NCBI GenBank assembly: GCA_036336685.1
Contig: JAYZFO010000008.1
Span: forward strand, 9,923 to 73,922
Length of the DNA: 64,000 nucleotides
Reading direction: 5' to 3'
Source of the DNA: Pseudomonadota bacterium
GTDB lineage: Bacteria > Pseudomonadota > Alphaproteobacteria > MPNO01 > UBA830
In this document: in pieces, positions 1 through 64,000 of the stretch
Layout of the letters: every line of letters begins with the position of its first letter
How positions within the stretch are numbered: the first letter of the stretch is position 1
Made by a program: the position numbers and the translations under genes
Notes under the pieces: model-generated
The model's input: the letters and a program-made list of their open reading frames with translations, nothing else
Told to the model about the DNA's origin: nothing
Database searches by the model: none

Positions 1-439
1 TCTGACCGCGATGGGCGAACCAAAAGACCGCGTGCACGGGTTAGAGAGCGGCGCGGACGATTACATGACTAAACCTTTTGAGCCTCGTGAATTGGTTCTG
101 AGGATAAAGTCGATATTGGGTCGAAGCACCGGAGCCGTTCCGAAGGTCGTCGTGAACCTCGGTGAATATCGTTTTGATATTATTCGGCGCGAACTGCGAA
201 AAGGCGCAACGGGGATACACTTAACAACAATAGAAGCCAATCTGTTATCTGTACTAGCAAAAAACCCTGGAGTACCGATGACTCGGGACGAATTAATCGC
301 TCAATGCCGAATAGATGGTGGTGAACGGACAGTGGATGTGCAGGTTACTCGACTGCGACGGAAAATTGAAAAAGACGCCCGAGAGCCTCGCTTTCTTCAC
401 ACAATTAGGGGACACGGTTACGTGCTTCACCCCGACTGA
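1..439 (+). CDS. OmpR/PhoB-family response regulator (3' part; the gene starts upstream of the window)
   Basis: The frame is open from base 2. LTAMGEPKDRVHGLESGADDYMTKPF is the end of a receiver domain, followed by a winged-helix output domain (VDVQVTRLRRKIE, IRGHGYVL). The ATG at 11 in the ORF track is internal. Confidence 0.9.
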   Translation, partial: LTAMGEPKDRVHGLESGADDYMTKPFEPRELVLRIKSILGRSTGAVPKVVVNLGEYRFDIIRRELRKGATGIHLTTIEANLLSVLAKNPGVPMTRDELIAQCRIDGGERTVDVQVTRLRRKIEKDAREPRFLHTIRGHGYVLHPD

Positions 440-463
440 TAGATCGCGTAAAATAAAGGAGAG

Positions 464-1792
464 ATGAAAACGCCCCACTTTCGCGTGAATATAAAGAAAT
501 ATTTGCCTAAATCATTTTTAGGCAGGTCAATTATTATTATAATTACCCCTTTAATTCTCCTTCAAGTCGTATCGACTTGGATCTTCTACGACCGACATTG
601 GGATCTTATTACCAGACGCCTCGCAGACTCCGTAGCCGGAGAAATTGGTTTAGTAATTGACGGGATGGGCGAGTTGGAACAGGCTGAAAATTATGCATGG
701 CTTATACGCTCCGCCCGTGATTTGGGTATACTTTTTAATTTTAGAGAGGCGGAAATATTGCCTAATAAGCCGCGAGAGGAAGGCAGTGGCATATTAGATA
801 CAAGGCTAGCGAACGCGATGAGAGAGAGAGTACGTAGGCCTTTTCAGATTGATACCTGGAGCCACGACCGTCTAGTCCAAATGAAAGTACAATTGCCCGA
901 TGGCGTAATGGAAATATTTGTTCCGAGGGAACGCCTATTTAGCTCTACAACATACATATTTGTAATGTGGATGGTTGGTACTTCTCTTTTATTATTTGCG
1001 ATAGCAACCATGTTCATGAGAAACCAAGTCCGCCCAATACGGCGACTAGCTGCTGCGGTGGACAATTTTGGCAAAGGACGCGATGTACCAGGCTTCAAAC
1101 CAGAAGGAGCCACTGAAATCAGAATGGCAGCGGCTGCATTTGAGCGCATGCGCAGTCGGATAAACAATGCTCTAACCCAACGGACTGAAATGCTGGCGGG
1201 TGTGTCTCACGATCTACGAACACCACTAACTAGAATGAAGCTTCAACTAGCATTACTCGGGGACACACCAGAAGTAAGCGAACTCGAAAACAACCTCCGG
1301 GAAATGGAAATAATGGTGGAAGAGTTTCTTGCGTTTGCGGGTGGAGAGGGAACCGAAGATGTCATTCAATCTAATCTTGGGTACATACTATCGTCGGTTG
1401 TGCGCGGTGCCGCCGCATCGGGCGGAAATGTAAAACTGAATATGGAAGACGATTTAGTATTATTTATGCGTCCAAACGCGGTAAAACGTTGCGTTACAAA
1501 TTTAGTTGTTAACGCTTTAACATATGCAGATATGGTACTGGTATCAGCCGTTCGTCGGGACTCGGTAGTAGAAATATATATAGACGATGACGGACCAGGT
1601 ATCCCGCTAGAAGAGCGGGAAGCAGTTTTTAAACCATTCTACCGCTTAGACGCGTCTCGGAATTCGGAAACAGGAGGCACCGGACTCGGTTTATCCATCG
1701 CTCGAGATCTGGCACGGGGTGCAGGCGGCGATGTAAGGTTAGAACAATCAACTTTTGGCGGATTGCGCGCCTGTATTAATTTGCCTGTCTGA
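464..1792 (+). CDS. EnvZ-like sensor histidine kinase
   Basis: It has two hydrophobic segments flanking a roughly 130-aa loop, an H-box (SHDLRTPLTR) and ATPase boxes (DDDGPGIP, GGTGLGLSIA). An AAGGAG RBS precedes it, and it starts 24 nt after the response regulator stop. Confidence 0.9.
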   Translation: MKTPHFRVNIKKYLPKSFLGRSIIIIITPLILLQVVSTWIFYDRHWDLITRRLADSVAGEIGLVIDGMGELEQAENYAWLIRSARDLGILFNFREAEILPNKPREEGSGILDTRLANAMRERVRRPFQIDTWSHDRLVQMKVQLPDGVMEIFVPRERLFSSTTYIFVMWMVGTSLLLFAIATMFMRNQVRPIRRLAAAVDNFGKGRDVPGFKPEGATEIRMAAAAFERMRSRINNALTQRTEMLAGVSHDLRTPLTRMKLQLALLGDTPEVSELENNLREMEIMVEEFLAFAGGEGTEDVIQSNLGYILSSVVRGAAASGGNVKLNMEDDLVLFMRPNAVKRCVTNLVVNALTYADMVLVSAVRRDSVVEIYIDDDGPGIPLEEREAVFKPFYRLDASRNSETGGTGLGLSIARDLARGAGGDVRLEQSTFGGLRACINLPV

Positions 1793-2182
1793 ATAAATTG
1801 GCTGCAATATGTGGCACAATGCTTCACAAAAGACGGTAAAACGTCTAACGGTGCAAAAGAAAGCTGATAGGCCTTCACAAATCTGGAAAGACCAGTTTAA
1901 GTTATTATCGCTGCCATCAATTCAAGCCTTCTTAGGGACAGCCTTCGGAAAACGATAAATTACTTTTCCTGTCCCTCTGGCGACAGTTAGAGAAAATATT
2001 GGCGACGTCAATTTATGGCCGAACGACGAGCTTATAAACTTTCCTCTCTTCTATAAGACCGTTTTCAAATATCAATTTTTTCTAATCTACCGGTTTTCGG
2101 TTATACTTATTTTGGCGGTGAAATCCCGCAGGACCGAACCGGTATTTGGATAGGATAAGTCAACTTTTAATAAATGAGGTAG

Positions 2183-2794
2183 TTAGGTTCTGCCTCCAGA
2201 ATTTGGGATTTTTTCGAACGTGCATAGCATTGTTTCAACTCGGCCAATGCTTCGGTCAAGGTGCGACAATGTCGATGACATGTCCTCGCTTTCATCTTTT
2301 AACCAAACACGCATCGTCGACAGATAAATTATGGACAACACTTTAATGCGTATAAGGCCGACAAAACCAGAGGAATTTAATCCCGCCGCTTCTAAAGACC
2401 ATGCCATCGCTTTTGAAAAAGAAGGCATCAAGCGTAAAGTAGAGTATGGGTCGTAAGCGGTATTTATCATAATCGAGCGCACCACGCCTTTATTACGGTT
2501 TAGAAGCTCAAACCGCCTCATCAATACGTCGGTCAAACGATCTCGCTGCGGCTCCTCTCTATCATTAAAGTCATGCCCCGAAAGAAGCCCCTTATTTATT
2601 CTTTCTATAAAACCGCTCACAAGGTGCAATTTAGTAGGATAATATTTGTAGACCGTCGTCAAATTCGCACCAGAAGCCTCCGCAATCATTTCCATTGAAA
2701 CGCTACGCCACGGTTTATCAGAAATAAGAACCAAAGCCGCTGATAAAATTCGTTCTGCCCCTGGCTGTCTATTTGTAGCGCGTTTTTCCATCAT
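2183..2794 (-). CDS. TetR/AcrR-family transcriptional regulator
   Basis: It has an N-terminal TetR HTH (SVSMEMIAEASGANLTTVYKYYPTK) and is about 200 aa. It is divergent from the sigma-factor gene. Confidence 0.85.
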   Translation of the reverse strand: MMEKRATNRQPGAERILSAALVLISDKPWRSVSMEMIAEASGANLTTVYKYYPTKLHLVSGFIERINKGLLSGHDFNDREEPQRDRLTDVLMRRFELLNRNKGVVRSIMINTAYDPYSTLRLMPSFSKAMAWSLEAAGLNSSGFVGLIRIKVLSIIYLSTMRVWLKDESEDMSSTLSHLDRSIGRVETMLCTFEKIPNSGGRT

Positions 2795-2912
2795 TCGTCC
2801 TTAGTTTCTTTACCTCAAACTCCGGGCTTTAATCCAATGAAGCGTTATTTTAAACTTGTTGATCCTGGTTCATTCGTGTGCAACGATTTCAAATACCACA
2901 ATTGGAGCCAAA

Positions 2913-3725
2913 ATGCGCCCCTCATTTCCAGCAAACCTGGCAAAAGCGCTCAAGCGGATGCCTAGATTGACGGCCTCGGAGGAGCGCCAACTAATTCTAG
3001 GATTCCAATCTGGGGATAGCCGAGCGAGCGAGCGGCTAGTACTTAGCCAACTTCGGTTTGTAATTAAGGTTGCGCGACGATACAGAAGGGATAATTTCGC
3101 GTTGCCGGATCTCGTCCAAGAGGGTGTCGTTGGATTACTAGAAGCAATCAAAAGATTCAATCCAGACAAGGGCGTACGTCTTTCAACTTATGCTGTGTGG
3201 TGGATTCGCGCATCCATACAAAACTATGTTTTGCGCTCAGTGTCAGCTGTTCGACCGGTCACAACACCACAGCATCGAACCCTATTTTTCAGTTCAGAGG
3301 TATGGAGACTAAACGAGCAAAGCGACACAGCAGTCCGCGCGATGGCCAACCGGTTGGGAACTAAAATCGAAGATGTCCGGTCCTTCTTGCTTCGAATTCG
3401 AGCTTCAGATCGTTCCATAGATACGGTGAGCGAATCAAACGATGCAGCTATTAAAAACCTAACTGATGAGAGACCAAACCCAGAAATATGCCTGACAACG
3501 AAACGTGAAAGAATTGTCCTAATAAAGCGGCTGCGCGCAGCCATACCACATATGACTAAGCGTGAGCGACATATCCTACGGCGGCGTTTTTTAGCTAATA
3601 CGCGCATTAGCCGCAACAAAATTGGAAAAGAACTAGGGTTATCTAAAGAACGCGTTCGTCAACTCGAACACCGAGCCCTCCAAAAACTCCGTTCCACGGG
3701 GAATGTTCTTGAAGTGGCTAAATAA
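2913..3725 (+). CDS. rpoH: RpoH-like (sigma-32 family) RNA polymerase sigma factor
   Basis: Region 2 (DLVQEGVVGLLEAIKRFNPDKGVRLSTYAVWWIRASIQNYVLR), an RpoH-box-like segment (QHRTLFFSS) and region 4 (LGLSKERVRQLEHRALQKLR) are present. I prefer the ATG at 2913 with a GGAG RBS over the TTG at 2856 in the ORF track. Confidence 0.8.
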   Translation: MRPSFPANLAKALKRMPRLTASEERQLILGFQSGDSRASERLVLSQLRFVIKVARRYRRDNFALPDLVQEGVVGLLEAIKRFNPDKGVRLSTYAVWWIRASIQNYVLRSVSAVRPVTTPQHRTLFFSSEVWRLNEQSDTAVRAMANRLGTKIEDVRSFLLRIRASDRSIDTVSESNDAAIKNLTDERPNPEICLTTKRERIVLIKRLRAAIPHMTKRERHILRRRFLANTRISRNKIGKELGLSKERVRQLEHRALQKLRSTGNVLEVAK

Positions 3726-3896
3726 TTAATGCTGTGAAGAAATAAGTAATTTAGGGAAGACACTAAAAATTTCAAAGTTAAGCGCAAATACGTGTTAAAC
3801 TCTACCAGACCGAAAAAATAGAATATCCGGCTAACGTCTTAAAAACAAAATGCTTTGAATAAATTTGGGAATTAGACACAATGTGAAATTGACCGC

Positions 3897-4724
3897 TTAA
3901 GTATACTCAGCCAAGTCCCGTGAACGGGCCGCTGCCACTTCGACCGCCCGTAACATCAAGTTTTCTATACCTTCATCACTCATTAAAACCTCTAGAGCCG
4001 CCGCGGTAGTGCCGCCTGGACTTGTAACATTTTGGCGCAAAACGGAGGCATCCTCGTCCGATCTTAGTGCTAATTCACCCGCCCCAGAAACAGTGACCAA
4101 TGCAAGTTTGGCGGCCACCTCGTCTGGTAGCCCCTGTTTTCTTGCTGCAGCCGCAAGGCACTCTATTAACAGAAATACATACGCAGGACCGCTACCAGAT
4201 ATCGCGGTAACAGAGTCTATCTGGGCTTCCTCTGAAATCCAAACCACTTCACCCATTGCTTCTAGTAGACTATGGCAGGATTTTTTCTGATTGATGGAAA
4301 CATATCTATTTGGGTAGGCCGCGGTTATGCCCCGACCAATGGCCGCAGGTGTATTTGGCATTGTTCTAACAATAGCAGTATCGCGACCCAAATACCTTTC
4401 CAAAAATTCCACGGTGCGTCCGGCGGCGATCGAAACTGTTACAGCCCCAGCTTGAGCCAACTTTGCGTAGTGGGGCACAATTGTACTCATGCCCTGCGGT
4501 TTAACCGCTAAAACAATCACGTCGGGAGTAAAGTTTGAATCCAAATTCTGTATATTTGGCACAACTGACACCGCTAAATCTATATCAATGGCTCTGGAAA
4601 CGGCGGTGTCCGGTTCGACGACACGCACTCTCTCTGTTTCTAACCCCTTGGATAACCACCCGCGCAACATTGCACTACCCATCTTGCCACCACCGACTAG
4701 AAGCACCTTATTGGATAAGGTCAT
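3897..4724 (-). CDS. proC: Pyrroline-5-carboxylate reductase
   Basis: It has an N-terminal Rossmann motif (VLLVGGGKMGSAML) and the C-terminal ProC signature (VTSPGGTTAAALEVL). I prefer the ATG at 4724, which has a GGGGG RBS. Confidence 0.9.
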   Translation of the reverse strand: MTLSNKVLLVGGGKMGSAMLRGWLSKGLETERVRVVEPDTAVSRAIDIDLAVSVVPNIQNLDSNFTPDVIVLAVKPQGMSTIVPHYAKLAQAGAVTVSIAAGRTVEFLERYLGRDTAIVRTMPNTPAAIGRGITAAYPNRYVSINQKKSCHSLLEAMGEVVWISEEAQIDSVTAISGSGPAYVFLLIECLAAAARKQGLPDEVAAKLALVTVSGAGELALRSDEDASVLRQNVTSPGGTTAAALEVLMSDEGIENLMLRAVEVAAARSRDLAEYT

Positions 4725-4756
4725 TATACCCCCTGAATACTTTAACAACCTGCCGG

Positions 4757-5260
4757 TTATGCCTCCCCGGCAGTTTCTAAGATTGCTGCGGCCATCGCTA
4801 CTTCAGGTTCCTTACCACCCCAAATCACGAACTGGAAAGCCGGATAATAACGTTCGCTCTCGGTAAACGCTATATCAACCACATCCTCAAGCTGTTCTCT
4901 ACTTACGCCAGTCACCCCCCTTAGTAAAAGAGCGTGCCTGAACACAGGGAGCCCATCCTCGTGCCAAAGATCAAAATGCCCCACGAGCAGACGCTCATTG
5001 ATTAACGACAGTAACGGATAGATCTTTTGACCTTTTCGGTCCGGCACTCGCATATCGAATGCACAAGCAAACAGAAGTGCATGAACATCTTCGTGCCACG
5101 AAACAAACATCCGATAATCGCACCAATGTCCGTTAACCTCTACAGCGATATCACGATCGCTAGAACGTTCGAACAGCCAATCGTGGCTCGTCGCAATTTG
5201 TTCGATCACATCAAGAGGATTTGGAAACGTTTTTTCAACTTCATTACTTAAGGCCGTCAT
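4757..5260 (-). CDS. YbjN-domain protein
   Basis: It is 167 aa and acidic, and its sequence resembles the YbjN family often found upstream of proC in alphaproteobacteria. The family call is from memory. Confidence 0.65.
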   Translation of the reverse strand: MTALSNEVEKTFPNPLDVIEQIATSHDWLFERSSDRDIAVEVNGHWCDYRMFVSWHEDVHALLFACAFDMRVPDRKGQKIYPLLSLINERLLVGHFDLWHEDGLPVFRHALLLRGVTGVSREQLEDVVDIAFTESERYYPAFQFVIWGGKEPEVAMAAAILETAGEA

Positions 5261-5461
5261 GGCGCCCCTTTTCTACGCTGTTCAAAGAGCAACTAATCGC
5301 TCCCTACTTTATTCCGTTAACAAACACAAAATGATGGGGTTGGCCACTCCCATACTACCAGATTTAGGGTGCCAGAAGGAAAATCGAGTCGCAACAAAAT
5401 TTAGGGGCAAATAACCACTTACATCAAATATACAGTGGATAAGTATCCTATTAGGTCAGGA

Positions 5462-5788
5462 TTATTTTTTGCTACGACCTTTGCCAGATGATTTAGACTT
5501 AGGTGTAGTTGATTTTTTTGATGAAGTTATTTTTTTCGGTGAGGTTGATAGTTGGTTCTCTATTTCACCAAGTCGACTTGCCAAACTTTCGTTTTCTAGG
5601 CGGGCTTGCGTGGCCATTTTCTTAACAGCTTCAAACTCGTCGCGTGTCACTAAATCCATGTTTGAAAGAATGCGATCCATTTGATGACGCACTAAAACCT
5701 CGGCCTCCCGTCTGAGCCCTGCAAGACTATCTACAGCACCTCCAGCCACGCGCGCCGCGTCTTCAAAAAAGCGATTAGGACCAACCAT
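5462..5788 (-). CDS. UbiK/YqiC (BMFP) family accessory factor
   Basis: It is 108 aa with a coiled-coil core (DLVTRDEFEAVKKMATQARLENESLASRLGEIE) and a Lys/Ser-rich tail. Confidence 0.65.
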   Translation of the reverse strand: MVGPNRFFEDAARVAGGAVDSLAGLRREAEVLVRHQMDRILSNMDLVTRDEFEAVKKMATQARLENESLASRLGEIENQLSTSPKKITSSKKSTTPKSKSSGKGRSKK

Positions 5789-5922
5789 TTTAAGAGCACT
5801 CCGATAATACTTATACCGTATATAACTCTTTGTTTAAGATTGATGCAATCTAAGCCAAGAATTGCAGGTTTGTGCATCGCAACCTATAACCATAATTACC
5901 GTACTAAATTTGGACATCTTTC

Positions 5923-6909
5923 ATGATTATCGTTACCGGTGGCGCCGGATTTATCGGCTCAAACTTAATCAAGGAATTAGAGGCTCGTAAAAACCAGAAA
6001 ATAGTCGTCTGTGACTATTTAGGTGCGGATGACAAGTGGAAAAACATCTCTAAACGAGAGCTTGCCGACATTATTACACCGGATGTCCTTTTCGATTATC
6101 TAAACGACCACGCCAAGGACGTAGAAACAATATTCCACATGGGCGCAATTTCGGCTACTACGGAACGTAATGCCGATCAGATTGTTAGTACTAATATTCA
6201 ATTAACTATGAACCTTTGGCATTGGTGTAGTAAAAATGGAACAACATTTATCTACGCGTCCTCAGCTGCAACATATGGGGATGGTAGTAATGGTTTCCGC
6301 GACGACGATTCAACGGATAGCCTCGCTAAATTGCGGCCATTAAATCTCTATGGATGGTCAAAACACGCGGTCGACCGCCGCGTAGCGCAAATAGTACAAG
6401 AACAAGGGCCCCAACCACCACATTGGGCAGGACTGAAGTTTTTTAATGTGTACGGCCCAAATGAATATCATAAAACGGGACAATTAAGCGTCGTGCTCAA
6501 AAACTACAGAGAGATAAGTAACACTGGCAAGGCACTTTTATTCCGTTCGAATGACCCAGGGTATGCTGACGGCGAACAGAAACGCGATTTTATCTGGGTC
6601 GGAGATTGCGTAAATATAGCTCTGTGGCTCTCAGAGAATTCTAAAGGAAAAGGCATTTACAATGTTGGAACAGGGAAGGCACGTACCTTTAAGGAGCTCG
6701 CATCCGCTGTTTTCGACAGTATGGATTTAGACAATAATATTGAGTTTATCGAGATGCCTGAAGTTCTGCAGAAGCACTATCAGTACTTTACAGAGGCACA
6801 CATCTCCCGGATACGGGCACTGGGGTATCAGACACCGACCACAGAGCTTGAGGATGGTATAAAACAATATTTACAGAATTACCTAATAACAACCGATCCA
6901 TATGCGTAA
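5923..6909 (+). CDS. hldD: ADP-L-glycero-D-manno-heptose 6-epimerase
   Basis: The N-terminus MIIVTGGAGFIGSNLIKEL closely matches the E. coli HldD/RfaD N-terminus as I remember it. It has an SDR-extended fold with YGWSK (YxxxK) and is 328 aa. Confidence 0.88.
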   Translation: MIIVTGGAGFIGSNLIKELEARKNQKIVVCDYLGADDKWKNISKRELADIITPDVLFDYLNDHAKDVETIFHMGAISATTERNADQIVSTNIQLTMNLWHWCSKNGTTFIYASSAATYGDGSNGFRDDDSTDSLAKLRPLNLYGWSKHAVDRRVAQIVQEQGPQPPHWAGLKFFNVYGPNEYHKTGQLSVVLKNYREISNTGKALLFRSNDPGYADGEQKRDFIWVGDCVNIALWLSENSKGKGIYNVGTGKARTFKELASAVFDSMDLDNNIEFIEMPEVLQKHYQYFTEAHISRIRALGYQTPTTELEDGIKQYLQNYLITTDPYA

Positions 6910-6918
6910 GGAGGGTTA

Positions 6919-7710
6919 ATGGGAGTGTTATCCTACCCCGTAATCGACCCCGTCCTTCTCGAAATAGGTCCTTTAACCATTCGCTGGTATGCGCTGTCAT
7001 ACATTGCCGGAATTATACTGGCCTGGCGTTATATGATTGTGCTCGCAAAACGGTCACCTACCCAAATAAGCAAAGGTCACTTGGATGATTTCATGGTCTG
7101 GGCCACCCTTGGCATCATCTTCGGTGGCCGTTTAGGGTATACAATCTTTTATAAGCCGGCTTATTACCTTAATAACCCTCTCGAAATTTTAGCGGTCTGG
7201 CAAGGTGGCATGTCTTTCCACGGTGGTCTGCTAGGGGTTGTTATAGCTACCTGGTGGTTCTCGCGGTTGCGGGGTTACTCGTGGATAGCAATAGGTGATA
7301 TCGTAGCCTGCACGGCGCCCCTTGGATTATTCTTAGGACGACTGGCCAATTTTATAAATGGTGAGCTTTATGGTCGTGTCACGGAATCACCTCTTGGGAT
7401 GATATTTCCGGATGGTGGCCCATTGCCGCGCCATCCAAGCCAACTGTATGAGGCTCTGTTAGAAGGAGTACTTTTGTTTGGCCTACTACTTTGGTTTGCA
7501 CGTAAAAAAAATTCTTTCATGCGCACTGGCTTACTGACAGGCGTCTTTCTTACAGGGTACGCTATCTCTCGAGCCTTTGCTGAGATGTTTCGCGAACCCG
7601 ATCCGCATCTTGGATACCTTTTCATGGAAACAACTATGGGCCAATTGCTATCGTTACCACTGTTATTAATCGGAATCTGGCTGATCATTCGGTCAAGAAA
7701 ACATGTCTAA
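6919..7710 (+). CDS. lgt: Prolipoprotein diacylglyceryl transferase
   Basis: It is a polytopic membrane protein with Lgt motifs (IGPLTIRWYALSYIAG, GGMSFHGGLLG, GRLANFINGELYGR). Confidence 0.9.
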   Translation: MGVLSYPVIDPVLLEIGPLTIRWYALSYIAGIILAWRYMIVLAKRSPTQISKGHLDDFMVWATLGIIFGGRLGYTIFYKPAYYLNNPLEILAVWQGGMSFHGGLLGVVIATWWFSRLRGYSWIAIGDIVACTAPLGLFLGRLANFINGELYGRVTESPLGMIFPDGGPLPRHPSQLYEALLEGVLLFGLLLWFARKKNSFMRTGLLTGVFLTGYAISRAFAEMFREPDPHLGYLFMETTMGQLLSLPLLLIGIWLIIRSRKHV

Positions 7711-8782
7711 ACTTCGAGAGGTAATCCGAGACACAATTAATAAAACGGGGCCCATAACGGTCGCCAAGTTCATGGAACTCTCACTAGGGCACCCAGAATT
7801 TGGCTACTATACCACCCGAGATCCAATAGGTGTTAAAGGGGACTTTGTTACCTCCCCAGAGATCAGTCAGATCTTCGGCGAATTAATAGCTCTTTGGTCA
7901 GCAACCTGTTGGGAACATATGAATGCTCCTAAAAGGGTGGAAGTTATCGAATGTGGGCCCGGCCGCGGAACTTTGATGACGGACTTTTTACGGACCAGTA
8001 GAGCCATACCCGATTTTGACAAGGCAATAAATATACACCTCGTTGAAACGAGCCCAATTCTGAAAGGTCGACAGAGCAAGATACTGAACGAGATAGGTAT
8101 AAAATGGCACGATTCATTAGATACCGTGCCTATTGGGCCTACAATTTTGATTGCTAACGAATTCCTCGATGCCCTCCCGGTCCATCAACTTGTCAAAACA
8201 CCAGGAGGATGGGCAGAACGGCGGGTCGAACGAGCAAACAAAGGTTTTATGTTTACAACAGATAAACCTTCACCCAAGACGAAGGCAAAGATTCCAGAAA
8301 GCTTGCTTAGTGCCACAACAGGGTCTGTGTATGAATATTCGTCAGCAGCATTAGAGGTAGCGGACCAAATAGTTCAGCGGTTTAAAGCGGCCCCTGGATA
8401 TGCCCTTTTTATTGACTATGGGTACGACAAATATCAAACAGGGGACACACTCCAAGCAGTTAAATCTCAAAGCTATGCTGATGTACTCGTAAATCCCGGA
8501 CAGGTTGATCTTACAGCTCATGTTAACTTCGCGGCACTCGGCGAACGTATAAGAGATCATGGCATGAGTACATTGGGTCCAATAAGCCAAGCGTCTTTTC
8601 TAATTAGCCTAGGTATTTTCCGCCGCACTAGGGACTTGACAAAAAATGCTAATGCCGACCAGGCCAGAATGATAAACTCCGGAACCGGGCGACTAATAAA
8701 TCTTCACCAAATGGGTGCTTTATATAAAGTTTTCGTGGCGATGGGGACGGACCTACCCACTCCGGCTGGTTTTGAGCAATGA
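7703..8782 (+). CDS. Class I SAM-dependent methyltransferase (DUF185 / NDUFAF7-like)
   Basis: It carries GDFVTSPEISQIFGE and ECGPGRGTLM motifs typical of the DUF185 family. It overlaps the lgt end by 8 nt. Confidence 0.8.
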   Translation: MSKLREVIRDTINKTGPITVAKFMELSLGHPEFGYYTTRDPIGVKGDFVTSPEISQIFGELIALWSATCWEHMNAPKRVEVIECGPGRGTLMTDFLRTSRAIPDFDKAINIHLVETSPILKGRQSKILNEIGIKWHDSLDTVPIGPTILIANEFLDALPVHQLVKTPGGWAERRVERANKGFMFTTDKPSPKTKAKIPESLLSATTGSVYEYSSAALEVADQIVQRFKAAPGYALFIDYGYDKYQTGDTLQAVKSQSYADVLVNPGQVDLTAHVNFAALGERIRDHGMSTLGPISQASFLISLGIFRRTRDLTKNANADQARMINSGTGRLINLHQMGALYKVFVAMGTDLPTPAGFEQ

Positions 8783-9561
8783 CACAACAAATGCTGACCT
8801 CCACGTATTTTAGAAATCAACCAAACCTGCGACATGGGTTTTTCACGCGGCGAGGCGGCGTTAGTAAAGGCATATATGCTTCGTTGAATTGTGGACCGGG
8901 TTCACAAGACAGCATCGACGCAGTGACAGAGAACCGACATCGGGCGTGCAAAAGTCTTACCTTATCCCACGAAAACTTAGTGACGCTCCGACAAGTACAT
9001 AGTGCCAAAAGCATTATCATCACTGAGGCACTTTCAAATATAAAGAAAACACCACAGGCCGACGCGCTGGTCACGCGAACCCCGGGACTAATCCTCGGGA
9101 TTTTGACTGCGGATTGCGCGCCGATCTTATTTGGCGACGTCATGCATGGTGTAATTGGTGCAGCACACGCGGGCTGGAAGGGGGCACTCGATGGGGTCAT
9201 TGAGGGCACTGTCTCAGCAATGCTGAAGATAGGCGCAAATAAAAAAAATATAGTGGCAAGTATTGGTCCCTGCATCGCGCAGCCGTCGTATCAGGTCGGT
9301 GCCGATTTTTACACCTTATTTGTTCGCTCTGACCCAGAAGCTTCAGGCTTCTTCCAGCGCGAACCATGTAGCGACAAGCATATCTTTGATCTTGGTGGTT
9401 ACATCCGCGCACGCCTCATAAAAGTTGGCATCGCTCGCGTTGAAACCTTTAGAAATGATACATATGAAGAGGAAGAATTATTTTTTAGCTACCGACGTAA
9501 TACTCATCGTAAACTCTCCGACTACGGTCGTATGATATCCGCCATTGCAATAGCAGAATAA
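8779..9561 (+). CDS. pgeF: YfiH/PgeF-family laccase-domain protein (peptidoglycan editing factor)
   Basis: It has the motifs VHSA, ADALVT, LTADCAPILF and AHAGWKG. An ATGA overlap links it to the upstream gene. Confidence 0.8.
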   Translation: MTQQMLTSTYFRNQPNLRHGFFTRRGGVSKGIYASLNCGPGSQDSIDAVTENRHRACKSLTLSHENLVTLRQVHSAKSIIITEALSNIKKTPQADALVTRTPGLILGILTADCAPILFGDVMHGVIGAAHAGWKGALDGVIEGTVSAMLKIGANKKNIVASIGPCIAQPSYQVGADFYTLFVRSDPEASGFFQREPCSDKHIFDLGGYIRARLIKVGIARVETFRNDTYEEEELFFSYRRNTHRKLSDYGRMISAIAIAE

Positions 9562-9614
9562 AATTAAAATGCCCTACATGATCATGTTTATTGTCGCTCT
9601 TGTTTTGGGCTTGA

Positions 9615-10505
9615 TTGTCAGTTGTGTACTCTAGTCTACGTAATTCTCTTCTATACTTGTTATTTATCGGCATCGGCGCTTGTCAGCCATTACCCCAGCC
9701 ATTCCAACCCACTGAAGAAAAAAAGATAGGGAACCCTCTACTCAAGCTACCAAATAGTGGGGGGGTAAATGTTATACGGCTTTTAGGTATAGAAAAAGAC
9801 CAAAGCAAGAAATTATCTATAGAGATTGTGCGCGCACTACAAAAACGAAACTTGCTATCAACTTCAGGGGCCGGCAACAAGCGGAGCATAACCTTAGAAG
9901 GGATGGTGACGGTTTTAGATGAGCAAAAACACGACATTAGAGTTGAAATATTATGGGAGATATTCAGTTCGCAAGGAGTTTCATTGGGCTACCATACAAA
10001 CAGCCTTCTAGTCGATAAAACGGGATGGGAGTTCGGCAAAGTTGAAACTATCCGAAAAGTTGCTGCTCACGCGGCAACCAGCGTAATTCAATTGCTAAAA
10101 CCTTCAACGCCAATACCCAAAACAAAGAAAAATAACAAAAATGGTATATACATCTGGCCTATTTACGGTGCCCCGTCCAACGCCGCAGCATTACTACGTG
10201 AACAGCTTATTTTCTATCTAAAACAAAGGTCAATTCCCGTTGTCTTCGACCTCCAAAAAAGAACGTTTGTATTAATGGGGGAGATATCACTCCAACCATC
10301 CAACATAGATAAACAAAATTTGGTAATTCGATGGACATTACTGCGGCCGGACGGCGGGGAAATTGGTAATCTTCACCAGGAAAATGAAGTAACAAACCGT
10401 ATCCTTGAGCTAGACTGGCCAAATGTAGCAAAGACTATCGCGGATACTGCAGCACAAGGTGTTGTGGAAATTCTTTCAAAGACGCATAACAGGCAGACTG
10501 ATTAA
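9615..10505 (+). CDS. Hypothetical lipoprotein with an internal two-fold repeat
   Basis: It has a TTG start and a signal peptide with a lipobox (LLFIGIGAC). Two modules of about 110 aa align with each other. I recognised no family. Confidence 0.6.
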   Translation: MSVVYSSLRNSLLYLLFIGIGACQPLPQPFQPTEEKKIGNPLLKLPNSGGVNVIRLLGIEKDQSKKLSIEIVRALQKRNLLSTSGAGNKRSITLEGMVTVLDEQKHDIRVEILWEIFSSQGVSLGYHTNSLLVDKTGWEFGKVETIRKVAAHAATSVIQLLKPSTPIPKTKKNNKNGIYIWPIYGAPSNAAALLREQLIFYLKQRSIPVVFDLQKRTFVLMGEISLQPSNIDKQNLVIRWTLLRPDGGEIGNLHQENEVTNRILELDWPNVAKTIADTAAQGVVEILSKTHNRQTD

Positions 10506-10653
10506 ACTCTCTGCCGGCTGCTTTTAGAATCGCAAATTGTTTACACTTAATGAGCCCACTGTTATTTTGTTGATGGCTCCACATTTATGGTGAGCCTCGG
10601 ACATAATAAATGAAAAATTGGTCAAGCGAAGCCGTAACGGGAAGACCCCGCAC

Positions 10654-11586
10654 ATGAAAATCATTGCGTGCAATAGCAATCGCCCTATGTCTGAAGCGAT
10701 CGCCGCGTATTTAAATTTAACACTCACTAAGGCCAGTGTTCGTCGGTTTTCTGACATGGAGTGTTTTGTAGAAATCCAGGAAAATATACGTGGCGAAGAT
10801 GTTTTTATAATCCAATCAACCTCTTACCCAGCTAACGATCATTTAATGGAATTACTAGTGGCACTTGACGCTGTGCGACGTGGCTCCGCCAGTCGGATCA
10901 CTGTAGTAATTCCTTACTTCGGATATGCCCGTCAGGACCGCAAATCTGGTCCCCGAACACCAATTTCTGCAAAACTAGTGGCAAATCTGATAACTGTTGC
11001 AGGTGCAGATCGTGTGCTAACAATGGATTTACACGCTGGACAAATTCAAGGTTTCTTTGACATTCCATTAGATAATTTATTCGCCGCACCGGTTTTTGTT
11101 CCTCATATCGAAGAACATTTTGAGAAAAATAACCTGGTCATGGTTTCGCCTGATGTTGGGGGTGTGGTCCGTGCTCGGGCATTTGCAAAGCGTCTTGACG
11201 CAGATCTTGCAATTATTGATAAACGAAGGGAACGGGCAGGAATTTCCGAAGTCATGCACATAATCGGTGACGTGGAGGACCGTACCTGTATTCTTGTAGA
11301 CGATATAGTCGATTCTGGCGGGACACTGTGCAATGCTGCAGAAGCGTTGGTGGAGGCCGGCGCCAGCAATGTCCATGCATATATAACTCACGGTGTGTTA
11401 TCGGGTGGCGCTGTGAAACGAATTGCGTCATCCCCAATTAAATCAATGTTCATCACAGATTCGATACAGGGCACCACGGCTGTTAAAGCGACAAAAAATA
11501 TCGAGCAAATTACTGTCGCACCGCTCATGGCAGAGGCGATAGGTCGAATAAGTGACTCAAGGTCTGTATCCAGTCTGTTTGACTAA
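10654..11586 (+). CDS. prs: Ribose-phosphate pyrophosphokinase
   Basis: It has the motifs [10 protein letters not shown], the PRPP-binding loop DDIVDSGGT, and HGVLSG. The start is the ATG at 10654 (MKIIACNSN...). Confidence 0.92.
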
Positions 11587-11641
11587 AGAGTTTTTTAGGG
11601 CTAAATACCGGCGCCCCGCTGGAGAACACTGGGGTTTTTTA

Positions 11642-11673
11642 GCCGGCACCCCTGTAGGCCGGTTTGTCTGTTT
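11642..11673 (+). terminator. Possible rho-independent terminator after prs
   Basis: A short GC stem (CCGGC at 11643-11647 pairing with GCCGG at 11658-11662) is followed by the T-rich TTTGTCTGTTT. The stem is weak. Confidence 0.3.
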
Positions 11674-11685
11674 GGAGGAAATAAT

Positions 11686-12378
11686 ATGGCCGAGGTCGAT
11701 ACTGTACCTGCCTCGCCGCGGGAAAGTGCCGGTAAGGGGTCCGCACGCATGGTCCGCCGCAACGGAATGGTACCTGCCGTAATATACGGCAGTAAAAAAG
11801 AACCAGTTCTGCTGACCCTCGAACGGAGAATTCTAGATCGTGAGCTAGATAATCCGCGGTTTTTCATACGTCTAATTGATGTGGAATTAGATGGTAATAA
11901 GCACCGAGTATTGCCAAGAGATGTCCAGTTTCATCCCGTATCGGATGCGCCACTGCACGTCGATTTTTTGCGCTTTGATCCCAAACGAAAAATCACTGTC
12001 GCAGTTCCGGTAAGTTTCGATGGAGAGAATGACTCACCAGGTCTAAAACGCGGCGGCGTGCTAAACGTCGTGCGGTATGAGGTTGAAGTTTTGTGTACAG
12101 CGGACAATATTCCCCAGGAACTCTTGCTACATATAGCAGGATTAGACATTGGCGATTCAGTACACGCTAGTAGTGTCACTCTAGGGGACGGTGTGGAATT
12201 TGCGATCACCGATCGTGATTTCACAATCGCAACAATTTCTGCTCCAACCATCATAGTAGAGCCGGTAGAGGACGAAGACGAAGAAGGAGACGAAACAGAA
12301 GCAGGCGAGGGTGATACGGAGGCTTCAGAGGATAGTGATGAAAGCCCAACCGATGAAGGAGAGAGCGACGACGCCTAG
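11686..12378 (+). CDS. rplY: 50S ribosomal protein L25 / general stress protein Ctc
   Basis: It has RRNGMVPAVIYG and the motif HPVSDAPLHVDF. The long acidic C-terminal tail is typical of Ctc-type L25. Confidence 0.9.
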   Translation: MAEVDTVPASPRESAGKGSARMVRRNGMVPAVIYGSKKEPVLLTLERRILDRELDNPRFFIRLIDVELDGNKHRVLPRDVQFHPVSDAPLHVDFLRFDPKRKITVAVPVSFDGENDSPGLKRGGVLNVVRYEVEVLCTADNIPQELLLHIAGLDIGDSVHASSVTLGDGVEFAITDRDFTIATISAPTIIVEPVEDEDEEGDETEAGEGDTEASEDSDESPTDEGESDDA

Positions 12379-12414
12379 GCGATTGTTGGTACCCACCGTA
12401 GCTAGTGACCATTG

Positions 12415-13011
12415 ATGCTTATTTTAGCTGGACTTGGAAACCCTGGTCCTAAACACAAACATCAGCGCCATAATATAGGTTTTATCGCCGCCGATGAAAT
12501 AATAAGACGTCATAACCTTATTCTTCGTCGAACACGCCATCATGCGTACGTTGCGGAAGGAAATATCGCTGGTGAGAAGGTCCTTTTGCTAAAACCCAAA
12601 ACTTTTATGAACGAGTCAGGCCGTGCACTTGGGTCTGCTGCTCGGTTCCTCAAGGTCCGACCACGCCAAGTGACAGTTTTATATGACGAACTTGATCTTG
12701 CCCCTGGAAAAGTGCGGGTAAAAGTAGGCGGTGGCCATGCGGGCCATAACGGTATACGGAGTATATCGTCACACATTGGGCAAGACTTTCGTCGCGTAAG
12801 AATTGGAATTGGCCATCCAGGTAATCAAAAGACAGTAAATCGATATGTTTTATCGGACTTCTATAAAAGTGAACGCGATTGGGTAAATAAGACTGTAGAC
12901 GCCATAGCGGAGGCATTGCCTATACTAATCGAGGGGGATAATACAGGATTTATGACAAAAGTCGCCTACCTCGCGCCCCCACCAGACCAGAAAGAAAGTC
13001 AAACGGACTAA
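12415..13011 (+). CDS. pth: Peptidyl-tRNA hydrolase
   Basis: It has MLILAGLGNPG...HNIGF and GGHAGHNG motifs. I prefer the ATG at 12415 over the TTG at 12412. Confidence 0.9.
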   Translation: MLILAGLGNPGPKHKHQRHNIGFIAADEIIRRHNLILRRTRHHAYVAEGNIAGEKVLLLKPKTFMNESGRALGSAARFLKVRPRQVTVLYDELDLAPGKVRVKVGGGHAGHNGIRSISSHIGQDFRRVRIGIGHPGNQKTVNRYVLSDFYKSERDWVNKTVDAIAEALPILIEGDNTGFMTKVAYLAPPPDQKESQTD

Positions 13012-13016
13012 ATATA

Positions 13017-14117
13017 ATGGGTTTTCAGTGTGGTATCGTTGGCCTGCCCAACGTGGGAAAATCAACACTTTTCAATGCGTTAACAGCAACCAGCGCAGCA
13101 GAAGCCAAAAACTATCCCTTTTGTACGGTAGACCCCAATGCGGGCCAAGTAACAGTTCCGGATGATCGTTTGGAGGTGATTGCGGAACTGGCGAATTCTA
13201 AAGATAGAGTTCCAGCAAACGTTGATTTTGTAGATATAGCCGGCCTGGTCAAGGGTGCCAGCCGCGGAGAAGGTCTCGGAAATCAATTCCTCGCCCACAT
13301 AAGAGAAGTGTCAGCGATTGTGCATGTCCTTCGCTGCTTTAAGGGAACTGATGTCACTCATATTTCAGGCAAAGTAGACCCGTTAGCCGATGCTGATATC
13401 GTTGATACTGAATTAATGCTTGCTGATTTACAAAGTCTAGAACGCCGCACCGAGCCACTCATTAAGAAAACGCGTGGAGGCGACCGGGAAGCACAGGCCA
13501 TACTCTCGCTTGTCCAGCGGGCTCAAAAATTGTTAGAGCAAGGCAAACCCGTAAGAGCTATGGCGGTAGGTAAAGACGAACAACGCCTATTTGACAGCAT
13601 GCATTTACTCACTGCAAAGCCCGTAATGTATGTTTGCAATGTAGAAGATGAAAGTGCAGCGACTGGAAATAGCCTATCTGAAATGGTTGCCAACCGGGCG
13701 AAGACAGAAGGCTCCGCTTGCGTGGTCATATCCGCGGGTATTGAGGCCGAAATTGCTCAACTCGACAATATTGATGATAAAAAAGAGTTTCTCGAAAGTC
13801 TTAAACTAGAACGAACCGGGCTCGAACGGGTGATAAGGGCTGGATACAATCTGCTGGGGCTCATTACTTATTTCACAGCAGGTCCGAACGAAGCCCGCGC
13901 ACGGACTATCCCCAAAAATACAATGGCTGTAGACGCAGCCGGAATCATACACACAGATTTTGCGCGTGGCTTTATCTGTGCGGAAACAATCTCTTTCAAC
14001 GACTACGTATCAAATGGCGGAGAGGCTGGAGCAAAAGAAGCAGGGCGGATGAGGCAGGAAGGTCGCGACTATATTGTTAAAGACGGGGAAGTTGTGCTTT
14101 TCCGTTTTAACGTATGA
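13017..14117 (+). CDS. ychF: Redox-regulated ATPase YchF
   Basis: It has the P-loop GIVGLPNVGKSTLFNA, a DIAGLV motif and the C-terminal TGS-like region (FIRAEV-type motif, FICAET here). It is 366 aa. Confidence 0.95.
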   Translation: MGFQCGIVGLPNVGKSTLFNALTATSAAEAKNYPFCTVDPNAGQVTVPDDRLEVIAELANSKDRVPANVDFVDIAGLVKGASRGEGLGNQFLAHIREVSAIVHVLRCFKGTDVTHISGKVDPLADADIVDTELMLADLQSLERRTEPLIKKTRGGDREAQAILSLVQRAQKLLEQGKPVRAMAVGKDEQRLFDSMHLLTAKPVMYVCNVEDESAATGNSLSEMVANRAKTEGSACVVISAGIEAEIAQLDNIDDKKEFLESLKLERTGLERVIRAGYNLLGLITYFTAGPNEARARTIPKNTMAVDAAGIIHTDFARGFICAETISFNDYVSNGGEAGAKEAGRMRQEGRDYIVKDGEVVLFRFNV

Positions 14118-14229
14118 CTGAGCCGGTTAAACTATGCACGAATATCGGTATAATCACTGTTAAATAGCAATCAAGCATACGTATATTTTAACCGGTAAAT
14201 TTTCTAACGATCTTATGGAGGGGAGAATT

Positions 14230-14904
14230 ATGGGACAAACCATTTCACTAACGACAACTGACGGACACAATCTTGACGCATACAAAGCCGAACCCACGGG
14301 TGCGCCTAAAGGTGCACTGGTAGTAATCCAAGAAATATTCGGTGTTAATGGCCAAATTCGGAGCACCGTGGATCATTTTTCTAATCAAGGTTACGTCGCA
14401 ATTGCACCAGCTCTTTTCGATCGTATCGAGAAGGGAATCGAGCTTAGCTACAACGAAGATGACTTTGCAACGGGCCGCGAAACGCGTCAAAAAATAACCG
14501 ACGATTGGATTACTTCCGACATTAGCGCTGCGGTCCAGGAGGTCTCATCGGCGGGTAATGTAAGCGTAATTGGCTTTTGTTTTGGGGGCTATGCAACCTA
14601 TATAGCTGCCTGTACGGTTGACGGTCTTTCTGCGGCTATGCCGTTTTATGGTGGTGGAATTGCTGCAAAGGTCGGCGAGATGAAACCAAAATGTCCAACC
14701 CAATTTCATTTCGGTGATAACGACGCGGCAATTCCTCTCGATGATTTACAAAAGATCAAGGATGCCCTGCAAGACAGTCCACTATACGTCTACGATGACT
14801 CCGGGCACGGCTTTACTTGTGACGACCGTGATTCCTATAACGCTGGTGCGACCCAGCGATCATATGCTCGCGCCCTAGAATGGGTGAGCCAACACACAGC
14901 TTAA
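14230..14904 (+). CDS. Dienelactone hydrolase family protein
   Basis: It has the nucleophile-Cys motif GFCFGG, a late HGF histidine, and is about 225 aa. The ATG at 14230 is preceded by GGAGGGGA. Confidence 0.85.
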   Translation: MGQTISLTTTDGHNLDAYKAEPTGAPKGALVVIQEIFGVNGQIRSTVDHFSNQGYVAIAPALFDRIEKGIELSYNEDDFATGRETRQKITDDWITSDISAAVQEVSSAGNVSVIGFCFGGYATYIAACTVDGLSAAMPFYGGGIAAKVGEMKPKCPTQFHFGDNDAAIPLDDLQKIKDALQDSPLYVYDDSGHGFTCDDRDSYNAGATQRSYARALEWVSQHTA

Positions 14905-14914
14905 GAAATAGCTA

Positions 14915-14956
14915 AACAATTAGACCCTCGTCCTAACAGGCGGGGGTTTAATTGTT
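14915..14956. terminator. Strong hairpin between convergent genes (candidate bidirectional terminator)
   Basis: 14915-14930 pairs with 14941-14956, giving a 16-bp stem with two G-U pairs and the 10-nt loop TCCTAACAGG. It lies 11 nt after the DLH stop codon. There is no clean T-run after it. Confidence 0.45.
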
Positions 14957-15118
14957 GCAAGTGTCCCGGCTTCGAGAAACTCAATCAAAGCACCCTTCAA
15001 AAGGGTCCGTATTATATCATTTTACTGGTCGGTAACCCCCGCATTATATCTTGATGCAGGAAGGACTTTTATTTGGATAGACGAGTGAGGCACTACCGAA
15101 ACTAATCGGACAAAATAC

Positions 15119-15499
15119 TCATTCTAGTTTGTGGCAAACAGCCTGCAATTTATTTCCGTCAGGATCCCGAACATATGCACCGTAGTAGTGATCATGATAG
15201 TGTCGTCTAAGGCCGGGCAACCCTTCATCAGTGCCGCCGGAGGCTAGAGCCATTGAATGAAAGTCGTCAACGACCACACGACTGGCTGCATTAAATGCTA
15301 TATGGGTCCCATTCCCGACGGACGCGGCGTTCCCATCGAAGGGCAACATCACAAAAAATCTCGAGCCCGACCGATGACCATAACAAATCAAAGTCTTACG
15401 TTCAAAAGCACGAACATGTCCCAGAACCCCTAAAACGGCGTCATAAAAACTGCCAGCATGCTTTAGATCCTTGGTACCCACTGTCACATGCCCAAACAT
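15119..15499 (-). CDS. VOC (glyoxalase/bleomycin-resistance) family protein
   Basis: It is about 126 aa and begins MFGHVTVGTKDL. The C-terminal YVRDPDGNKLQAV is typical of VOC proteins. The ATG at 15499 has an AGAGG RBS. Confidence 0.75.
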   Translation of the reverse strand: MFGHVTVGTKDLKHAGSFYDAVLGVLGHVRAFERKTLICYGHRSGSRFFVMLPFDGNAASVGNGTHIAFNAASRVVVDDFHSMALASGGTDEGLPGLRRHYHDHYYGAYVRDPDGNKLQAVCHKLE

Positions 15500-15558
15500 A
15501 TATACCTCTATGAAAGGAGGCGGCATAATCATCCGCCTCTATGGCACTACCGTAAAGG

Positions 15559-16320
15559 TTAGTGAACTTTTGCCCAGACCCGCCTTTTTACGACATACAC
15601 TAAGCCAGTAAGCAACAGAAGAAAAAGGATTACCTTGACACCCATCCGTTTGCGTTCTTCGAGTTCAGGTTCGGCGGTCCAGGCAAGGAAAGTAACAACA
15701 TCTTCCGCCTGCTGCTTCACGGTGGCTTTAGTGCCATCCGCATATTCAACACCATCTTCTTGCAACGGGGCTGCCATGGCTATCAGTTTTCCCGCAAAAT
15801 ACTCGTTATAGTTCATCCCTTCTGGGACTGTCACATTGGTAGGAGCGTCCTTATACCCTGTTAGAAGAGCTTGAATATAATCTGCACCGCCAATACGCGC
15901 CTTCACTATCAAAGATAAATCAGGAGGTAACGCCCCGTTATTAGAAGCGCGAGCCGCATTGTCATTAGGAAACGGTGATTTAAACCGATCGGACGGCAAA
16001 CCTGGACGGTTTTCAATTTCACCATCTTCATTGGGTTCCGACGGAAACTCTCGCTCGGCAGCTATTCTTTTTACCTCAGCCTCTGAAAAACCAATATCTT
16101 CGAGATTGCGATAAGCCACAAGTCGCAGGCTGTGACAACCGGAACACACCTCGTTATATACCTTGAAACCTCTGCGTAGTGCCCCGCGATCAAATGTCCC
16201 AAACAGCCCTGAGTGTTTCCAATAGTGTTCAGGGGCAGGTGCAGCATCACCGGCCGCTTGCGAGGATGACGCTACCAAGCCGAAAATTCCGGCAACCATT
16301 AGCGTTTTTATTATTTTCAT
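15559..16320 (-). CDS. petC: Cytochrome c1 (bc1 complex)
   Basis: It has a signal peptide, the heme-binding motif CSGCHS and a C-terminal membrane anchor. Its ATG overlaps the petB stop (TAATG). Confidence 0.9.
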   Translation of the reverse strand: MKIIKTLMVAGIFGLVASSSQAAGDAAPAPEHYWKHSGLFGTFDRGALRRGFKVYNEVCSGCHSLRLVAYRNLEDIGFSEAEVKRIAAEREFPSEPNEDGEIENRPGLPSDRFKSPFPNDNAARASNNGALPPDLSLIVKARIGGADYIQALLTGYKDAPTNVTVPEGMNYNEYFAGKLIAMAAPLQEDGVEYADGTKATVKQQAEDVVTFLAWTAEPELEERKRMGVKVILFLLLLTGLVYVVKRRVWAKVH

Positions 16321-17645
16321 TACGCCTTCTCCATCGCCTTACTCGCAGCGACAACAGGCTCCGCTCCTCCTCCGAGTACCGGCTCAGAGATGCTTTTGGG
16401 CAGCTCCTTGGGAGTTTCAAATTTTGCCAGCAAAGGAATAACAACAAGGAAGTGAATAAAATACCAAGCTGTTGCGACGCGGCCAATAATTATAAACACT
16501 CCCTCCGCAGGCTTGGCACCCACGTACCCCAGCACTAAACAATCAATCAGAAAAATCCAGAAAAACCATTTATACATCGGCCTGAAGCGTGACGAGCGAA
16601 CGGGTGACCGATCGAGCCATGGCAGAATAAACAATACCGCAATTGCGCCAAACATCGCCAAAACCCCGGCAAGCTTTGCCTCGAATATAATGAAGCCAAG
16701 CCATTCAGTCGTCCAGCCACCGATAAAATTGTCGGGGACAGCTCTAAGAATGGCGTAGAACGGTAGGAAATACCATTCAGGCACGATGTGAGCTGGCGTA
16801 GAGAGCGAGTTTGCCGGAATGTAATTATCCGGTTCTCCAAAGAAGTTGGGCGCAAAAAAGACGAAGAGGGCGAAGAATGTAAGAAACACCCCCAAACCAA
16901 ACATGTCTTTAATGGTGTAGTACGGATGAAACGGGATTACGTCTTGTTCGCCCTTCGTATCTATACCAATGGGATTATTAGACCCATGCACATGCAATGC
17001 CCAAATATGAAGGACAACCACACCCACAATCAGAAATGGGAGTAGATAATGTAGACTAAAAAATCTATTTAAGGTCGGATTGTCCACCGCAAAACCACCC
17101 CACAAGAGCGTTACAATCCAATCTCCAATGCCCCAGGGTATCGCAGAGAATAGGTTGGTAATGACCGTGGCGCCCCAAAAACTCATTTGTCCCCAAGGCA
17201 AAACATAGCCCATAAATGCAGTCGCCATCATCAACAATAGGATTACAACACCTAAAATCCAAAGAATTTCACGAGGTGCTTTATAAGATCCAAAATACAG
17301 TCCCCGAAAGATATGAATGTACACGACGATGAAAAACATCGACCCCCCATTCATATGGATATACCGTATCAACCACCCGTAATTTACGTCGCGCATAATT
17401 CGCTCGACAGAATCAAAAGCATGATCAGTGTGGGGCGTATAGTGCATTGCTAACGTGATGCCGGTAACAATCATTATCACAAGTACAATCCCAGCAAGGG
17501 AACCAAAATTCCACCAATAATTTAGATTTCGCGGCGTTGGGTATTCGTACAATTCATGGCTCATGAACGAAAACACGGGTAGTCGGTGATCAACCCAACG
17601 GACGAGGCTATTATCTAGCCAGGCAGGTTTTTGAAATTTTACCAT
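16320..17645 (-). CDS. petB: Cytochrome b (bc1 complex)
   Basis: It is a polytopic protein with conserved cytochrome b segments ([31 protein letters not shown]). Confidence 0.95.
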
Positions 17646-17656
17646 TCTTGTCTACC

Positions 17657-18220
17657 TCAGCCGATTTTAACGACTGTATCATTTAGGAAAGTGTATTCCG
17701 GTACTTCTAAATTACGGGGTGCTGGACCTTTCCGGATACGTCCAGACGTGTCGTAATGAGACCCGTGGCAGGGACAGAACCAACCATTAAATTCACCTTT
17801 CGTCTCCCCCTGTGACGTTCCTAGGGGAATGCAGCCGAGATGAGTACAAACCCCCACTAGAATAAGCCACTGGGCCTTTCCCTCTTTTACTCGATTTTCA
17901 TCTTCCTCGGGATCAACCAAATCGTCGCGCGCGATCTTCGCAGCAGCAGATATCTCCGCGGGCGTTCGATGGCGAATAAAAACCGGTTTGCCGCGCCATT
18001 TAACCTTTATCGCTTGGCCGATCTCAATTCCGGAAATGTCGACCTCAATTGATGCGAGGGCGAGAGTGTCGGCGGCGGGGTTCATCTGGTGAACAAGGGG
18101 CCAAGCAACGGCAGCAGCACCGACGACAGCAAACGCTCCTGTCGCTAGTTGCAGAAAATCACGGCGAGTTTCCTCGACGTGACCATCTTCGGCCGCTTCC
18201 GAGCCCTCCGTTTCAGCCAT
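17657..18220 (-). CDS. petA: Rieske iron-sulfur subunit (bc1 complex)
   Basis: It has a Tat-like RRDFL signal and Rieske boxes CTHLGC and CPCHGS. The start is either the ATG at 18220 or the GTG at 18229. Confidence 0.93.
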
Positions 18221-18538
18221 GTTTTTCACCCTGCTTCCGTTGATCCACCGTTACTATATTGTACGTCAAATATCCACCGAGACGCATAAATAAACCCTTT
18301 TATCAGTGTGCCAATTACCAGACTGTATATAGCTACCACGTGCACAGATTCATGGTATGTGGCGCGTCGCCGCACACTTTCGAGTCGGTCGTCAGCTCTA
18401 ACCATGTTTAAACTGGGTATAGTCCAATTTTCTGATGCTGAAAACCCTCGAGAAAGCGCTTTATTAGACCAATTACAAACAAAAAAATGTGAAATTCAAA
18501 TTGTTGCCTGAAATAACATACATCGGTATGCCTGTTGC

Positions 18539-19009
18539 ATGAACATCACCCTTTATCAACCCGATATTCCTCAAAATGCAGGTGCTGTTTTTCGCCTTGC
18601 GGCGTGCCTTGGGGCATCTGTCGACATTATAGAGCCCTGTGGCTTCGTCCTGAACGACTCCCGTCTACGCCGTGTCATGATGGATTACGCACCAAAAGCT
18701 GCGATCAAGAGACACGATTGTTGGGATTCTTGGATCGCAAACAAGCTGCCAGGTCGGATTTTGTTACTCACAACTTCAGGGGACACACCCTATTCATCTT
18801 TTGGTTTTCATAAATCGGACGTATTGCTCCTCGGTAGGGAAAGTGCCGGCGTACCAGCAGACATACACCGCGCTGTGGACGCCCGACTTTTTATTCCCAT
18901 GGTTGAAGACGCCCGGTCTTTAAACGTGGTCACGGCAGCAGCGATGGTCATAGGGGAGGCACTGCGTCAAACTGGTGAATTCAGTGCCATAGGAATAAAC
19001 GATCAATGA
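18539..19009 (+). CDS. trmL: tRNA (cytidine/uridine-2'-O-)-methyltransferase TrmL (SpoU family)
   Basis: It is 156 aa, with the [21 protein letters not shown]-terminus and the SPOUT motif [11 protein letters not shown]...SLNV. Confidence 0.85.
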
Positions 19010-19869
19010 AAACAAACTCTCTAGAAGTACAGAAAACAGATACCACCGCGTGGTTTACGCAGTTGAGAGATCAGATTTGCTCTCAGTTTGAACGACTAGA
19101 GGACGCTGTCGCGACACCCCACCCGTCTTTGGGTGTTGAACCCCCTGGTCGTTTTAGACGCACCAAATGGGACCGGCCGGGTGGCGGTGGAGGAGAGATT
19201 TCGTTGATGAAAGGCCGCGTTTTTGAAAAAGTAGGAGTGAACATATCAACTGTACACGGAGAGTTTTCGGAAGGATTTCGCAACGATATACCTGGTGCTG
19301 CCGAGGACCCGAGGTTTTGGGCATCAGGCATCTCCGTTGTCGCCCACCTGCGATCGCCACACGTACCCGCAGCACATATGAACACCCGCTTTATCGTTAC
19401 CACAAAATCTTGGTTCGGTGGCGGAAGCGATTTAACTCCAATGCTGCCGAATGACGCAGATACCTCGAAGTTTCATGAAGCCTTTGAGAAGACATGCGAT
19501 AAACACGATGCCACGTATTATTCTAGGTTCAAAAAATGGTGCGACGAATACTTCCACATTGCCCACAGAGATGAACCTCGCGGGGTAGGTGGAATTTTTT
19601 ATGATTATCTTGATTCAGGTGATTGGTCTAAGGATTTTTCTTTTACTAAAGACGTCGGACTAACATTTTTAGATGTCTATCCGAAAATTGTGACCAACCA
19701 CATGAACGAAACATGGACAGCTGAGGAAAGAGAACATCAGCTATACCGACGCGGTCGCTATGTTGAATATAATCTGCTCTATGACCGGGGTACCATCTTC
19801 GGGTTGAAGACTGGCGGCAATGTAGATGCGATTCTGATGTCTCTTCCACCGGAAGTGAAATGGCCATAA
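19006..19869 (+). CDS. hemF: Oxygen-dependent coproporphyrinogen III oxidase
   Basis: It has the motifs [37 protein letters not shown] and [12 protein letters not shown]. An ATGA overlap links it to trmL. Confidence 0.92.
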
Positions 19870-19875
19870 AACAAA

Positions 19876-21453
19876 CTAACCCAGCCGCTGAAAACTGGCC
19901 TGAGCATTAGCTCGCGCATCCTCCGCCTCATCTCTTAGCAAGCGTCTTAATATCTTGTTGGCAGCGTTACGCGGTAGTTCATTGGCAAAGAAATAGGCTT
20001 TTGGACGTTTGAATCCCGGCAATGCGGATGCTTTGCAATGTGCATCAAGTTTAGATGCGGTAGACGCTGGATCGCCAGAAACTTGTTTTATGCAGGCTGT
20101 TACCATCTGACCCCATTGGGCATCGACAAGACCAATAACACTGACTTCTGTGGCTAAAGCGTGAGTACCGAGAACCGCCTCGATCTCCTCGGGGTGGATA
20201 CTTTCACCGCCGGAGCGAATCATGTCATCAACCCGCCCAACGATTGTTATATCGCCATTCGCCTCTTGGCGAAAAATATCACCTGTATAGTACCAACCGC
20301 CGCGAACTTTTTTTTCCGTCTCATCCGGGCGGCCTAGGTATTCGGTAAAAATAGTATCGACGCTGGAATCAACAACCAGTTCCCCTTCCTCTCCCACTTC
20401 TACAATATCATCTGGGCCCTCTCCGCCAACTCGCACAACCCGGGTTCTACAATAATAACCCGGACGCAGTGTAGCGTGTTGCCCTGCGGGTTCTGGATGA
20501 TACAGCGAACACATGGTCTCTGTGGTACCGTAAATATGTCGAATAGCACCACCCCATTCTTGGTGTATATGGTCAAGCAAACCTGGATCTATGGATACGC
20601 CGCCATAAAGAGTGAGTTCCAGGGAAGAAAATTTTTCGGGTGAATAGTTAGGCGCCGCAACCATCGCTTGATACATTGTGGGTATACAGAAGGCATACGT
20701 AAGTTTTTCGCTATTGACCAAATCGACAATTTTAGTTGGGTTAAATTCGCTAACTACAAAAAAGGTCCCATTAAATGCAAGAGTTACAAGGAATACTCCA
20801 AAAAACCCGATTGCATGGCTAAGCGGCATACACCCAAGGGCACGATTATGCACCCCATGACGGAGGCCTCCTTGCGTTGAAAGCCAAAGAATTCGCGGCT
20901 CAATACTCCGATGACTCAGCACGACCGCCTTGGGCAGGCCCGTAGTGCCGGACGTATAGTAGAGGAACGCAGCATCCTCTGGTGGAGGTTTTGCATACAC
21001 AGGAAGAGTTGAGGGATCCGCCCTGCAACCTACGAGGTTTTTGGCGACCTCTTTAACGTCACCGAGACACCATATAGGTCCGTTATTCGGTATCGCTTCT
21101 TTTAATTTCTTGACCAATGTTATTTCCGGAAGAACTGCAGCCGCCTGTATACCGCTCGCCTCACACAGAGACGCTATTTCGTCAGGTTTTAAACGAAAAT
21201 TGAGCAAAGATGGCACAGCATTAAGCCGCATCAAAGCGAGTATGAAGATTGCATGCTCCCACGTCGTGGGTAACGCCGTCGCAACCCTGGACCCCCGCTC
21301 AATCCCCGCCGCATGCAGTCCAGCAGCGACTTCCTCGATCTCACCGACCAATTGCGCGTAAGTCAACTTTCTATCCGTAACATCATCGACCAACGCAGCG
21401 TGATCTGGTGTACGTTCTGCCGCCAACCAGAGAAGTTCATACCCGGAATGCAT
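19876..21453 (-). CDS. AMP-dependent acyl-CoA synthetase/ligase (ANL family)
   Basis: It has the AMP-binding motif YTSGTTGLPKAV, YGTTE, GWYYTGD and a C-terminal lysine region. It is 525 aa. Confidence 0.85.
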   Translation of the reverse strand: MHSGYELLWLAAERTPDHAALVDDVTDRKLTYAQLVGEIEEVAAGLHAAGIERGSRVATALPTTWEHAIFILALMRLNAVPSLLNFRLKPDEIASLCEASGIQAAAVLPEITLVKKLKEAIPNNGPIWCLGDVKEVAKNLVGCRADPSTLPVYAKPPPEDAAFLYYTSGTTGLPKAVVLSHRSIEPRILWLSTQGGLRHGVHNRALGCMPLSHAIGFFGVFLVTLAFNGTFFVVSEFNPTKIVDLVNSEKLTYAFCIPTMYQAMVAAPNYSPEKFSSLELTLYGGVSIDPGLLDHIHQEWGGAIRHIYGTTETMCSLYHPEPAGQHATLRPGYYCRTRVVRVGGEGPDDIVEVGEEGELVVDSSVDTIFTEYLGRPDETEKKVRGGWYYTGDIFRQEANGDITIVGRVDDMIRSGGESIHPEEIEAVLGTHALATEVSVIGLVDAQWGQMVTACIKQVSGDPASTASKLDAHCKASALPGFKRPKAYFFANELPRNAANKILRRLLRDEAEDARANAQASFQRLG

Positions 21454-21559
21454 TTACGCTCTTTACTCCTATTTTTTACGAAAGTCCCAGACAACCCATA
21501 TGGATAATCATGAATTTAGTATTTAAACAAATGGGCTTAACGCTCCAATTCATAATACG

Positions 21560-22825
21560 TTAGCCTTTCACTAACGTTCGAGCCTTTTTTAAACAGGCTT
21601 TTAAGTCAGGCCTAAATTGTTGATTTACCCACCACTGTTCTACCTCGCTTAATATTTCTCCGACCCTCGGGCCTTGCTCTACGCCATACTCTAAAATGTC
21701 CTCCCCTTTGACTAGGAACTGGGGTCGCACCCAAATAGCAGCACAATCCCAGGTTTTTCGCCAACGCTGCTGCAGATGGGTAGCCTCTAGGGGCGTTTGA
21801 ACTTTCTGATCAGCCCAGTCTAACAAGATACTGTCACGGAAAGTCTTTTCATCCGAACGATACATAATGCTTGAAAGTACCAGACTATCCATATCAGGTT
21901 GTGAGGCTCCGCGGAGAGAGCAAAGTTTCTTGATTCGTCTCGCTTCAGCATTTGATAATTTCAGTCGGGAAGTAAGGCCAGCCACGTCCCGAGCCTCGAT
22001 TCGGGCAAGAGCCAATAACCGGCGAATTGCGTCAGCAGGAACTGAAAGTGTGGCCTCGATCCGAGCAAGTGCAAACAAACGGTCAATAGAGCAATCTGCC
22101 GGCAATAAACTTTGCAGCAAACCTATGTCACGCATGAGGGTAAATGTTGGGTCAAGCTTATGCGCTTTGAGGATCAGTTTAAGCTCGTGCCAAATGCGTT
22201 CGCCAGACAGCTCTTGAACTTTGGAAACGGACGCACGACACGCATCCAGCGTGTTACGATCAACAACCGTTTTCCCATAAATTGCGTAAAATCTAAAAAA
22301 ACGAAGAATTCTCAGATAATCTTCTTCGATGCGCTCCATTGGTGTTCCAACAAATTTGATGCGACCTTCCCTTAAGTCGGACACACCCCCGACGTAGTCA
22401 TACAAAGTTCCCTCTCTATTCGCGGACAGGGCATTAATGGTAAAATCACGTCGCTGGGCGTCTTTAGCCCAATCCTCCGTAAATCGGACTACTGCATGAC
22501 GGCCGTTTGTACTAATATCTTCTCTTAATGTTGTGATATGAAATGATTTCGTCGGGCAGACCGCTACAATAGTGCCGTGTTCAAAACCGATCGGCACTAT
22601 CTTTAAGACGTTCCCTTCCAAAAGTTCAATCACTCGGGCTGGTGCAGCGTCCGTTGCCAAATCATAATCAGCAATATCCGCGATAGCCCTGCCGAGGAGC
22701 AAGTCTCGAATACACCCCCCCACAAAACGAACCGTAGCACCACCAGCCTCGAGCCTGTCAAATATTTGATGGACTTCTGGACCCATCATTGCCGCCGGCA
22801 ATACTACTTTTTCGGTTTGGGTCAT
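21560..22825 (-). CDS. cca: CCA-adding tRNA nucleotidyltransferase / poly(A) polymerase family protein
   Basis: It has the nucleotidyltransferase motif VGGCIRDLLLG...DYDLAT and the RRDFTINA motif. It is 421 aa. Confidence 0.8.
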   Translation of the reverse strand: MTQTEKVVLPAAMMGPEVHQIFDRLEAGGATVRFVGGCIRDLLLGRAIADIADYDLATDAAPARVIELLEGNVLKIVPIGFEHGTIVAVCPTKSFHITTLREDISTNGRHAVVRFTEDWAKDAQRRDFTINALSANREGTLYDYVGGVSDLREGRIKFVGTPMERIEEDYLRILRFFRFYAIYGKTVVDRNTLDACRASVSKVQELSGERIWHELKLILKAHKLDPTFTLMRDIGLLQSLLPADCSIDRLFALARIEATLSVPADAIRRLLALARIEARDVAGLTSRLKLSNAEARRIKKLCSLRGASQPDMDSLVLSSIMYRSDEKTFRDSILLDWADQKVQTPLEATHLQQRWRKTWDCAAIWVRPQFLVKGEDILEYGVEQGPRVGEILSEVEQWWVNQQFRPDLKACLKKARTLVKG

Positions 22826-22851
22826 TTAGATCACTTTATCAAGATACCAAA

Positions 22852-23133
22852 TTATTCGCGTTTTTGATTTTGTTCAAACTTATCAAGATCAATAGCTTTG
22901 TAGGGTGTTCTAGTGAATTCATCATGGACAAATAAGAAAATACCAAGCGTTAAAATCATTAGCAGAACACCGCCGATAACGAGTTTACCGAAAGGAGCCG
23001 CACCCAAGTTTGGAGGTTCTTGATCCCCAGTTTTGGGGTCAACCCGAGGGCGTCCCGAAAAGACCTTCCAGAGGTACCAAGCGACAAATGGAACAACGAG
23101 GGGGATTAGGGTAAGTAGAAGAAACCGGATCAT
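22852..23133 (-). CDS. Small two-TM membrane protein (hypothetical)
   Basis: It is 93 aa with two hydrophobic helices. An ATGA overlap links it to the upstream Nudix gene, which suggests translational coupling. Confidence 0.5.
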   Translation of the reverse strand: MIRFLLLTLIPLVVPFVAWYLWKVFSGRPRVDPKTGDQEPPNLGAAPFGKLVIGGVLLMILTLGIFLFVHDEFTRTPYKAIDLDKFEQNQKRE

Positions 23134-23771
23134 TTTTTTTCCAAAATTGTACTAAGTGCCACAAGCAATCGCGCTGTCAAACCCCATATATAGTATCGTT
23201 GATATGGTAGTACGTAGAACTCACGCTCAAGACCCTTTATTAGTCGCGTTTCTCTCTTGTGATTGTTGGTATTTAGTACAAAGGAAAGCGGGACCTCGAA
23301 AATTTCGGCGACCTCTCTTGGATTGGGTTGCAATAGAATATTTGGATCTATGACGGCAACGACGGGGGTAACCTCGAAACCACTCCCCGTAATACGACGC
23401 CCAAGGCGTCCCACAACTTCTACCTTCTCGCTATGTAAACCAATCTCCTCCTCGGCTTCGCGTAATGCTGTCTCTTCGGGGCTTTTATCTTCTGGTTCTG
23501 TTTTACCACCGGGAAACGAAATCTGCCCAGCGTGGCTTTTGAGATTTTTAGTCCTTTTTGTCAGCAAAACTGTCATCCCCTCGTCCCTCTCAACTAAGGG
23601 AACAAGAACAGCAGCCGACGTAATCTGATCAGGAAGGGCATCTTTGTCCTGGGAAAGCCACCCATACCCGTTCACTTCCTCACCATCGCTAGCGGCTCTT
23701 CGATCCACGCTAGGACCTGAAAACGCATTTATTACGTCCTGTCTTATTGGAAAATGCAGAACCTCATCCAT
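23130..23771 (-). CDS. Nudix hydrolase, CoA pyrophosphatase-like
   Basis: It has the Nudix box GGKTEPEDKSPEETALREAEEEIGL and an upstream LLTKRT motif typical of CoA pyrophosphatases. Confidence 0.8.
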   Translation of the reverse strand: MDEVLHFPIRQDVINAFSGPSVDRRAASDGEEVNGYGWLSQDKDALPDQITSAAVLVPLVERDEGMTVLLTKRTKNLKSHAGQISFPGGKTEPEDKSPEETALREAEEEIGLHSEKVEVVGRLGRRITGSGFEVTPVVAVIDPNILLQPNPREVAEIFEVPLSFVLNTNNHKRETRLIKGLEREFYVLPYQRYYIWGLTARLLVALSTILEKK

Positions 23772-24339
23772 TATTGGCAGATCCTATAGGAAAAAAGGTC
23801 TCCTTACTCCAGACCCCCAAAACCCTCTCGCCATTTAGCTCCTGCGGCTCCGCAAGTTCCACTAGTTCGTAAAAGACCGAACGCACAATAAGCGCCTCCA
23901 ACTCGTCATTTACCTTTACGTAAGGTCTGGGTTCCCCGGTCCGTTCGTTAACAGGCACCCTGATTGGACGTTTGGACCCCGCAATAACATAGTTATCAAT
24001 ATTTGTACGAAATTTTAGTTCCTGTTGGTGACCGCTCCCCTGAACTTTCAACTCAACGGCTGTGAATGGAGCATCGTCAACCTTAATACGGCACATTTCT
24101 GCAGGGGTTACCAACCAGTAGTCCCCAACTTCATCCCGCCGTAAAACACTCGCAAATAACTTAACAAGCCGCTGCCTCGTGAACGGGGAACCCATATAAA
24201 ACCATGTACCGTCTGAGGTGATCCTAATATCTATGTCACCACACATTTGCGGTGAATCCGTCATAATATTCGACGGTGGCGTTTTAGAGTTACGCTTTGA
24301 CAATGCGCGCTCCAGACTTCCAAGAGAAATGTTAGGCAT
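23764..24339 (-). CDS. DUF1285-domain protein
   Basis: It is 191 aa with a DGTWFYMGSP motif. It sits in a DUF1285-Nudix-cca arrangement that I recall as conserved in alphaproteobacteria. Confidence 0.65.
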   Translation of the reverse strand: MPNISLGSLERALSKRNSKTPPSNIMTDSPQMCGDIDIRITSDGTWFYMGSPFTRQRLVKLFASVLRRDEVGDYWLVTPAEMCRIKVDDAPFTAVELKVQGSGHQQELKFRTNIDNYVIAGSKRPIRVPVNERTGEPRPYVKVNDELEALIVRSVFYELVELAEPQELNGERVLGVWSKETFFPIGSANNG

Positions 24340-24745
24340 AGTCTAAAAAGGCCTCTTTTACAGCCTAATATAGCAAATACGACAGAGTAACCCTACTTTT
24401 CTGAAAACCATCCCGGCGACATAAACGGTGAAATACAGATAGGCTATCAAGACCCCATAGATATAGCACTTGGGCCTTTGCCACGCCGCAAATTTCTCAC
24501 TCGTTTAACATTGGGATTATCACTAGATAACTTAGGCAATTAATAATTCCAACCAGATATACTGGGACCCCCATTTTTCGTCTTTTATAGTTCGACACGC
24601 CTCAGACTACTTATATTATTTATTTTTTTGGATTCTTGCTCACTTGATTTCTTTGACGCGTCTGTTTTGCTCTCTTAAGATGGTGGGCTCAGATTACATA
24701 GGGTACTTAAAAGCTAATAAGTGATAATATTTATGGGAGGAACGT

Positions 24746-25243
24746 ATGAGTGCACCTGCGGTGGAAACAGCCAAAGATCCCGCATTAAAATTAAACTTTT
24801 TATCCCACGGGACACTTGAATCAAAAAACCTGGAAAAGGCCCGGGATTTCTACACAGAGTTTCTAGGGCTGGAAGTCGTTCGCACAAGTCCTATTTCGCT
24901 GCTCCTTCGCCTTGGTGGAGACAATACAATTGCTGTTGTGGAGCAAAAAAAACGCGACGAAGAACGAATGCCACTGCTTAACCATAACGGATTAGACGTA
25001 GAGACGCAGGAAGAAGTTGACACTGCATACGACACGGTTATCGAACAACAAGATGCATGGGGCCTGCACAAAATTAGTAAGCCCATTCTTCAACACGGCA
25101 CATATAGTTTCTTTTTCTGGGACATGGATAACAACTGTTGGGAAATACTGACAAACCCCGCAGGTGGATACAGTTGGTTGTTTGAAAAAGGCGACTTGTC
25201 AGGAAAAGGTCACCTAGATAAAGCTTTTGAACGGCCGGGCTGA
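24746..25243 (+). CDS. VOC-family (glyoxalase/extradiol-dioxygenase-like) protein
   Basis: It has a strong GGGAGG RBS, a LNFLSHGTLESKNLEKARDFYTEFLGLEVV N-terminal VOC module, and a later FWDMDNNCWEIL. Confidence 0.7.
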   Translation: MSAPAVETAKDPALKLNFLSHGTLESKNLEKARDFYTEFLGLEVVRTSPISLLLRLGGDNTIAVVEQKKRDEERMPLLNHNGLDVETQEEVDTAYDTVIEQQDAWGLHKISKPILQHGTYSFFFWDMDNNCWEILTNPAGGYSWLFEKGDLSGKGHLDKAFERPG

Positions 25244-25430
25244 CAGTCCCGATAGACTTTAGCCGGTCGGTTGTTATGGGCAACAGAACCATTGAGCCAT
25301 AGCCGGCAGAAAACTCTTATAACCTAAGCCATAACGCCTCTGAATTACCTAATTGGATTTTAATTAAACGCTGTGGTGTGCGGCTGACTATGATGAATGC
25401 ATGGAGAGTTGCAACGGCTCCAAACAATAT

Positions 25431-25604
25431 TTATTGAATTCCGAGACCGGTGCAAATAGACAAAACAAAAGACTGAATCAAATATACATCTTTGACCGCC
25501 GGCACTGCTAACGCTCCAATCAGCAAAAGAAAACCAACAAGTAAATACTCGGGTTTCGCAAAGCGCTGCCTTTTTTTTCCAGAATCTTTCGAATTTGTAG
25601 CCAT
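25431..25604 (-). CDS. Possible 57-aa small membrane protein (below the ORF-track size cutoff)
   Basis: My own translation is MATNSKDSGKKRQRFAKPEYLLVGFLLLIGALAVPAVKDVYLIQSFVLSICTGLGIQ. It has a basic N-terminus followed by a hydrophobic span. There is no convincing RBS. Confidence 0.3.
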   Translation of the reverse strand: MATNSKDSGKKRQRFAKPEYLLVGFLLLIGALAVPAVKDVYLIQSFVLSICTGLGIQ

Positions 25605-25775
25605 CGGCTTAATCTACCGCAGAACAATCAAATTTCAAATCAAACTCCGTATCCTATCGTGGTCCAATAAGATAAGCCCAAGACGACGTCTGAACAAACA
25701 CAATGTTTCTAAAACACGATTGAAAAGGTTATCAAAACAAGATACTATCCAATCAGTATGTGGCTAGGCAGAATA

Positions 25776-26435
25776 ATGGATGCTCAAGCTGAAGATATTA
25801 TAGCAAATGATGACCGTGCGCGCCCGGCGACGAAACGTGAGCAGCGGGCCGCAAGCATCGAATCTCTTCTCGGTGAGGCGTTGACGCTTTTCATTACACA
25901 GGGGTATCACGCGACGACGGTGGAAGAAATTGCTCAAGCTGCGGGACTAACAAAGGGGGCGGTATATTTTTACTTCAAGAGTAAAGCGAATGTGCTGAAA
26001 GCGCTCCTCGCCAGAACAGAAGAATTAACTGTCGAACCCACCTTAGCGGCAATGTCCGCTGCGGGGTCAGACCCAAAAGCCCGACTTAATGCGTTCGTTC
26101 GTTCCCAATCGGTGATTGGGGCAGAGAAAACAGAATATATGCTGTTAGCCATCCTGATGAGTGCGGAATTTAACGGTTCTGGTCAGGAGATTGAGCGTCG
26201 TTTAACCGAGTTAATGGCGCGAATGGAAACCGAATTACGCGATACAATCTCTACTGGGCAGAATATGGGTTTCTTTCGCAAAGGAATAGGGGCAAATGAG
26301 TTGGCAAGTGTAATCATGGCAACAAATAAAGGCTGTTATGTAGAGTGGTATATGCGCGGTGGGGACCTGAAAGGGCATGACTTTGCGCGCGCATTCCGCG
26401 ATTTCGTTTTCGACGGGGTAGCTAAGAAATTATGA
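25776..26435 (+). CDS. TetR/AcrR-family regulator (first gene of the Paa-like operon)
   Basis: It has the HTH TTVEEIAQAAGLTKGAVYFYFKSK. It ends 69 bp upstream of the PaaA-like gene on the same strand. The start is the ATG at 25776 or at 25758. Confidence 0.85.
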   Translation: MDAQAEDIIANDDRARPATKREQRAASIESLLGEALTLFITQGYHATTVEEIAQAAGLTKGAVYFYFKSKANVLKALLARTEELTVEPTLAAMSAAGSDPKARLNAFVRSQSVIGAEKTEYMLLAILMSAEFNGSGQEIERRLTELMARMETELRDTISTGQNMGFFRKGIGANELASVIMATNKGCYVEWYMRGGDLKGHDFARAFRDFVFDGVAKKL

Positions 26436-26503
26436 AAACCCCTCATTTCATTTTCGACAACGTTTAAAAAAGCAATTTTAATTCGGAGAAAGGCAACTAC
26501 CCA

Positions 26504-27457
26504 ATGGCAACGGCAATTAAAGATGTACAAGAAGACCCACGCGAACGCGCATTACAGGAGCGCGTTGCCGCCGGCCATCAGCTGGAAGACGTAGAGGAAA
26601 TGACGCCGCGGTACAAAGATGTCTTGGTAAATACCATCCACATCGCAGCCGACTTGGAGGTTGTGACACTGCCAACATACTCACCGGCCATTAAAACCTC
26701 GCCAACACTCGAAGATAAAATTGCGATAGCTGCAGCTTGCCAGGACGAACTCGGACACGCCCAAATGATGTATCGTATATTAGAAGATTTTGGTTACGAC
26801 ACCCATCGCTTCTTATTTGAGCGAGACCCAGAGGAGTGGCGTACATTTCAGATGTTAGAATTCCCTCATGAGGATTACATAGAATCGGTTGTTTCTATGT
26901 GCTACGGCGATCGGGCAGGCTACATAACGACTGTAGATCTCGAAGAAAACTGTTCATATGCACCCTTTGCACGTTCGTTGCGAAAGGTGAATTACGAAGA
27001 AACTTTCCACGTCAGCCATGGTGAGCGTTGGACGAAATTTTTCTGGAACCAATCAGACGAAAGTCGGCGTCGCGTTCAAGAAACAGTGGATTTTTATTTT
27101 CCACTGTGTGCGGCGTGGTTCGGGATGCCCGACAATTTAAAAACCCGCACCGACCAGCTATCCTACCGAATTCGGGGCGCTTCAAATGACGAAATGCGGC
27201 AGAAATGGCTGTCTCGGGTTGTTCCATTTTCAGAGAGTGTCGGCGTCAAGGTTCCCGCCCACTACGACAACGATCAGGGTAAATACGTATTAGACTATAA
27301 GCCACCAATTTACCTGGATGAAGAGAAGCGTGAATGGGATTACGATCGCAATATTACCTGGAAAGAACAACTTAAGATCTGGAAAAAGGGGTCGAAACAT
27401 AAAGTGCCGTCGATCGCCCGTGTAATCTCCGAACAATGGGGTAAGGATCTTTGGTAA
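26504..27457 (+). CDS. PaaA-like diiron acyl-CoA (phenylacetyl-CoA-type) epoxidase catalytic subunit
   Basis: It is 317 aa with two ExxH iron-ligand motifs (QDELGHAQ, EETFHVSHGERW). Size and layout match PaaA, and PaaB- and PaaC-like genes follow it. Confidence 0.82.
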   Translation: MATAIKDVQEDPRERALQERVAAGHQLEDVEEMTPRYKDVLVNTIHIAADLEVVTLPTYSPAIKTSPTLEDKIAIAAACQDELGHAQMMYRILEDFGYDTHRFLFERDPEEWRTFQMLEFPHEDYIESVVSMCYGDRAGYITTVDLEENCSYAPFARSLRKVNYEETFHVSHGERWTKFFWNQSDESRRRVQETVDFYFPLCAAWFGMPDNLKTRTDQLSYRIRGASNDEMRQKWLSRVVPFSESVGVKVPAHYDNDQGKYVLDYKPPIYLDEEKREWDYDRNITWKEQLKIWKKGSKHKVPSIARVISEQWGKDLW

Positions 27458-27510
27458 ACATTGAATTAGAGATGTGGAAACATCTATGATGATCCAGCAA
27501 CTTATTATAA

Positions 27511-27843
27511 ATGCCTAATCAACAGACGCCGCCATCCCAGGACACCCTTCTGCAGGCACTGGAAAAAGTTAACGATCCTCATGTGCCAGTAAGCCTTCGC
27601 CGAATGGGCATGCTGCGGGACATTGAAATAGGGGACAATGGCCTAGTTAAAATACAGATTTGCATTCCGTGTTTGGGTTGCCCGGGTGTCGGGATGCTTC
27701 GCGAAAACGTGCGCATGGCAGCACTGTCAGTACCGGGAGTAGAAGAGGTCGTAATAGAGGAAGGGTGGCACCTTCCCTGGTCACGCGACATGATAGAACC
27801 TGAAGTCCAGGAGATGATGCGTGCAAATGGCATCCAAGTTTAA
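27511..27843 (+). CDS. DUF59/MIP18-domain protein equivalent to the N-terminal domain of PaaD
   Basis: It is 110 aa. VNDPHVPVSLRRMGMLRDIEI...CIPCLGCPG parallels the PaaD N-domain (my recollection of E. coli PaaD). It ends at what would be the interdomain linker. Confidence 0.72.
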   Translation: MPNQQTPPSQDTLLQALEKVNDPHVPVSLRRMGMLRDIEIGDNGLVKIQICIPCLGCPGVGMLRENVRMAALSVPGVEEVVIEEGWHLPWSRDMIEPEVQEMMRANGIQV

Positions 27844-27858
27844 ATAGGAAAGTCGACT

Positions 27859-28131
27859 ATGACGACAAAAATAAAATCTAAAAAAAAGATCAATCAAAAA
27901 AGAGAACGTGGGGGCAAAGAACCAAAATATTACGAAGTATTTGCTCGCAAAGACTCGAACTCCGACCTTTCCCACGTGGGATCAGTTGAAGCGCCAAACG
28001 ACGAACTCGCCCAAGTACGTGCCTGGTACATATATGATCAACACCGTTGGCGCGAAATGTGTGTGGTGCCATTAGAGGCAATCATCACTGTTACCGAAGA
28101 AGGCAAGTCCGCCAAGATCAAAATGGGCTAA
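27859..28131 (+). CDS. PaaB-like small subunit of the acyl-CoA epoxidase
   Basis: It is 90 aa. YYEVFARK...SHVGSVEAP...A...YIYDQHRWREMCVVP matches the PaaB pattern (YEVF.R...H.GS..A). It has an AGGAAAG RBS. Confidence 0.8.
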   Translation: MTTKIKSKKKINQKRERGGKEPKYYEVFARKDSNSDLSHVGSVEAPNDELAQVRAWYIYDQHRWREMCVVPLEAIITVTEEGKSAKIKMG

Positions 28132-28154
28132 CCACAAGAGAAAAGGGATTAAAG

Positions 28155-28934
28155 ATGGTGTACACTCCTGGAGTACCGGGTACAGCGTTAGACGAACAGT
28201 TCAGAAACGACCTCCTAGCCGTGGCCGATACAAAGCTGGTTCTAGGCAATTGGTATGCCGAGTGCGTGATGAATGGCCGCTCGCTGCCAGATTTTGCGGC
28301 AATCCTCGGTATGTGTACCGCAAATTACGGTCATACTCGCGCTATATATCAATATTTAGCCGCACACGGTCACGATTATGTATATCTAGAGCGGGGCCGT
28401 GGACCCGAGGATATCCATTCTTCCAACCTACTCGATGAAGCTCCTACCGGGTGGGAAGATTTCATAGTTTCAACGTGGCTGGCTGAATTAGCTACTTGGA
28501 TGTTGGTTTCAGGTTATCTTAATCATGAGGATAGAGCCGTCGCAGGCCTTTCCAAGAAAATTGGCGAAGAGACATACTTCCACCTAAAGTACGCGAATGG
28601 TTGGTTCCAGATAATTGGCGAAGGAAAGAAACAATCCCAGCTTTTCCAGAAGTCCTATACAAAGCGATTCCCATTAGCGCTTCAGTGGTTCGGCCCGGTG
28701 CGCGGCAAAGATCAGGTGCACGAACTTGGTATCCGAGACGTACCCCTCAAAAAGCTACGAGATGCGTTTAAAAAAGAAGTCGCTAGTGCAAAAAACCCCT
28801 TAGGTGCCGCTCTCGGCCAAGCAAAACCTATAAAGTTTGCAAAAGACTGGCGCTCAGATGCCCGGCGGTTGGGGCCAATACCTGCCAGTTTATTTGAGGT
28901 GGTTCGTTTCAAGGACACAGAACTTGCCCACTGA
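28155..28934 (+). CDS. PaaC-like structural subunit of the acyl-CoA epoxidase
   Basis: It is 259 aa and looks like a ferritin-like helical protein (LLAVADTKLVLGNWYAECV, EETYFHLKYANGW). The position after paaB fits PaaC. I prefer the ATG at 28155 with an AAGGGA RBS; the ORF-track start at 28047 runs through paaB. Confidence 0.75.
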   Translation: MVYTPGVPGTALDEQFRNDLLAVADTKLVLGNWYAECVMNGRSLPDFAAILGMCTANYGHTRAIYQYLAAHGHDYVYLERGRGPEDIHSSNLLDEAPTGWEDFIVSTWLAELATWMLVSGYLNHEDRAVAGLSKKIGEETYFHLKYANGWFQIIGEGKKQSQLFQKSYTKRFPLALQWFGPVRGKDQVHELGIRDVPLKKLRDAFKKEVASAKNPLGAALGQAKPIKFAKDWRSDARRLGPIPASLFEVVRFKDTELAH

Positions 28935-29181
28935 CACCTCTATCCCGCGCATAGGCCGAGATCTGGGCGGATATGCGTCCCGTCACCGCGACCTTCACAC
29001 TGGTGACCCAGACTTCAACGACGTCACATGTCCGGAATGTGATAGTGATAAATTAGAAGTCATTTCGCTATTCGGTGGAGCCGCTTCCGAAATAATGTTC
29101 CGATGTCATGACTGTGATACCAGCTTCAACTGGATCAAGTGGCGCGGAAAACTACCCCCGACACCATCGGTCAAAGAATAA
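28924..29181 (+). CDS. Stand-alone zinc-ribbon protein equivalent to the C-terminal domain of PaaD
   Basis: CPECDSDKLEVISLFGGAASEIMFRCHDCDTSFNWIKW contains CxxC...CxxC, as in the PaaD C-terminus. I prefer the TTG at 28924, which has an AAGGA RBS 8 nt upstream. The ATGs at 28837 and 28858 would overlap paaC by 98 and 77 nt. Confidence 0.6.
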   Translation: MPTDTSIPRIGRDLGGYASRHRDLHTGDPDFNDVTCPECDSDKLEVISLFGGAASEIMFRCHDCDTSFNWIKWRGKLPPTPSVKE

Positions 29182-29194
29182 ACGGACGTATTTA

Positions 29195-29956
29195 ATGACT
29201 AAACACACTGCCGCACCACTCGTATCAGCGGCGGAAATCGTCAAAAATAAGCGCTCAGAGATGACGGACCCTGGTATTCCACGGCCGGACACACACGTGG
29301 AAGATGCCTTGCTTTCGCGGCGTTCGATAAGAGCTTTTAAGAACAACGCCGTACCAAAAAATGTAATTCGGCGCATTCTAGAATGTGCTCGATGGTCTCC
29401 GTCTGGCTCCAACACCCAACCGTGGAAAGTTCACGTGCTAAATGGTGACGCCCGGCAAAGATATACCAAAGCATTGTTAGCGGCGGAAAAAAACAATGAA
29501 CCAAGCGCTATGGAATACCACTACTACGCCCCGGAGTGGAGAGAACCATTTTTGAATCGGCGGCGTTCCTGTGGTTTTGGACTGTATAAGGCGATGGACA
29601 TAAAAAGGGAAGACAAGGTGCAACGGCACGAGGCTTACCTGAAGAATTTCAAATTTTTCGGGGCTTCGACTGGATTCCTTTTTTGGATACCCTCCGATTT
29701 AGAGCACGGGTCTTGGCTAGACTATGGAACATTCATCCAATCAATATCCATTGCAGCGCGCGGTTGGGGCCTATGGACAATTGCGCAGGGTGCTCTCGGC
29801 GAATACCCGCATGTGGCACACAAAATGTTCAACGTAGATGATGATTATAAGTTAGTCGGCGGGATGAGCATTGGATGGCCAGATGAAAATGCCGCCGTAA
29901 ATAGTTTTCAACCTGAACGACTGAGCGTAGATGAATTCACCACATGGCTAGATTGA
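29195..29956 (+). CDS. Nitroreductase-family FMN flavoprotein
   Basis: It has the motifs RRSIRAF...RWSPSGSNTQPWK and is about 253 aa. The ATG at 29195 lies just after the zinc-ribbon stop; the ORF-track start at 29108 overlaps that gene. Confidence 0.85.
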   Translation: MTKHTAAPLVSAAEIVKNKRSEMTDPGIPRPDTHVEDALLSRRSIRAFKNNAVPKNVIRRILECARWSPSGSNTQPWKVHVLNGDARQRYTKALLAAEKNNEPSAMEYHYYAPEWREPFLNRRRSCGFGLYKAMDIKREDKVQRHEAYLKNFKFFGASTGFLFWIPSDLEHGSWLDYGTFIQSISIAARGWGLWTIAQGALGEYPHVAHKMFNVDDDYKLVGGMSIGWPDENAAVNSFQPERLSVDEFTTWLD

Positions 29957-29963
29957 AGGAACG

Positions 29964-30758
29964 ATGGATTACAGCATATACAAGACTCTTCTATTTGAGA
30001 AAAATAACAGGATACTAACGGTTACGTTAAACCGGCCAGAAAAGTTAAATGCCATCGATGGAACGATGCACGAAGAACTTTCCCGTGTCTTTGAAGACAT
30101 AAATAGAGATCGGTCTGTAGATATCGTCGTACTAACTGGTGCTGGCCGGGCCTTTTGCGCAGGCGGTGATACTGATTGGCTGCAGGATTTAATCGACGAC
30201 CCATGGGGCTGGGAAACGTTGTCTGAAGAGGGCAAAAGATCAATGCTTAGCATCCTGGATTGCCGACAACCTATTATTGCAAAGGTCAACGGAGCCGCAG
30301 CAGGCCTAGGAGCGACCCTTGCGCTCTACTGTGATATCATAATGGCAGCGGATACGGCGCGAATTGGGGACCCCCATGTAAATGTAGGGCTGACCGCAGG
30401 CGATGGTGGCTCGGGCATCTGGCCCTATCTGATAGGCTTCGCTCGCGCAAGAGAGTTTTTATATACCGGCGAAATGCTGACCGCAGACCGTGCTGCAGAC
30501 ATCGGCCTGATAAATCGATGTGTACCAGCCGATGACCTGGATAATGTCGTAGACAAATTTGCCAACAATCTTGCGGATGGGGCTATTCGAGCTATTCATT
30601 GGACAAAACAAGCTATTAATGCGCCTTTAAAGCAACTTGTATCCACAAATTTAGATTATTCTCTATCACTAGAAGCCAAATCAAATATTACTGCGGACCA
30701 CCAGGAGGGCATTAATGCACTTCGCGAAAAGCGACGACCGGCCTTCAAAGGTGAGTAG
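29964..30758 (+). CDS. Crotonase-superfamily protein (enoyl-CoA hydratase/isomerase family, atypical active site)
   Basis: It has the motifs LNRPEKLNA, LTGAGRAFCAGGD and VNGAAAGLGATLAL. The position of the first catalytic Glu (the PE of canonical hydratases) reads PH (His138). The second Glu context (AREFLYTG) is retained. Confidence 0.88.
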   Translation: MDYSIYKTLLFEKNNRILTVTLNRPEKLNAIDGTMHEELSRVFEDINRDRSVDIVVLTGAGRAFCAGGDTDWLQDLIDDPWGWETLSEEGKRSMLSILDCRQPIIAKVNGAAAGLGATLALYCDIIMAADTARIGDPHVNVGLTAGDGGSGIWPYLIGFARAREFLYTGEMLTADRAADIGLINRCVPADDLDNVVDKFANNLADGAIRAIHWTKQAINAPLKQLVSTNLDYSLSLEAKSNITADHQEGINALREKRRPAFKGE

Positions 30759-30806
30759 TGTAAACACGCTCGTGAACAGTAAACGGAATTTTCTGAAATA
30801 CTCACA

Positions 30807-31670
30807 ATGAAAACATTTGATCGGGCCACTTTAACAGAAGCGGAAATGGAATGGCATTTCAACCCGCGTGTGACTTTTCCTAATCACGTTGAATACATGC
30901 GCACTCGAGCAGAAACGAATGCGCGTGTCCTGGAAAAATTGGAGCGATTGCCCAACTTTCGATATGGGCCAAACCCCGAGGAAACCCTCGATATATACCC
31001 GAGCAAGGGAGGATTGTCTCCAGTTCTTGTCTACATCCACGGCGGGTATTGGCGCGCGGGGTACAAAGAGGATTGGGCATTTGTCGCCGAACCCCTCATA
31101 GAATCTGGAGCTACTGTGGTCGTATTGAACTACGACCTCTGTCCAACGGTAAGCCTAGATGAGCTTGTGTCGGAAATACGAAGAGCAATCATTTGGATTT
31201 ATCAGAATGTTAAGCAATACGGTGGCAACCCAAGTAAAATGTATATTTCAGGAAGCTCAGCAGGAGGCCACCTATGCGCGATGATGCTAGCAGAAGACTG
31301 GTCCAAACAGAGGGCACCGCCCGACCTACTGAAAGGAGCAACCCTTATCACGGGAATTTACGATATTCACCCAGTGATCGATATTAGTGTTAACGTTGAT
31401 ATCAAGCTGGATAAATATTCGGCACAAAGAAATAGCCCGATGTTTCTGCCGCCCCTAATTACGGGCCCAATTCTCGCCGCAGTAGGCGGAAAAGAATCAG
31501 AGGGGTGGAAACAACAAACCCACGATTACGTATCTATGTGCACAAAAAATAACATCAAATGCGATTTTTTGGAATTGCCCGAAGAAGACCATTTTTCTAT
31601 AGGTTCTATTTTGGGAGATCCTGGTAGTCCTCTGGTCCAAGTAACCCTCCGACAGATGGGCCTGATGTAA
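30807..31670 (+). CDS. Alpha/beta hydrolase, arylformamidase/esterase-like (HGGYW type)
   Basis: It has the oxyanion motif VYIHGGYW, the nucleophile elbow GSSAGGH and a late DH. The HGGYW motif is characteristic of kynurenine-formamidase-type hydrolases as I recall them. Confidence 0.72.
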   Translation: MKTFDRATLTEAEMEWHFNPRVTFPNHVEYMRTRAETNARVLEKLERLPNFRYGPNPEETLDIYPSKGGLSPVLVYIHGGYWRAGYKEDWAFVAEPLIESGATVVVLNYDLCPTVSLDELVSEIRRAIIWIYQNVKQYGGNPSKMYISGSSAGGHLCAMMLAEDWSKQRAPPDLLKGATLITGIYDIHPVIDISVNVDIKLDKYSAQRNSPMFLPPLITGPILAAVGGKESEGWKQQTHDYVSMCTKNNIKCDFLELPEEDHFSIGSILGDPGSPLVQVTLRQMGLM

Positions 31671-31681
31671 TTGATAGCTTC

Positions 31682-32611
31682 TTAAAAGATACGCGCCTCA
31701 AATCGGAGAAAACTTGCGGCGCGGTCATCTACTGTGCCATCTACAAGCGTGTGAAAGCTCCCTAAGGCAACCAGTTGAGCCTCGTTCCGATAGAGCTCAC
31801 ATCGTAGCTCATAATGCTCCCCTACAAGACCCGGGCGCCGGAATATTACGCGAGACCCAGTCGCCAATATTCGATCGAGCGGCAAAGATGCATCCGCAGC
31901 TAATGCGCCCATCCTATTTTCCATCGCATATAAATATTCACGCGCATGCACGTGAAGAAACACATCCGAATTTGCCATAGTCCAAACACCCCGCACGTGC
32001 TTAGAACCTTGCACGTCGACGGTATTATAATTCTCGGGCAAACGGCTGAGCGTCTTTATGGTGGGAAATTCCCCGTCAAAGGGCTTCAATGTTAAAAACT
32101 TTAGATTATCAGGGACCTCGGTTACCAATCTATCGCCCCGAGGCTGTTTGGGGCGTGTCAACATGTGGATGACCCTACTTCTGCCAGCGACGGCTAAATC
32201 CCCAAGCGGTGGCTCAAACCCAACGGCAGCGGCGGGACCCGTCACGACACGACTTCGAAGCGTACCACGAGTTTCAACCACTAAACGCTCGTTTGCACCA
32301 TCTGGGCTCTCTACCCCAGCGTTTCGTAACGACACCCGTAATTCTGTTTTTAGCGCCTCATCGTATCCATACTCACGGGGATAAGCATTAAACTCCTGAT
32401 AGTACTGGCCAGGCGCAATTCCGTCCTTAATACCCATCTCTTGGTAGCGAAGGCGACCTTGCATGTCCTCAAAAACAGGGCGCAGGCCTGGTCCAATGAA
32501 CATCCTAATCTTGAGATTTCGGCTTTGGTCGATATCACCAACATCTACCCGGTGATATCCCCGCCGCACCAGTTCACCCTTTTCAACAGTTATTTCTGCT
32601 GTTTTGTTCAT
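31682..32611 (-). CDS. Hypothetical 309-aa protein (possible tandem hotdog fold), last gene of the minus-strand operon
   Basis: This is a clean ORF with an ATG start, beginning 19 nt after the ligase gene stop. I recognised no family. The C-terminal half contains SDVFLHVHAREYLYAMENRMGAL, which resembles the D-x3-HV-x4-Y..E pattern of YbgC/4HBT hotdog thioesterases. Confidence 0.55.
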   Translation of the reverse strand: MNKTAEITVEKGELVRRGYHRVDVGDIDQSRNLKIRMFIGPGLRPVFEDMQGRLRYQEMGIKDGIAPGQYYQEFNAYPREYGYDEALKTELRVSLRNAGVESPDGANERLVVETRGTLRSRVVTGPAAAVGFEPPLGDLAVAGRSRVIHMLTRPKQPRGDRLVTEVPDNLKFLTLKPFDGEFPTIKTLSRLPENYNTVDVQGSKHVRGVWTMANSDVFLHVHAREYLYAMENRMGALAADASLPLDRILATGSRVIFRRPGLVGEHYELRCELYRNEAQLVALGSFHTLVDGTVDDRAASFLRFEARIF

Positions 32612-32630
32612 GTCTGAATCTATGAGTAAC

Positions 32631-34196
32631 TTATGAATCTAAACGATTAGTTTCAGCCATTTCCCGTAAAGCGGTGCGATCCACCTTTTTCGCTGGTGTA
32701 AGCGGCAACTTGTCCATAATCGAAATGATCCGCGGGTGCATGTATGGCGCGCCGTTCTCAAAAAAATACGACTTAAGTTCTTCTGGCGTAGTATTTCCAG
32801 CAACCCGCTCTACGACAAATGCAACTGGGACCTCCCCTTTAACAGGGTCAGAACGCGGCACAACAGCGGCGTCGGCAATATTTTGGTGCTCCATTAGTAT
32901 ATTTTCGACTTCCTTCGGATAAAAAACTTCTCCAGCACAGGCAATACGATCGTCTTCACGTCCAATTATTTCTATATACCCCTGCTCGTCCGCGCTTGCG
33001 ATATCGTTTGTACGTAACCACCCACCAGGCAGCAACCGCTGCGCAGTAATTTCTGGAAGGTTATGGTAACCAATCAGGTTTCCAGGGCTACGAACCAATA
33101 ATTCTCCTTTTTGACCCTGAGAAACATCTACCCCTGGGCTTTTCGGATCTACTATTCGGAGTTCCACATCGGGATAGGGTAGTCCTGTGGTGCCCTGCTT
33201 TATAATTCCCCATCTCGGAGTATTACACACGAAACCGCACTCAGTGAGGCCGTAAGCCTCTAACATGGGTGCCAGACGTTCAGAAAACTCGGAGAGTAAC
33301 TCCTCTGGAACCTCTGAGGACCCGCATATCACAAAACTCAACGACGAACAGTCATTTTTCTCTAGGGCTTCGTCCTCCATCAACATCAGCTTATACATAG
33401 CTGGAACCCCAGTGGTATAGGTACAACGTTCCTTGGCAATTGCTTCTATCATTTCCACCGGGTCAACATCATGGAGAATTACCGTCGAGCCACCACTCTC
33501 AAGCATAGAAAACAAACCCGCAAACATCCCATTTGCGTGAAACATTGGGACCGCTAAAAGGCAACGTTCATCGGGACCAAAGAGAAGCGCTCGCCGGAGG
33601 TTTCGGGTAGACCACACCATTGCCGCGTGTGACAAGAGGACACCTTTTGGTTTTCCTGTTGAACCCGATGTATAGGATACTGCGGCAATTGCGTCAGACG
33701 AAACATTTTCGGCAACACGGGCATCTGACTGCTCATTAAGCCATTCATCGTATTCGATAGCTCCATCGGCGATGGTATCCATCAGAAATACTTGCTTAAT
33801 ATTTGGTAAGTTTTTCCCGAGCGATGGAGCCTCATCTATAAAATCTGCCGACGAAAATAAAACCTTAGCATTACAATCCGACAAAATGTGGCTCAACGTA
33901 TTATAATGGGCCCGGGTGGTTGCGGGAGTAACCGAGGCGCCCGCGCGCAACGCGCCTAACATAGTTTCGACGAACCGGTGATCGTTCTTTACAAGTACGG
34001 CAACATGGTCACCAATGCCGACACCGAGTTGTCTCAAGCCGTTGGCTACTCGGTTCACTCTCGATTCCAAAACAGAATAGGTAATACGGTTCTGACCATA
34101 GATTAGCGCCTCTTTTTCGGGCCAAACCTTGACGGCGTTATCGATGATGCAGCCGAAATTCAACGAGTAAACTCCTCTTTTCGCATCTAGTGTCAC
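32631..34196 (-). CDS. AMP-dependent acyl-CoA synthetase (ANL family)
   Basis: It has the motifs YTSGSTGKPKGV, YGLTE, GWLRTND and PLTPAKKVDR. It is 521 aa, larger than the roughly 430-aa PaaK-type ligases. It starts at a GTG (34196) with no nearby ATG. Confidence 0.9.
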   Translation of the reverse strand: MTLDAKRGVYSLNFGCIIDNAVKVWPEKEALIYGQNRITYSVLESRVNRVANGLRQLGVGIGDHVAVLVKNDHRFVETMLGALRAGASVTPATTRAHYNTLSHILSDCNAKVLFSSADFIDEAPSLGKNLPNIKQVFLMDTIADGAIEYDEWLNEQSDARVAENVSSDAIAAVSYTSGSTGKPKGVLLSHAAMVWSTRNLRRALLFGPDERCLLAVPMFHANGMFAGLFSMLESGGSTVILHDVDPVEMIEAIAKERCTYTTGVPAMYKLMLMEDEALEKNDCSSLSFVICGSSEVPEELLSEFSERLAPMLEAYGLTECGFVCNTPRWGIIKQGTTGLPYPDVELRIVDPKSPGVDVSQGQKGELLVRSPGNLIGYHNLPEITAQRLLPGGWLRTNDIASADEQGYIEIIGREDDRIACAGEVFYPKEVENILMEHQNIADAAVVPRSDPVKGEVPVAFVVERVAGNTTPEELKSYFFENGAPYMHPRIISIMDKLPLTPAKKVDRTALREMAETNRLDS

Positions 34197-34212
34197 CAGA
34201 AGACGACGCGCT

Positions 34213-34680
34213 TTAGGATTTTATTTCCTCTACGTTACCACAGAATTCAAAGCATTCCATAAGCAGGCCGTTTAATGAGCCCGGCTTAATCCAATTTGCT
34301 TTCAGTTTTTCCACGCGATAACGAGCTGCCGCGGTGCCGGGCGGAAATTCGTAAGGTTTGTCCAAAACCCATTCGATACCGAAGGCCGGCCATTCAGACA
34401 TTGCTTCCGAAATGTTATCAACACGCACGGCTAAAGAAAAAGTTCCTTCGCCGCGACGGTCCAAAAACTTTTGTACAGTTGAAGATGTGTCGGTTGGCGC
34501 CACTAGTGAAATTGCTCCCTGCCTTCCCATGGGGAAGGTAATATCCGTGATCTGTGCAGGAGGGTCGGGCATTACATTAGGGACAAGCGGGGTAAGACCG
34601 AGCACCGCGAACTTTGCGACGGCTTCACTCTGGTCAAACACCGCATAATTGACAGTAATATATTCGAGGATACGGGCCAT
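34213..34680 (-). CDS. VOC-family protein, methylmalonyl-CoA-epimerase-like
   Basis: It is 155 aa and looks like a two-module VOC fold (VNYAVFDQSEAVAKFAVLGL..., GEGTFSLAVRVDNISEAM). It lies 4 nt from the LLM gene and 16 nt from the ligase gene. Confidence 0.6.
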   Translation of the reverse strand: MARILEYITVNYAVFDQSEAVAKFAVLGLTPLVPNVMPDPPAQITDITFPMGRQGAISLVAPTDTSSTVQKFLDRRGEGTFSLAVRVDNISEAMSEWPAFGIEWVLDKPYEFPPGTAAARYRVEKLKANWIKPGSLNGLLMECFEFCGNVEEIKS

Positions 34681-34684
34681 AATG

Positions 34685-35857
34685 TTACTTTTTTATCACC
34701 GCACTCGGATCGTTATAAACGCCTGTCCGCTTAGCTTCTTCTCGCATTTCTCGAATATCAGTCATGACGTCCTCGGGAGGACGCATAAAATTATCTGGAG
34801 ACTTAAAATGCGGAATTACATAACGACCAAACATTTCAATCGACTTAATAATCTTTTCATGGGGAACACTATCAATACGTAGAGCAAGCGTATTAACACC
34901 ACAATCACGAAGCCGTTCGATAGAGCGTATACAACTTTCCGGACTGCCAAACACCGCAGAACCAGATTCTTCTTGAAAGTAATCAAGGTTCGTAGCTTTC
35001 TTGGACACTTCTTGGACCTTGGCCATATAGGCATAACTTTTTGCGACCTTCGCGAGCCTAGGATAGCCATCTAACGCTATCTGTAGCCACTTGATATTGC
35101 CCTCCCCCGCTTCTTGCCTCGCGATTTCATCGGTTTCAGCACAGTAAGCCTGCAACAGCGCACCAACACGTCTCCGGTCCACTGAATTTCCTGCTGCTTC
35201 TTCAATATCTGCTGCCTTGTTATACTCTCGGATAGATTCGGCGAGTGGGTCGTACCCCATATAGTTCGACCAACTAAAAACCCCTATTCCGAGCTCGGCC
35301 GCCATAACGTGAGATTCGGCACTTGTTGCAGCCATGTACATAGGCGGATGAGGTTTTTGTATGGGTTTGGGAACCAATGACCTCGGTGGGATTTGGTAGT
35401 GATCTCCATAAAACATAAAGGGGTCTTCGGTGAATGCTTTCTTTAATACTTGTATGCCTTCATGGACCTCTGACCGGCTTTGTTCCAAATCTACACCAAA
35501 CGCTCTTAACGCCAGGGTGGTATTACCCCTTCCGATTCCTAACTCAATCCGCCCGTCGGACAACACATCCTGCACACCAGTGCGGGAAGCAATTCGAAGT
35601 GCGTGATTAACATTTTTAGGTAGAAGAGTTATTGCGTGAGCAAAACGCAACGTTTTGGTTAAGGAAAACAAGTACGCAAATAAAACTTCGGGACATGAAG
35701 TAGAAATGCCTCCAATGGCGTACTGCTGTTCGGATACACCAAAAGAATCAAAGCCCCATTTTTCGGCGTGTATCACTTGCTCAACAAGTTCTTTGTATCG
35801 AATTTGATACGATTCACCGTCGAGCGTCTCACCTTCTGAAAAATACATAAATCGCAT
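34685..35857 (-). CDS. Luciferase-like (LLM class) flavin-dependent monooxygenase
   Basis: It has MRFMYFSEG...AEKWGFDSFGVSEQQY and GRIELGIGRG motifs typical of LLM TIM-barrel oxygenases. It is about 390 aa. I prefer the ATG at 35857 with an AGGGA RBS. Confidence 0.85.
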   Translation of the reverse strand: MRFMYFSEGETLDGESYQIRYKELVEQVIHAEKWGFDSFGVSEQQYAIGGISTSCPEVLFAYLFSLTKTLRFAHAITLLPKNVNHALRIASRTGVQDVLSDGRIELGIGRGNTTLALRAFGVDLEQSRSEVHEGIQVLKKAFTEDPFMFYGDHYQIPPRSLVPKPIQKPHPPMYMAATSAESHVMAAELGIGVFSWSNYMGYDPLAESIREYNKAADIEEAAGNSVDRRRVGALLQAYCAETDEIARQEAGEGNIKWLQIALDGYPRLAKVAKSYAYMAKVQEVSKKATNLDYFQEESGSAVFGSPESCIRSIERLRDCGVNTLALRIDSVPHEKIIKSIEMFGRYVIPHFKSPDNFMRPPEDVMTDIREMREEAKRTGVYNDPSAVIKK

Positions 35858-35983
35858 AGCATCGTTCCCTAACTGCAACGACGCCCAAAGTCAAAACCAA
35901 CTTCGACGACTTCGTCTTCAATTGTCACGGATGTCATAAGGTTTAAAAATTCGCTCACAAATGGAACAACAATTCAGGAACTA

Positions 35984-37009
35984 TTATTCTGGTTGACAAT
36001 ATCGGACCAAACCATCGTCGTGACGCACACGTGCTAGATCACCAGCATCAACGAGATAGTTCAGGTGCGCTAATGTTTCTCCGATCGCAAAACTAAATTC
36101 ATAGACGCCTATTTCTCGAGTGAATAAAGCGGGAATGACATCTGTGGCTGTGGTTGGTCGGGCACATTTGTCGACGGCGGCATCAAGGCGGGTTTGATGG
36201 TGAGCAATCAGGTCGTCCATCCGTTCATGCAAGCCGCGAAAGGGATCGTCATGGGACGGCAAAACTAGAACATCTTCAGGTAGATGCCTAAATTTCTCAA
36301 AACTCTTTAAATAATTACCCAATGGATTTCCGTCGGGTTCGGTGTACCACACGCTAATATTTGAACTTATTCGAGGCAGAACCTGATCACCCGAAATTAA
36401 TAGATTCAGATCGGGACACCATAAAGCTGCATGTTCATGCGTATGACCTCCCCCAGTTATCACGTGCCACAGACGGCCATCTATTTCGATTTCCTCGTTA
36501 TCCTGAATTCTTCGAACTGTCTCTGGCAACCGATACCATGGTTCTTTGAAGGACCGTATTACATCCCTAAAACCAGTTGTCATTTCGGGCGGCGCCCCAT
36601 TATCTCGATGGAACTGAACCCATCGATCAAAGTTGTGAGTCAGAGTTTCCGATACAGCCACATGAGCCTGCAACCACTCAGTGTATGTCATCCAAAGGCG
36701 AGCGTTAAAACGTTCAAAAAACCAACCTGCGAGGCCGAGGTGGTCTGGATGAAAATGAGAACAGATTGTTCGTTTTATGGTACCACCATCAGCAATTCTC
36801 GACAGTGATGTCTCCCAAATGTCCTTTGACCTATCAACATTATATCCAGTATCTATGACGGTCCACGCGTCGCCATCACGTAATAACCATAAATTGATGT
36901 GGTTCAGAGCAAAGGGTAGAGGCATTCGGACCCAGTGGATGCCTGGTGCTACTTCCTTCGTCTCGCCATATTCTAGTTTGGCGAACGGGTAGTCGGGCGT
37001 AAAAGTCAT
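35984..37009 (-). CDS. MBL-fold metallo-hydrolase
   Basis: It has the zinc motif SHFHPDHLG, later GGGHTHEH and SHDD motifs, and a C-terminal extension of about 90 aa. It is 341 aa. Confidence 0.85.
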   Translation of the reverse strand: MTFTPDYPFAKLEYGETKEVAPGIHWVRMPLPFALNHINLWLLRDGDAWTVIDTGYNVDRSKDIWETSLSRIADGGTIKRTICSHFHPDHLGLAGWFFERFNARLWMTYTEWLQAHVAVSETLTHNFDRWVQFHRDNGAPPEMTTGFRDVIRSFKEPWYRLPETVRRIQDNEEIEIDGRLWHVITGGGHTHEHAALWCPDLNLLISGDQVLPRISSNISVWYTEPDGNPLGNYLKSFEKFRHLPEDVLVLPSHDDPFRGLHERMDDLIAHHQTRLDAAVDKCARPTTATDVIPALFTREIGVYEFSFAIGETLAHLNYLVDAGDLARVRHDDGLVRYCQPE

Positions 37010-37035
37010 TGTTTAGTTTATACGGTGCCGATATC

Positions 37036-37857
37036 TCACCGGCAATACAACCCTAGAAATTTGCTGATACGTATCGCGACTTTTTCGGGGTCCTCAAGCT
37101 GGGGGAAATGACCCAAGCCCTTAATCATCTCAATTTCAGCAGTTGGAACCGCACATTTTATGCCGTCCAACTGACTGGGAAGACCGTAGGCGTCGTCAGA
37201 CCCCTGGATTGCGAGAAGTGGAACATTTATATCTTCTATTTCCTCGCTAATATCCCACGAGTCGTAAAGTGTTTTCTGCCATACTTCGCTCCAACGACGC
37301 AGGAGATGGGCGGCTCTATCACCATGAAACCGAGCCATCCAATCAGGGATAGTGCCTTCTTGATACATTTGATGATGGCGTAATACCTGTCCATACGTAA
37401 GTTCATCTCGACACACGTGAGCAGCAATTGTAACTATCGCGCGAACCCTTCCTTGGTACCTTGCCCCATGCAAAAGCGCTACTGTACCTCCATCAGAATG
37501 ACCAATTAAACAACAATCCTTGATCCCCGCCGCATCAAGAACATCTTCTAGAAAGTCTGCTGCTTCCCCCATAAAATCGTCAGGGAATTCTTCTTCGACA
37601 TCGGACCGTCCATAGCCAAGGCGATCAAATGTGAAAGCTGACAATCCCATTGTTCGGGAAATCTGTTGTGGAAATTTACGCATTGTACCGACACTTCCCA
37701 GCCCATCATGCAGAAACACGAGCGACGGTCCAGTGCGCTGCTTTTGATATTGCCAAATTCCGAAGATCGTGCGCCCACGAACTTCTAACCAACTGGCTCC
37801 TGGCGCATCGTCAGGTGGGTCACTGATACCAAAATTGGACGGTTTTCGACTAAGCAT
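37036..37857 (-). CDS. Alpha/beta-fold hydrolase (lactonase/esterase-like)
   Basis: It has LVFLHDGLGS, the nucleophile elbow GHSDGG and a C-terminal GLGHFPQLE (His). It is 273 aa and starts 45 bp downstream of the phaR stop on the same strand. Confidence 0.85.
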   Translation of the reverse strand: MLSRKPSNFGISDPPDDAPGASWLEVRGRTIFGIWQYQKQRTGPSLVFLHDGLGSVGTMRKFPQQISRTMGLSAFTFDRLGYGRSDVEEEFPDDFMGEAADFLEDVLDAAGIKDCCLIGHSDGGTVALLHGARYQGRVRAIVTIAAHVCRDELTYGQVLRHHQMYQEGTIPDWMARFHGDRAAHLLRRWSEVWQKTLYDSWDISEEIEDINVPLLAIQGSDDAYGLPSQLDGIKCAVPTAEIEMIKGLGHFPQLEDPEKVAIRISKFLGLYCR

Positions 37858-37902
37858 GATTTATCAAATTATTCTGTACGCAATTACTAACAGATCAGAC
37901 AG

Positions 37903-38511
37903 TTAACTATCCTTTTCAGAAGAAAGAGAATCAAGTTGTCGCTGCATTTCGGAGAGGTTTGCTTGAAGACCCGCTATGTCCCGGTCGGCTGCTGAATTGG
38001 CTGACTGCTCAGGGACTTCGGCTTCAGAAGGGCCGGAGTTGAACGGCGCAATAATGCTTATGGCTTTTTCAAAAACAGCCATATTTTTTTGGTCTACTCC
38101 TTCTGATGGTGTGAAAGGGGCCATGCTGCCAAACGTATTTTTTAAATATTTACGCATTTGTTCCTGATTACGGACGAATGCCTGCATTGTCATTTCCAAA
38201 TACTGCGGCACAAATCCTTGGAGGTTATCACCATAGAGGGCGATGAGTTGCCGCAAAAACGCTATAGGTAAAAGATTATTACCCTTTGCTTCTTGTTCAA
38301 CGATGATCTGAGTCAACACAGAACGCGTAATATCGACACCTGTCTTGGCATCCAGTACTATAAAGTCCGTGCCACCTTGAACCATCTCTGCCAAATCTTC
38401 GAGTTTAACGTAAGTGCTTTTGGCCGTGTTATACAGACGGCGGTTCGCATATTTTTTGATTGTCACAATATGGGGTGTATCGTTTTCTGGAAAATCACTA
38501 TCACCCTGCAT
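37903..38511 (-). CDS. phaR: Polyhydroxyalkanoate synthesis repressor PhaR
   Basis: It has IKKYANRRLYNTAKSTYVKLEDLAEMVQGGTDFIVLDAKTGVDITRSVLTQIIVEQE, the hallmark PhaR N-terminal domain. I prefer the ATG at 38511 over the TTG at 38526. Confidence 0.9.
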   Translation of the reverse strand: MQGDSDFPENDTPHIVTIKKYANRRLYNTAKSTYVKLEDLAEMVQGGTDFIVLDAKTGVDITRSVLTQIIVEQEAKGNNLLPIAFLRQLIALYGDNLQGFVPQYLEMTMQAFVRNQEQMRKYLKNTFGSMAPFTPSEGVDQKNMAVFEKAISIIAPFNSGPSEAEVPEQSANSAADRDIAGLQANLSEMQRQLDSLSSEKDS

Positions 38512-38563
38512 GTCGATACCTTTCAAAAATATGCACTCAACATTTTAGTCTTACATTTTTGTT

Positions 38564-38591
38564 GCACCGCATCAATCTTTTGATGCGGTGC
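38564..38591. promoter_or_regulatory. Perfect 11-bp inverted repeat upstream of phaR (candidate PhaR operator or 5'-UTR hairpin)
   Basis: GCACCGCATCA (38564-38574) and TGATGCGGTGC (38581-38591) are exact reverse complements with a 6-nt spacer. Each arm contains TGC-N3-GCA. The repeat lies about 40-55 nt upstream of the phaR start. No T-run follows it on either strand. Confidence 0.45.
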
Positions 38592-39108
38592 CAAATAATG
38601 TTGTCATTGAATCAAACGCGTGGTTGAGACCGGGTTCAAGTAGGCCTACTTCCCAACCCTGACGAAGTTATCCAGAATACAATGAATTGCGACGTTACCA
38701 AGTTACGCTGGTACTAAATATTTCAGAATTATCAAAAACATTACAAAACCATTTAGGGAATTATTCGGTAACGCCACGAGCACCGAGAGAACAAAACGGG
38801 ACCCGGGGTGGATAGGAAGCCCTCTGAATAGGATAGTCGCCCCCCTATGAAGCCATGTCCGAAAACAGGAAGTAACCGTCACATTTGTTTGGTCAAAAAA
38901 TTCTGAAAAGTCTGAGGAAACCAATTCAAAGAGCGTAACGACCTTCCATTTTTTCATTGGCGGACTTGCTGAACGAAAGGGTATCGCCGAATAAGAAAGT
39001 CTTTGGAAACTGTGGCTAATTGATTATCTAAGTTTTAGATTATATTTTCTATTGGGAATTTTAGAGAGAAGGACCATTCCGCCTAAGAAATTAGTCAGAG
39101 AACACCTT

Positions 39109-39123
39109 TTGTGCAATGCACAA
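39109..39123. promoter_or_regulatory. Palindrome TTGTGCA-A-TGCACAA upstream of phaA (candidate PhaR operator)
   Basis: It has 7-bp perfect arms around a single central base and contains TGC-N3-GCA. It lies 100 nt upstream of the phaA ATG. Confidence 0.4.
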
Positions 39124-39222
39124 GGTAGCAGCTTAAATAACTGTTATCACTAGTGCTTTGTTTTTCCGCAAGACCTTGTGAATCCGAAAAATTAAAAACA
39201 TTAGATATATGAAGGAGTGCCC

Positions 39223-40398
39223 ATGACAAATGTTGTAATAGCCAGTGCCGCGAGAACCCCGGTTGGATCTTTCAACGGAGCACTGAGTTCTCTCACGGCA
39301 TCTGACCTAGGCAAAGCTGCCATTAAAGGAGCGTTGGAACGCGCAGGTGTAGCGCCGAACGAAGTTTCAGAGGTGATCATGGGTCAGATATTAACCGCAG
39401 CTCAAGGTCAAAACCCTGCAAGACAAGCGTCAATTAGCGCGGGATTACCAGTCGAAGTGCCGGCATATGGAGTTAATCAACTCTGTGGCTCGGGCCTAAA
39501 ATCCGTTGCTATGGGATTACAGGCAATTCAAAACGGGGACTCGGAGATTGTCGTTGCAGGAGGTCAAGAGTCTATGAGTGCAGCACCGCATGCAGCCAAC
39601 CTACGAAACGGTACAAAGATGGGAAATACAGAATTTATTGACACGATGATAAAAGACGGGCTGTGGGATGCGTTCAACGGTTATCACATGGGAAATACCG
39701 CTGAAAACGTCGCAGAAAAATGGCAGATAACACGAGACCAGCAGGACGAATTCGCTGTGAAGTCACAGCAGAAAGCCGAGAAAGCACAAAAATCTGGAAA
39801 GTTCGAAGACGAAATCGTACCCGTAACATTCGAAACCCGGAAAGGCAACGTCACCGTGGCCGAAGATGAATATCCAAAGCACGGCACAACGATCGATAAT
39901 TTAACCAAACTCCGGCCGGCCTTCGAAAAGAACGGCACTGTAACCGCGGGCAATGCGTCAGGCATAAATGATGGCGCCGCGGCCCTTGTTCTTATGTCAG
40001 AGGAGGAAGCAAACAAGCGCGATATCAAGCCACTGGCCCGCATTGTTTCATGGGCGCAAGTAGGCGTAGATCCAGCAATTATGGGTTCGGGGCCAATCCC
40101 CGCCAGCCGATCTGCGTTGAAGAAGGCAGGTTGGTCACCCGACGACTTAGACCTCGTTGAAGCTAATGAGGCGTTCGCCGCTCAAGCGTGTGCGGTAAAC
40201 AAGGATATCGGGTGGAAAACGGATAAAGTGAACGTAAACGGTGGTGCAATAGCAATTGGGCACCCGATTGGTGCCTCCGGAGCTAGGATCCTTACGACTT
40301 TGCTATACGAAATGCAGAAACAGGACGCGAAAAAGGGCCTTGCTACAATGTGCATCGGAGGCGGCATGGGCATAGCTATGTGCGTCGAACGCGATTAA
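39223..40398 (+). CDS. phaA: Acetyl-CoA acetyltransferase (beta-ketothiolase)
   Basis: It has the motifs [26 protein letters not shown] (active Cys), [15 protein letters not shown] and the C-terminal CIGGGMG. The ATG at 39223 has a GAAGGAG RBS. Confidence 0.92.
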
Positions 40399-40403
40399 AG
40401 TCG

Positions 40404-40422
40404 GAAACTTTGTAAGTTTTTT
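40404..40422 (+). terminator. Weak AT-rich hairpin plus T-run after phaA
   Basis: AAACTT-TGT-AAGTTT forms a 6-bp stem followed by TTTT, 6 nt after the phaA stop. The stem is low in GC. Confidence 0.25.
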
Positions 40423-40742
40423 AAATAGATCACACAGACCTATAGACTAAACAACATGGGCACACAGAAAACCCAACGGTGAAAAGACGATTTGAAGAGC
40501 ATTAGTGGGACGGATAGATAGAAGGCAAAAGATAGGGCGTGGCGTTTTGTTTGTCATCGCAAACGAAGAAGATTTGCTCGCGAGCTCAAGAGGTTTTAGT
40601 GAGTGTATTAAACAATTAACCGGAACTGCCCTGCCCAAACGTATAAATTCTGAAAGATTTGGTTAAGCTAAATAGACGTCCATAGACACATTTACGGGCC
40701 ATCAAATTGTTTTCCAGTCCTCAATTATAACCAGTTAATCGG

Positions 40743-41345
40743 TCAAGAATTAGTAAGAACGGTTTCTCGCATCGAAGGGCGGCTAGAAAACTCATCGAAC
40801 CAATCAGCGAGATTGGCATTTTCATTTCGCCAATCTTCGGTATATATTTGTTCCGCAAAAGCCACTGCAACCGCGACGGCGATAGTGCCTACGTTTATCT
40901 GATCCGAAAATAATAATAGCTCCTCGTTTAGAGCACCGATGCCCCTTAGGACAGTTCCCTTGTGATGAGCCAGCACACCACGAGATTGGCGTTCAGGTTT
41001 CTTTAGGGTTTCCAAGTAATATATGACCATGCTGGACATCATCCCATCAGCCAACGCCTGACGGGTTAGTGTCGTCCATCGTGAACTTCCTGACTTGGGT
41101 AACATCTGGGGACCATCACACACGACATCAAGGTATTCCATTATCACAGGTGAGTCGTATATCGCTCGACCATCCTCTAGAATTAAACAAGGTATCTGCC
41201 CAAGAGGGTTTGGCGAAGCCTCGCGATCCTCTCGACTAAAGGGATCGGACCGTTGTTTTTCAAAAAGGCTCTCTATCCCTTTCTCTTTAATCATAACCCA
41301 CACTTTTCGAACAAATGGAGAAGTGGATGACCATAAAAGTTTCAT
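40743..41345 (-). CDS. Glutathione S-transferase
   Basis: It has a thioredoxin-like N-domain (MKLLWSSTSPFVRKVWV, the cis-Pro region IPCLILEDG, SPVIMEYL) and is 200 aa. Confidence 0.85.
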   Translation of the reverse strand: MKLLWSSTSPFVRKVWVMIKEKGIESLFEKQRSDPFSREDREASPNPLGQIPCLILEDGRAIYDSPVIMEYLDVVCDGPQMLPKSGSSRWTTLTRQALADGMMSSMVIYYLETLKKPERQSRGVLAHHKGTVLRGIGALNEELLLFSDQINVGTIAVAVAVAFAEQIYTEDWRNENANLADWFDEFSSRPSMRETVLTNS

Positions 41346-41354
41346 AGGCTTGGC

Positions 41355-42125
41355 CTAAAAATTATCCTTTCTGGAACGGACTTCCGCGAAGACGTCGACA
41401 GGCGAACTACTCTCCATCCCTAATACAGCGGCGAATTCTGGTTGATCAGCGCGCAGAAAGGGATTGGTCTTGCGCTCGAGACCCATTAGTGACGGTACTG
41501 TTGAAACCCCAGCATTTCTGCGGCTCTCAATTTGCCGCGCATAAGCTTGAAGATCCGTGTTATCGGGGTCCACATGCAGGGCAAATTTAGCATTAGCCAT
41601 AGTATATTCATGGGCACAGTAAACCCATGTTTCATCCGGCACCTCTTTGAATTTGGAAATTGAATGGTACATTTGCTCAAAGGTCCCTTCAAACACTCTG
41701 CCGCACCCTAGCGCGAACAAAGTGTCGCCACAGAACAACGCACTACTGTCTGAAAACCAATACGCGATGTGGCCGGCTGTGTGACCCGGAACATCCCAGA
41801 CCTTAGCCGAAGCTTCAAAGAGTGTGTATGTATCGCCATCTGCGACCTCAACATCAATCATTGGAATTCGATCACGGTCGGCTTTTGGGCCAACAACCGT
41901 GCACCCCGTCGCAGCTTTAATTTCTGGAACGCCACCAACGTGATCATCATGATGATGTGTTGCCAATACGTGGGTTAAGCTCCATCCAAACATTTCCAAG
42001 GTATCAAGCACTGGCGTTGCGTCCGAAGGATCCACTACAGCAGCATTTCCGGACGAGCTTTCGCGTAAAAGATAAACGTAGTTATCTGACCGCGTAGGAA
42101 TTTGATGTATTTCAAGTTTAGACAT
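41355..42125 (-). CDS. gloB: Hydroxyacylglutathione hydrolase (glyoxalase II)
   Basis: It has DNYVYLL, the THHHDDHVGG metal motif, PGHTAGHI, and CAHEYT...NPFLR. It is 256 aa. Confidence 0.9.
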   Translation of the reverse strand: MSKLEIHQIPTRSDNYVYLLRESSSGNAAVVDPSDATPVLDTLEMFGWSLTHVLATHHHDDHVGGVPEIKAATGCTVVGPKADRDRIPMIDVEVADGDTYTLFEASAKVWDVPGHTAGHIAYWFSDSSALFCGDTLFALGCGRVFEGTFEQMYHSISKFKEVPDETWVYCAHEYTMANAKFALHVDPDNTDLQAYARQIESRRNAGVSTVPSLMGLERKTNPFLRADQPEFAAVLGMESSSPVDVFAEVRSRKDNF

Positions 42126-42246
42126 TCTTGGTCACCTTCCAACAGATAGCTTTTCCTGTGAGCAAAAACTATCAAAAGCACAGAAGACCGCCAAGCGTCA
42201 TGCTGGATTTTCTTTCTCTTCCTGCTATTGAAGCCCATAATAGGGC

Positions 42247-43005
42247 ATGTACAACGACGTTATCGACTTACGTAAGTTTTATGACACCCCGATGGGTCAC
42301 GCCGCTCAGCGAATAACCCGCGGGCATATTCGTAATATCTGGCCAAATGCGAAGGGTTTGTCCCTCGCGGGAATAGGATACACTACCCCCTACTTGCGGC
42401 CTTTTCTTGGTGAAGCTGAAAGAGTTTTTGCTTTGATGCCGGCGCAGCAAGGCGTTATTCGTTGGCCTCCAGACAACCACCAAAAAATTCAGAACGTCGT
42501 TTCCCTCGTACTTGAAGCCAGTCTACCTTTACCAGACTTGTCTATCGACCGGATTATGCTGGTGCATTCTTTGGAATGCTCTGAACAATCACACAAATTG
42601 TTACGCGAGGTATGGAGAGTGCTGACTGAAGACGGAAGACTTCTAATTATTGTTCCCAACCGACGTGGAATATGGGCGCGCATTGATCATACACCCTTTG
42701 GGCACGGGCGACCGTATACCGTGGGCCAAGTATCAAGGTTATTACGAGATACTATGTTTCAACCGGGGGTGTCCCTTGCTGGTCTTTTTGTTCCGCCAAC
42801 CCGTTCGAGAGTAGTATTAGCCTCTGCGCGAGCGATCGAAAAAATTGGTGGTCAATGGTTTAAAACAGTAGGGGGGCTTCTTTTTATTGAGGCCCAAAAA
42901 GAAATTTATGCAGGAGCCTCCCCCCCAGCGGCAACTGTTAGACAAAAACCATACGTACACCTCGCCGATGGGACTAAAAGATTAGCCGTAACGATCAAAC
43001 CCTAA
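42247..43005 (+). CDS. Class I SAM-dependent methyltransferase (type 11-like)
   Basis: It is 252 aa with a LSIDRIMLVHSLE...LLREVWRVLTEDGRLLIIVPN motif. It is divergent from gloB. Confidence 0.7.
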   Translation: MYNDVIDLRKFYDTPMGHAAQRITRGHIRNIWPNAKGLSLAGIGYTTPYLRPFLGEAERVFALMPAQQGVIRWPPDNHQKIQNVVSLVLEASLPLPDLSIDRIMLVHSLECSEQSHKLLREVWRVLTEDGRLLIIVPNRRGIWARIDHTPFGHGRPYTVGQVSRLLRDTMFQPGVSLAGLFVPPTRSRVVLASARAIEKIGGQWFKTVGGLLFIEAQKEIYAGASPPAATVRQKPYVHLADGTKRLAVTIKP

Positions 43006-43652
43006 TTACGGGTAAGCAGAAAAATAGCTTCTTCGCCAAATACATTGGCAATTACCCCTGTAGATTTCAACTCCCGAATGGAACCAGAACGGGACAAAGA
43101 AAGGGCTCTTTGCACCCTTAGCCCAAGCTGATCACACATCGTTGCAAAATCTCGGATCGTACACACTCGAATATTTGAGGTGTCATACCATGAGTGACCA
43201 TCGTCTCCGACAACAGGCATACGTCCAGTCAGGAGTGTTTTAAGTCGAAGCCGCCAATGTCCAAAATTTTCGAAAGAAACTACAGCGTGACGGCCAATTC
43301 GGACTAGGCTTTTAACCACTTCAAGTGGATTTTTTGTTGCTTGAATAGTACGCGTTAAAACTACGTAATCGAAAGCGTCTTGCGGATAGTGTTCTAAGTC
43401 TGTATCCGCATCACCCTGTATGACTGAAAGCCCATTAGCAACGCAGGCATTGACGCCAGACTGACTTAACTCGATCCCACGCCCGTCAACACCTTTATTG
43501 CGTCCAAGATAATCCAAGAGCGCACCATTGCCACACCCTATGTCAAGCACGCGACTCCCTGCGACAACCATGTTTGAAATTATCTGTAGATCCGGCCGCT
43601 TTAACACATCGGTAGGAATAATGTTTTTATCCCTTTCCAATTTGACACTCAT
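43002..43652 (-). CDS. metW: Methionine biosynthesis protein MetW
   Basis: It has the SAM motif RVLDIGCGNGALL and a C-terminal region typical of MetW. It lies immediately downstream of metX with a 1-nt gap. Confidence 0.9.
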   Translation of the reverse strand: MSVKLERDKNIIPTDVLKRPDLQIISNMVVAGSRVLDIGCGNGALLDYLGRNKGVDGRGIELSQSGVNACVANGLSVIQGDADTDLEHYPQDAFDYVVLTRTIQATKNPLEVVKSLVRIGRHAVVSFENFGHWRLRLKTLLTGRMPVVGDDGHSWYDTSNIRVCTIRDFATMCDQLGLRVQRALSLSRSGSIRELKSTGVIANVFGEEAIFLLTRN

Positions 43653-43653
43653 T

Positions 43654-44826
43654 TTAAATTAAACCACGGTGCTCAGCTACCCCATCTAAAAAACCCGAAA
43701 CGGTACGTTCAAATTCCGGTTCGTCCAGTAGAAATGCATCGTGCCCTTTATCAGTATTAATTTCTACAAAGCTAACGTTTGCAGTTACAGCATTCAACGC
43801 GCGAACAATATTTCGGCTCTCTTCTGTTGGAAACAACCAGTCGCTTGTAAAAGAAATTAAACAAAATCGTACCGGCGTACCTTCAAAGGCATTGGCCAAT
43901 ATCCCATCATACTCTGCAGCAATATCGAAATAATCCAGTGCTCGGGTGATATAAAGATAAGAATTCGCGTCAAACCTCTCGACGAAAGTACTTCCTTGGT
44001 GCCTTAGATAACTCTGAACTTGAAATATGTCATCGGAGCCAACGCGCACTGCATCGCCCGCCTGAAGGCGACGGCCAAATTTTCGGTGCAGCGCTGTTTC
44101 CGACATATAGGTAATATGCGCGGCCATCCGGGCCACAGATAATCCACCCTTTGGCTTGGTGTTTTTCTGAATATAATTGCCGTCATGCCATTCAGGGTCA
44201 GCCACGATCGCCTGCCGACCAACTTCGTGGAATGCAATATTTTGCGCAGAATGTCGAGCGGCGCCGGCAATTGGGATAGCGGAGAAAACCCGATTAGGAA
44301 ATTTTGTAGCCCATTCCAAGACCTGCATTGCGCCCATCGATCCGCCGATCACGCAAAATAAGTTTTCTATTCCTAAGCTATCCAGGAGCAAGGCCTGCGC
44401 TCGAACCATATCGCCAATCGTGATAGCCGGGAAATTTAGACCCCAGGGTTCGTTTTGAACTGGATCTACGTCTCGTGGGCCAGACGAACCCATGCACCCA
44501 CCGAGTACGTTTACACAAATAATAAAATAACGATCTGTATCAAGCGGTTTACCGCGACCAACCATCTGCTGCCACCAACCAGGTTTACCGGTAATTGGGT
44601 GTGTCTCGGACACATATTGATCACCGGTCAACGCATGACAAACGAGCACAACGTTTGACTTAAGTTTGTTTAATTTTCCATACGTCGTGTAAGCAGCGGT
44701 AAACGGACCAATACTCTCCCCGGAATCAAGCTTCATAGGCATTTCACGAGCTAATTCCACTTGAAATCCCGGAAATCCTTCAGTGCCCAACCCTGTAGGG
44801 TTGCTAGTACCCTGGTTTGCAGTCAT
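43654..44826 (-). CDS. metX: Homoserine O-acetyltransferase
   Basis: It is an alpha/beta hydrolase with the motifs CHALTGD, the nucleophile [17 protein letters not shown] and KGHDAFL. Confidence 0.92.
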
Positions 44827-44862
44827 GCCTTAATTCTTGCTACGGGAAACAAAACGGGAGAA

Positions 44863-44891
44863 TAGCTAGGGTCGCCCTGCCGCTATGTCAA
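44863..44891 (-). promoter_or_regulatory. Candidate sigma-70-type promoter for metXW
   Basis: On the minus strand, TTGACA (44891-44886) is followed by a 17-nt spacer and TAGCTA (44868-44863). This lies about 37-65 nt upstream of the metX ATG. The -10 element is imperfect. Confidence 0.25.
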
Positions 44892-45010
44892 TGTTTTCTT
44901 TTGCATTTACGCTTCTTGCCTACTAAATATTGGCGCCTTTAGGATGAAACATCCATAGAAATTTTTGCTATGGACTAAATTGTCCAAATTTTTATCCATT
45001 TGGCGGACAA

Positions 45011-45880
45011 ATGTCTGTAAAAAATAGAACTCTTGCTAGTTTGCGAGAAGAAATTAACCGGATTGATGACGCGGTGCAGGACTTGTTAATAGAACGCGCC
45101 GCAATTGCCGAGAACGTGAGGGTTAGCAAAAGCGGAGCAGCGGTTTGGCGACCTGCCCGCGAAGCACAAATTCTCCGTCGCCTGGTCATGCGCCATCGTG
45201 GCTCCTTTCCCCGTGTTACAATCGTCCAAATTTGGAGAGAAATAATATCTTCGATGGTACGATTGCAGGGAGAATTTTCCGTTGCAATACATAATCCAGA
45301 AAATAATCAATCTTGTCGCGAAGTGGCACGAGACCACTTTGGTCGGGATACTCCAATGGCATTATACACTTCGGCCCGAGCTGTAATAACAGCCGTTCAA
45401 GACGGGTCGGCAACAGTCGGTGTTCTTCCTATCCCCGAGGATAGCGAAGAGACGCCTTGGTGGCCAATTTTGACGGGAATGGCGGGCGGGCCTGCTGCAA
45501 TATGTGCAAGGCTTCCCTTCGGCGCCTCTGTGTCAGGAAGCGGAGAAGAAGCACTCTGCGTTTCTACAACACCGCCGGAAGAAAGTGGCATAGACGTAAG
45601 TTTGTACACATTCAGAACCAGCGCTAATCATAGCCGCGCGAAACTTAGCGAAGAAATAGCTGCTGCGGGCATAAAACCCCTGCGACTGCTAGGTAGTTCT
45701 ATACCATCGACCGAGTCTTCTTTGTTTTTTGCAGAATTAGAGGGATTTACGAGGCCAGACGATCCCAGAATAGCCCGCCTTCTAGATCCCGTAGTGGCCG
45801 CCGCGGAGGATGCTGTTTTTCTCGGAGCATACGCGAGCCCATTTAAGACAACAGCGCTTAAAGACGCGAGTAGCAAATAA
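45011..45880 (+). CDS. Chorismate mutase (AroQ type) fused to a shortened prephenate-dehydratase/ACT-like region
   Basis: The N-terminal LASLREEINRIDDAVQDLLIERAAIAENV is a CM type 2 helix. The following roughly 200 aa has PDT-like (ATVGVLPIPEDSE) and ACT-like (SLFFAELEGFTRPDDPRIARLL) segments but is shorter than a full PDT+ACT. Confidence 0.72.
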   Translation: MSVKNRTLASLREEINRIDDAVQDLLIERAAIAENVRVSKSGAAVWRPAREAQILRRLVMRHRGSFPRVTIVQIWREIISSMVRLQGEFSVAIHNPENNQSCREVARDHFGRDTPMALYTSARAVITAVQDGSATVGVLPIPEDSEETPWWPILTGMAGGPAAICARLPFGASVSGSGEEALCVSTTPPEESGIDVSLYTFRTSANHSRAKLSEEIAAAGIKPLRLLGSSIPSTESSLFFAELEGFTRPDDPRIARLLDPVVAAAEDAVFLGAYASPFKTTALKDASSK

Positions 45881-46971
45881 TGACTAGACTGCAACCCAGA
45901 CCGGGAATAACAGATATAGCACCTTACGTCCCAGGAGCGTCCGCGGTTGCCGGGCGGAAAAATATTATTAAGCTATCGTCAAATGAAGGGGCCCTTGGGC
46001 CAAGTCCGCGCGCGATCGCGGCATACCAAGGTGTATCTGACGCACTTCACCGGTATCCTGACGGTGATTGTGGGGATTTGCGCACAACAATCGGAGAGCG
46101 CCACAACCTAAACCCAGACCGTATTGTTTGCGGTGCAGGCTCAGATGAATTACTAAGCTTACTGGCAAAGGCATACGCTGGTCCCGGTGACGAAATATTG
46201 TTTGGCGAACATGCGTTTGTAATGTACCCGCTTTTTGCTCAAGCCGTAGGCGCAACGCCGGTAAAAGCTCAGGAAATAAACTATACTATTTCAGTGGATG
46301 CATTGCTTGAAAAGGTAAGTTCACGCACGCGTATACTATATATTGCTAATCCTAATAATCCCACCGGAACGATGATTACAAATGATGAAATGGTGCGGCT
46401 GAGGTCGGAATTGCGGGAGGATATTTTATTAGTCATCGATTCAGCTTATGCGGAATATGTCACTCGCAATGACTATTCGCCGGGCGTCGAACTTGTAAAC
46501 ACCCATGAAAACGTTGTTATGACACGCACCTTCTCTAAGATATATGCCCTCGGCGGCGTGCGGTTGGGTTGGGCATATTCTCCAATTTCTATTTCGGATG
46601 TCCTCAATAAGATACGACCGCCTTTTAATGTAACCAGCGGGGCACAAGTCGCAGGTATCGCCGCTCTCAATGACATCGAATTTCTAACTCGTTCAAGAGA
46701 CCATAATACAGCGTGGCAACCCTGGCTTACGGAACAACTAACAGCCATAGGCTTAACGGTCGTGCCCGGAGTGGGAAATTTCGCTCTGGCCCTCTTTCCG
46801 GAAGACGGCGTTCATACCGCCAATTTAGCAATGAAATATTTGCCGTCTCAGGGGATCATTCCAAGAGGGACAAAAAGCGCGGGAATTCCGAATGGTGTCC
46901 GTATAACCATTGGTGTTGAAGCAGAAATGCGAGCCACAGTAGAAGCTATCCAAAATTATATGGGCCGTTAA
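45880..46971 (+). CDS. hisC: Histidinol-phosphate / aromatic aminotransferase
   Basis: It is a class II aminotransferase with LSSNEGALGPSP, NPNNPTG and the PLP-lysine context RTFSKIYALGGVRLGW. A TAATG overlap links it to the upstream gene. Confidence 0.88.
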   Translation: MTRLQPRPGITDIAPYVPGASAVAGRKNIIKLSSNEGALGPSPRAIAAYQGVSDALHRYPDGDCGDLRTTIGERHNLNPDRIVCGAGSDELLSLLAKAYAGPGDEILFGEHAFVMYPLFAQAVGATPVKAQEINYTISVDALLEKVSSRTRILYIANPNNPTGTMITNDEMVRLRSELREDILLVIDSAYAEYVTRNDYSPGVELVNTHENVVMTRTFSKIYALGGVRLGWAYSPISISDVLNKIRPPFNVTSGAQVAGIAALNDIEFLTRSRDHNTAWQPWLTEQLTAIGLTVVPGVGNFALALFPEDGVHTANLAMKYLPSQGIIPRGTKSAGIPNGVRITIGVEAEMRATVEAIQNYMGR

Positions 46972-47879
46972 TGACAGAAATACTTTTTAACCGTGTTGCC
47001 TTTATTGGTATGGGACTAATTGGTTCGTCACTTGCTAGGGTGATGCGGCGGGACAATCTCGCCAATTCGATCATTGCCTGCGCAAGGACAGACGAAACTT
47101 TAGAAGCTGTTGTCCGTCTGAATATCGCGGATGAGACCACTAAAGATGTTGCCAGCGCCGTGCTGGATGCTGACCTCGTGATGATATGCACACCTTTATC
47201 GACTTATAGCTCAATCGCTCAAGCTATTGGCCCTGTAATTAAAGCGGGGTCAATTGTTAGTGACGTGGGATCAGTGAAAGTATCAGCAATCAACTCTATA
47301 AAACCACATTTGCCTGAGGGTGTGCATTTCGTGCCCGGTCATCCCATCGCCGGCACCGAAAATTCGGGACCGGATGCTGGGTTTGAAAGCCTTTTTGAAG
47401 ATCGTTGGTTGCTCCTAACGCCGCCTAGAGGTACCGACCAAAAAGCAATCGACCAGATATGTAAGTTGTGGGAAGCAGCAGGAAGTAAAGTCAACTGTAT
47501 TGATCCTGAGCATCACGACCAAGTCCTCGCAATAACTTCTCATTTACCCCATCTAATAGCCTTTACGATCGTCGGAACCGCTACTGACCTTGAGGATGAT
47601 ATCAAGTCCGAGGTTATCAAATACTCCGCTTCTGGTTTTCGAGATTTTACGCGCATTGCGGCATCCGACCCGGTAATGTGGCGAGACATTTTTATTTCTA
47701 ATCGAGAGGCAGTGCTCGAAATGCTGGGACGTTTATCTGAAGATTTAGCAAGCTTACAACGTGCCATTAGAGTTGGTGACGGTGATAAACTCGAGTCCTT
47801 ATTCCGACGAACTCGAGAAATTCGTCGGGGCGTCGTCGAGGCCGGCCAGCACATACCACCGAACCCTCAAAAAAACTAA
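46971..47879 (+). CDS. tyrC: Prephenate/arogenate dehydrogenase
   Basis: It has the Rossmann motif VAFIGMGLIGSSLA, GHPIAGTENSG, and SHLPHLIAF. A TAATG overlap links it to hisC. Confidence 0.85.
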   Translation: MTEILFNRVAFIGMGLIGSSLARVMRRDNLANSIIACARTDETLEAVVRLNIADETTKDVASAVLDADLVMICTPLSTYSSIAQAIGPVIKAGSIVSDVGSVKVSAINSIKPHLPEGVHFVPGHPIAGTENSGPDAGFESLFEDRWLLLTPPRGTDQKAIDQICKLWEAAGSKVNCIDPEHHDQVLAITSHLPHLIAFTIVGTATDLEDDIKSEVIKYSASGFRDFTRIAASDPVMWRDIFISNREAVLEMLGRLSEDLASLQRAIRVGDGDKLESLFRRTREIRRGVVEAGQHIPPNPQKN

Positions 47880-47907
47880 GGTCAACTGATACAGTACACG
47901 GGCTTTG

Positions 47908-48927
47908 TTACTTCCACCTAATTTGTCCAAGCCGCCACACCGGAACCGGGCCGATATACAACCGTTGTTTTTGGACACTAAGAGGCAGTCTCACTTTTGA
48001 ACCACCGACAGCAAAAGTGCGGTTAGCAAATTTGGCCGCAAAAGCGGTTCTAGCATCTATGACGCCGGCTTCAATAAGAGCAGACAATGTCGGCTCTAAC
48101 CCCTCAATTTCAACGCTCATCGCGCCTTGGGGTTGAAGTGTCTCGTCTAAAGCGAGGGTTCCGTTGGCGCGGAGGGACAAGGGGTCCCAGTCTAATCCAA
48201 GAGTGTTTATCTCAACGGAACCACCCCCCTCACGCCACCTATTGAGAACGCCGGGTAGTTTGTCGGAAAACCGAATATCACCAATTACGACAGCATTCAC
48301 AAAAAGTCGTGAAATCTCTTCCTTGAGGCCCAGACCCGACGCTTTGGGTAAACTTAGGCCCCTAACATCGATTGTAAGAGCCATATTGTCTGCTGAAATA
48401 TTAGTCCTGGTTTGTATGTTTGCGTCCGTTTTAATTTCGAGCGCCAGAGACTGAGCTGTCACGCTGCCACTGACAGGTGAGGTTAGCGTAATCCCAGCCA
48501 GCCTCATCACTCCAGTTTTTAGCTTTCCTGACCGAAGTTGAAAATATGCGTTAGCATCTTCTAATTTGAGAATTTTAGTGTTTTTAAAACCTTTTACCGT
48601 GTGCATACCCGGTGCTTTGATTGATATCCTATTTCGGTTCCATGGCCTGACGCTTGCTACTATCTGTGGTGCAATCCATCGCCAGCTATTTTTCTGTCCC
48701 GCCAAGTCAACTCTTTCGAAATGGATACGGACGACAAACGGAAATCCGGAAATAGTTGGGCGTCCCAGGGAAACCTGCGAACCCCTCTCGCGATGATCAC
48801 TCGCCCAACGTTCCAGTCCTTTTTGAACGCCACTAACGGAGAGGTGCCAAAATACGGTATAGCCACCAAAAAGCAGAGCCAGCAGACTTCCAGTAGCTAT
48901 CAATAGCTGAACGGCTCGAGAAGACAT
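47908..48927 (-). CDS. DUF2125-like periplasmic/membrane-anchored protein (hypothetical)
   Basis: It has a single N-terminal TM segment (LLIATGSLLALLFGGYTVFW) and is 339 aa. The family call is from memory and is tentative. Confidence 0.55.
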   Translation of the reverse strand: MSSRAVQLLIATGSLLALLFGGYTVFWHLSVSGVQKGLERWASDHRERGSQVSLGRPTISGFPFVVRIHFERVDLAGQKNSWRWIAPQIVASVRPWNRNRISIKAPGMHTVKGFKNTKILKLEDANAYFQLRSGKLKTGVMRLAGITLTSPVSGSVTAQSLALEIKTDANIQTRTNISADNMALTIDVRGLSLPKASGLGLKEEISRLFVNAVVIGDIRFSDKLPGVLNRWREGGGSVEINTLGLDWDPLSLRANGTLALDETLQPQGAMSVEIEGLEPTLSALIEAGVIDARTAFAAKFANRTFAVGGSKVRLPLSVQKQRLYIGPVPVWRLGQIRWK

Positions 48928-49055
48928 TTTAACGATATACCGACAGCGTTATCCAAAGTCGATGTTATTAAACTGAAGAAATTACAATTTTTAGTTTATT
49001 TGTATAGAACAGAATTTTGTAAGTAAGATTTTTGACACCCATATTAAATACTGAA

Positions 49056-49958
49056 ATGACCGCAAAAATTCCAAGATCGTCAATCCAAAACTCTTTGCTG
49101 GTTTCAGGCCTCGCCGCGTCTTTCATATTCTTGTGGGCCAGCGGTTTCGTTGCAGCTAAATTCGGGTTGCCCTACGCGGAGCCATTCACTTTGATGGCCA
49201 GTCGTTTCATCGTCGGATCTGTTATCCTGGTACCCGCTTGTTTCTTGCTCCGCGCCGAGTGGCCTAAAACCTGGACTTCGGTATTGCATATACTGGTCGC
49301 CGGGTTCGGTATTCAGACACTCTACCTCATTGGCGTTTACTATGGGATCTGGATTGGTATTTCAACCGGAGTAGCCGCTCTCATCGTAGGATTACAACCG
49401 TTACTGACAGGTGTCCTCGCAGGAGTTGTATTAGGAGAAAATGTAACCCGAACAAATTGGATTGGTCTCTTGCTCGGTTTCTTCGGTTTAGCGCTAGTTG
49501 TCTGGGACAGGATAGCCTCTCCGATCGACACCCTCTGGGGGTTGGTGATTTTATTTGTTGGCTTGCTGGGAATCACCGCGGGTACGCTCTACCAAAAACG
49601 CTACTGTGGTCAATTTGACGTAAGAACCGGCGTAGCACTGCAGAATGTTATGTCCTGTATTCTAATGCTAATACTCGCATATACTTTTGAAAAGATGACG
49701 ATAGTTTGGACGAATGAATTTATTTTTGCAGTTTTATGGTCAGCAATCGGGCTTTCGGTCTTTGGAATTTGTTTCTACTACTGGCTTGTACAACGGGGAG
49801 CTGCAGCCCGCGTCACTAGCCTAATTTATCTGAGTCCACCAACTACTGCTATTATGGGCTGGGCAATGTTTGGTGAAATTTTGTCTTGGCTTGCAATCAT
49901 TGGTTTGTTGATCTCAATGGCCGGAGTAGCCCTCGCCGTGAGGAAATATGAAGCCTAA
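49056..49958 (+). CDS. DMT-superfamily (EamA-type) transporter, copy 1
   Basis: It has about 10 predicted TM helices in two EamA-like halves. The start is uncertain (ATG at 49056 or TTG at 49032). Confidence 0.82.
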   Translation: MTAKIPRSSIQNSLLVSGLAASFIFLWASGFVAAKFGLPYAEPFTLMASRFIVGSVILVPACFLLRAEWPKTWTSVLHILVAGFGIQTLYLIGVYYGIWIGISTGVAALIVGLQPLLTGVLAGVVLGENVTRTNWIGLLLGFFGLALVVWDRIASPIDTLWGLVILFVGLLGITAGTLYQKRYCGQFDVRTGVALQNVMSCILMLILAYTFEKMTIVWTNEFIFAVLWSAIGLSVFGICFYYWLVQRGAAARVTSLIYLSPPTTAIMGWAMFGEILSWLAIIGLLISMAGVALAVRKYEA

Positions 49959-50844
49959 AAATGCGTCAATCGCATGGGGCGGACCTTTCCTTTTTATACT
50001 TTTCTGGTCGTCAGGGTTCCCAATCACGCGTTGGGGCCTCGAGTTTGCAGAACCATTCACTATTCTATGGGTCCGCTCAGCGCTCGTTGTCTTTGTAATG
50101 TGTATTTATGCACTCTTTGTCCGGATCCCTTGGCCAGGCCTCAAAGAACTCATACACATTGCTATCGTAGGGGTCACTCTCCAGTGTTTTTACCTAGGCT
50201 CCATGTTCATGGCACTTGACGGCAACGTAAGCCAAGGGCTAGCCGCACTTATCGCAGGCATGCAACCCCTTTTAACTGCAGCGGTCGTGGGAATAGCATT
50301 ACGTGAAAGAGTAAGCCGTCTTCAGTGGATTGGATTTATTTTCGGGTTTTTGGGGCTTTTCGTGGTGCTCATAGAACGACTCGGGATCGGGTTAGCCACC
50401 ACAACCGGCATCGTTTTCTCAGCGTTAACACCTATTTTTATAACTGTTGCTTCCCTTTATCAAAAAAAATACTGCGCACACGCAGATTTGCGCGTAGTTA
50501 TGATCGTCCAACAGACCGCGGCAGGAATTTGTAATTTCTGTATCGCGTTGGTTATCGAAAGTGGCACTATTAAATGGGGTTTTGAGATTATTTTGGTATG
50601 GGCGTGGCTCGTCTTCGTTCTAACAATTGGGGCCACAAACATATATTACCTAATGTTGCGACACGGTAATGCCGCTCGGGTCTCCAGCCTGTTTTATCTC
50701 ACACCACCAACGACTATGTTTCTAGGTTGGATAACATATGGTGAAACAATGGGGATGATAGCTTTTATTGGTTTTATTATATCAATTGTTGGAGTGTTCC
50801 TCGTGACGCGTACACCAAAAGAAAATAATGGCGCCCATTCTTAA
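49948..50844 (+). CDS. DMT-superfamily (EamA-type) transporter, copy 2
   Basis: It is a paralog of the upstream gene (shared LQPLLTG/LQPLLTA, YQKRYC/YQKKYC, YLSPPTT/YLTPPTT). It has a GAGGAAA RBS and an 11-nt overlap with copy 1. Confidence 0.85.
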   Translation: MKPKNASIAWGGPFLFILFWSSGFPITRWGLEFAEPFTILWVRSALVVFVMCIYALFVRIPWPGLKELIHIAIVGVTLQCFYLGSMFMALDGNVSQGLAALIAGMQPLLTAAVVGIALRERVSRLQWIGFIFGFLGLFVVLIERLGIGLATTTGIVFSALTPIFITVASLYQKKYCAHADLRVVMIVQQTAAGICNFCIALVIESGTIKWGFEIILVWAWLVFVLTIGATNIYYLMLRHGNAARVSSLFYLTPPTTMFLGWITYGETMGMIAFIGFIISIVGVFLVTRTPKENNGAHS

Positions 50845-51098
50845 CGAGAACATCGAAGAGCCAAGAAAGTTTTGGGTTTCATACTGATGGTTCACTCACC
50901 AGCCGAATAACTGCTTCATCTCGAAGTCATCAGAAAATTATTATTACATAGCCAACTTTGGTGTAAAACGAATAAATTCGGTCATTGATAGAAGATTGCG
51001 CGCTCTTTTTCACCAGACTAAAGAGACATACAAAACTGCAGAAACACATTGTGGCGTCGCGGCGGCGGATAAACGAAATGTTGACGGAGGTAGGGGTT

Positions 51099-51941
51099 TT
51101 GAAACTCATCAGTTACCGACACAGGGGACGAGAGTCATACGGTGTAGTAAAAGACAATGGAATTGTCGATATGACAGAACGACACGACCATCCAGATCTA
51201 AAATCATCAATTTCAGGCCTATCACTTAGCAAAATAGAGAAATTAGCGTCTCGGACAGACCCCGATTTTGCTCTAGACGATATAGAATATATGTTTCCGA
51301 TAACCAACCCTGAGAAGATTTTTTGCGTAGGCCGTAATTACCGTGCTTACCATGAAGTAGTCGAGGACGGCGGGCCGAAGTGGCCGAGTATCTTCCCAAG
51401 GTTTGCGGCAAGTTTCTCGGCACACAATCAGCCAATAATTTTCCCTAAGGTATCGGACCAACTCGATTATGAGGGCGAACTCGGTGTAGTTATTGGCAAG
51501 CCGGGACGTCATGTACCAGAAGAAAACGCCCTCGATTATGTTGCGGGCTATACTATTATAAATGAAGGCAGCGTTAGAGACTGGCAATCAAAAGGCACAC
51601 AGAATTGTCCTGGAAAAAACTTCCACCGATCGGGCGCTATAGGGCCGTGGATGGTAACACGAGATGAAATTATCGACCCCGATGCATTACATATTAAAAC
51701 TTACGTTGACGCGGAAACCAGACAAAATGGGCCCACGGCAATGATGATATTCAAGATTCCTTACATCATCTCACATATCACAAAATTTACGTGGCTTGAA
51801 CCTGGCGATATCATTGCCACCGGATCTCCAGGCGGCAGCGCAATTGAAAACCACCCTAAAAATTGGCTGCGCCCTGGGGAAAAAATTAGCGTGGCTATCG
51901 AGCCAATCGGGATTCTAGAAAACAAAATTCTAGCAGAATAA
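51099..51941 (+). CDS. Fumarylacetoacetate hydrolase (FAH) family protein, copy 1
   Basis: It has EKIFCVGRNY, DYEGELGVVIGK and GDIIATGSPGG. I prefer the TTG at 51099, which has a GGAGG RBS 8 nt upstream and gives an N-terminus (M)KLISY parallel to the paralog's MKLASF. The ORF track extends to 50985. Confidence 0.82.
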   Translation: MKLISYRHRGRESYGVVKDNGIVDMTERHDHPDLKSSISGLSLSKIEKLASRTDPDFALDDIEYMFPITNPEKIFCVGRNYRAYHEVVEDGGPKWPSIFPRFAASFSAHNQPIIFPKVSDQLDYEGELGVVIGKPGRHVPEENALDYVAGYTIINEGSVRDWQSKGTQNCPGKNFHRSGAIGPWMVTRDEIIDPDALHIKTYVDAETRQNGPTAMMIFKIPYIISHITKFTWLEPGDIIATGSPGGSAIENHPKNWLRPGEKISVAIEPIGILENKILAE

Positions 51942-51954
51942 AACAGGGTAACTA

Positions 51955-52815
51955 ATGAAACTTGCAAGCTTTAAAATTGGTAATCGTCAAGGTTTTGGTG
52001 TTGTCACCGGTCATGGTGTAATCGAATTGACGGATCTCCTAAGCGGTAACCAGAAAACTCTTCACGCAGTTCTCACTACTAACGCCATCGATGAAGCTCG
52101 GGCAATTGCAGAACATGCTGCACCAGATCATCATTTTGACCAGATAGACTTTGAATTGCCGATACTAACACCCGAAAAAATCTACTGCGTAGGTCAGAAT
52201 TATCGAGAACATATAATCGAAATGGGTTTTGATATCCCGAGTTCGCCCAGTATTTTTTCTCGGTATGTGAGAACCTTTGTTCCTCATAATGGCCAAATGG
52301 TGATGCCATCACACTCTAGTCATTTCGACTACGAGGGTGAAATGACAGTAGTAATTGGGCGACCCGCGCGACACGTGTCAGAGACCGACGCACTGCAATA
52401 CGTCGCAGGTTACACAATCTGTAATGACGGTAGTGTGCGGGACTGGCAGAAAGCCGGCCCACAAGTCGCACCCGGCAAAAATTGGGAACATTCGGGCATG
52501 CTCGGCCCCTGGATAGTAACAACCGATGAGGCAGGTGATCCTGAGAACATGCCACTGACAACTCGAGTAAATGGCGAAATACGCCAGGAAGGAAATACCA
52601 ACGACCTGGTTTTCTCAGCGGCCTATCTTGTGAGTTACATTTCCACGTTTATAACTCTTATGCCCGGAGATTTGATTACGACGGGATCACCTGCCGGCGT
52701 AGCAGCTGGCTTTTCGCCCCCAAAATGGCTGCAACCGGGTGACAGAATTGAAATTGAAATCGATAGTATTGGATGCCTCGCTGCAAACGTGGAAATTACT
52801 AATAAAGACCACTAA
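51955..52815 (+). CDS. Fumarylacetoacetate hydrolase (FAH) family protein, copy 2
   Basis: It has EKIYCVGQNY, DYEGEMTVVIGR and GDLITTGSPAG. By eye it is roughly half identical to copy 1. It starts 13 nt downstream of copy 1. Confidence 0.87.
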   Translation: MKLASFKIGNRQGFGVVTGHGVIELTDLLSGNQKTLHAVLTTNAIDEARAIAEHAAPDHHFDQIDFELPILTPEKIYCVGQNYREHIIEMGFDIPSSPSIFSRYVRTFVPHNGQMVMPSHSSHFDYEGEMTVVIGRPARHVSETDALQYVAGYTICNDGSVRDWQKAGPQVAPGKNWEHSGMLGPWIVTTDEAGDPENMPLTTRVNGEIRQEGNTNDLVFSAAYLVSYISTFITLMPGDLITTGSPAGVAAGFSPPKWLQPGDRIEIEIDSIGCLAANVEITNKDH

Positions 52816-52967
52816 ATAGATCCTCTTCGAACAAGTTATGGTGCGCAATACGTGATAAATGCAGGAACCCCTCGGGCCCGCAACATATTAATGGGGTACA
52901 AAACTTCGCCGTTTATACGACCAAAACATTGTAGTCCTGTTATAACCGCAAATATGAGTCGTTTTGG

Positions 52968-53900
52968 ATGAATTTATCCACCCCCGGAACAATGGCGAAG
53001 TCCGACCTTCAAATTTCTTTTGAAAACTTCCCGGCTAATACCCAAATAAGGGTGGGACATTGGCCATCAAACAACCAAACAAACGAAGTCTTTGTAATCC
53101 TGCATGGACGTACGGAATTTATAGAGAAATACACAGAAACTGCAGCAGAATTACTGACACGGGGGTATGACGTTTGGTCGATGGACTGGAGGGGCCAAGG
53201 TTTGTCAGCCCGAGAGATTGAGAATCGACAAAAGGGGCATATTGATAGCTTCGACACATATCTGAAAGATTTAAAATGGTTTCTCACGCACATTATACCC
53301 CAGCATGACGTGAAACCTTTAGTGCTGGCGCACTCAATGGGTGCTAATGTAGTGGCGCGGACACTACTGGAACAACAAAACAATTTTAAAGGCGTTGTAT
53401 TAACTGCTCCGATGTTTGATATACCAATGAGTGGTATCAACGCATCGTTTGCAAAAGTGCTTGCGCACATAGGACAACTAACAGGCTTCCATAAGAAATG
53501 GGTCCCTGGCATGCAACACCACGCCTCAAAGGCTAAAACATTTAAAAACAATACGCTAACAAGTGACAAAGAGCGGTTTTATCAAAACCAAAACGAGATT
53601 GAAAAACAGCCAAACTTAGCAATCGATCGCCCAACAATCGGGTGGCTGCACGCCGCATTTCAAAGCATGAACGCTCTATACCGCCTGCCACCAACTGCGG
53701 ACGATTGTTGTCCGGTCCTCGTTTGCACTGCGCTGGCGGACCAAGTTGTTTCAATTAGTGCGCAGGCAGAGATATGCGCAAAGCATGGCTGGAAACAAAT
53801 ACCTTTCCACGGGTCGAAGCACGAAATTTTACAAGAAGCCGATACGATTCGTGATCACTTTTGGAGGGCATTCGACAACTTCCAATCTCAATTATTTTGA
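52968..53900 (+). CDS. Alpha/beta hydrolase, lysophospholipase-like
   Basis: It has VILHGRTEFIEKY, MDWRGQGLS, the nucleophile AHSMGA and a late GSKHE. It is 310 aa. Confidence 0.8.
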   Translation: MNLSTPGTMAKSDLQISFENFPANTQIRVGHWPSNNQTNEVFVILHGRTEFIEKYTETAAELLTRGYDVWSMDWRGQGLSAREIENRQKGHIDSFDTYLKDLKWFLTHIIPQHDVKPLVLAHSMGANVVARTLLEQQNNFKGVVLTAPMFDIPMSGINASFAKVLAHIGQLTGFHKKWVPGMQHHASKAKTFKNNTLTSDKERFYQNQNEIEKQPNLAIDRPTIGWLHAAFQSMNALYRLPPTADDCCPVLVCTALADQVVSISAQAEICAKHGWKQIPFHGSKHEILQEADTIRDHFWRAFDNFQSQLF

Positions 53901-54613
53901 TTCAACGCCTCACAAAGTAAACGCCTGTTACCCGAGTTTATGGAGTCCCTGAGGATTTCAGAAAATATTGAAATATCTTGACCGGGTTCGATAGGTGGGT
54001 GGAACTCGGCGATTATAACACCAGATTTCTTCAGAAAGCTTCTCCTTCCCCAAAAAACGCCTGAATTGAGCGAAACCGGAACTACGGGAACCCCGCATTG
54101 GCGATAAACCGAGTTAATCCCGGATTTCAGTGGCACCTCTTCGCCTGGTGGAGAGCGCGTTCCACCCGGAAAAATAACGATTGAACGCCGTTTCTGAATA
54201 CTATCGCGCACCTCCCGGATCATTTTCCGAATCTCTCCGGCGTTACCCAACCGATTAATCGAAATCATACCGAGCCGACGCACATATGCACTCAATAGAG
54301 GAACCTTAGTCAATTCGTTTTTTACAATGTAACCAGGGTCTCTTACGATGGCATAGAATGCTATTGTATCCCAGGCAGACTGATGAGCGGACGCGATTAT
54401 ATACGGTGTTTCTGGCAGGAGGTGTACGCCTCTAAATTCAAATTTTAGATTCAATAATCTGTGTTGTAGAAAGAAAATCCCGAAGACCCAAAATCTCACA
54501 GCTTCCACCAACCACCGCTGCGGTGCAACGAGGAGTGGAAGATAAAGAAATAGTAGAATAAACGTCCACAAAAATGACGCTACATTGAATGTAAGGGAGC
54601 GTACGAAATTCAA
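53888..54613 (-). CDS. plsC: 1-acyl-sn-glycerol-3-phosphate acyltransferase
   Basis: It has an N-terminal TM segment, the acyltransferase HX4D motif (SAHQSAWD) and FPGGTRS. Its 3' end overlaps the convergent hydrolase gene by 13 nt. Confidence 0.85.
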   Translation of the reverse strand: MNFVRSLTFNVASFLWTFILLFLYLPLLVAPQRWLVEAVRFWVFGIFFLQHRLLNLKFEFRGVHLLPETPYIIASAHQSAWDTIAFYAIVRDPGYIVKNELTKVPLLSAYVRRLGMISINRLGNAGEIRKMIREVRDSIQKRRSIVIFPGGTRSPPGEEVPLKSGINSVYRQCGVPVVPVSLNSGVFWGRRSFLKKSGVIIAEFHPPIEPGQDISIFSEILRDSINSGNRRLLCEALNQNN

Positions 54614-54624
54614 TTAGATCCCTT

Positions 54625-55233
54625 TCATAAAAACTTTATTTCAAAAATAGCAAATAGATATTTATGATATTCAGATATGGCGAGACGGGCCGATCCTCGC
54701 CAACGCCACCAATTATCCTGGCGAAAACCGACGGGGAAAACCGGATGTGTCACGATGCGAACTCCTGTTGAAAGGGCATGTCGAAATTCTAACAAACTCC
54801 GGGGCATATGATAGCTCGCTGTTACAATCCGAATTGATGAAATTTTTTCACGCTCAATCCAAATAGAGGTTTCCGCGGCATTTCCCCTGGTGCTGTCTGC
54901 TAGATAGCCCAAAGCTATACAACATTCAAACTCACCCGGTGCCCGGCGTGCAATTTTAAGGAGGGCCTGGACATCTACCCCTCTATAAACGCCCGATACA
55001 AAAAGTCTCTTTGCGAGGCCCCGTTCAAGCAACGAAAACCCCTCGCTCACTCGCCTGGCTCCGCCCGTAAGGACTACGATAGCATCTGATTTTTCCGCGG
55101 AAATTGGACCAGGATCCGGAATTAGTCCTGCAAAATGGTACAGGCCGACCAGCCAAACAAAAACGATTACTGACAGTATGCTCAGGGCTATTTTAACGCC
55201 CCTATTACGCCGTCTTTTTGCTCGGCGGCTCAC
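54625..55233 (-). CDS. YdcF-family (DUF218) protein
   Basis: It has a basic N-terminus plus a TM segment, then DAIVVLTGG...R and VTASYHMPR motifs typical of DUF218. Its GTG start overlaps the ftsX stop (GTGA). Confidence 0.8.
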   Translation of the reverse strand: MSRRAKRRRNRGVKIALSILSVIVFVWLVGLYHFAGLIPDPGPISAEKSDAIVVLTGGARRVSEGFSLLERGLAKRLFVSGVYRGVDVQALLKIARRAPGEFECCIALGYLADSTRGNAAETSIWIEREKISSIRIVTASYHMPRSLLEFRHALSTGVRIVTHPVFPVGFRQDNWWRWRGSARLAISEYHKYLFAIFEIKFL

Positions 55234-56126
55234 ATCATTTTTCCCAGTCTAAACCGGACGGTAAGACCAACGGTTAATATCAGTAGCAATGTCTTAACGA
55301 GGGGTAAGGCCGCGAGCCCAAACCATTGTAACATACTTAACGAAAAATCTGGAAACATCCCACCGCCAACACCTTCCCCGTGTGCCTGGACCATGCACAC
55401 TGCACCAACACCAGCCAAAAAACCTACAAGCGCGCTGGGACCTAACAATAATAAGGTTTGGATTTGAAATCTCTGAGCGACATATAGATCCGTTGCACCG
55501 ATAAAATATAGAACTTCAACAATATCATGATTAATAGCCAATCCGGTGCGTGTCGTAAGAATAACGGTAGCAACCACAGACATGATTATCACGGAGATGA
55601 CGGTAAAATAGATTCTTTGTACAAAATCAAAAAATTCCCTGACGCCGAGAAGCCAGTCAGAATGGTCGTCTAAAATCACACTGGGAGCTATTTTTTTCAA
55701 CTCAGATGACAATCCGTCTATATCGACGCTTTCACCAGGTAGGACCATTACGTCGACTAGGACAGGTAAAGGAAGATCTAGTTCAGAAATATCAGAACCA
55801 AGCCAGGGCTCCAGAAGTTCATCTACTTCTTTGTTTGAAACAACTTTTGCCGAAACAATTTTTGGATTTTTTATTAATAACGCTACAATGGTTTCTACGG
55901 CATTATCTTTTGCAGCTTTTGCTGGGATTTCTACTGTTAGAGTTCCAGACATATTTTTTTGCCAGGTATCCCCCGTACTATAAAAAAACATGCCTGCTGC
56001 TAACGCCAGGGTACTCACAAAAACAAGTAATCCAACAATGATTGGCAGGTAGCGACTAATTGGGTCACCCCGGAATGGAAGCAATCTATTGTGCATACTC
56101 CTAGAGGAACGCAGTGGACGAACCAC
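55230..56126 (-). CDS. ftsX: Cell-division ABC-type permease-like protein FtsX
   Basis: It has four TM segments with a large first periplasmic loop and lies downstream of ftsE. The start is ambiguous: the GTG at 56126 overlaps ftsE by 26 nt, while the ATG at 56096 lies 4 nt after the ftsE stop. Confidence 0.85.
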   Translation of the reverse strand: MVRPLRSSRSMHNRLLPFRGDPISRYLPIIVGLLVFVSTLALAAGMFFYSTGDTWQKNMSGTLTVEIPAKAAKDNAVETIVALLIKNPKIVSAKVVSNKEVDELLEPWLGSDISELDLPLPVLVDVMVLPGESVDIDGLSSELKKIAPSVILDDHSDWLLGVREFFDFVQRIYFTVISVIIMSVVATVILTTRTGLAINHDIVEVLYFIGATDLYVAQRFQIQTLLLLGPSALVGFLAGVGAVCMVQAHGEGVGGGMFPDFSLSMLQWFGLAALPLVKTLLLILTVGLTVRFRLGKMM

Positions 56127-56793
56127 TTATTCCTCCTTTCTCAACCCGAATTTCTGGATGCGGAAAACGGTGAACCAACTCATCATTATGTGTAGCCACC
56201 ACTATCGTAGTGCCATTCTTATTGAGTTCTTCCAGCAGATGCATCAGACGTACGGCAATTTCATCATCCACACTACCCGTGGGTTCATCTGCAAGGAGTA
56301 GTCGAGGGCGGGCGATTACTGCTCTAGCAATCGCAACCCGCTGCTGCTCCCCACCGGAAAGCGTCGTTGCTTTCGATTCAATTTTTTTCTCTAAACCTAC
56401 CCACCGTAATAATTCCGGAACATATTCACATATTTTAGATTCACTTACACCGGCAATTCGCAGAGGTAAGGCTACATTGTCTAGTGCAGACATATGATTA
56501 ATCAATTTAAATTCTTGAAACACTACTCCTATCTTTCGGCGAAGAGCGGACCGATCATCGCGAGTTAAACTCATAATATCCTTCCCGAAGATAGATATTT
56601 TTCCTTTTGATGGTCTATGTGCGAGAAACATCAATCGCATCAAGGAGGATTTTCCGGCGCCGCTCGACCCGGTTATAAAATAAAACGACCCAGCCGCTAG
56701 CTTTAAGCTAATCTCTCTCAATACCTCGCCACTAAGCGGGTAGCTCATACTGACGTTCTCAAAACACACAATATCTTCAAATTCATTTGCCAA
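56101..56793 (-). CDS. ftsE: Cell-division ATP-binding protein FtsE
   Basis: It has Walker A (GSSGAGKSS), the ABC signature (LSGGEQQR) and Walker B (LLLADEPTG). The start is uncertain (TTG at 56793 or an internal GTG at 56769). Confidence 0.9.
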   Translation of the reverse strand: MANEFEDIVCFENVSMSYPLSGEVLREISLKLAAGSFYFITGSSGAGKSSLMRLMFLAHRPSKGKISIFGKDIMSLTRDDRSALRRKIGVVFQEFKLINHMSALDNVALPLRIAGVSESKICEYVPELLRWVGLEKKIESKATTLSGGEQQRVAIARAVIARPRLLLADEPTGSVDDEIAVRLMHLLEELNKNGTTIVVATHNDELVHRFPHPEIRVEKGGISGSSTAFL

Positions 56794-56931
56794 AACCGCT
56801 ATTTCCTCATTCTATTCACACACAAGAATTCCCCGGGTTTTAGTATATTTCCTATAGGAGGGCCCGCGCATTTTAAATACTCAGAATCAGGTCCTCTTAA
56901 AAGGCTTCATGGCATAGGGTATTAAGAACGT

Positions 56932-57753
56932 ATGATCATTAGCTGTACCTCATGCGCCACACGATATGTCATTCAGGCGAAGGATATTGGGGAAAATGGC
57001 CGAGCCGTAAAATGTATAAAATGTAATTATTGCTGGATTATATCTAGCAACTCGGAAAAGCCGTTTTGGGTGACTAACAACAAGACCGGGGCGTATCCAT
57101 TATCTATATTCCCGGAAACCTATCTCGCCAAAAATATAGAGGACACTATTAATCCTGGTTCCACCCAGGATTACCAAAAAACAGCAGGTCAGGAAAATGT
57201 AGTGAGCCCAATTGGTCAACCTGGTCGGGTCAATCTAGAAAAAACTCCACCAAATGATGGTACTTCATCGTCTAAAATTAAAAATCTAACCACACAATCA
57301 AAATCAACCATTCGGGATAACAAACCAAATCGCCGGAAAGGTGTGATTGTATGTTTAGTTCTATTTTTCTTGTTAACAGGTACGTTAGGCGGTGCCGTTA
57401 AATACAGAGAATGGGTGATCACCTCCTGGCCTTCCGTCACTGAGGTGTATAGCATTATGGGGCTTACAATGCTTGTCCAGGAGCCTAAATTAAAAGTCCG
57501 AAATGTAACCTATAAATATCTAACTTCGGATACCCTGAAAATTCACGGTGAACTGGTAAGTGTCTCGAAGATATCCCGCGACGCGCCAACTCTTAAGATA
57601 GTATTTTTAGATGGTCACGGCATTGTGGTTCTGCAACGAAATTTTTCGCTATCACAAAATTTTATTAAGGCTAATGAAACGTTAAAATTCTCTACTGAAA
57701 TTAATAATCCACCAACTAAAGCCAAACGCATCGAGGTCGATGTAGCAAAATGA
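56932..57753 (+). CDS. MJ0042-type zinc-ribbon membrane protein
   Basis: The N-terminal MIISCTSCATRYVI...VKCIKCNYCW contains CxxC...CxxC. A low-complexity linker, one TM segment and a C-terminal beta-rich domain follow. It is divergent from ftsE. Confidence 0.7.
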   Translation: MIISCTSCATRYVIQAKDIGENGRAVKCIKCNYCWIISSNSEKPFWVTNNKTGAYPLSIFPETYLAKNIEDTINPGSTQDYQKTAGQENVVSPIGQPGRVNLEKTPPNDGTSSSKIKNLTTQSKSTIRDNKPNRRKGVIVCLVLFFLLTGTLGGAVKYREWVITSWPSVTEVYSIMGLTMLVQEPKLKVRNVTYKYLTSDTLKIHGELVSVSKISRDAPTLKIVFLDGHGIVVLQRNFSLSQNFIKANETLKFSTEINNPPTKAKRIEVDVAK

Positions 57754-58313
57754 CGGAATCCTCTGACAAACCAATGGAATACAATCTTTCTCAAATTGAC
57801 GTGATTTACGATGCGGAAACAATCGCCGATCGGATAGAGGTACTTTCGCAGAAAATTTCCTCAGATCTTCCGGAAGACGTTTTGATAATTGTTATATTGA
57901 AGGGAAGCTTTATTTTTGCTGCTGATCTACTCCGCGCGCTAGATTCGTCAGGAATGCGCCCGATGGTCGACTTCATAACCATCTGGAGTTACGGGGCTAA
58001 CACCGAAAGTACTGGAACTGTCAATTTGACAAGGGACATAACCGAAGATGTCCGCGACCGTACCGTATTAGTAGTTGACGACATCTTGGACACGGGCCGC
58101 ACACTTGCTTACGCGAAAAACTTAATGACTAGCCGCGGCGCAAAAACTGTCCATACATGTGTGTTATTAGACAAGGAAGCAAGACGCGAAGAACCAATCG
58201 AGGCAAACTACGTGGGATTCCCAGTTGAAGATGTTTTCGTTGTAGGATACGGGATTGACATGGCGCATCGGTTCCGAAGCCTGCCCTTTATTGGAGTGGT
58301 AAAAACTAGTTAG
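57750..58313 (+). CDS. hpt: Hypoxanthine phosphoribosyltransferase
   Basis: It has the PRPP-binding motif VLVVDDILDTGRTL, a KGSFIFAADL motif and VVGYGID. An ATGA overlap links it to the upstream gene. Confidence 0.9.
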   Translation: MTESSDKPMEYNLSQIDVIYDAETIADRIEVLSQKISSDLPEDVLIIVILKGSFIFAADLLRALDSSGMRPMVDFITIWSYGANTESTGTVNLTRDITEDVRDRTVLVVDDILDTGRTLAYAKNLMTSRGAKTVHTCVLLDKEARREEPIEANYVGFPVEDVFVVGYGIDMAHRFRSLPFIGVVKTS

Positions 58314-58370
58314 AAAACTGCTTATCCCTTTATTCATGATAAATTAACTGACAATGCATAATACCGTAGT

Positions 58371-59642
58371 CTACAGAAGACTAGACTGCCACTCGGGAAC
58401 GTAATCTTGCGCAATTAACCCCTCATAATCAGGCCGAGGCCTAATTACTGCGTATTCATCGCCGTTTACCATTATCTCAGGAATAAGTAACCGACTGTTA
58501 TAAGTAGAGGACATTACGGCACCGTAGGCACCAACCGACCTTAAAGCGATTAGTTCATCAGCCTTAATAGGCGGCATGGCTCGCTGAACTGCAAAAATAT
58601 CGCCGGTTTCGCAAACGGGACCTACAATATCTACCGGTACCTTTGGGATATTTTTCGGGCACTCTCTTATTGGATCGATATTATGCCAAGCATCATAAAG
58701 TGTAGGCCGCATTAGGTCATTCATCGCCGCATCAACTACCAAAAATGTGCGCCCTCCACTTTCTTTAATGTAAATGACATTTGTGACTAGTATTCCCGCA
58801 TCACCTGCAAGGCGTCGCCCGGGTTCAAATATCAATTCCAATTTATAGTGCCCGAGAACTTCGCCCACTACTTGGGCATACTCCGCCGGTGTCGGCGGCC
58901 GTTCGTCGCTATATACAATACCTAAACCACCACCAAGGTCTAGTCTGTTCACAGACAAACCTTCGGCCCGAATCTCTGTTACCAGCTTTGCAATTTTATC
59001 AAAGGCCGCCTTAAACGGAGCCAACCCAGTAAGCTGGGATCCAATATGTATAGCCAAACCGGCCACCACCAAGTGGGGATTATTGTTAGCTTGTCGGTAA
59101 ACCGTAAGGATTCGATCATATTCGATACCAAATTTATCGCCCGCGCGGCCCGTAGAAATTTTGTCATGCGTATCAGCATCAATATCAGGGTTAACACGTA
59201 ACACGACAGTAGCAGTCTTGCCTTTCTGCGCTGCAATACTGGCTAAAATTTCCAACTCTGGTTCAGATTCGACATTAAATTGGCCACAACCCAAAGACAA
59301 CGCGGTGGCAATTTCTGATCGTGTCTTACCAACCCCAGAAAACACAATCTTATCCGTCGGCACACCGGCGGCTTTGGCGCGACGCAGTTCCCCTTCTGAA
59401 ACCACATCGGCGCCTGCACCGAGATTTGAAAACAAGGAGATGACAGCCTGATTACTGTTTGCTTTAACCGCATAGCAGATTTGGGCATTCAGCTCACTAA
59501 AAGCATCACGAAATTCTGTATAATTTTGGCTGAACGTCTCTGTCGAGTAACAGTAGAACGGCGTCCCCACCGACGCTGCTAAATCAAGAACTGAGATATC
59601 CTCCGCATGCAGGGTTCCGTTACGATATGCGAAGCTATTCAT
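58371..59642 (-). CDS. lysA: Diaminopimelate decarboxylase
   Basis: It has TPFYCYS, the PLP lysine context YAVKAN, HIGSQ, GGGLGI and CETGD. I prefer the ATG at 59642 (MNSFAYRNG...). The ORF-track extension to 59732 overlaps the small lipoprotein ORF. Confidence 0.92.
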   Translation of the reverse strand: MNSFAYRNGTLHAEDISVLDLAASVGTPFYCYSTETFSQNYTEFRDAFSELNAQICYAVKANSNQAVISLFSNLGAGADVVSEGELRRAKAAGVPTDKIVFSGVGKTRSEIATALSLGCGQFNVESEPELEILASIAAQKGKTATVVLRVNPDIDADTHDKISTGRAGDKFGIEYDRILTVYRQANNNPHLVVAGLAIHIGSQLTGLAPFKAAFDKIAKLVTEIRAEGLSVNRLDLGGGLGIVYSDERPPTPAEYAQVVGEVLGHYKLELIFEPGRRLAGDAGILVTNVIYIKESGGRTFLVVDAAMNDLMRPTLYDAWHNIDPIRECPKNIPKVPVDIVGPVCETGDIFAVQRAMPPIKADELIALRSVGAYGAVMSSTYNSRLLIPEIMVNGDEYAVIRPRPDYEGLIAQDYVPEWQSSLL

Positions 59643-59655
59643 TACGTTTAGGCCC

Positions 59656-59796
59656 TTATTTAGGTTTGGGGTACTGTGTTGGAAACTGCGGCGCACCCTC
59701 AGGCGGTGCGACTTCACCAGGCTTTTTTCCACATCCGAGCAAAGATCCCAAAAACACAGTGACTACTATAAGTGAGACAAAACCATGAAGCTTCAT
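59656..59796 (-). CDS. 46-aa lipoprotein ORF between argH and lysA (below the ORF-track cutoff)
   Basis: My own translation is [46 protein letters not shown]. It has a signal peptide with lipobox LLGC. Its ATG overlaps the argH stop (ATGA). Confidence 0.6.
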
Positions 59797-61220
59797 AGTC
59801 CGAAGCGTTTCTTTGCGCTGGTAAGTTGCTCACGGACATTTTTCGGCGAAGTTCCCCCGTAACTTGTCCTGCTATTTACCGAATTTTCCATACCTAATAC
59901 TTTATACAATCCCTCAGTGATCCGATTATCAATACCCTGCAAGTCTTCCAAGGAAAGGTCCTCTAGGTCGCACTTCTGCCCTATCGCCATATTAACAGCT
60001 TTGCTTGCGATTTGGTGGGCCTCACGAAATGCCACACCACCCTCACGCACCAACCAATCGGCAAAATCGGTAGCACAGGTGTAGCCCTCACTTGCCGCAT
60101 GCACGAGCTTATCGCGTTGAAATGTCAAATCGCGGATCATACCGGACGCTGCCGACAAGCACATCAACAAGCTGTCGACCGCATCAAAAACGGGCTCCTT
60201 GTCCTCTTGCATATCCTTGGAATATGCGAGTGGCAGCCCTTTCATCACGGTAGACAGCGCAACAAAGGCACCGACAACCCGTCCTGTTTTTCCCCGAATC
60301 AATTCCGCTGCATCCGGGTTTCGTTTCTGGGGCATCATGGACGAGCCTGTCGAAAAGGCGTCTGAGAGTTTTACAAATTGAAATTGCGCTGATGACCAAA
60401 TCACGAGTTCTTCCCCAAGACGCGATAGGTGTCCAGCACAAATTGCGGCTGCGGCCAAAAATTCGACGACAAAATCTCTATCTGAGACGGCGTCTATGGA
60501 ATTCGCCATCGGTCGATCAAAACCGAGTGCTTCCGCAGTCATTTCTCGGTCAATCGCAAACGAGGTCCCGGCAAGAGCGCCCGCACCCAGAGGAGATTCA
60601 TTTAGTCGCACTCGGGCGTCACTCAGGCGCCCACGATCACGGCCAAACATTTCAACATAAGCCAAAAGATAGTGCCCGACAGTCACAGGTTGCGCCGCTT
60701 GGAGGTGGGTGAAGCCTGGCATTACCCAATCTGCATGCATTTCTGCTTTTGAAACCAACGCGGATTGTATTTCTGCCAAGCCCTTGTCCGTTTCGTCGAT
60801 GGCATCTCTAAGCCAAAGGCGCAAGTCTGTCGAAACCTGATCATTTCGGGACCGCGCAGTATGAAGACGGCCAGCAGGTTCACCAATCAACTCGGTGAGC
60901 CTTGCTTCAATATTCATATGTATATCTTCTAACTCGGTTTTAAACTCGAAGAGACCCTCTTCAATTTCCAAACGAATAGCTTCCAGCCCATCACAGATTT
61001 TTGTTACGTCGGTCTGTTGCAAAATTCCGGCCTCACCGAGCATATTTACGTGAGCAATGGACCCGCGGATATCATACGAATATAACGCCTTATCAAAATT
61101 GATAGAGGCGTTAATTTTCTCCATAAGGACATCCGCCCGCCCCCTAAAGCCTCCTCCCCACATTGGGTTGGGTTCACCTTGGGAGCCTTTTGTGCCATCA
61201 AGATATTTTTTGTCACCCAT
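59793..61220 (-). CDS. argH: Argininosuccinate lyase
   Basis: It has [25 protein letters not shown] and the signature [12 protein letters not shown]. The start is uncertain (61220 preferred; 61238 and 61163 are possible). Confidence 0.92.
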
Positions 61221-61236
61221 ATTTTGTTTCAAACCC

Positions 61237-61839
61237 ATGTTTACAGTAAAGAAAAAGAAGGCCCTAAATAACTACGCCGCTATCAACTTGGCGATAATGG
61301 CGATTATTGCGGCCGTTTCAAGCACATACGCAATAGCGGGGCCAAAAAACAGTGCACCCCTCAAAGGTGAATTAACCCATTTTAAACCCGCATTAAGTAT
61401 TATTAATGCACCTGACACTCCATTTACAGACGGATACGGACAAAAGTTTACCTTAAGAAACTATCGCGGACAGGTGATTCTTGTAAATTTTTGGGCAACC
61501 TGGTGCGCACCGTGTATAAAAGAAATGCCCTCCTTGGAACGACTACAAAATAAATTTAAAGGTTCTAGTTTGAAGGTTTTAGCCATCTCTGTGGACCATG
61601 GGGGTTGGGCAAAAATTAGCCCTTTCGTAAAAAGAATGAGCTTAACTAACCTCTCAATTTTTCATGATGTCAGCTCAAAACTTATGTTTAGACTAAAAGT
61701 AAAAGGCTTGCCCACAACAATCCTGTTTGATGACGAGGGAATAGAACTTGGCAGATTAACGGGGCCCGCTGAGTGGGATACAGACGAAGTAATCACGCTG
61801 ATAAAACACCATCTTACCAAGCAAACATTCAAACGTTGA
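61237..61839 (+). CDS. TlpA-like periplasmic thiol:disulfide oxidoreductase
   Basis: It has an N-terminal anchor, then the thioredoxin motif [16 protein letters not shown] prefer the ATG at 61237; the ORF-track start at 61057 is antisense to argH. Confidence 0.8.
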
Positions 61840-61845
61840 AAAAGG

Positions 61846-62919
61846 TTATTCAACCATCCTAACATTAGTCCCTACAGCATCATTAACCGACTTAAAACCG
61901 TCTTTAGCTAGCAAAAAAGCGAGTTCGTGTTTAATTTGCGGAATCAATAACGGTCCTCTGAATACGAGCGCGGTATAAAGCTGAACCAGGGACGCGCCGG
62001 CCCGTATCATCGCGTATGCATCCGCGCCAGAGGCGATACCGCCAGATCCTATAATTGGCACCTGCCCCTCCGTCCGCTTATACATATCTTCTACCATCAT
62101 TATCGCCAGCGGAAAAAGCGGCGCTCCACTGAGCCCGCCGTCTTCCCTGGCCTTAGGGTCCCGTAAACCTGTAGGCCGAGCAACTGTAGTGTTGGCTACA
62201 GTTAATCCATCTATCTCATATTCAGTAATTACCGATGCGATATCTGCTCTTTCCTCATTCGAAAGGTCGGGTGCGATCTTCACGACAAGCGGCGGGTGAC
62301 GACTTGCGTCGCTTACTGCCCTTGCTCTGGCACCTTTGGCTCTTTGAATTAGCTGTATTAGATTTTCTCGGTTTTGCATCGTTCGGAGCCCCGGGGTATT
62401 TGGAGACGAAATATTAATCACCAGATAGTCCACATATTTTGCTACGGCTTCGATTCCAATTTCATAATCACCAGCGCCATCAATCGTCTTCTTGTTCTTG
62501 CCAACGTTTGCCCCCAATAAGCCTGCCCCTTTGTAGCGGGTGGAAATACGTCGAACATAAGGGGACAACCCCGTGCCATTAAATCCGAGCCGGTTAATGG
62601 CTGCTAGATCTTTATTTAGTCGGAACATCCGCGGTTTAGGGTTTCCCTTCTGTGGCAGCGGTGTGACGGTCCCAGCCTCAACAAAACCAAATCCCGCTGC
62701 GAGCATTCTATTTGATACTTCTGCTCCTTTATCAAAACCAGCAGACAACCCAACCGGGTTAGGAAAATTTAGCCCCCACACCGATGTGGCCAGGGATGGG
62801 TCATCTGGCGTTCGGTCCTTGGGACCCAAACCCAATGATAATGCCTTTATTGTTAATTTGTGGGCGGCTTCAGGAGGCAAACACCGCAAGGCGCGTAGAA
62901 TAAAAGTATAGGGACTCAC
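61846..62919 (-). CDS. pyrD: Dihydroorotate dehydrogenase (quinone), class 2
   Basis: It has NPVGLSAGFDK, GFVEAGTVTP, NISSPNTPGLR and GGIASGADA. It starts at a GTG with an AAGGAA RBS. Confidence 0.92.
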   Translation of the reverse strand: MSPYTFILRALRCLPPEAAHKLTIKALSLGLGPKDRTPDDPSLATSVWGLNFPNPVGLSAGFDKGAEVSNRMLAAGFGFVEAGTVTPLPQKGNPKPRMFRLNKDLAAINRLGFNGTGLSPYVRRISTRYKGAGLLGANVGKNKKTIDGAGDYEIGIEAVAKYVDYLVINISSPNTPGLRTMQNRENLIQLIQRAKGARARAVSDASRHPPLVVKIAPDLSNEERADIASVITEYEIDGLTVANTTVARPTGLRDPKAREDGGLSGAPLFPLAIMMVEDMYKRTEGQVPIIGSGGIASGADAYAMIRAGASLVQLYTALVFRGPLLIPQIKHELAFLLAKDGFKSVNDAVGTNVRMVE

Positions 62920-63025
62920 AAACTCATTCCTTTTTCAGCGTAATTTGGCATAAGGATTTCCACAGAAGCTCACATTTCACTCTGGCCGGATTGATTGCAG
63001 TCGTAAACCCCACTATATCGTCTTG

Positions 63026-63490
63026 ATGGTGGAAAGTTCTGACATAAACGAAACGACGCAAGACATCATTGGAGAATTTTCTTTTTTCGATGATTGGATA
63101 CAACGCTACGAGTACATAATTGAAATGGGTAAGGCCCTAAAGGGGCTTCCGGAAGATAAGAAAGACGAAGCACACAAGGTTGCGGGTTGCCAGTCACAGG
63201 TCTGGTTTTACGCCACTCAACAAGGCGACAAAATAAATTTTGATGCAGACTCTGATGCAATGATAGTGCGGGGCTTGATAGCGCTGTTATTACGAGTTTA
63301 TTCAAATCGTACACCCAAAGAAATTATGAATACTCCGGCCGAATTTTTTGAAGTGCTAGATTTAGGCTCTCACCTGAGCGGAAGCCGCGCAAACGGCTTG
63401 CACGCCATGATCAAGCGAATTCACGCATACGCAAAAGCGTACGAACACGAGCAAAAAAGCAGAACAATCTCACCCGAGCAATTATCTTGA
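63026..63490 (+). CDS. sufE: Cysteine desulfuration protein SufE
   Basis: It has FDDWIQRYEYIIEMG and the active-site Cys context VAGCQSQVW. It is about 154 aa. Confidence 0.85.
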   Translation: MVESSDINETTQDIIGEFSFFDDWIQRYEYIIEMGKALKGLPEDKKDEAHKVAGCQSQVWFYATQQGDKINFDADSDAMIVRGLIALLLRVYSNRTPKEIMNTPAEFFEVLDLGSHLSGSRANGLHAMIKRIHAYAKAYEHEQKSRTISPEQLS

Positions 63491-64000
63491 TCGACCGGCG
63501 GTCTATCACGTGGAGCAATGGTGATTGGATAGAAGGCAATCAACCAATCCTAGGGCCAATGGACCACGCATGGTGGATGGCGTCATCGGTCTTTGACGGT
63601 GCACGAGCATTCGGAGGTTGCGCGCCAGATTTAGACAGACACTGCGCTCGGCTAATAGAATCCGCAGAGACGTTTAATATGACAACGCCGCTCAGTGCCG
63701 AGGAGATCACCGCACTTGCATGGGAAGGAATTAAACAATTTCCAACGAAGGCCGAACTTTATATCCGCCCTTTGATGTATTTTAAAGATGGTTTTGTGAC
63801 ACCCGATACTAGTTCTACATGTTTCATTCTGACGATATTCGAGGCCCCATTACCCGAGTGGCGCGGGATCACAGCAACAATCTCTAGTTTTCGTCGACCC
63901 GCTCCCGAGGCAGCACCAACAAACGCAAAAGCTTCATGCCTTTATCCAAATGTTGGGCGGGCCTTAGCAGAGGCTCGAGCCGAAGGATATGATACGGCTG
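63487..64000 (+). CDS. Class IV (branched-chain amino acid type) aminotransferase, 5' part (runs off the window)
   Basis: It is not in the ORF track because it is open-ended. My translation from the TTG at 63487 is IDRRSITWSNGDWIEGNQPILGPMDHAWWMASSVFDGARAF...LYIRPLMYF...NAKASCLYPN, typical of fold-type IV aminotransferases. The TTG overlaps the sufE stop (TTGA). Confidence 0.78.
   Translation, partial: MIDRRSITWSNGDWIEGNQPILGPMDHAWWMASSVFDGARAFGGCAPDLDRHCARLIESAETFNMTTPLSAEEITALAWEGIKQFPTKAELYIRPLMYFKDGFVTPDTSSTCFILTIFEAPLPEWRGITATISSFRRPAPEAAPTNAKASCLYPNVGRALAEARAEGYDTA

What the first reader, a model, noticed from the sequence alone, without database searches (positions are those of the whole stretch)
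25776..37857. Convergent two-operon CoA-dependent oxygenase/hydrolase island of unknown substrate (best candidate for an undescribed system)
Twelve kb of back-to-back genes do not match any textbook pathway I can name. The plus-strand operon is TetR, PaaA-like, DUF59 (PaaD N-domain), PaaB-like, PaaC-like, zinc ribbon (PaaD C-domain), nitroreductase, atypical crotonase, and HGGYW hydrolase. The converging minus-strand operon is alpha/beta hydrolase, MBL hydrolase, LLM monooxygenase, VOC/epimerase-like, a 521-aa ANL ligase, and an unknown 309-aa protein. It resembles the upper phenylacetate pathway (ligase, PaaABC epoxidase, crotonase-type isomerase). However, it lacks PaaE, PaaZ, PaaH, PaaJ, PaaI and a PaaK-type ligase. 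In their place it has a second, flavin-dependent oxygenase and three hydrolases. Two different oxygenases, CoA activation and lactonase/esterase-type hydrolases together suggest ring epoxidation or Baeyer-Villiger-type oxygenation of a CoA-tethered cyclic or aromatic acid. That reading is inference only. Flanking genes on both sides are housekeeping, and no mobility genes are present.
Basis: partly seen in the sequence, partly recalled or inferred. Interest (0 to 1): 0.78.

Follow-up and report, generated by a model that had tools for sequence, protein, structure and literature searches.

The report
Mosaic CoA-ester oxygenase gene island
The 12-kb stretch is real, but it is a patchwork of at least two independent, uncharacterised gene modules rather than one pathway. 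The more interesting module is a widespread phenylacetate-epoxidase-like iron oxygenase that has no reductase gene of its own and probably attacks an aromatic CoA ester such as benzoyl-CoA.

Summary
All 15 genes exist as described and are intact, and the flanks are housekeeping genes. Comparative genomics splits the island into modules.

**Module 1 (25758-30758, + strand).** TetR, PaaA', DUF59, PaaB', PaaC', Zn-ribbon, nitroreductase and a crotonase lacking both catalytic Glu. The five-gene oxygenase core recurs in 70 of 80 genome loci across Alpha-, Beta- and Gammaproteobacteria, Actinobacteria and Sulfobacillus. No PaaE-type reductase was detected beside it, and a CoA ligase or transferase lies nearby in every neighbourhood annotated in detail. 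In Actinobacteria (PaaA' 78-81%, crotonase 70-72% identical) the operon continues with a ligase, a close homologue of phthaloyl-CoA decarboxylase and a benzoate-CoA-ligase-family gene. This points to an aryl-CoA substrate.

**MBL plus alpha/beta hydrolase (35984-37857, - strand).** These are Module 1's usual convergent partners in Alphaproteobacteria.

**Module 2 (31682-35878, - strand).** LLM, VOC, ANL ligase and the 309-aa protein, which I model as a double-hotdog thioesterase-like fold. This cassette stands alone, without any Paa-like gene, in soil Alphaproteobacteria. In the window it replaces a transporter-binding-protein gene and two small thioesterase genes found in sister lineages.

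No source or paper searched assigns a function to either module. The single-pathway reading is only partly supported.

The parts
25758..26435 (+). TetR-family regulator of Module 1
   Evidence: TetR_N 61 bits. A TetR gene directly upstream of PaaA' was detected in 48 of 80 genome loci.
26504..27457 (+). PaaA': catalytic diiron subunit of a divergent PaaABC-type acyl/aryl-CoA oxygenase
   Evidence: PF05138 at 174 bits. TIGR02156 at 119 bits, below the 280-bit cut-off. Ligands E52, E82, H85, D136, E166 and H169 align with those of E. coli PaaA and are invariant in alignment A1.
27511..27843 (+). DUF59 protein, equivalent to the N-terminal half of a split PaaD
   Evidence: FeS_assembly_P 55 bits. 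Hits PaaD models below their cut-offs. Present in 76 of 80 loci.
27859..28131 (+). PaaB' bridging subunit
   Evidence: PF06243 at 33.5 bits against a 27-bit cut-off. Present in 77 of 80 loci.
28155..28934 (+). PaaC': structural subunit lacking iron ligands
   Evidence: PF05138 at 68 bits. The first ExxH motif is replaced by TANYGH (read directly from the translation). 259 aa, as in relatives.
28924..29181 (+). Zn-ribbon protein, equivalent to the C-terminal half of a split PaaD
   Evidence: PF23451 at 43.9 bits. TTG start at 28924 gives the 85 aa called in relatives. Present in 71 of 80 loci.
29195..29956 (+). FMN nitroreductase-family oxidoreductase, a lineage-specific accessory of Module 1 and candidate electron supplier
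   Evidence: PF00881 at 100 bits. Nearest structures are 3gr3 and NfnB. Present in 15 of 62 loci, all alphaproteobacterial; 13 of those 15 lack the LLM. Absent from close relatives L006, L007 and L010.
29964..30758 (+). ECH': Glu-less crotonase that co-occurs with PaaA'
   Evidence: ECH_1 at 189 bits. Below all NCBIfam cut-offs, with PRK07327 best and PaaG at 186 bits against 345. The GLGAT and IGDPHV...AGDGG motifs are invariant in Alpha-, Gammaproteobacteria and Actinobacteria partners. 70-72% identical directly downstream of the oxygenase genes in Actinobacteria.
30807..31670 (+). HGG-motif esterase (BD-FAE/Abhydrolase_3) that travels with Module 2 in marine lineages
   Evidence: Pfam. In the loci examined it is present only where the 309-aa gene is present: L002, L003, L083-85, L091-93.
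31682..32611 (-). U309: double-hotdog protein, thioesterase-like (Module 2)
   Evidence: No Pfam, NCBIfam or PDB sequence hit. 93 homologues only. AlphaFold2 model with pLDDT 91. Foldseek best matches are acyl-ACP thioesterases (E 6.5e-12), LnmK and ACOT7.
32631..34196 (-). ANL acyl-CoA ligase of Module 2
   Evidence: AMP-binding 292 bits. 67-68% identical in soil cassettes that lack Paa genes. Only 25-31% identical to the ligases adjacent to PaaA' elsewhere.
34213..34680 (-). VOC protein resembling methylmalonyl-CoA epimerase (Module 2)
   Evidence: Glyoxalase_4 at 35 bits. TIGR03081 at 44 bits, below the 115-bit cut-off. 52-58% identical in the soil cassettes.
34685..35878 (-). Luciferase-like flavin-dependent monooxygenase (Module 2). 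The true start is probably the ATG at 35857.
   Evidence: Bac_luciferase 157 bits. 73-76% identical in the soil cassettes. Nearest structures are uncharacterised LLMs and LuxA.
35984..37009 (-). MBL-fold hydrolase with winged-helix C domain, a convergent partner of Module 1
   Evidence: Pfam. 281 bits to the uncharacterised structures 6ao1, 5i0p and 5u8o. Lies next to PaaA' operons in 17 of 62 loci, including those without Module 2.
37036..37857 (-). Alpha/beta hydrolase (weakly PcaD-like), paired with the MBL
   Evidence: Abhydrolase_6 at 70 bits. PcaD at 73 bits, below the 256-bit cut-off. MBL and this hydrolase occur together in 15 of 62 loci.

Best explanation
The region is a mosaic catabolic locus of an uncultured marine Rhodospirillaceae bacterium. 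It is built from independently inherited modules that all handle CoA thioesters.

**Module 1 (25758-30758, + strand).** This is a TetR-controlled operon for a PaaABC-type diiron oxygenase that has no PaaE.
- PaaA' is catalytic, PaaB' is the bridging subunit and PaaC' is the ligand-less structural subunit.
- The maturation factor PaaD is split into a DUF59 protein and a Zn-ribbon protein.
- Inferred steps: the oxygenase oxygenates (most likely epoxidises or hydroxylates) the ring of an aromatic acyl-CoA close to benzoyl-CoA. The dedicated Glu-less crotonase ECH' then isomerises or hydrolytically opens the product, by analogy with PaaG and BoxC.
- Inferred: electrons come from a reductase encoded elsewhere. 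In this lineage the operon's FMN nitroreductase-family protein possibly helps.
- Inferred: the convergent MBL hydrolase and alpha/beta hydrolase (35984-37857) are the usual alphaproteobacterial partners of Module 1 and probably hydrolyse a downstream lactone, ester or thioester.

**Module 2 (31682-35878, - strand, plus the esterase at 30807-31670).** This is an autonomous cassette.
- An ANL ligase activates an unknown acid.
- An LLM flavin monooxygenase and an epimerase-like VOC protein modify the CoA ester.
- The double-hotdog U309 releases or decarboxylates it.
- In the window this cassette sits where sister genomes carry a TRAP binding-protein gene and two small FlK-type thioesterase genes.

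**Shown:** gene content, the diiron ligand set, the modular distribution, the fold of U309 and the neighbours in other genomes.

**Inferred:** substrate class, reaction types, electron donor, and whether the two modules cooperate.
For: **Modularity**
- The oxygenase core (PaaA', DUF59, PaaB', PaaC', Zn-ribbon) is present in 70 of 80 genome loci from five phyla or classes.
- Among 62 loci with at least 8 kb downstream, ECH' occurs in 22, the nitroreductase in 15, MBL plus alpha/beta hydrolase in 15, and Module 2 in only 2.
- Loci seeded on U309: 13 of 14 with enough flank carry LLM, VOC and ligase (LLM 73-76%, ligase 67-68% identical). The 11 soil or Stellaceae loci have no Paa-like gene.
- Module 2 has its own TetR-4HBT fusion regulator in soil and in marine L083, L091 and L093.
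- Sister marine loci carry DctP and two FlK thioesterase genes at the insertion point, and ApbA plus a ligase (with a malate-synthase-like gene where the locus extends far enough) beyond the alpha/beta hydrolase.

**Oxygenase function**
- All six PaaA diiron ligands are kept.
- PaaC' lacks the first ExxH motif.

**CoA substrate**
- A ligase or CoA transferase lies beside the operon in Actinobacteria, Azospirillum, Bradyrhizobium, Allopusillimonas and gammaproteobacterial loci.

**Aromatic substrate**
- In Amycolatopsis and Streptosporangiales the operon (PaaA' 78-81%, ECH' 70-72% identical) runs on into an ANL ligase and a UbiD protein.
- That UbiD scores 572-607 bits (E 1e-170 to 1e-181) against phthaloyl-CoA decarboxylase, whose product is benzoyl-CoA (PMC13040137).
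- The clusters also carry a benzoate-CoA-ligase-family gene (369 bits against a 375-bit cut-off), a second UbiD in L023 and L087, and UbiX in L024.
- The freshwater alphaproteobacterial locus L031 has the same nitroreductase, ECH', FlK, MBL and alpha/beta hydrolase set. There a ligase 56% identical to that benzoate-CoA-ligase-family gene follows ECH'.
- PCD-like UbiD genes (48-50% identical) also accompany more distant PaaA' clades in L040, L056 and L058.

**ECH'**
- The GLGAT and DPH motifs are invariant across all lineages examined.

**U309**
- Confident model with a double-hotdog thioesterase-like fold.
Against: - No enzyme of either module has been tested, and the substrate inference rests on neighbours in other phyla.
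- The window itself has no UbiD, no benzoate-type ligase and no aromatic-acid transporter gene.
- The nitroreductase is missing from close relatives L006, L007 and L010 (PaaA' 91% identical) and from all non-alphaproteobacterial clusters. It cannot be an obligate reductase.
- Clusters in Bradyrhizobium and Allopusillimonas (PaaA' 54-58% identical) carry FadB and thiolase but no UbiD. They fit an aliphatic or alicyclic acyl-CoA equally well.
- Modules 1 and 2 are adjacent in eight related marine loci: L002, L003, L083-85, L093, and the truncated L091 and L092. The window has also lost the Lig5-type ligase, the FlK thioesterases and Module 2's regulator. Functional coupling in this lineage is therefore not excluded.
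- The screen for PaaE-like reductases was a crude motif search.
Confidence: 0.55

Rival explanations
1. This is the first reader's model: one integrated 15-gene pathway. The 521-aa ligase activates a cyclic or aromatic acid. PaaA'B'C' and the LLM perform two successive oxygenations (epoxidation and Baeyer-Villiger-type), with the nitroreductase serving as flavin reductase for the LLM. The esterase, MBL, alpha/beta hydrolase and U309 then open and release the products.
For: - The two modules are adjacent in eight related marine loci.
- The window lineage lacks the Lig5-type ligase, the FlK thioesterases and the TetR-4HBT regulator found in relatives. Module 2's ligase and U309 could fill those roles, and LLM, VOC, ligase and U309 could be read through from the MBL operon, since the gap is only 105 bp.
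- Nitroreductase-family proteins are known flavin reductases for LLMs (established knowledge).
Against: - Module 2 occurs without any Paa-like gene in 11 soil or Stellaceae loci, with its own regulator.
- 60 of 62 PaaA' loci lack Module 2.
- The nitroreductase is present in 13 loci that have no LLM.
- PaaA' operons elsewhere carry unrelated ligases of their own.
Confidence: 0.2
2. Module 1 is not a ring epoxidase. It is a hydroxylase or desaturase for an aliphatic or alicyclic acyl-CoA, feeding a beta-oxidation-like route.
For: - Clusters in Allopusillimonas, Imbroritus and Bradyrhizobium combine the oxygenase with a ligase, FadB and a thiolase, and in Allopusillimonas and Imbroritus also an SDR and a crotonase. 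No acyl-CoA dehydrogenase or UbiD was seen among the annotated genes.
- No PaaZ- or BoxC-type ring-cleaving enzyme is present in the window.
Against: - The subclade closest to the window (70-81% identical) is linked to a phthaloyl-CoA decarboxylase homologue and a benzoate-CoA-ligase-family gene.
- The canonical paa pathway also uses FadB-like and thiolase enzymes after ring opening, so those neighbours do not discriminate (established knowledge of PaaF, PaaH and PaaJ).
Confidence: 0.2
3. The plus-strand genes are a degenerate or remodelled remnant of the ordinary phenylacetate (paa) cluster and still act on phenylacetyl-CoA, with the missing genes encoded elsewhere in the genome.
For: - Sources annotate the homologues as PaaA or PaaC.
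- A 2026 survey classes loci with only PaaA to PaaC as 'partial multicomponent' paa configurations (PMC13186573).
Against: - All four subunit types fall far below the equivalog cut-offs: 119 against 280, 30 against 85, 41 against 133, and 48 or 27 against 108.
- The match to E. coli PaaA is weak, at 78 bits.
- The split-PaaD architecture without PaaE is conserved across phyla, with intact ORFs and 91-99% identity among marine MAGs.
- There is a dedicated ECH' subfamily.
- Partner genes (UbiD, other ligases) differ from paaK, paaZ and paaG.
Confidence: 0.05

Closest known systems
PaaABC(D)E phenylacetyl-CoA 1,2-epoxidase with PaaG isomerase (E. coli, Pseudomonas putida)
   Same: - A PF05138 catalytic subunit with the same six diiron ligands.
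- A PaaB subunit, a ligand-less PaaC-type subunit and both PaaD domains.
- A crotonase-family gene in the same operon.
- CoA-ester logic.
   Different: - Only a weak match to E. coli PaaA (78 bits), and all subunits fall below the NCBIfam equivalog cut-offs.
- No PaaE reductase.
- PaaD is split into two genes that flank paaB'C'.
- No PaaK, PaaZ, PaaI, PaaH or PaaJ.
- The crotonase lacks both canonical Glu residues.
- The partner genes differ: nitroreductase, MBL and alpha/beta hydrolase here; UbiD/UbiX and other ligases elsewhere.
BoxAB benzoyl-CoA 2,3-epoxidase with BoxC (aerobic box pathway)
   Same: - Diiron oxygenation of an aryl-CoA, followed by a crotonase-superfamily enzyme.
- From my own knowledge, the box pathway follows phthaloyl-CoA decarboxylase in the aerobic hybrid phthalate pathway of denitrifying bacteria. 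The position of PaaA' next to a PCD homologue in Actinobacteria is analogous.
   Different: - No BoxB model or BoxB structure was matched by PaaA'.
- No BoxA.
- ECH' is a 264-aa single-domain crotonase, not a BoxC-type enzyme. The size of BoxC is from memory.
CoA-dependent phthalate route: phthalate-CoA ligase or transferase, UbiD-type phthaloyl-CoA decarboxylase and UbiX
   Same: Related actinobacterial loci carry an ANL ligase, a PCD homologue (572-607 bits) and UbiX, directly fused to the PaaA' operon.
   Different: - A 2026 review describes this route under anaerobic degradation, in obligate anaerobes and denitrifying facultative anaerobes (PMC13040137).
- These genes are absent from the window itself.
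Two-component luciferase-like monooxygenases (LuxAB, SsuD, diketocamphane monooxygenases)
   Same: The Module 2 LLM has the Bac_luciferase fold family (157 bits), and its nearest structures are LLMs and LuxA.
   Different: - Below every NCBIfam LLM subfamily cut-off.
- The cofactor (FMN or F420) is unresolved.
- It is embedded with a CoA ligase, a VOC protein and a double-hotdog protein. I found no description of that combination.
Double-hotdog acyl-ACP thioesterases (FatA/FatB) and LnmK acyltransferase/decarboxylase
   Same: U309's predicted fold matches them: Foldseek E 6.5e-12 to about 4e-10, TM-score 0.5-0.6.
   Different: - 9-13% sequence identity.
- No Pfam or PDB sequence hit.
- A small family of 93 cluster representatives, nearly all without an assigned function; one JGI entry is named acyl-CoA thioesterase FadM.

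Membership tests
Canonical PaaA (TIGR02156, 1,2-phenylacetyl-CoA epoxidase subunit A) | Score at or above the curated equivalog cut-off of 280 bits | tested here: not met
   119 bits. 78 bits to E. coli PaaA structures.
PaaA_PaaC ferritin-like diiron family (PF05138) | Pfam gathering score reached and the six diiron ligands present (E, ExxH, D, ExxH) | tested here: met
   174 bits against a 28.5-bit cut-off. E52, E82, H85, D136, E166 and H169 align with the PaaA ligands and are invariant in 18 sequences. Ligand numbering for PaaA is from memory.
PaaABCDE multicomponent oxygenase | PaaB and PaaC subunits encoded alongside PaaA | tested here: met
   PF06243 at 33.5 bits against 27; PF05138 at 68 bits against 28.5. 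Both are below the NCBIfam equivalog cut-offs.
PaaABCDE multicomponent oxygenase | A dedicated PaaE reductase (FNR-like domain plus plant-type 2Fe-2S) | tested here: not met
   No ORF with the 2Fe-2S motif anywhere in the 64-kb window. No consistent candidate in 89 related loci. Pfam-annotated neighbourhoods show none. The motif screen is crude.
PaaABCDE multicomponent oxygenase | PaaD as a single DUF59 plus Zn-ribbon protein | tested here: not met
   Both domains are present, but as two separate genes separated by paaB'C'.
Complete paa catabolic cluster | PaaK ligase, PaaG, PaaZ, PaaF/H, PaaJ and PaaI nearby | tested here: not met
   None reach their cut-offs in the island. Window 14-50 kb holds housekeeping genes only. 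The rest of the genome could not be examined.
BoxB benzoyl-CoA epoxidase | Sequence match to a BoxB model or structure | tested here: not met
   No BoxB family among the NCBIfam hits at E<=0.001. No BoxB chain among the PDB hits at E<=0.01.
Crotonase superfamily, canonical enoyl-CoA hydratase | ECH_1 fold with the two catalytic Glu residues | tested here: not met
   The fold is met, at 189 bits. Both Glu positions are replaced (GLGAT, DPH) and this is invariant in the subfamily. Motif positions are from established knowledge of rat ECH.
ANL adenylate-forming acyl-CoA ligases | AMP-binding and AMP-binding_C domains | tested here: met
   292 and 67 bits. Substrate class undetermined; the best subfamily, PRK06187, scores 420 bits against a 476-bit cut-off.
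Luciferase-like monooxygenases | Bac_luciferase domain, plus a separate flavin reductase for two-component types | tested here: inconclusive
   The domain is met, at 157 bits. The nitroreductase could be a reductase, but it co-varies with Module 1 rather than with the LLM. The cofactor was not determined.
Hotdog-fold thioesterases | Double-hotdog fold, with a thioesterase active site | tested here: inconclusive
   The fold is met: pLDDT 91, Foldseek probability 1.0. An invariant D216...H220-V...Y226 motif resembles 4HBT/Fat motifs; this comparison is from memory and the alignment is. Activity was not tested, and LnmK-type decarboxylase function is equally compatible.
Methylmalonyl-CoA epimerase (TIGR03081) | Score at or above 114.95 bits | tested here: not met
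   44.3 bits. Supports VOC-superfamily membership only.

The most novel reading that the evidence does not exclude
PaaA'B'C' together with ECH' is a third aerobic system for breaking the aromaticity of aryl-CoA esters, independent of PaaE and BoxA, alongside the Paa and Box systems. It acts on benzoyl-CoA or a close analogue. It would be used downstream of phthaloyl-CoA-type decarboxylases in aerobic Actinobacteria, and it is widespread in marine and freshwater Alphaproteobacteria. This would imply an unrecognised oxygen-dependent route for benzoate- or phthalate-type carbon in the ocean. Separately, the cassette of LLM, VOC, ligase and double-hotdog protein would be a new CoA-dependent flavin-monooxygenase pathway.
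Probability: 0.25. Interest if true: 0.8.

Novelty: new variant of a known kind. Interest (0 to 1): 0.58.

Why it matters
As far as I know, only two diiron oxygenase systems (Paa and Box) are known to break the aromaticity of CoA-bound aromatic acids aerobically.

A third, reductase-less clade with its own crotonase would extend the 'hybrid' aromatic pathways. It is conserved from marine Rhodospirillaceae to Amycolatopsis and Bradyrhizobium, and in Actinobacteria it is fused to a phthaloyl-CoA decarboxylase homologue.

It would also explain the loci that surveys currently file as 'partial' paa clusters. It gives cultured organisms in which to test an oxygen-dependent CoA route for phthalate isomers or benzoate: Amycolatopsis alkalitolerans, Azospirillum sp. 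ST 5-10, Allopusillimonas ginsengisoli and Bradyrhizobium species.

The analysis also defines a second uncharacterised cassette (LLM, VOC, ligase, double hotdog) and a new hotdog family that has no Pfam model.

Tried and rejected
- **Promoter and terminator scans** of 25-39.3 kb were at or below chance and were not used.
- **Insertion scars.** Direct and inverted repeat searches around the inserted segment found none, and composition shows no break.
- **Exact-sequence look-up** of the window's PaaA' found no record.
- **U309 as a fusion of the two FlK thioesterases.** I tested whether U309 is a fused or diverged version of the two FlK thioesterase genes it replaces. hhalign gave probability 0.4%, so this is rejected.
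- **Nitroreductase as the LLM's dedicated reductase.** Rejected as the main reading, because 13 of the 15 loci with the nitroreductase lack the LLM.
- **MBL and alpha/beta hydrolase as part of the adjacent PhaR/PhaA (PHB) genes.** The alpha/beta hydrolase scores 49 bits against a PHA depolymerase model with a 300-bit cut-off. The pair stays next to PaaA' in loci where PhaR is not detected. Rejected.
- **Furoyl-CoA (hmf-like) substrate.** Considered because of UbiD and xanthine-dehydrogenase-family neighbours. The UbiD next to the operon is far closer to phthaloyl-CoA decarboxylase (572 bits) than to HmfF-type 6h6v (103 bits).
- **Literature.** Eight searches found no description of either module.
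- **RNA genes.** Rfam and tRNA scans of the window found nothing.

Full report
**Observation**

I made three small corrections.
- PaaC' most likely starts at 28155.
- The Zn-ribbon gene most likely starts at the TTG at 28924, giving the 85 aa called in relatives.
- The nitroreductase most likely starts at 29195.

None of the proteins reaches an NCBIfam equivalog cut-off. The 309-aa protein has no Pfam, NCBIfam or PDB sequence match.

The 'atypical crotonase' call is right. The two canonical catalytic Glu positions read GLGAT and DPH.

The flanks are housekeeping genes on both sides. One side has the bc1 complex, SpoU, HemF, a second ANL ligase, CCA-adding enzyme, NUDIX and DUF1285. The other has PhaR, thiolase, GST, GloB, MetW/X and aromatic amino-acid genes.

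There are no mobility genes, no flanking repeats and no compositional break. No PaaE-type ORF and no paralogous Paa gene exist anywhere in the 64 kb.

**Origin**

The closest public sequences are contigs of uncultured marine Rhodospirillaceae/Alphaproteobacteria MAGs. PaaA' is 99% identical in L001 and 98% in L002.

**Module 1: a conserved PaaABC-like oxygenase without PaaE**

PaaA' matches PF05138 (174 bits). It scores 119 bits on the PaaA equivalog model, whose cut-off is 280, and only 78 bits against E. coli PaaA. All six diiron ligand positions are nevertheless conserved. PaaC' lacks the first ExxH motif, as canonical PaaC does.

A genome scan returned 80 loci. tblastn of the window's proteins against them gave these counts:

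| Feature | Loci |
|---|---|
| Five-gene core (PaaA', DUF59, PaaB', PaaC', Zn-ribbon) | 70 of 80 |
| ECH' at 50% identity or more | 22 of 62 with at least 8 kb downstream |
| Nitroreductase | 15 of 62 |
| MBL plus alpha/beta hydrolase | 15 of 62 |
| Module 2 (U309, ligase, VOC, LLM) | 2 of 62 |

- The core spans Alpha-, Beta- and Gammaproteobacteria, Actinobacteria and Sulfobacillus.
- The ECH' partner has invariant GLGAT and IGDPHV...AGDGG motifs in every lineage examined.
- The nitroreductase occurs only in Alphaproteobacteria. It is absent from some 91%-identical relatives (L006, L007, L010).
- No PaaE-like reductase is consistently nearby.
- Among 1.84 billion cluster representatives, only about 15 full-length representatives score above roughly 160 bits. 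Canonical PaaA-like proteins follow at about 110 bits or less. This is a small clade and only gradually separated from canonical PaaA.

**What Module 1 acts on**

Every neighbourhood I annotated has a CoA-activating enzyme:
- ANL ligases in Actinobacteria, Azospirillum, Bradyrhizobium and gammaproteobacterial MAGs. The gammaproteobacterial locus also has a family III CoA-transferase.
- An ADP-forming ligase in Allopusillimonas.

The subclade closest to the window is the most informative. In Streptosporangiales (L087) and Amycolatopsis alkalitolerans (L024), PaaA' is 78-81% identical and ECH' 70%. There the operon continues as follows:
- An ANL ligase, then a UbiD protein. That UbiD scores 572-607 bits (E 1e-170 to 1e-181) against phthaloyl-CoA decarboxylase.
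- In L087, a benzoate-CoA-ligase-family gene (369 bits against a 375-bit cut-off) and a second UbiD.
- In L024, UbiX.

According to a 2026 review, phthaloyl-CoA decarboxylase yields benzoyl-CoA. The review describes this CoA-dependent route under anaerobic degradation, in obligate anaerobes and denitrifying facultative anaerobes (PMC13040137).

The freshwater alphaproteobacterial locus L031 shares the window's nitroreductase, ECH', MBL and alpha/beta hydrolase set. It carries two ligases inside the operon. One is 56% identical to the actinobacterial benzoate-CoA-ligase-family gene. PCD-like UbiD genes also accompany more distant PaaA' clades in L040, L056 and L058.

I therefore infer an aromatic acyl-CoA substrate, with benzoyl-CoA or a close analogue the leading candidate. 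ECH' would then play the role that PaaG or BoxC plays after epoxidation. This is inference, and nothing in the window itself names the substrate.

**MBL and alpha/beta hydrolase**

These two genes lie convergent to Module 1 in 15 alphaproteobacterial loci, at 49-93% identity, whether or not Module 2 is present. The MBL is a close homologue of three uncharacterised structural-genomics structures.

In sister marine loci the minus-strand operon is longer. It holds a Lig5-type ligase, an ApbA-type reductase, the alpha/beta hydrolase, the MBL, two FlK thioesterases and DctP. A malate-synthase-like gene lies beyond the ligase where the locus extends far enough.

**Module 2: an autonomous cassette**

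The 309-aa protein has only 93 homologous clusters. A confident AlphaFold2 model (pLDDT 91) is a double hotdog. It is closest to acyl-ACP thioesterases, LnmK and ACOT7.

I examined loci seeded on this protein from metagenomes and MAGs:
- LLM (73-76% identical), VOC (52-58%) and ligase (67-68%) travel with it in 13 of 14 loci with enough flank.
- The 11 soil or Stellaceae loci contain no Paa-like gene, ECH', MBL or alpha/beta hydrolase.
- The cassette usually has a TetR-4HBT fusion regulator. This is present in soil and in marine L083, L091 and L093, and absent in the window, L002 and L003.
- The esterase at 30807-31670 appears only where the cassette is present in marine contigs.

In the window the cassette and esterase occupy the position of DctP and the two FlK genes. 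The window also lacks the upstream ApbA, Lig5-type ligase and malate-synthase-like genes. U309 is not a diverged FlK fusion.

**Conclusion on the interpretation**

The exact 15-gene set is found only in the nearest relatives, complete in L002 and, as far as the contig reaches, in L003. Variants with extra genes occur in L083 and L093, and truncated contigs L084, L085, L091 and L092 show parts of the same arrangement.

More distant relatives show that the halves are independent. So 'one two-operon system' is not supported, and the 521-aa ligase cannot be assumed to feed the PaaABC-like oxygenase.

- This is not the canonical paa pathway.
- CoA-ester chemistry and oxygenases dominate the island.
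- No assigned pathway exists. Source names are all generic, and eight literature searches found nothing specific. A 2026 survey files PaaA-to-PaaC-only loci as 'partial multicomponent' paa configurations without functional analysis (PMC13186573).

**Limits**

- No reaction has been tested.
- The electron donor is unknown, and the nitroreductase is dispensable in close relatives.
- The PaaE screen was a motif search.
- I could not inspect the rest of the source genome.
- Functional coupling of the two modules in this particular lineage remains possible.

Noticed in passing
L024:10001-17300 (Amycolatopsis alkalitolerans); L087/L025:2825-13156 and L023 (Streptosporangiales): Aerobic Actinobacteria carry the PaaA' operon fused to an ANL ligase, a close homologue of phthaloyl-CoA decarboxylase (572-607 bits) and UbiX or a second ligase/UbiD pair. 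This looks like an undescribed oxygen-dependent CoA route for phthalate-type acids.
   Followed up: partly
L023-L026 compared with window 26504-27457: PaaA' is 78-81% identical and ECH' 70-72% identical between marine Alphaproteobacteria and Actinobacteria. That is far more than expected for vertical descent and suggests horizontal transfer of the oxygenase-crotonase core.
   Followed up: no
window 19876-21453 (-): A second ANL acyl-CoA ligase, 26% identical to the island's ligase, sits among housekeeping genes 5 kb upstream. It is syntenic in L001-L003 and L005 at 62-95% identity. It is another candidate activating enzyme.
   Followed up: partly
It is found at 81-98% identity in 15 marine relatives, in about half of them within roughly 1-2 kb of the TetR gene, so it may belong to Module 1's neighbourhood.
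   Followed up: partly
L088:8799-9899; L091 around 5500; L083:20689-end: Module 2 normally carries a regulator that fuses a 4HBT hotdog domain to a TetR DNA-binding domain, which is presumably a sensor of acyl-CoA. The window, L002 and L003 have lost it, leaving only 105 bp between the MBL and LLM genes.
   Followed up: yes
L061-L080 (gammaproteobacterial MAGs): In the PaaA' clade that is about 40% identical, the gene order is PaaA', DUF59, PaaB', Zn-ribbon, PaaC'. The Zn-ribbon gene comes before PaaC' rather than after it.
   Followed up: partly
L067 (contig binned as Nitrosopumilus sp.): A PaaA' operon (42% identical) lies on a 7-kb contig assigned to an archaeal MAG. This is probably a binning error and was not checked.
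   Followed up: no
window 37903-40398: PhaR and a PhaA-type thiolase lie directly beside the alpha/beta hydrolase. The hydrolase weakly resembles an intracellular PHA depolymerase (49 bits against a 300-bit cut-off). In relatives, however, the MBL and alpha/beta hydrolase pair stays with PaaA' where PhaR is not detected.
   Followed up: partly
L088:1-380 and 4008-4649; L089:6388-7145: Soil Module 2 loci have an F420-ligase gene fragment and a nitroreductase nearby in L088, and transposase fragments 3 kb upstream in L089. The first bears on the LLM cofactor question and the second on the cassette's mobility.
   Followed up: no
window 1-64000: There are no tRNA genes and no Rfam family at gathering threshold anywhere in the window.
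   Followed up: yes

What the first reader, a model, noticed from the sequence alone, without database searches (positions are those of the whole stretch)
27511..29181. PaaD split into two separate genes that bracket paaB-paaC
Canonical PaaD is one protein of about 165 aa, with an N-terminal DUF59/MIP18 domain and a C-terminal CxxC...CxxC zinc ribbon. Here the DUF59 part is a stand-alone 110-aa gene placed between paaA and paaB. It ends (..EMMRANGIQV) where I recall the E. coli interdomain linker to be. The zinc ribbon (CPECDSD...RCHDCDTSF) is a separate small gene after paaC in a different frame, with its own AAGGA RBS and TTG start. The resulting order A-D(N)-B-C-D(C) differs from the usual A-B-C-D-E. 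PaaD function is itself poorly understood (proposed maturation or assembly role), so a natural domain split is informative.
Basis: partly seen in the sequence, partly recalled or inferred. Interest (0 to 1): 0.6.

Follow-up and report, generated by a model that had tools for sequence, protein, structure and literature searches.

The report
PaaD encoded as two separate genes
The helper protein PaaD of a phenylacetyl-CoA-epoxidase-like iron oxygenase is encoded here as two small genes flanking paaB-paaC; this is the normal layout of a widespread, unstudied sister family without the usual reductase, and the single E. coli gene is probably a later fusion.

Summary
A 110-aa DUF59 gene (27511-27843) lies between the paaA-like and paaB-like genes. 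An 85-aa four-Cys zinc-ribbon gene (28924-29181, TTG start, AAGGA 8 nt upstream) overlaps the end of the paaC-like gene by 11 nt. Together they align to E. coli PaaD residues 9-110 and 124-163, so the break falls in the linker.

It is not an artefact or a local event. The order A-DUF59-B-C-ribbon recurs in 29 other loci. These include marine Alphaproteobacteria, Azospirillum, Pseudonocardia, a Thermus plasmid and a haloarchaeal plasmid. The ribbon gene is found in 23 of 25 genomes of the window's own family. dN/dS against the nearest relative is 0.08 (ribbon) and 0.12 (DUF59).

No locus with separate halves has PaaE beside it. All 15 fused A-B-C-D loci fetched from genomes are followed by PaaE.

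In an A+C tree this family is sister to the canonical one. A haloarchaeal cluster with adjacent, unfused halves branches at the base of the fused clade, so separate genes are the more parsimonious ancestral state.

Databases already hold the parts: Pfam PF23451, and NCBIfam NF041868/NF041869, which names the ribbon "PaaE". I found no paper describing the layout.

The cluster is not a canonical paa operon. Its substrate and electron donor are unknown.

The parts
25758..26435 (+). TetR-family regulator upstream of the operon
   Evidence: PF00440 at 7.6e-17. A TetR gene sits in the same position in 24 of the 26 loci from the genome-contig scan; two further loci lack it there and one (L027) does not reach that far.
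26504..27457 (+). PaaA-like catalytic di-iron subunit (317 aa)
   Evidence: PF05138 at 3.3e-51. TIGR02156 scores 119 bits, below the 280 cut-off. All six E. coli PaaA iron-ligand positions (E42, E72, H75, D126, E155, H158) are kept as E-E-H-D-E-H.
27511..27843 (+). Stand-alone DUF59 protein (110 aa), counterpart of the N-terminal domain of PaaD
   Evidence: PF01883 at 55.4 bits. It aligns to E. coli PaaD residues 9-110. There are 197 stand-alone homologues. dN/dS is 0.12. It carries C-I-P-C-L-G-C-P where canonical PaaD has T-Y-S-G-C-P.
27859..28131 (+). PaaB-like bridging subunit (90 aa) with a Lys-rich N-terminus
   Evidence: PF06243 at 33.5 bits against a cut-off of 27. TIGR02157 scores 30.2 against 85.45.
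28155..28934 (+). PaaC-like subunit (259 aa from the ATG at 28155)
   Evidence: PF05138 at 8.3e-19. The iron-ligand positions read K-N-H-E-T-H, a partly degenerate site.
28911..28915 (+). AAGGA Shine-Dalgarno-like motif, 8 nt before the TTG start of the ribbon gene
   Evidence: Read directly from the sequence.
28924..29181 (+). Stand-alone four-Cys zinc-ribbon protein (85 aa), counterpart of the C-terminal domain of PaaD
   Evidence: PF23451 at 43.9 bits. The family profile aligns to E. coli PaaD residues 124-163. Homologues start MPTD at this codon. dN/dS is 0.08. In the AF2 model the 10-residue blocks covering residues 31-70 have mean pLDDT 74-91, forming a three-stranded sheet. The top Foldseek matches are NrdR, RNA polymerase and Rpp21 zinc ribbons.
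29195..29956 (+). Nitroreductase-family flavoprotein in the position that PaaE holds in canonical operons
   Evidence: PF00881 at 2.4e-28. It follows the ribbon gene in the window and in 16 of the 29 other bracket-order loci.
29964..30758 (+). Crotonase-family enzyme, next gene of the same operon
   Evidence: PF00378 at 1.1e-55. It scores 186 bits against PaaG TIGR02280, below the 345 cut-off.

Best explanation
The region is part of one operon: TetR, paaA-like, DUF59, paaB-like, paaC-like, Zn ribbon, nitroreductase, crotonase, esterase. It encodes a member of a widespread, uncharacterised sister family of the phenylacetyl-CoA 1,2-epoxidase.

In this family the two domains of PaaD are always separate polypeptides. 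The DUF59 protein is encoded next to the catalytic A subunit. The four-Cys zinc ribbon is encoded next to the C subunit, and here it overlaps the end of paaC. No PaaE reductase is encoded nearby.

Shown:
- homology of each small gene to one PaaD domain;
- purifying selection on both genes;
- invariance of the layout across phyla;
- absence of PaaE;
- an intact di-iron site in the A subunit.

Inferred:
- The two small proteins do what PaaD does in E. coli. There it is needed in vivo but not in vitro, which suggests maturation or iron loading of the oxygenase.
- They act on the PaaABC-like core rather than on a PaaE iron-sulfur cluster, because they persist where PaaE is absent.
- From gene adjacency, DUF59 would serve PaaA and the ribbon would dock on PaaC.
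- The separate state is probably ancestral, and canonical PaaD is probably a fusion that arose once the two genes became adjacent.

Substrate and electron donor are unknown. The adjacent nitroreductase-type flavoprotein is a candidate donor in the marine clade only.
For: - **Domain homology:**
- **Real genes:** 26 ribbon clusters and 197 DUF59 homologues, all stand-alone. dN/dS is 0.08 and 0.12.
- **Operon structure:** there is no terminator-like site on the + strand inside 26500-30800, and the gaps between genes run from -11 to 53 nt.
- **Layout survey:** of 49 loci, 30 (the window and 29 others) have A-DUF59-B-C-ribbon, and one variant has A-DUF59-B-ribbon-C. These include Azospirillum sp. 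ST 5-10, Pseudonocardia xishanensis, a Halalkalicoccus plasmid and a Thermus thermophilus plasmid. Distant metagenomic members have the same order.
- **Canonical contrast:** all 15 canonical loci have A-B-C-fused D-PaaE. TIGR02160 PaaE reaches its cut-off only in Pseudonocardia, on another contig that carries a canonical operon.
- **Tree:** the bracket A subunits form one clade (SH-aLRT 91) and the fused ones another (99). The haloarchaeal adjacent-split cluster is sister to the fused clade (100), and the C subtree shows the same pattern.
- **Distribution:** the ribbon gene is present in 23 of 25 genomes of the window's own family.
- **Role of PaaD in E. coli:** indispensable in vivo, not required in vitro, SufT-like, possibly inserting iron into PaaE or PaaA (PMC4498308; PMC9493321).
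Against: - No experiment exists for any member of this family. The function of the two proteins is transferred from E. coli PaaD, whose own function is unsettled.
- The DUF59 tree does not resolve whether the bracket-type DUF59 is closer to canonical PaaD than to SufT. Three clades form a star, so orthology rests on synteny.
- The polarity argument is only 2 events against 3. It rests on a single haloarchaeal adjacent-split locus and a quick tree with several long branches.
- The link between fused PaaD and PaaE is essentially one phylogenetic event, and one fused locus lacks PaaE (Rhodococcus plasmid).
- The pairings DUF59-PaaA and ribbon-PaaC come from gene order alone.
Confidence: 0.7

Rival explanations
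1. Fission and translocation, which is the first reader's sense of 'split'. The ancestor had a fused PaaD after paaC. At the base of this family the gene broke at the linker and the DUF59 half moved to between paaA and paaB. Haloarchaea broke theirs independently.
For: The break lies exactly at the canonical linker. The root, placed by the C paralogue, lies between the two families, so the polarity is not decided by strong support.
Against: This needs three events against two. A fission gives adjacent genes, and that state is seen only in the haloarchaeal lineage that is sister to the fused clade. No bracket-family member with a fused or adjacent arrangement was found among the 31 loci with separated halves.
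Confidence: 0.22
2. The ribbon is a redox protein. The four Cys would bind iron as in rubredoxin. Together with the adjacent nitroreductase-type flavoprotein, it would replace PaaE as the electron route to the di-iron site.
For: PaaE is absent. A nitroreductase gene follows the ribbon gene in the window and 16 other loci. The protein has a CPxC...CxxC arrangement and a strictly conserved inter-knuckle loop, SLFGGAASE.
Against: The top structural matches are structural zinc ribbons (NrdR, RNA polymerase subunits, Rpp21), and no rubredoxin appears in the top 50. The same ribbon exists in canonical PaaD alongside a complete PaaE. The nitroreductase is missing from about 40% of bracket loci. The Halalkalicoccus cluster carries a separate 2Fe-2S ferredoxin instead.
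Confidence: 0.07
3. Assembly or frameshift artefact, or a PaaC-ribbon fusion made by programmed frameshifting across the 11-nt overlap.
For: The window comes from a fragmented MAG of 41 contigs. The ribbon gene overlaps paaC in another frame.
Against: The same layout occurs in 29 independent assemblies, including closed chromosomes, isolate genomes and plasmids. The two halves are about 1.1 kb apart with two genes between them. In relatives the paaC-ribbon junction ranges from a 4-nt overlap to a 10-nt gap. There is therefore no conserved frameshift site. Each relative has its own start codon.
Confidence: 0.01
4. The DUF59 gene is a general SufT-type Fe-S assembly factor that merely sits in the operon, and the ribbon is an unrelated small zinc-binding protein.
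For: The DUF59 protein scores about equally against SUF_assoc (58.2 bits), haloarchaeal PaaD (59) and TIGR02159 (48.1). The DUF59 tree is unresolved.
Against: Ten of the 11 genomes tested have a separate housekeeping SUF_assoc protein scoring 134-148 bits; the eleventh, Pseudonocardia, peaks at 70. The operon copy scores 52-63 bits and forms its own clade. DUF59 and ribbon co-occur with A, B and C in 31 of 31 loci. The ribbon passes the PF23451 cut-off and aligns to E. coli PaaD residues 124-163.
Confidence: 0.03

Closest known systems
E. coli / Pseudomonas 1,2-phenylacetyl-CoA epoxidase PaaABC(D)E with fused PaaD (TIGR02156-02160)
   Same: It has the same subunit families: PF05138 for A and C, PF06243 for B, and DUF59 plus the PaaD-type zinc ribbon. 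The A subunit keeps all six di-iron ligands. The two small proteins together cover E. coli PaaD residues 9-110 and 124-163.
   Different: - PaaD is two polypeptides encoded about 1.1 kb apart.
- The gene order is A-D(N)-B-C-D(C).
- There is no PaaE.
- All subunits score far below the equivalog cut-offs.
- No PaaK, PaaG, PaaZ or PaaJ equivalogs lie nearby.
- The ribbon lacks the two extra Cys of the canonical domain (TAC, FKC[I/H]) and has a W-x-G-x-L-P-P tail.
- DUF59 has extra Cys in C-x-x-C-x-x-C-P.
- The family is a separate clade in the A and C trees.
Haloarchaeal paa clusters annotated paaA-paaB-paaC-paaD-'paaE' (NCBIfam NF041868 and NF041869; e.g. Halogeometricum borinquense pHBOR04)
   Same: PaaD is also two genes: a DUF59-only protein and a ribbon of about 55 aa. 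No PaaE-type reductase lies in the cluster. The NF041869 model matches PaaD-type ribbons.
   Different: The halves are adjacent and come after paaC, not around paaB-paaC. The cluster is sister to the canonical fused clade, not to the window's family. Its PaaC keeps all six iron ligands. The window's DUF59 scores 59 bits against the 180 cut-off of NF041868, and its ribbon does not hit NF041869 at E<0.01.
Unnamed A-DUF59-B-C-ribbon clusters on Halalkalicoccus jeotgali plasmid 1 and Thermus thermophilus pHB5018c
   Same: They have the same gene order, and a crotonase gene follows. They belong to the same clade in the A tree.
   Different: PaaA is only about 39-40% identical to the window's. Their PaaC keeps K-E-H-D-E-H where the window has K-N-H-E-T-H. 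The Halalkalicoccus cluster has a separate 2Fe-2S ferredoxin gene. In these records the genes are annotated only as 'Phenylacetic acid catabolic protein', 'metal-sulfur cluster assembly factor' and 'hypothetical protein'. The Thermus ribbon ORF is not annotated at all.
SufT / SUF-associated DUF59 proteins (TIGR02945) and accessory proteins of other di-iron monooxygenases
   Same: The fold family is the same (PDB 3LNO, 1UWD, 2CU6 by sequence). The G-C-P cysteine is conserved. A role in metal-centre maturation is presumed for both.
   Different: The housekeeping SufT-like gene is a separate gene in the same genome, scoring 143 bits against 57.6. The operon copy is dedicated to a PaaABC-like oxygenase and is always paired with a ribbon protein. 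The comparison with accessory proteins of other di-iron monooxygenases rests on general knowledge and was not tested here.

Membership tests
Canonical PaaD (TIGR02159, PA_CoA_Oxy4) | One polypeptide carrying DUF59 plus a C-terminal zinc ribbon | tested here: not met
   There are two genes, 27511-27843 and 28924-29181, in different frames with paaB and paaC between them.
Canonical PaaD (TIGR02159, PA_CoA_Oxy4) | Score at or above the equivalog cut-off of 108.15 bits | tested here: not met
   DUF59 scores 48.1 bits on model positions 1-88. The ribbon scores 27.3-28.2 bits on positions 102-144.
Canonical PaaD (TIGR02159, PA_CoA_Oxy4) | Encoded between paaC and paaE in a paaABCDE operon | tested here: not met
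   The order is A-DUF59-B-C-ribbon-nitroreductase. No PaaE lies in the locus or, above cut-off, in the assembly.
Pfam PF23451 Zn_ribbon_PaaD | Score above the gathering cut-off, two CxxC knuckles and a zinc-ribbon fold | tested here: met
   It scores 43.9 bits against 27. C37, C40, C62 and C65 are invariant. The AF2 core is a three-stranded sheet whose nearest matches are NrdR-type ribbons. The metal itself was not tested.
Pfam PF01883 DUF59 / FeS_assembly_P | Score above the gathering cut-off and the conserved G-C-P cysteine | tested here: met
   It scores 55.4 bits against 23.5. G-C-P is present, with additional Cys upstream.
Haloarchaeal split PaaD / 'PaaE' (NF041868 / NF041869) | Scores above the equivalog cut-offs (180 and 100 bits) and the two genes adjacent after paaC | tested here: not met
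   DUF59 scores 59 bits against 180. The ribbon has no NF041869 hit at E<0.01. The genes are not adjacent. The family sits in a different clade.
1,2-phenylacetyl-CoA epoxidase PaaABCE | PaaA, PaaB and PaaC at equivalog level | tested here: not met
   Scores against cut-offs are 119 vs 280, 30.2 vs 85.45 and 40.6 vs 133.35 bits.
1,2-phenylacetyl-CoA epoxidase PaaABCE | Di-iron ligands in the catalytic subunit | tested here: met
   E-E-H-D-E-H at the E. coli PaaA positions 42, 72, 75, 126, 155 and 158.
1,2-phenylacetyl-CoA epoxidase PaaABCE | Dedicated PaaE reductase (TIGR02160) | tested here: not met
   The best hit in the window's genome is 45.9 bits against a cut-off of 420.8. There is none above cut-off in seven related MAG genomes that carry the cluster, most of them assembled as whole chromosomes. 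The window's own assembly is only 70% complete.
1,2-phenylacetyl-CoA epoxidase PaaABCE | Activity on phenylacetyl-CoA; companion PaaK, PaaG and PaaZ genes | tested here: inconclusive
   The neighbouring crotonase scores 186 bits against the 345 cut-off of PaaG, and the ligase is FadD-like, not PaaK. Substrate cannot be tested with these tools.

The most novel reading that the evidence does not exclude
PaaD would be, in origin, two independent accessory subunits with different partners. The DUF59 protein would be an iron-delivery factor for the catalytic A subunit. The zinc ribbon would be a docking module for the C subunit.

Their persistence in a family that never has PaaE would mean that PaaD's unknown job is maturation of the di-iron core, not of PaaE's iron-sulfur cluster.

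The family would then offer a natural separation of function for dissecting PaaD. It would also represent the ancestral, PaaE-independent architecture of aryl-CoA epoxidases.
Probability: 0.3. Interest if true: 0.6.

Novelty: new variant of a known kind. Interest (0 to 1): 0.4.

Why it matters
PaaD is the one component of the phenylacetyl-CoA epoxidase whose role is still unknown: it is required in vivo but dispensable in vitro.

A large natural family keeps both PaaD domains as separate proteins and has no PaaE. This argues that PaaD works on the PaaABC core. It also makes the two domains separately testable by binding partner, metal content and knockout.

The work also shows three further points:
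- 'paa' annotations of such clusters should not be read as phenylacetate catabolism.
- The ribbon gene is often left as 'hypothetical' or missed altogether.
- NCBIfam's haloarchaeal 'PaaE' is in fact the C-terminal domain of PaaD.

The family is nearly universal in one family of marine Alphaproteobacteria, so its unknown substrate may matter for marine carbon turnover.

Tried and rejected
- **Read or transcript support:** Independence of 29 assemblies is used instead.
- **AF2 of a fused canonical PaaD:** I modelled P0268 as a single sequence to see whether the two domains pack together. Mean pLDDT was 49.7, so the model is uninformative.
- **DUF59 tree:** the tree of bracket, fused and SUF-type domains gave three clades in a star with long-branch problems, so it says nothing about orthology.
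- **TTHB138 (PDB 2CU6/3CQ1):** I considered it as a solved bracket-type DUF59, because it lies on a Thermus plasmid. It matches the pHB5018c protein at only 59.7 bits (2.3e-15), far from an identical chain, so I did not take it as the same protein.
- **G023:** I guessed it was bracket-type from its low PF23451 score. It turned out to be a canonical fused locus.
- **Programmed frameshift joining PaaC and the ribbon:** rejected because the junction varies among relatives, from a 4-nt overlap to a 10-nt gap.
- **Rubredoxin-like fold:** not among the top 50 structural matches.
- **Literature:** searches on PaaD zinc ribbon, split PaaD, PF23451, PaaA-like and haloarchaeal paaD/paaE found no description of the layout.
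- **Promoter and terminator scan:** nothing above chance.
Full report
**What is in the sequence.**

Between 25758 and 31670 the + strand carries a tight gene row: TetR, a PaaA-like gene (26504-27457), a 110-aa DUF59 gene (27511-27843), a PaaB-like gene (27859-28131), a PaaC-like gene (28155-28934), a small Cys-rich ORF, a nitroreductase-family gene, a crotonase and an esterase. Gaps between genes run from -11 to 53 nt, and no + strand terminator-like site lies inside the row.

The DUF59 ORF ends ...EMMRANGIQV. The small ORF passes the Pfam cut-off for PF23451, 'PaaD zinc beta ribbon domain' (43.9 bits against 27). It also matches positions 102-144 of the 146-position PaaD model TIGR02159. The DUF59 ORF matches positions 1-88 of that model.

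The ribbon gene starts at the TTG at 28924, 8 nt after AAGGA (28911-28915). Homologues from other genomes begin MPTD at exactly this codon. The gene is therefore 85 aa long and overlaps the paaC stop codon by 11 nt.

**Comparison with a real PaaD.**

I fetched the E. coli K-12 paaABCDE region. The window's DUF59 protein aligns to E. coli PaaD residues 9-110 (27% identity, E 7e-9). The profile of the ribbon family aligns to residues 124-163 (hhalign probability 96.7%). The break thus falls in the 13-residue linker of the E. coli protein.

**Artefact or real?**

Both small genes have many stand-alone homologues:
- 26 clusters of ribbon proteins of 69-93 aa, annotated 'hypothetical protein' wherever a source names them;
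- 197 DUF59 proteins (the 120 listed are 97-130 aa), most of them from marine metagenomes.

Against the nearest relative, dN/dS is 0.08 for the ribbon and 0.12 for DUF59. In all but one of the more distant pairs synonymous sites are saturated while pN stays at 0.15-0.36.

A scan of one genome per species found 26 loci. Every one that covers the region has the order A-DUF59-B-C-ribbon. Two of them come from cultured strains, Azospirillum sp. ST 5-10 and the actinomycete Pseudonocardia xishanensis.

A profile search of 1.84 billion representative proteins gave 184 hits. The best ~100 are almost all stand-alone proteins of 50-95 aa. Canonical PaaD proteins (163-214 aa, ribbon at the C-terminus) appear only at E around 1e-4. 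Two of the distant stand-alone proteins that I looked up also lie directly after a PaaC-like gene in the same gene order.

The ribbon gene is present in 23 of 25 genomes of the window's own taxonomic family and in 4 of 16 genomes from the rest of the order. An assembly or frameshift artefact is nevertheless excluded by this many independent assemblies.

**The layout belongs to a distinct family without PaaE.**

I classified 49 loci by building profiles of the two domains and by BLAST with the window and E. coli subunits.
- The window and 29 other loci have A-DUF59-B-C-ribbon. These include a Halalkalicoccus jeotgali plasmid and a Thermus thermophilus plasmid.
- One divergent locus has A-DUF59-B-ribbon-C.
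- Fifteen loci have A-B-C-[DUF59+ribbon fused]-PaaE. These are E. coli, the second canonical cluster of Pseudonocardia, and 13 Alphaproteobacteria.
- One Rhodococcus plasmid has a fused PaaD and no PaaE.

No locus with separate halves has a PaaE gene beside it. The PaaE model TIGR02160 reaches its cut-off in none of seven related MAG genomes that carry the cluster, most of them assembled as whole chromosomes. It reaches the cut-off only in Pseudonocardia, at its canonical operon.

In a sample of 401 genomes of the class, about 38 have the high-scoring canonical ribbon. Only three, the window's genome included, have the bracket type.

The window's subunits score far below the NCBIfam equivalog cut-offs for PaaA, PaaB and PaaC. 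No neighbouring gene reaches a paa equivalog cut-off. The ligase on the opposite strand is FadD-like, not PaaK. The window's genome holds no second PaaA/C locus, though the assembly is only 70% complete.

This is therefore a paralogous CoA-thioester oxygenase system, not the phenylacetate pathway.

**A precedent in the databases.**

While checking fused proteins I saw that their ribbons also match NCBIfam NF041869. This is a 56-position model named 'haloarchaeal 1,2-phenylacetyl-CoA epoxidase subunit PaaE'.

On Halogeometricum borinquense pHBOR04 the annotated cluster is paaA-paaB-paaC-paaD-paaE. There 'paaD' is DUF59 only and 'paaE' is a 55-aa ribbon. A PaaD encoded as two genes is therefore already curated for haloarchaea, with the halves adjacent and the ribbon misnamed.

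I found no paper that describes the ribbon domain, the split or the bracket order. Reviews state only that PaaD is about 170 residues, DUF59- and SufT-like, and indispensable in vivo but not needed in vitro. They suggest it may be involved in inserting iron into PaaE or PaaA (PMC4498308; PMC9493321).

**Split or fusion?**

I built a tree of 35 A and 35 C subunits, each subtree rooting the other.
- The bracket-type A subunits form one clade (SH-aLRT 91).
- The fused-type A subunits form another (99).
- The haloarchaeal adjacent-split cluster is sister to the fused clade (100).
- The C subtree agrees: fused clade 99, with the haloarchaeal cluster at 94.

If the ancestor had separate genes, two events suffice: one translocation and one fusion. 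If the ancestor had a fused gene, three are needed: two fissions and one translocation. The series bracket, then adjacent, then fused is also mechanistically simple.

This is a modest argument. It rests on one haloarchaeal locus, a quick search and long branches. I put the fusion reading at about 60-65%.

**Features that differ between the two forms.**

- Bracket-type DUF59 proteins carry extra cysteines, C-I-P-C-x-x-C-P. These are reduced to P-C-x-x-C-P in the divergent L042 and the Halalkalicoccus member, and the upstream Cys is lost in the Thermus member. Canonical PaaD has T-Y-S-G-C-P.
- The canonical ribbon has two further conserved Cys (S-T-A-C-K and the terminal F-K-C-I/H). The bracket type lacks these. 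Instead it has F-N-W-I-K-W-x-G-x-L-P-P and, in the marine clade, a 30-residue N-terminal extension that AF2 leaves disordered.
- The ribbon model has a core of good confidence: the 10-residue blocks covering residues 31-70 have mean pLDDT 74-91. Its nearest solved structures are the zinc ribbons of NrdR, RNA polymerase subunits and Rpp21. No rubredoxin appears in the top 50.
- No solved structure matches the ribbon by sequence.

**The oxygenase core.**

The PaaA-like subunit keeps all six iron ligands of E. coli PaaA. Earlier notes of this scan on other genomes claimed that the C subunit of this family keeps five of six ligand positions. I tested this.
- It holds for the deep members: Halalkalicoccus and Thermus have K-E-H-D-E-H.
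- The haloarchaeal canonical-like PaaC keeps all six.
- The window's clade has K-N-H-E-T-H. That is three of six positions, plus the invariant Lys and a Glu displaced by one residue.
- Canonical bacterial PaaC has lost the site.

The claim is therefore only partly true for this window.

**How it most likely works.**

Shown: two conserved, selected small proteins homologous to the two PaaD domains are co-inherited with a PaaABC-like oxygenase that has an intact catalytic di-iron site and no PaaE.

Inferred:
- They carry out PaaD's accessory role, which is maturation or iron loading of the oxygenase.
- That role concerns the ABC core rather than PaaE's 2Fe-2S cluster, because both halves persist where PaaE is absent.
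- The constant adjacency of DUF59 to paaA, and of the ribbon to paaC on either side of it, suggests different partners.
- The DUF59 protein is not the housekeeping SufT. Ten of the 11 genomes tested have a separate SUF-associated copy scoring 134-148 bits against 52-63 for the operon copy. The short domain tree cannot say which of SufT or canonical PaaD it is closer to.
- Electrons may come from the adjacent nitroreductase-type flavoprotein in the marine clade. That gene is missing from about 40% of bracket loci, and Halalkalicoccus has a ferredoxin instead. The donor is therefore open.

**Verdict.**

The finding is an ordinary member of a widespread, database-visible but unstudied variant of the Paa-type epoxidase. 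Other windows of this scan have met the same layout in at least 18 genomes.

It is moderately interesting as a natural separation of the two PaaD domains and as evidence that PaaD serves the oxygenase core. It is not a singular event in this genome.

Noticed in passing
L039:5944-6150 (Thermus thermophilus HB5018 plasmid pHB5018c, NZ_AP024272.1): A PaaD-type zinc-ribbon ORF after the PaaC-like gene is not annotated in this record. The annotated crotonase CDS starts at 6020 inside it, in another frame. The crotonase similarity begins only around 6167, so the annotated start is probably too early.
   Followed up: partly
L057:6303-6470 (Halogeometricum borinquense pHBOR04) and NCBIfam NF041869: The haloarchaeal protein named 'PaaE' is a 55-aa zinc ribbon homologous to the C-terminal domain of PaaD. 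It is not related to the PaaE reductase, so the name is misleading.
   Followed up: yes
L042:4975-7694 (genome G059, contig 4): This locus has a variant order, A-DUF59-B-ribbon-C, with the ribbon before paaC instead of after it. The same genome has a second, ordinary bracket-type cluster (L043), whose PaaA-like gene is broken into two overlapping frames (7870-8967 and 8511-9041).
   Followed up: partly
L026:2731-5552 (MAG chromosome OZ251539.1): About 2.8 kb is inserted between the PaaA-like gene and the DUF59 gene of an otherwise ordinary bracket cluster. I did not examine its content.
   Followed up: no
window 27859-28131: The PaaB-like protein matches NCBIfam TIGR04031, 'Htur_1727 family rSAM-partnered candidate RiPP', about as well (32.1 bits) as the PaaB model (30.2 bits). 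That 'candidate RiPP' family may be related to PaaB-like subunits.
   Followed up: no
P0184 (341 aa, metagenome): One protein carries a PaaD-type ribbon (residues 98-136) fused in front of a crotonase domain. The ribbon therefore also occurs fused to the next enzyme of the operon.
   Followed up: no
L057, L038 and L039 PaaC-like genes; window 28155-28934: The 'structural' C subunit keeps all six di-iron ligand positions in the haloarchaeal canonical-like cluster. It keeps five plus a Lys in the Halalkalicoccus and Thermus bracket clusters, but only three plus the Lys in the window's clade. Canonical bacterial PaaC has lost them.
   Followed up: yes
whole assembly G000 (window = contig 8, 9923-73922): The assembly is 1.12 Mb and rated 70% complete, while genomes of the same genus are 3.1-3.5 Mb. 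The completeness estimate looks too high, so absences in this genome carry little weight.
   Followed up: no
G000 contig 29, 2828-3601 and 9734-10024: The housekeeping SUF-associated DUF59 gene (143 bits) lies about 6 kb from a 341-aa Fer2/FNR-like reductase ORF. That ORF is the genome's best, though weak, PaaE-like hit (45.9 bits).
   Followed up: no
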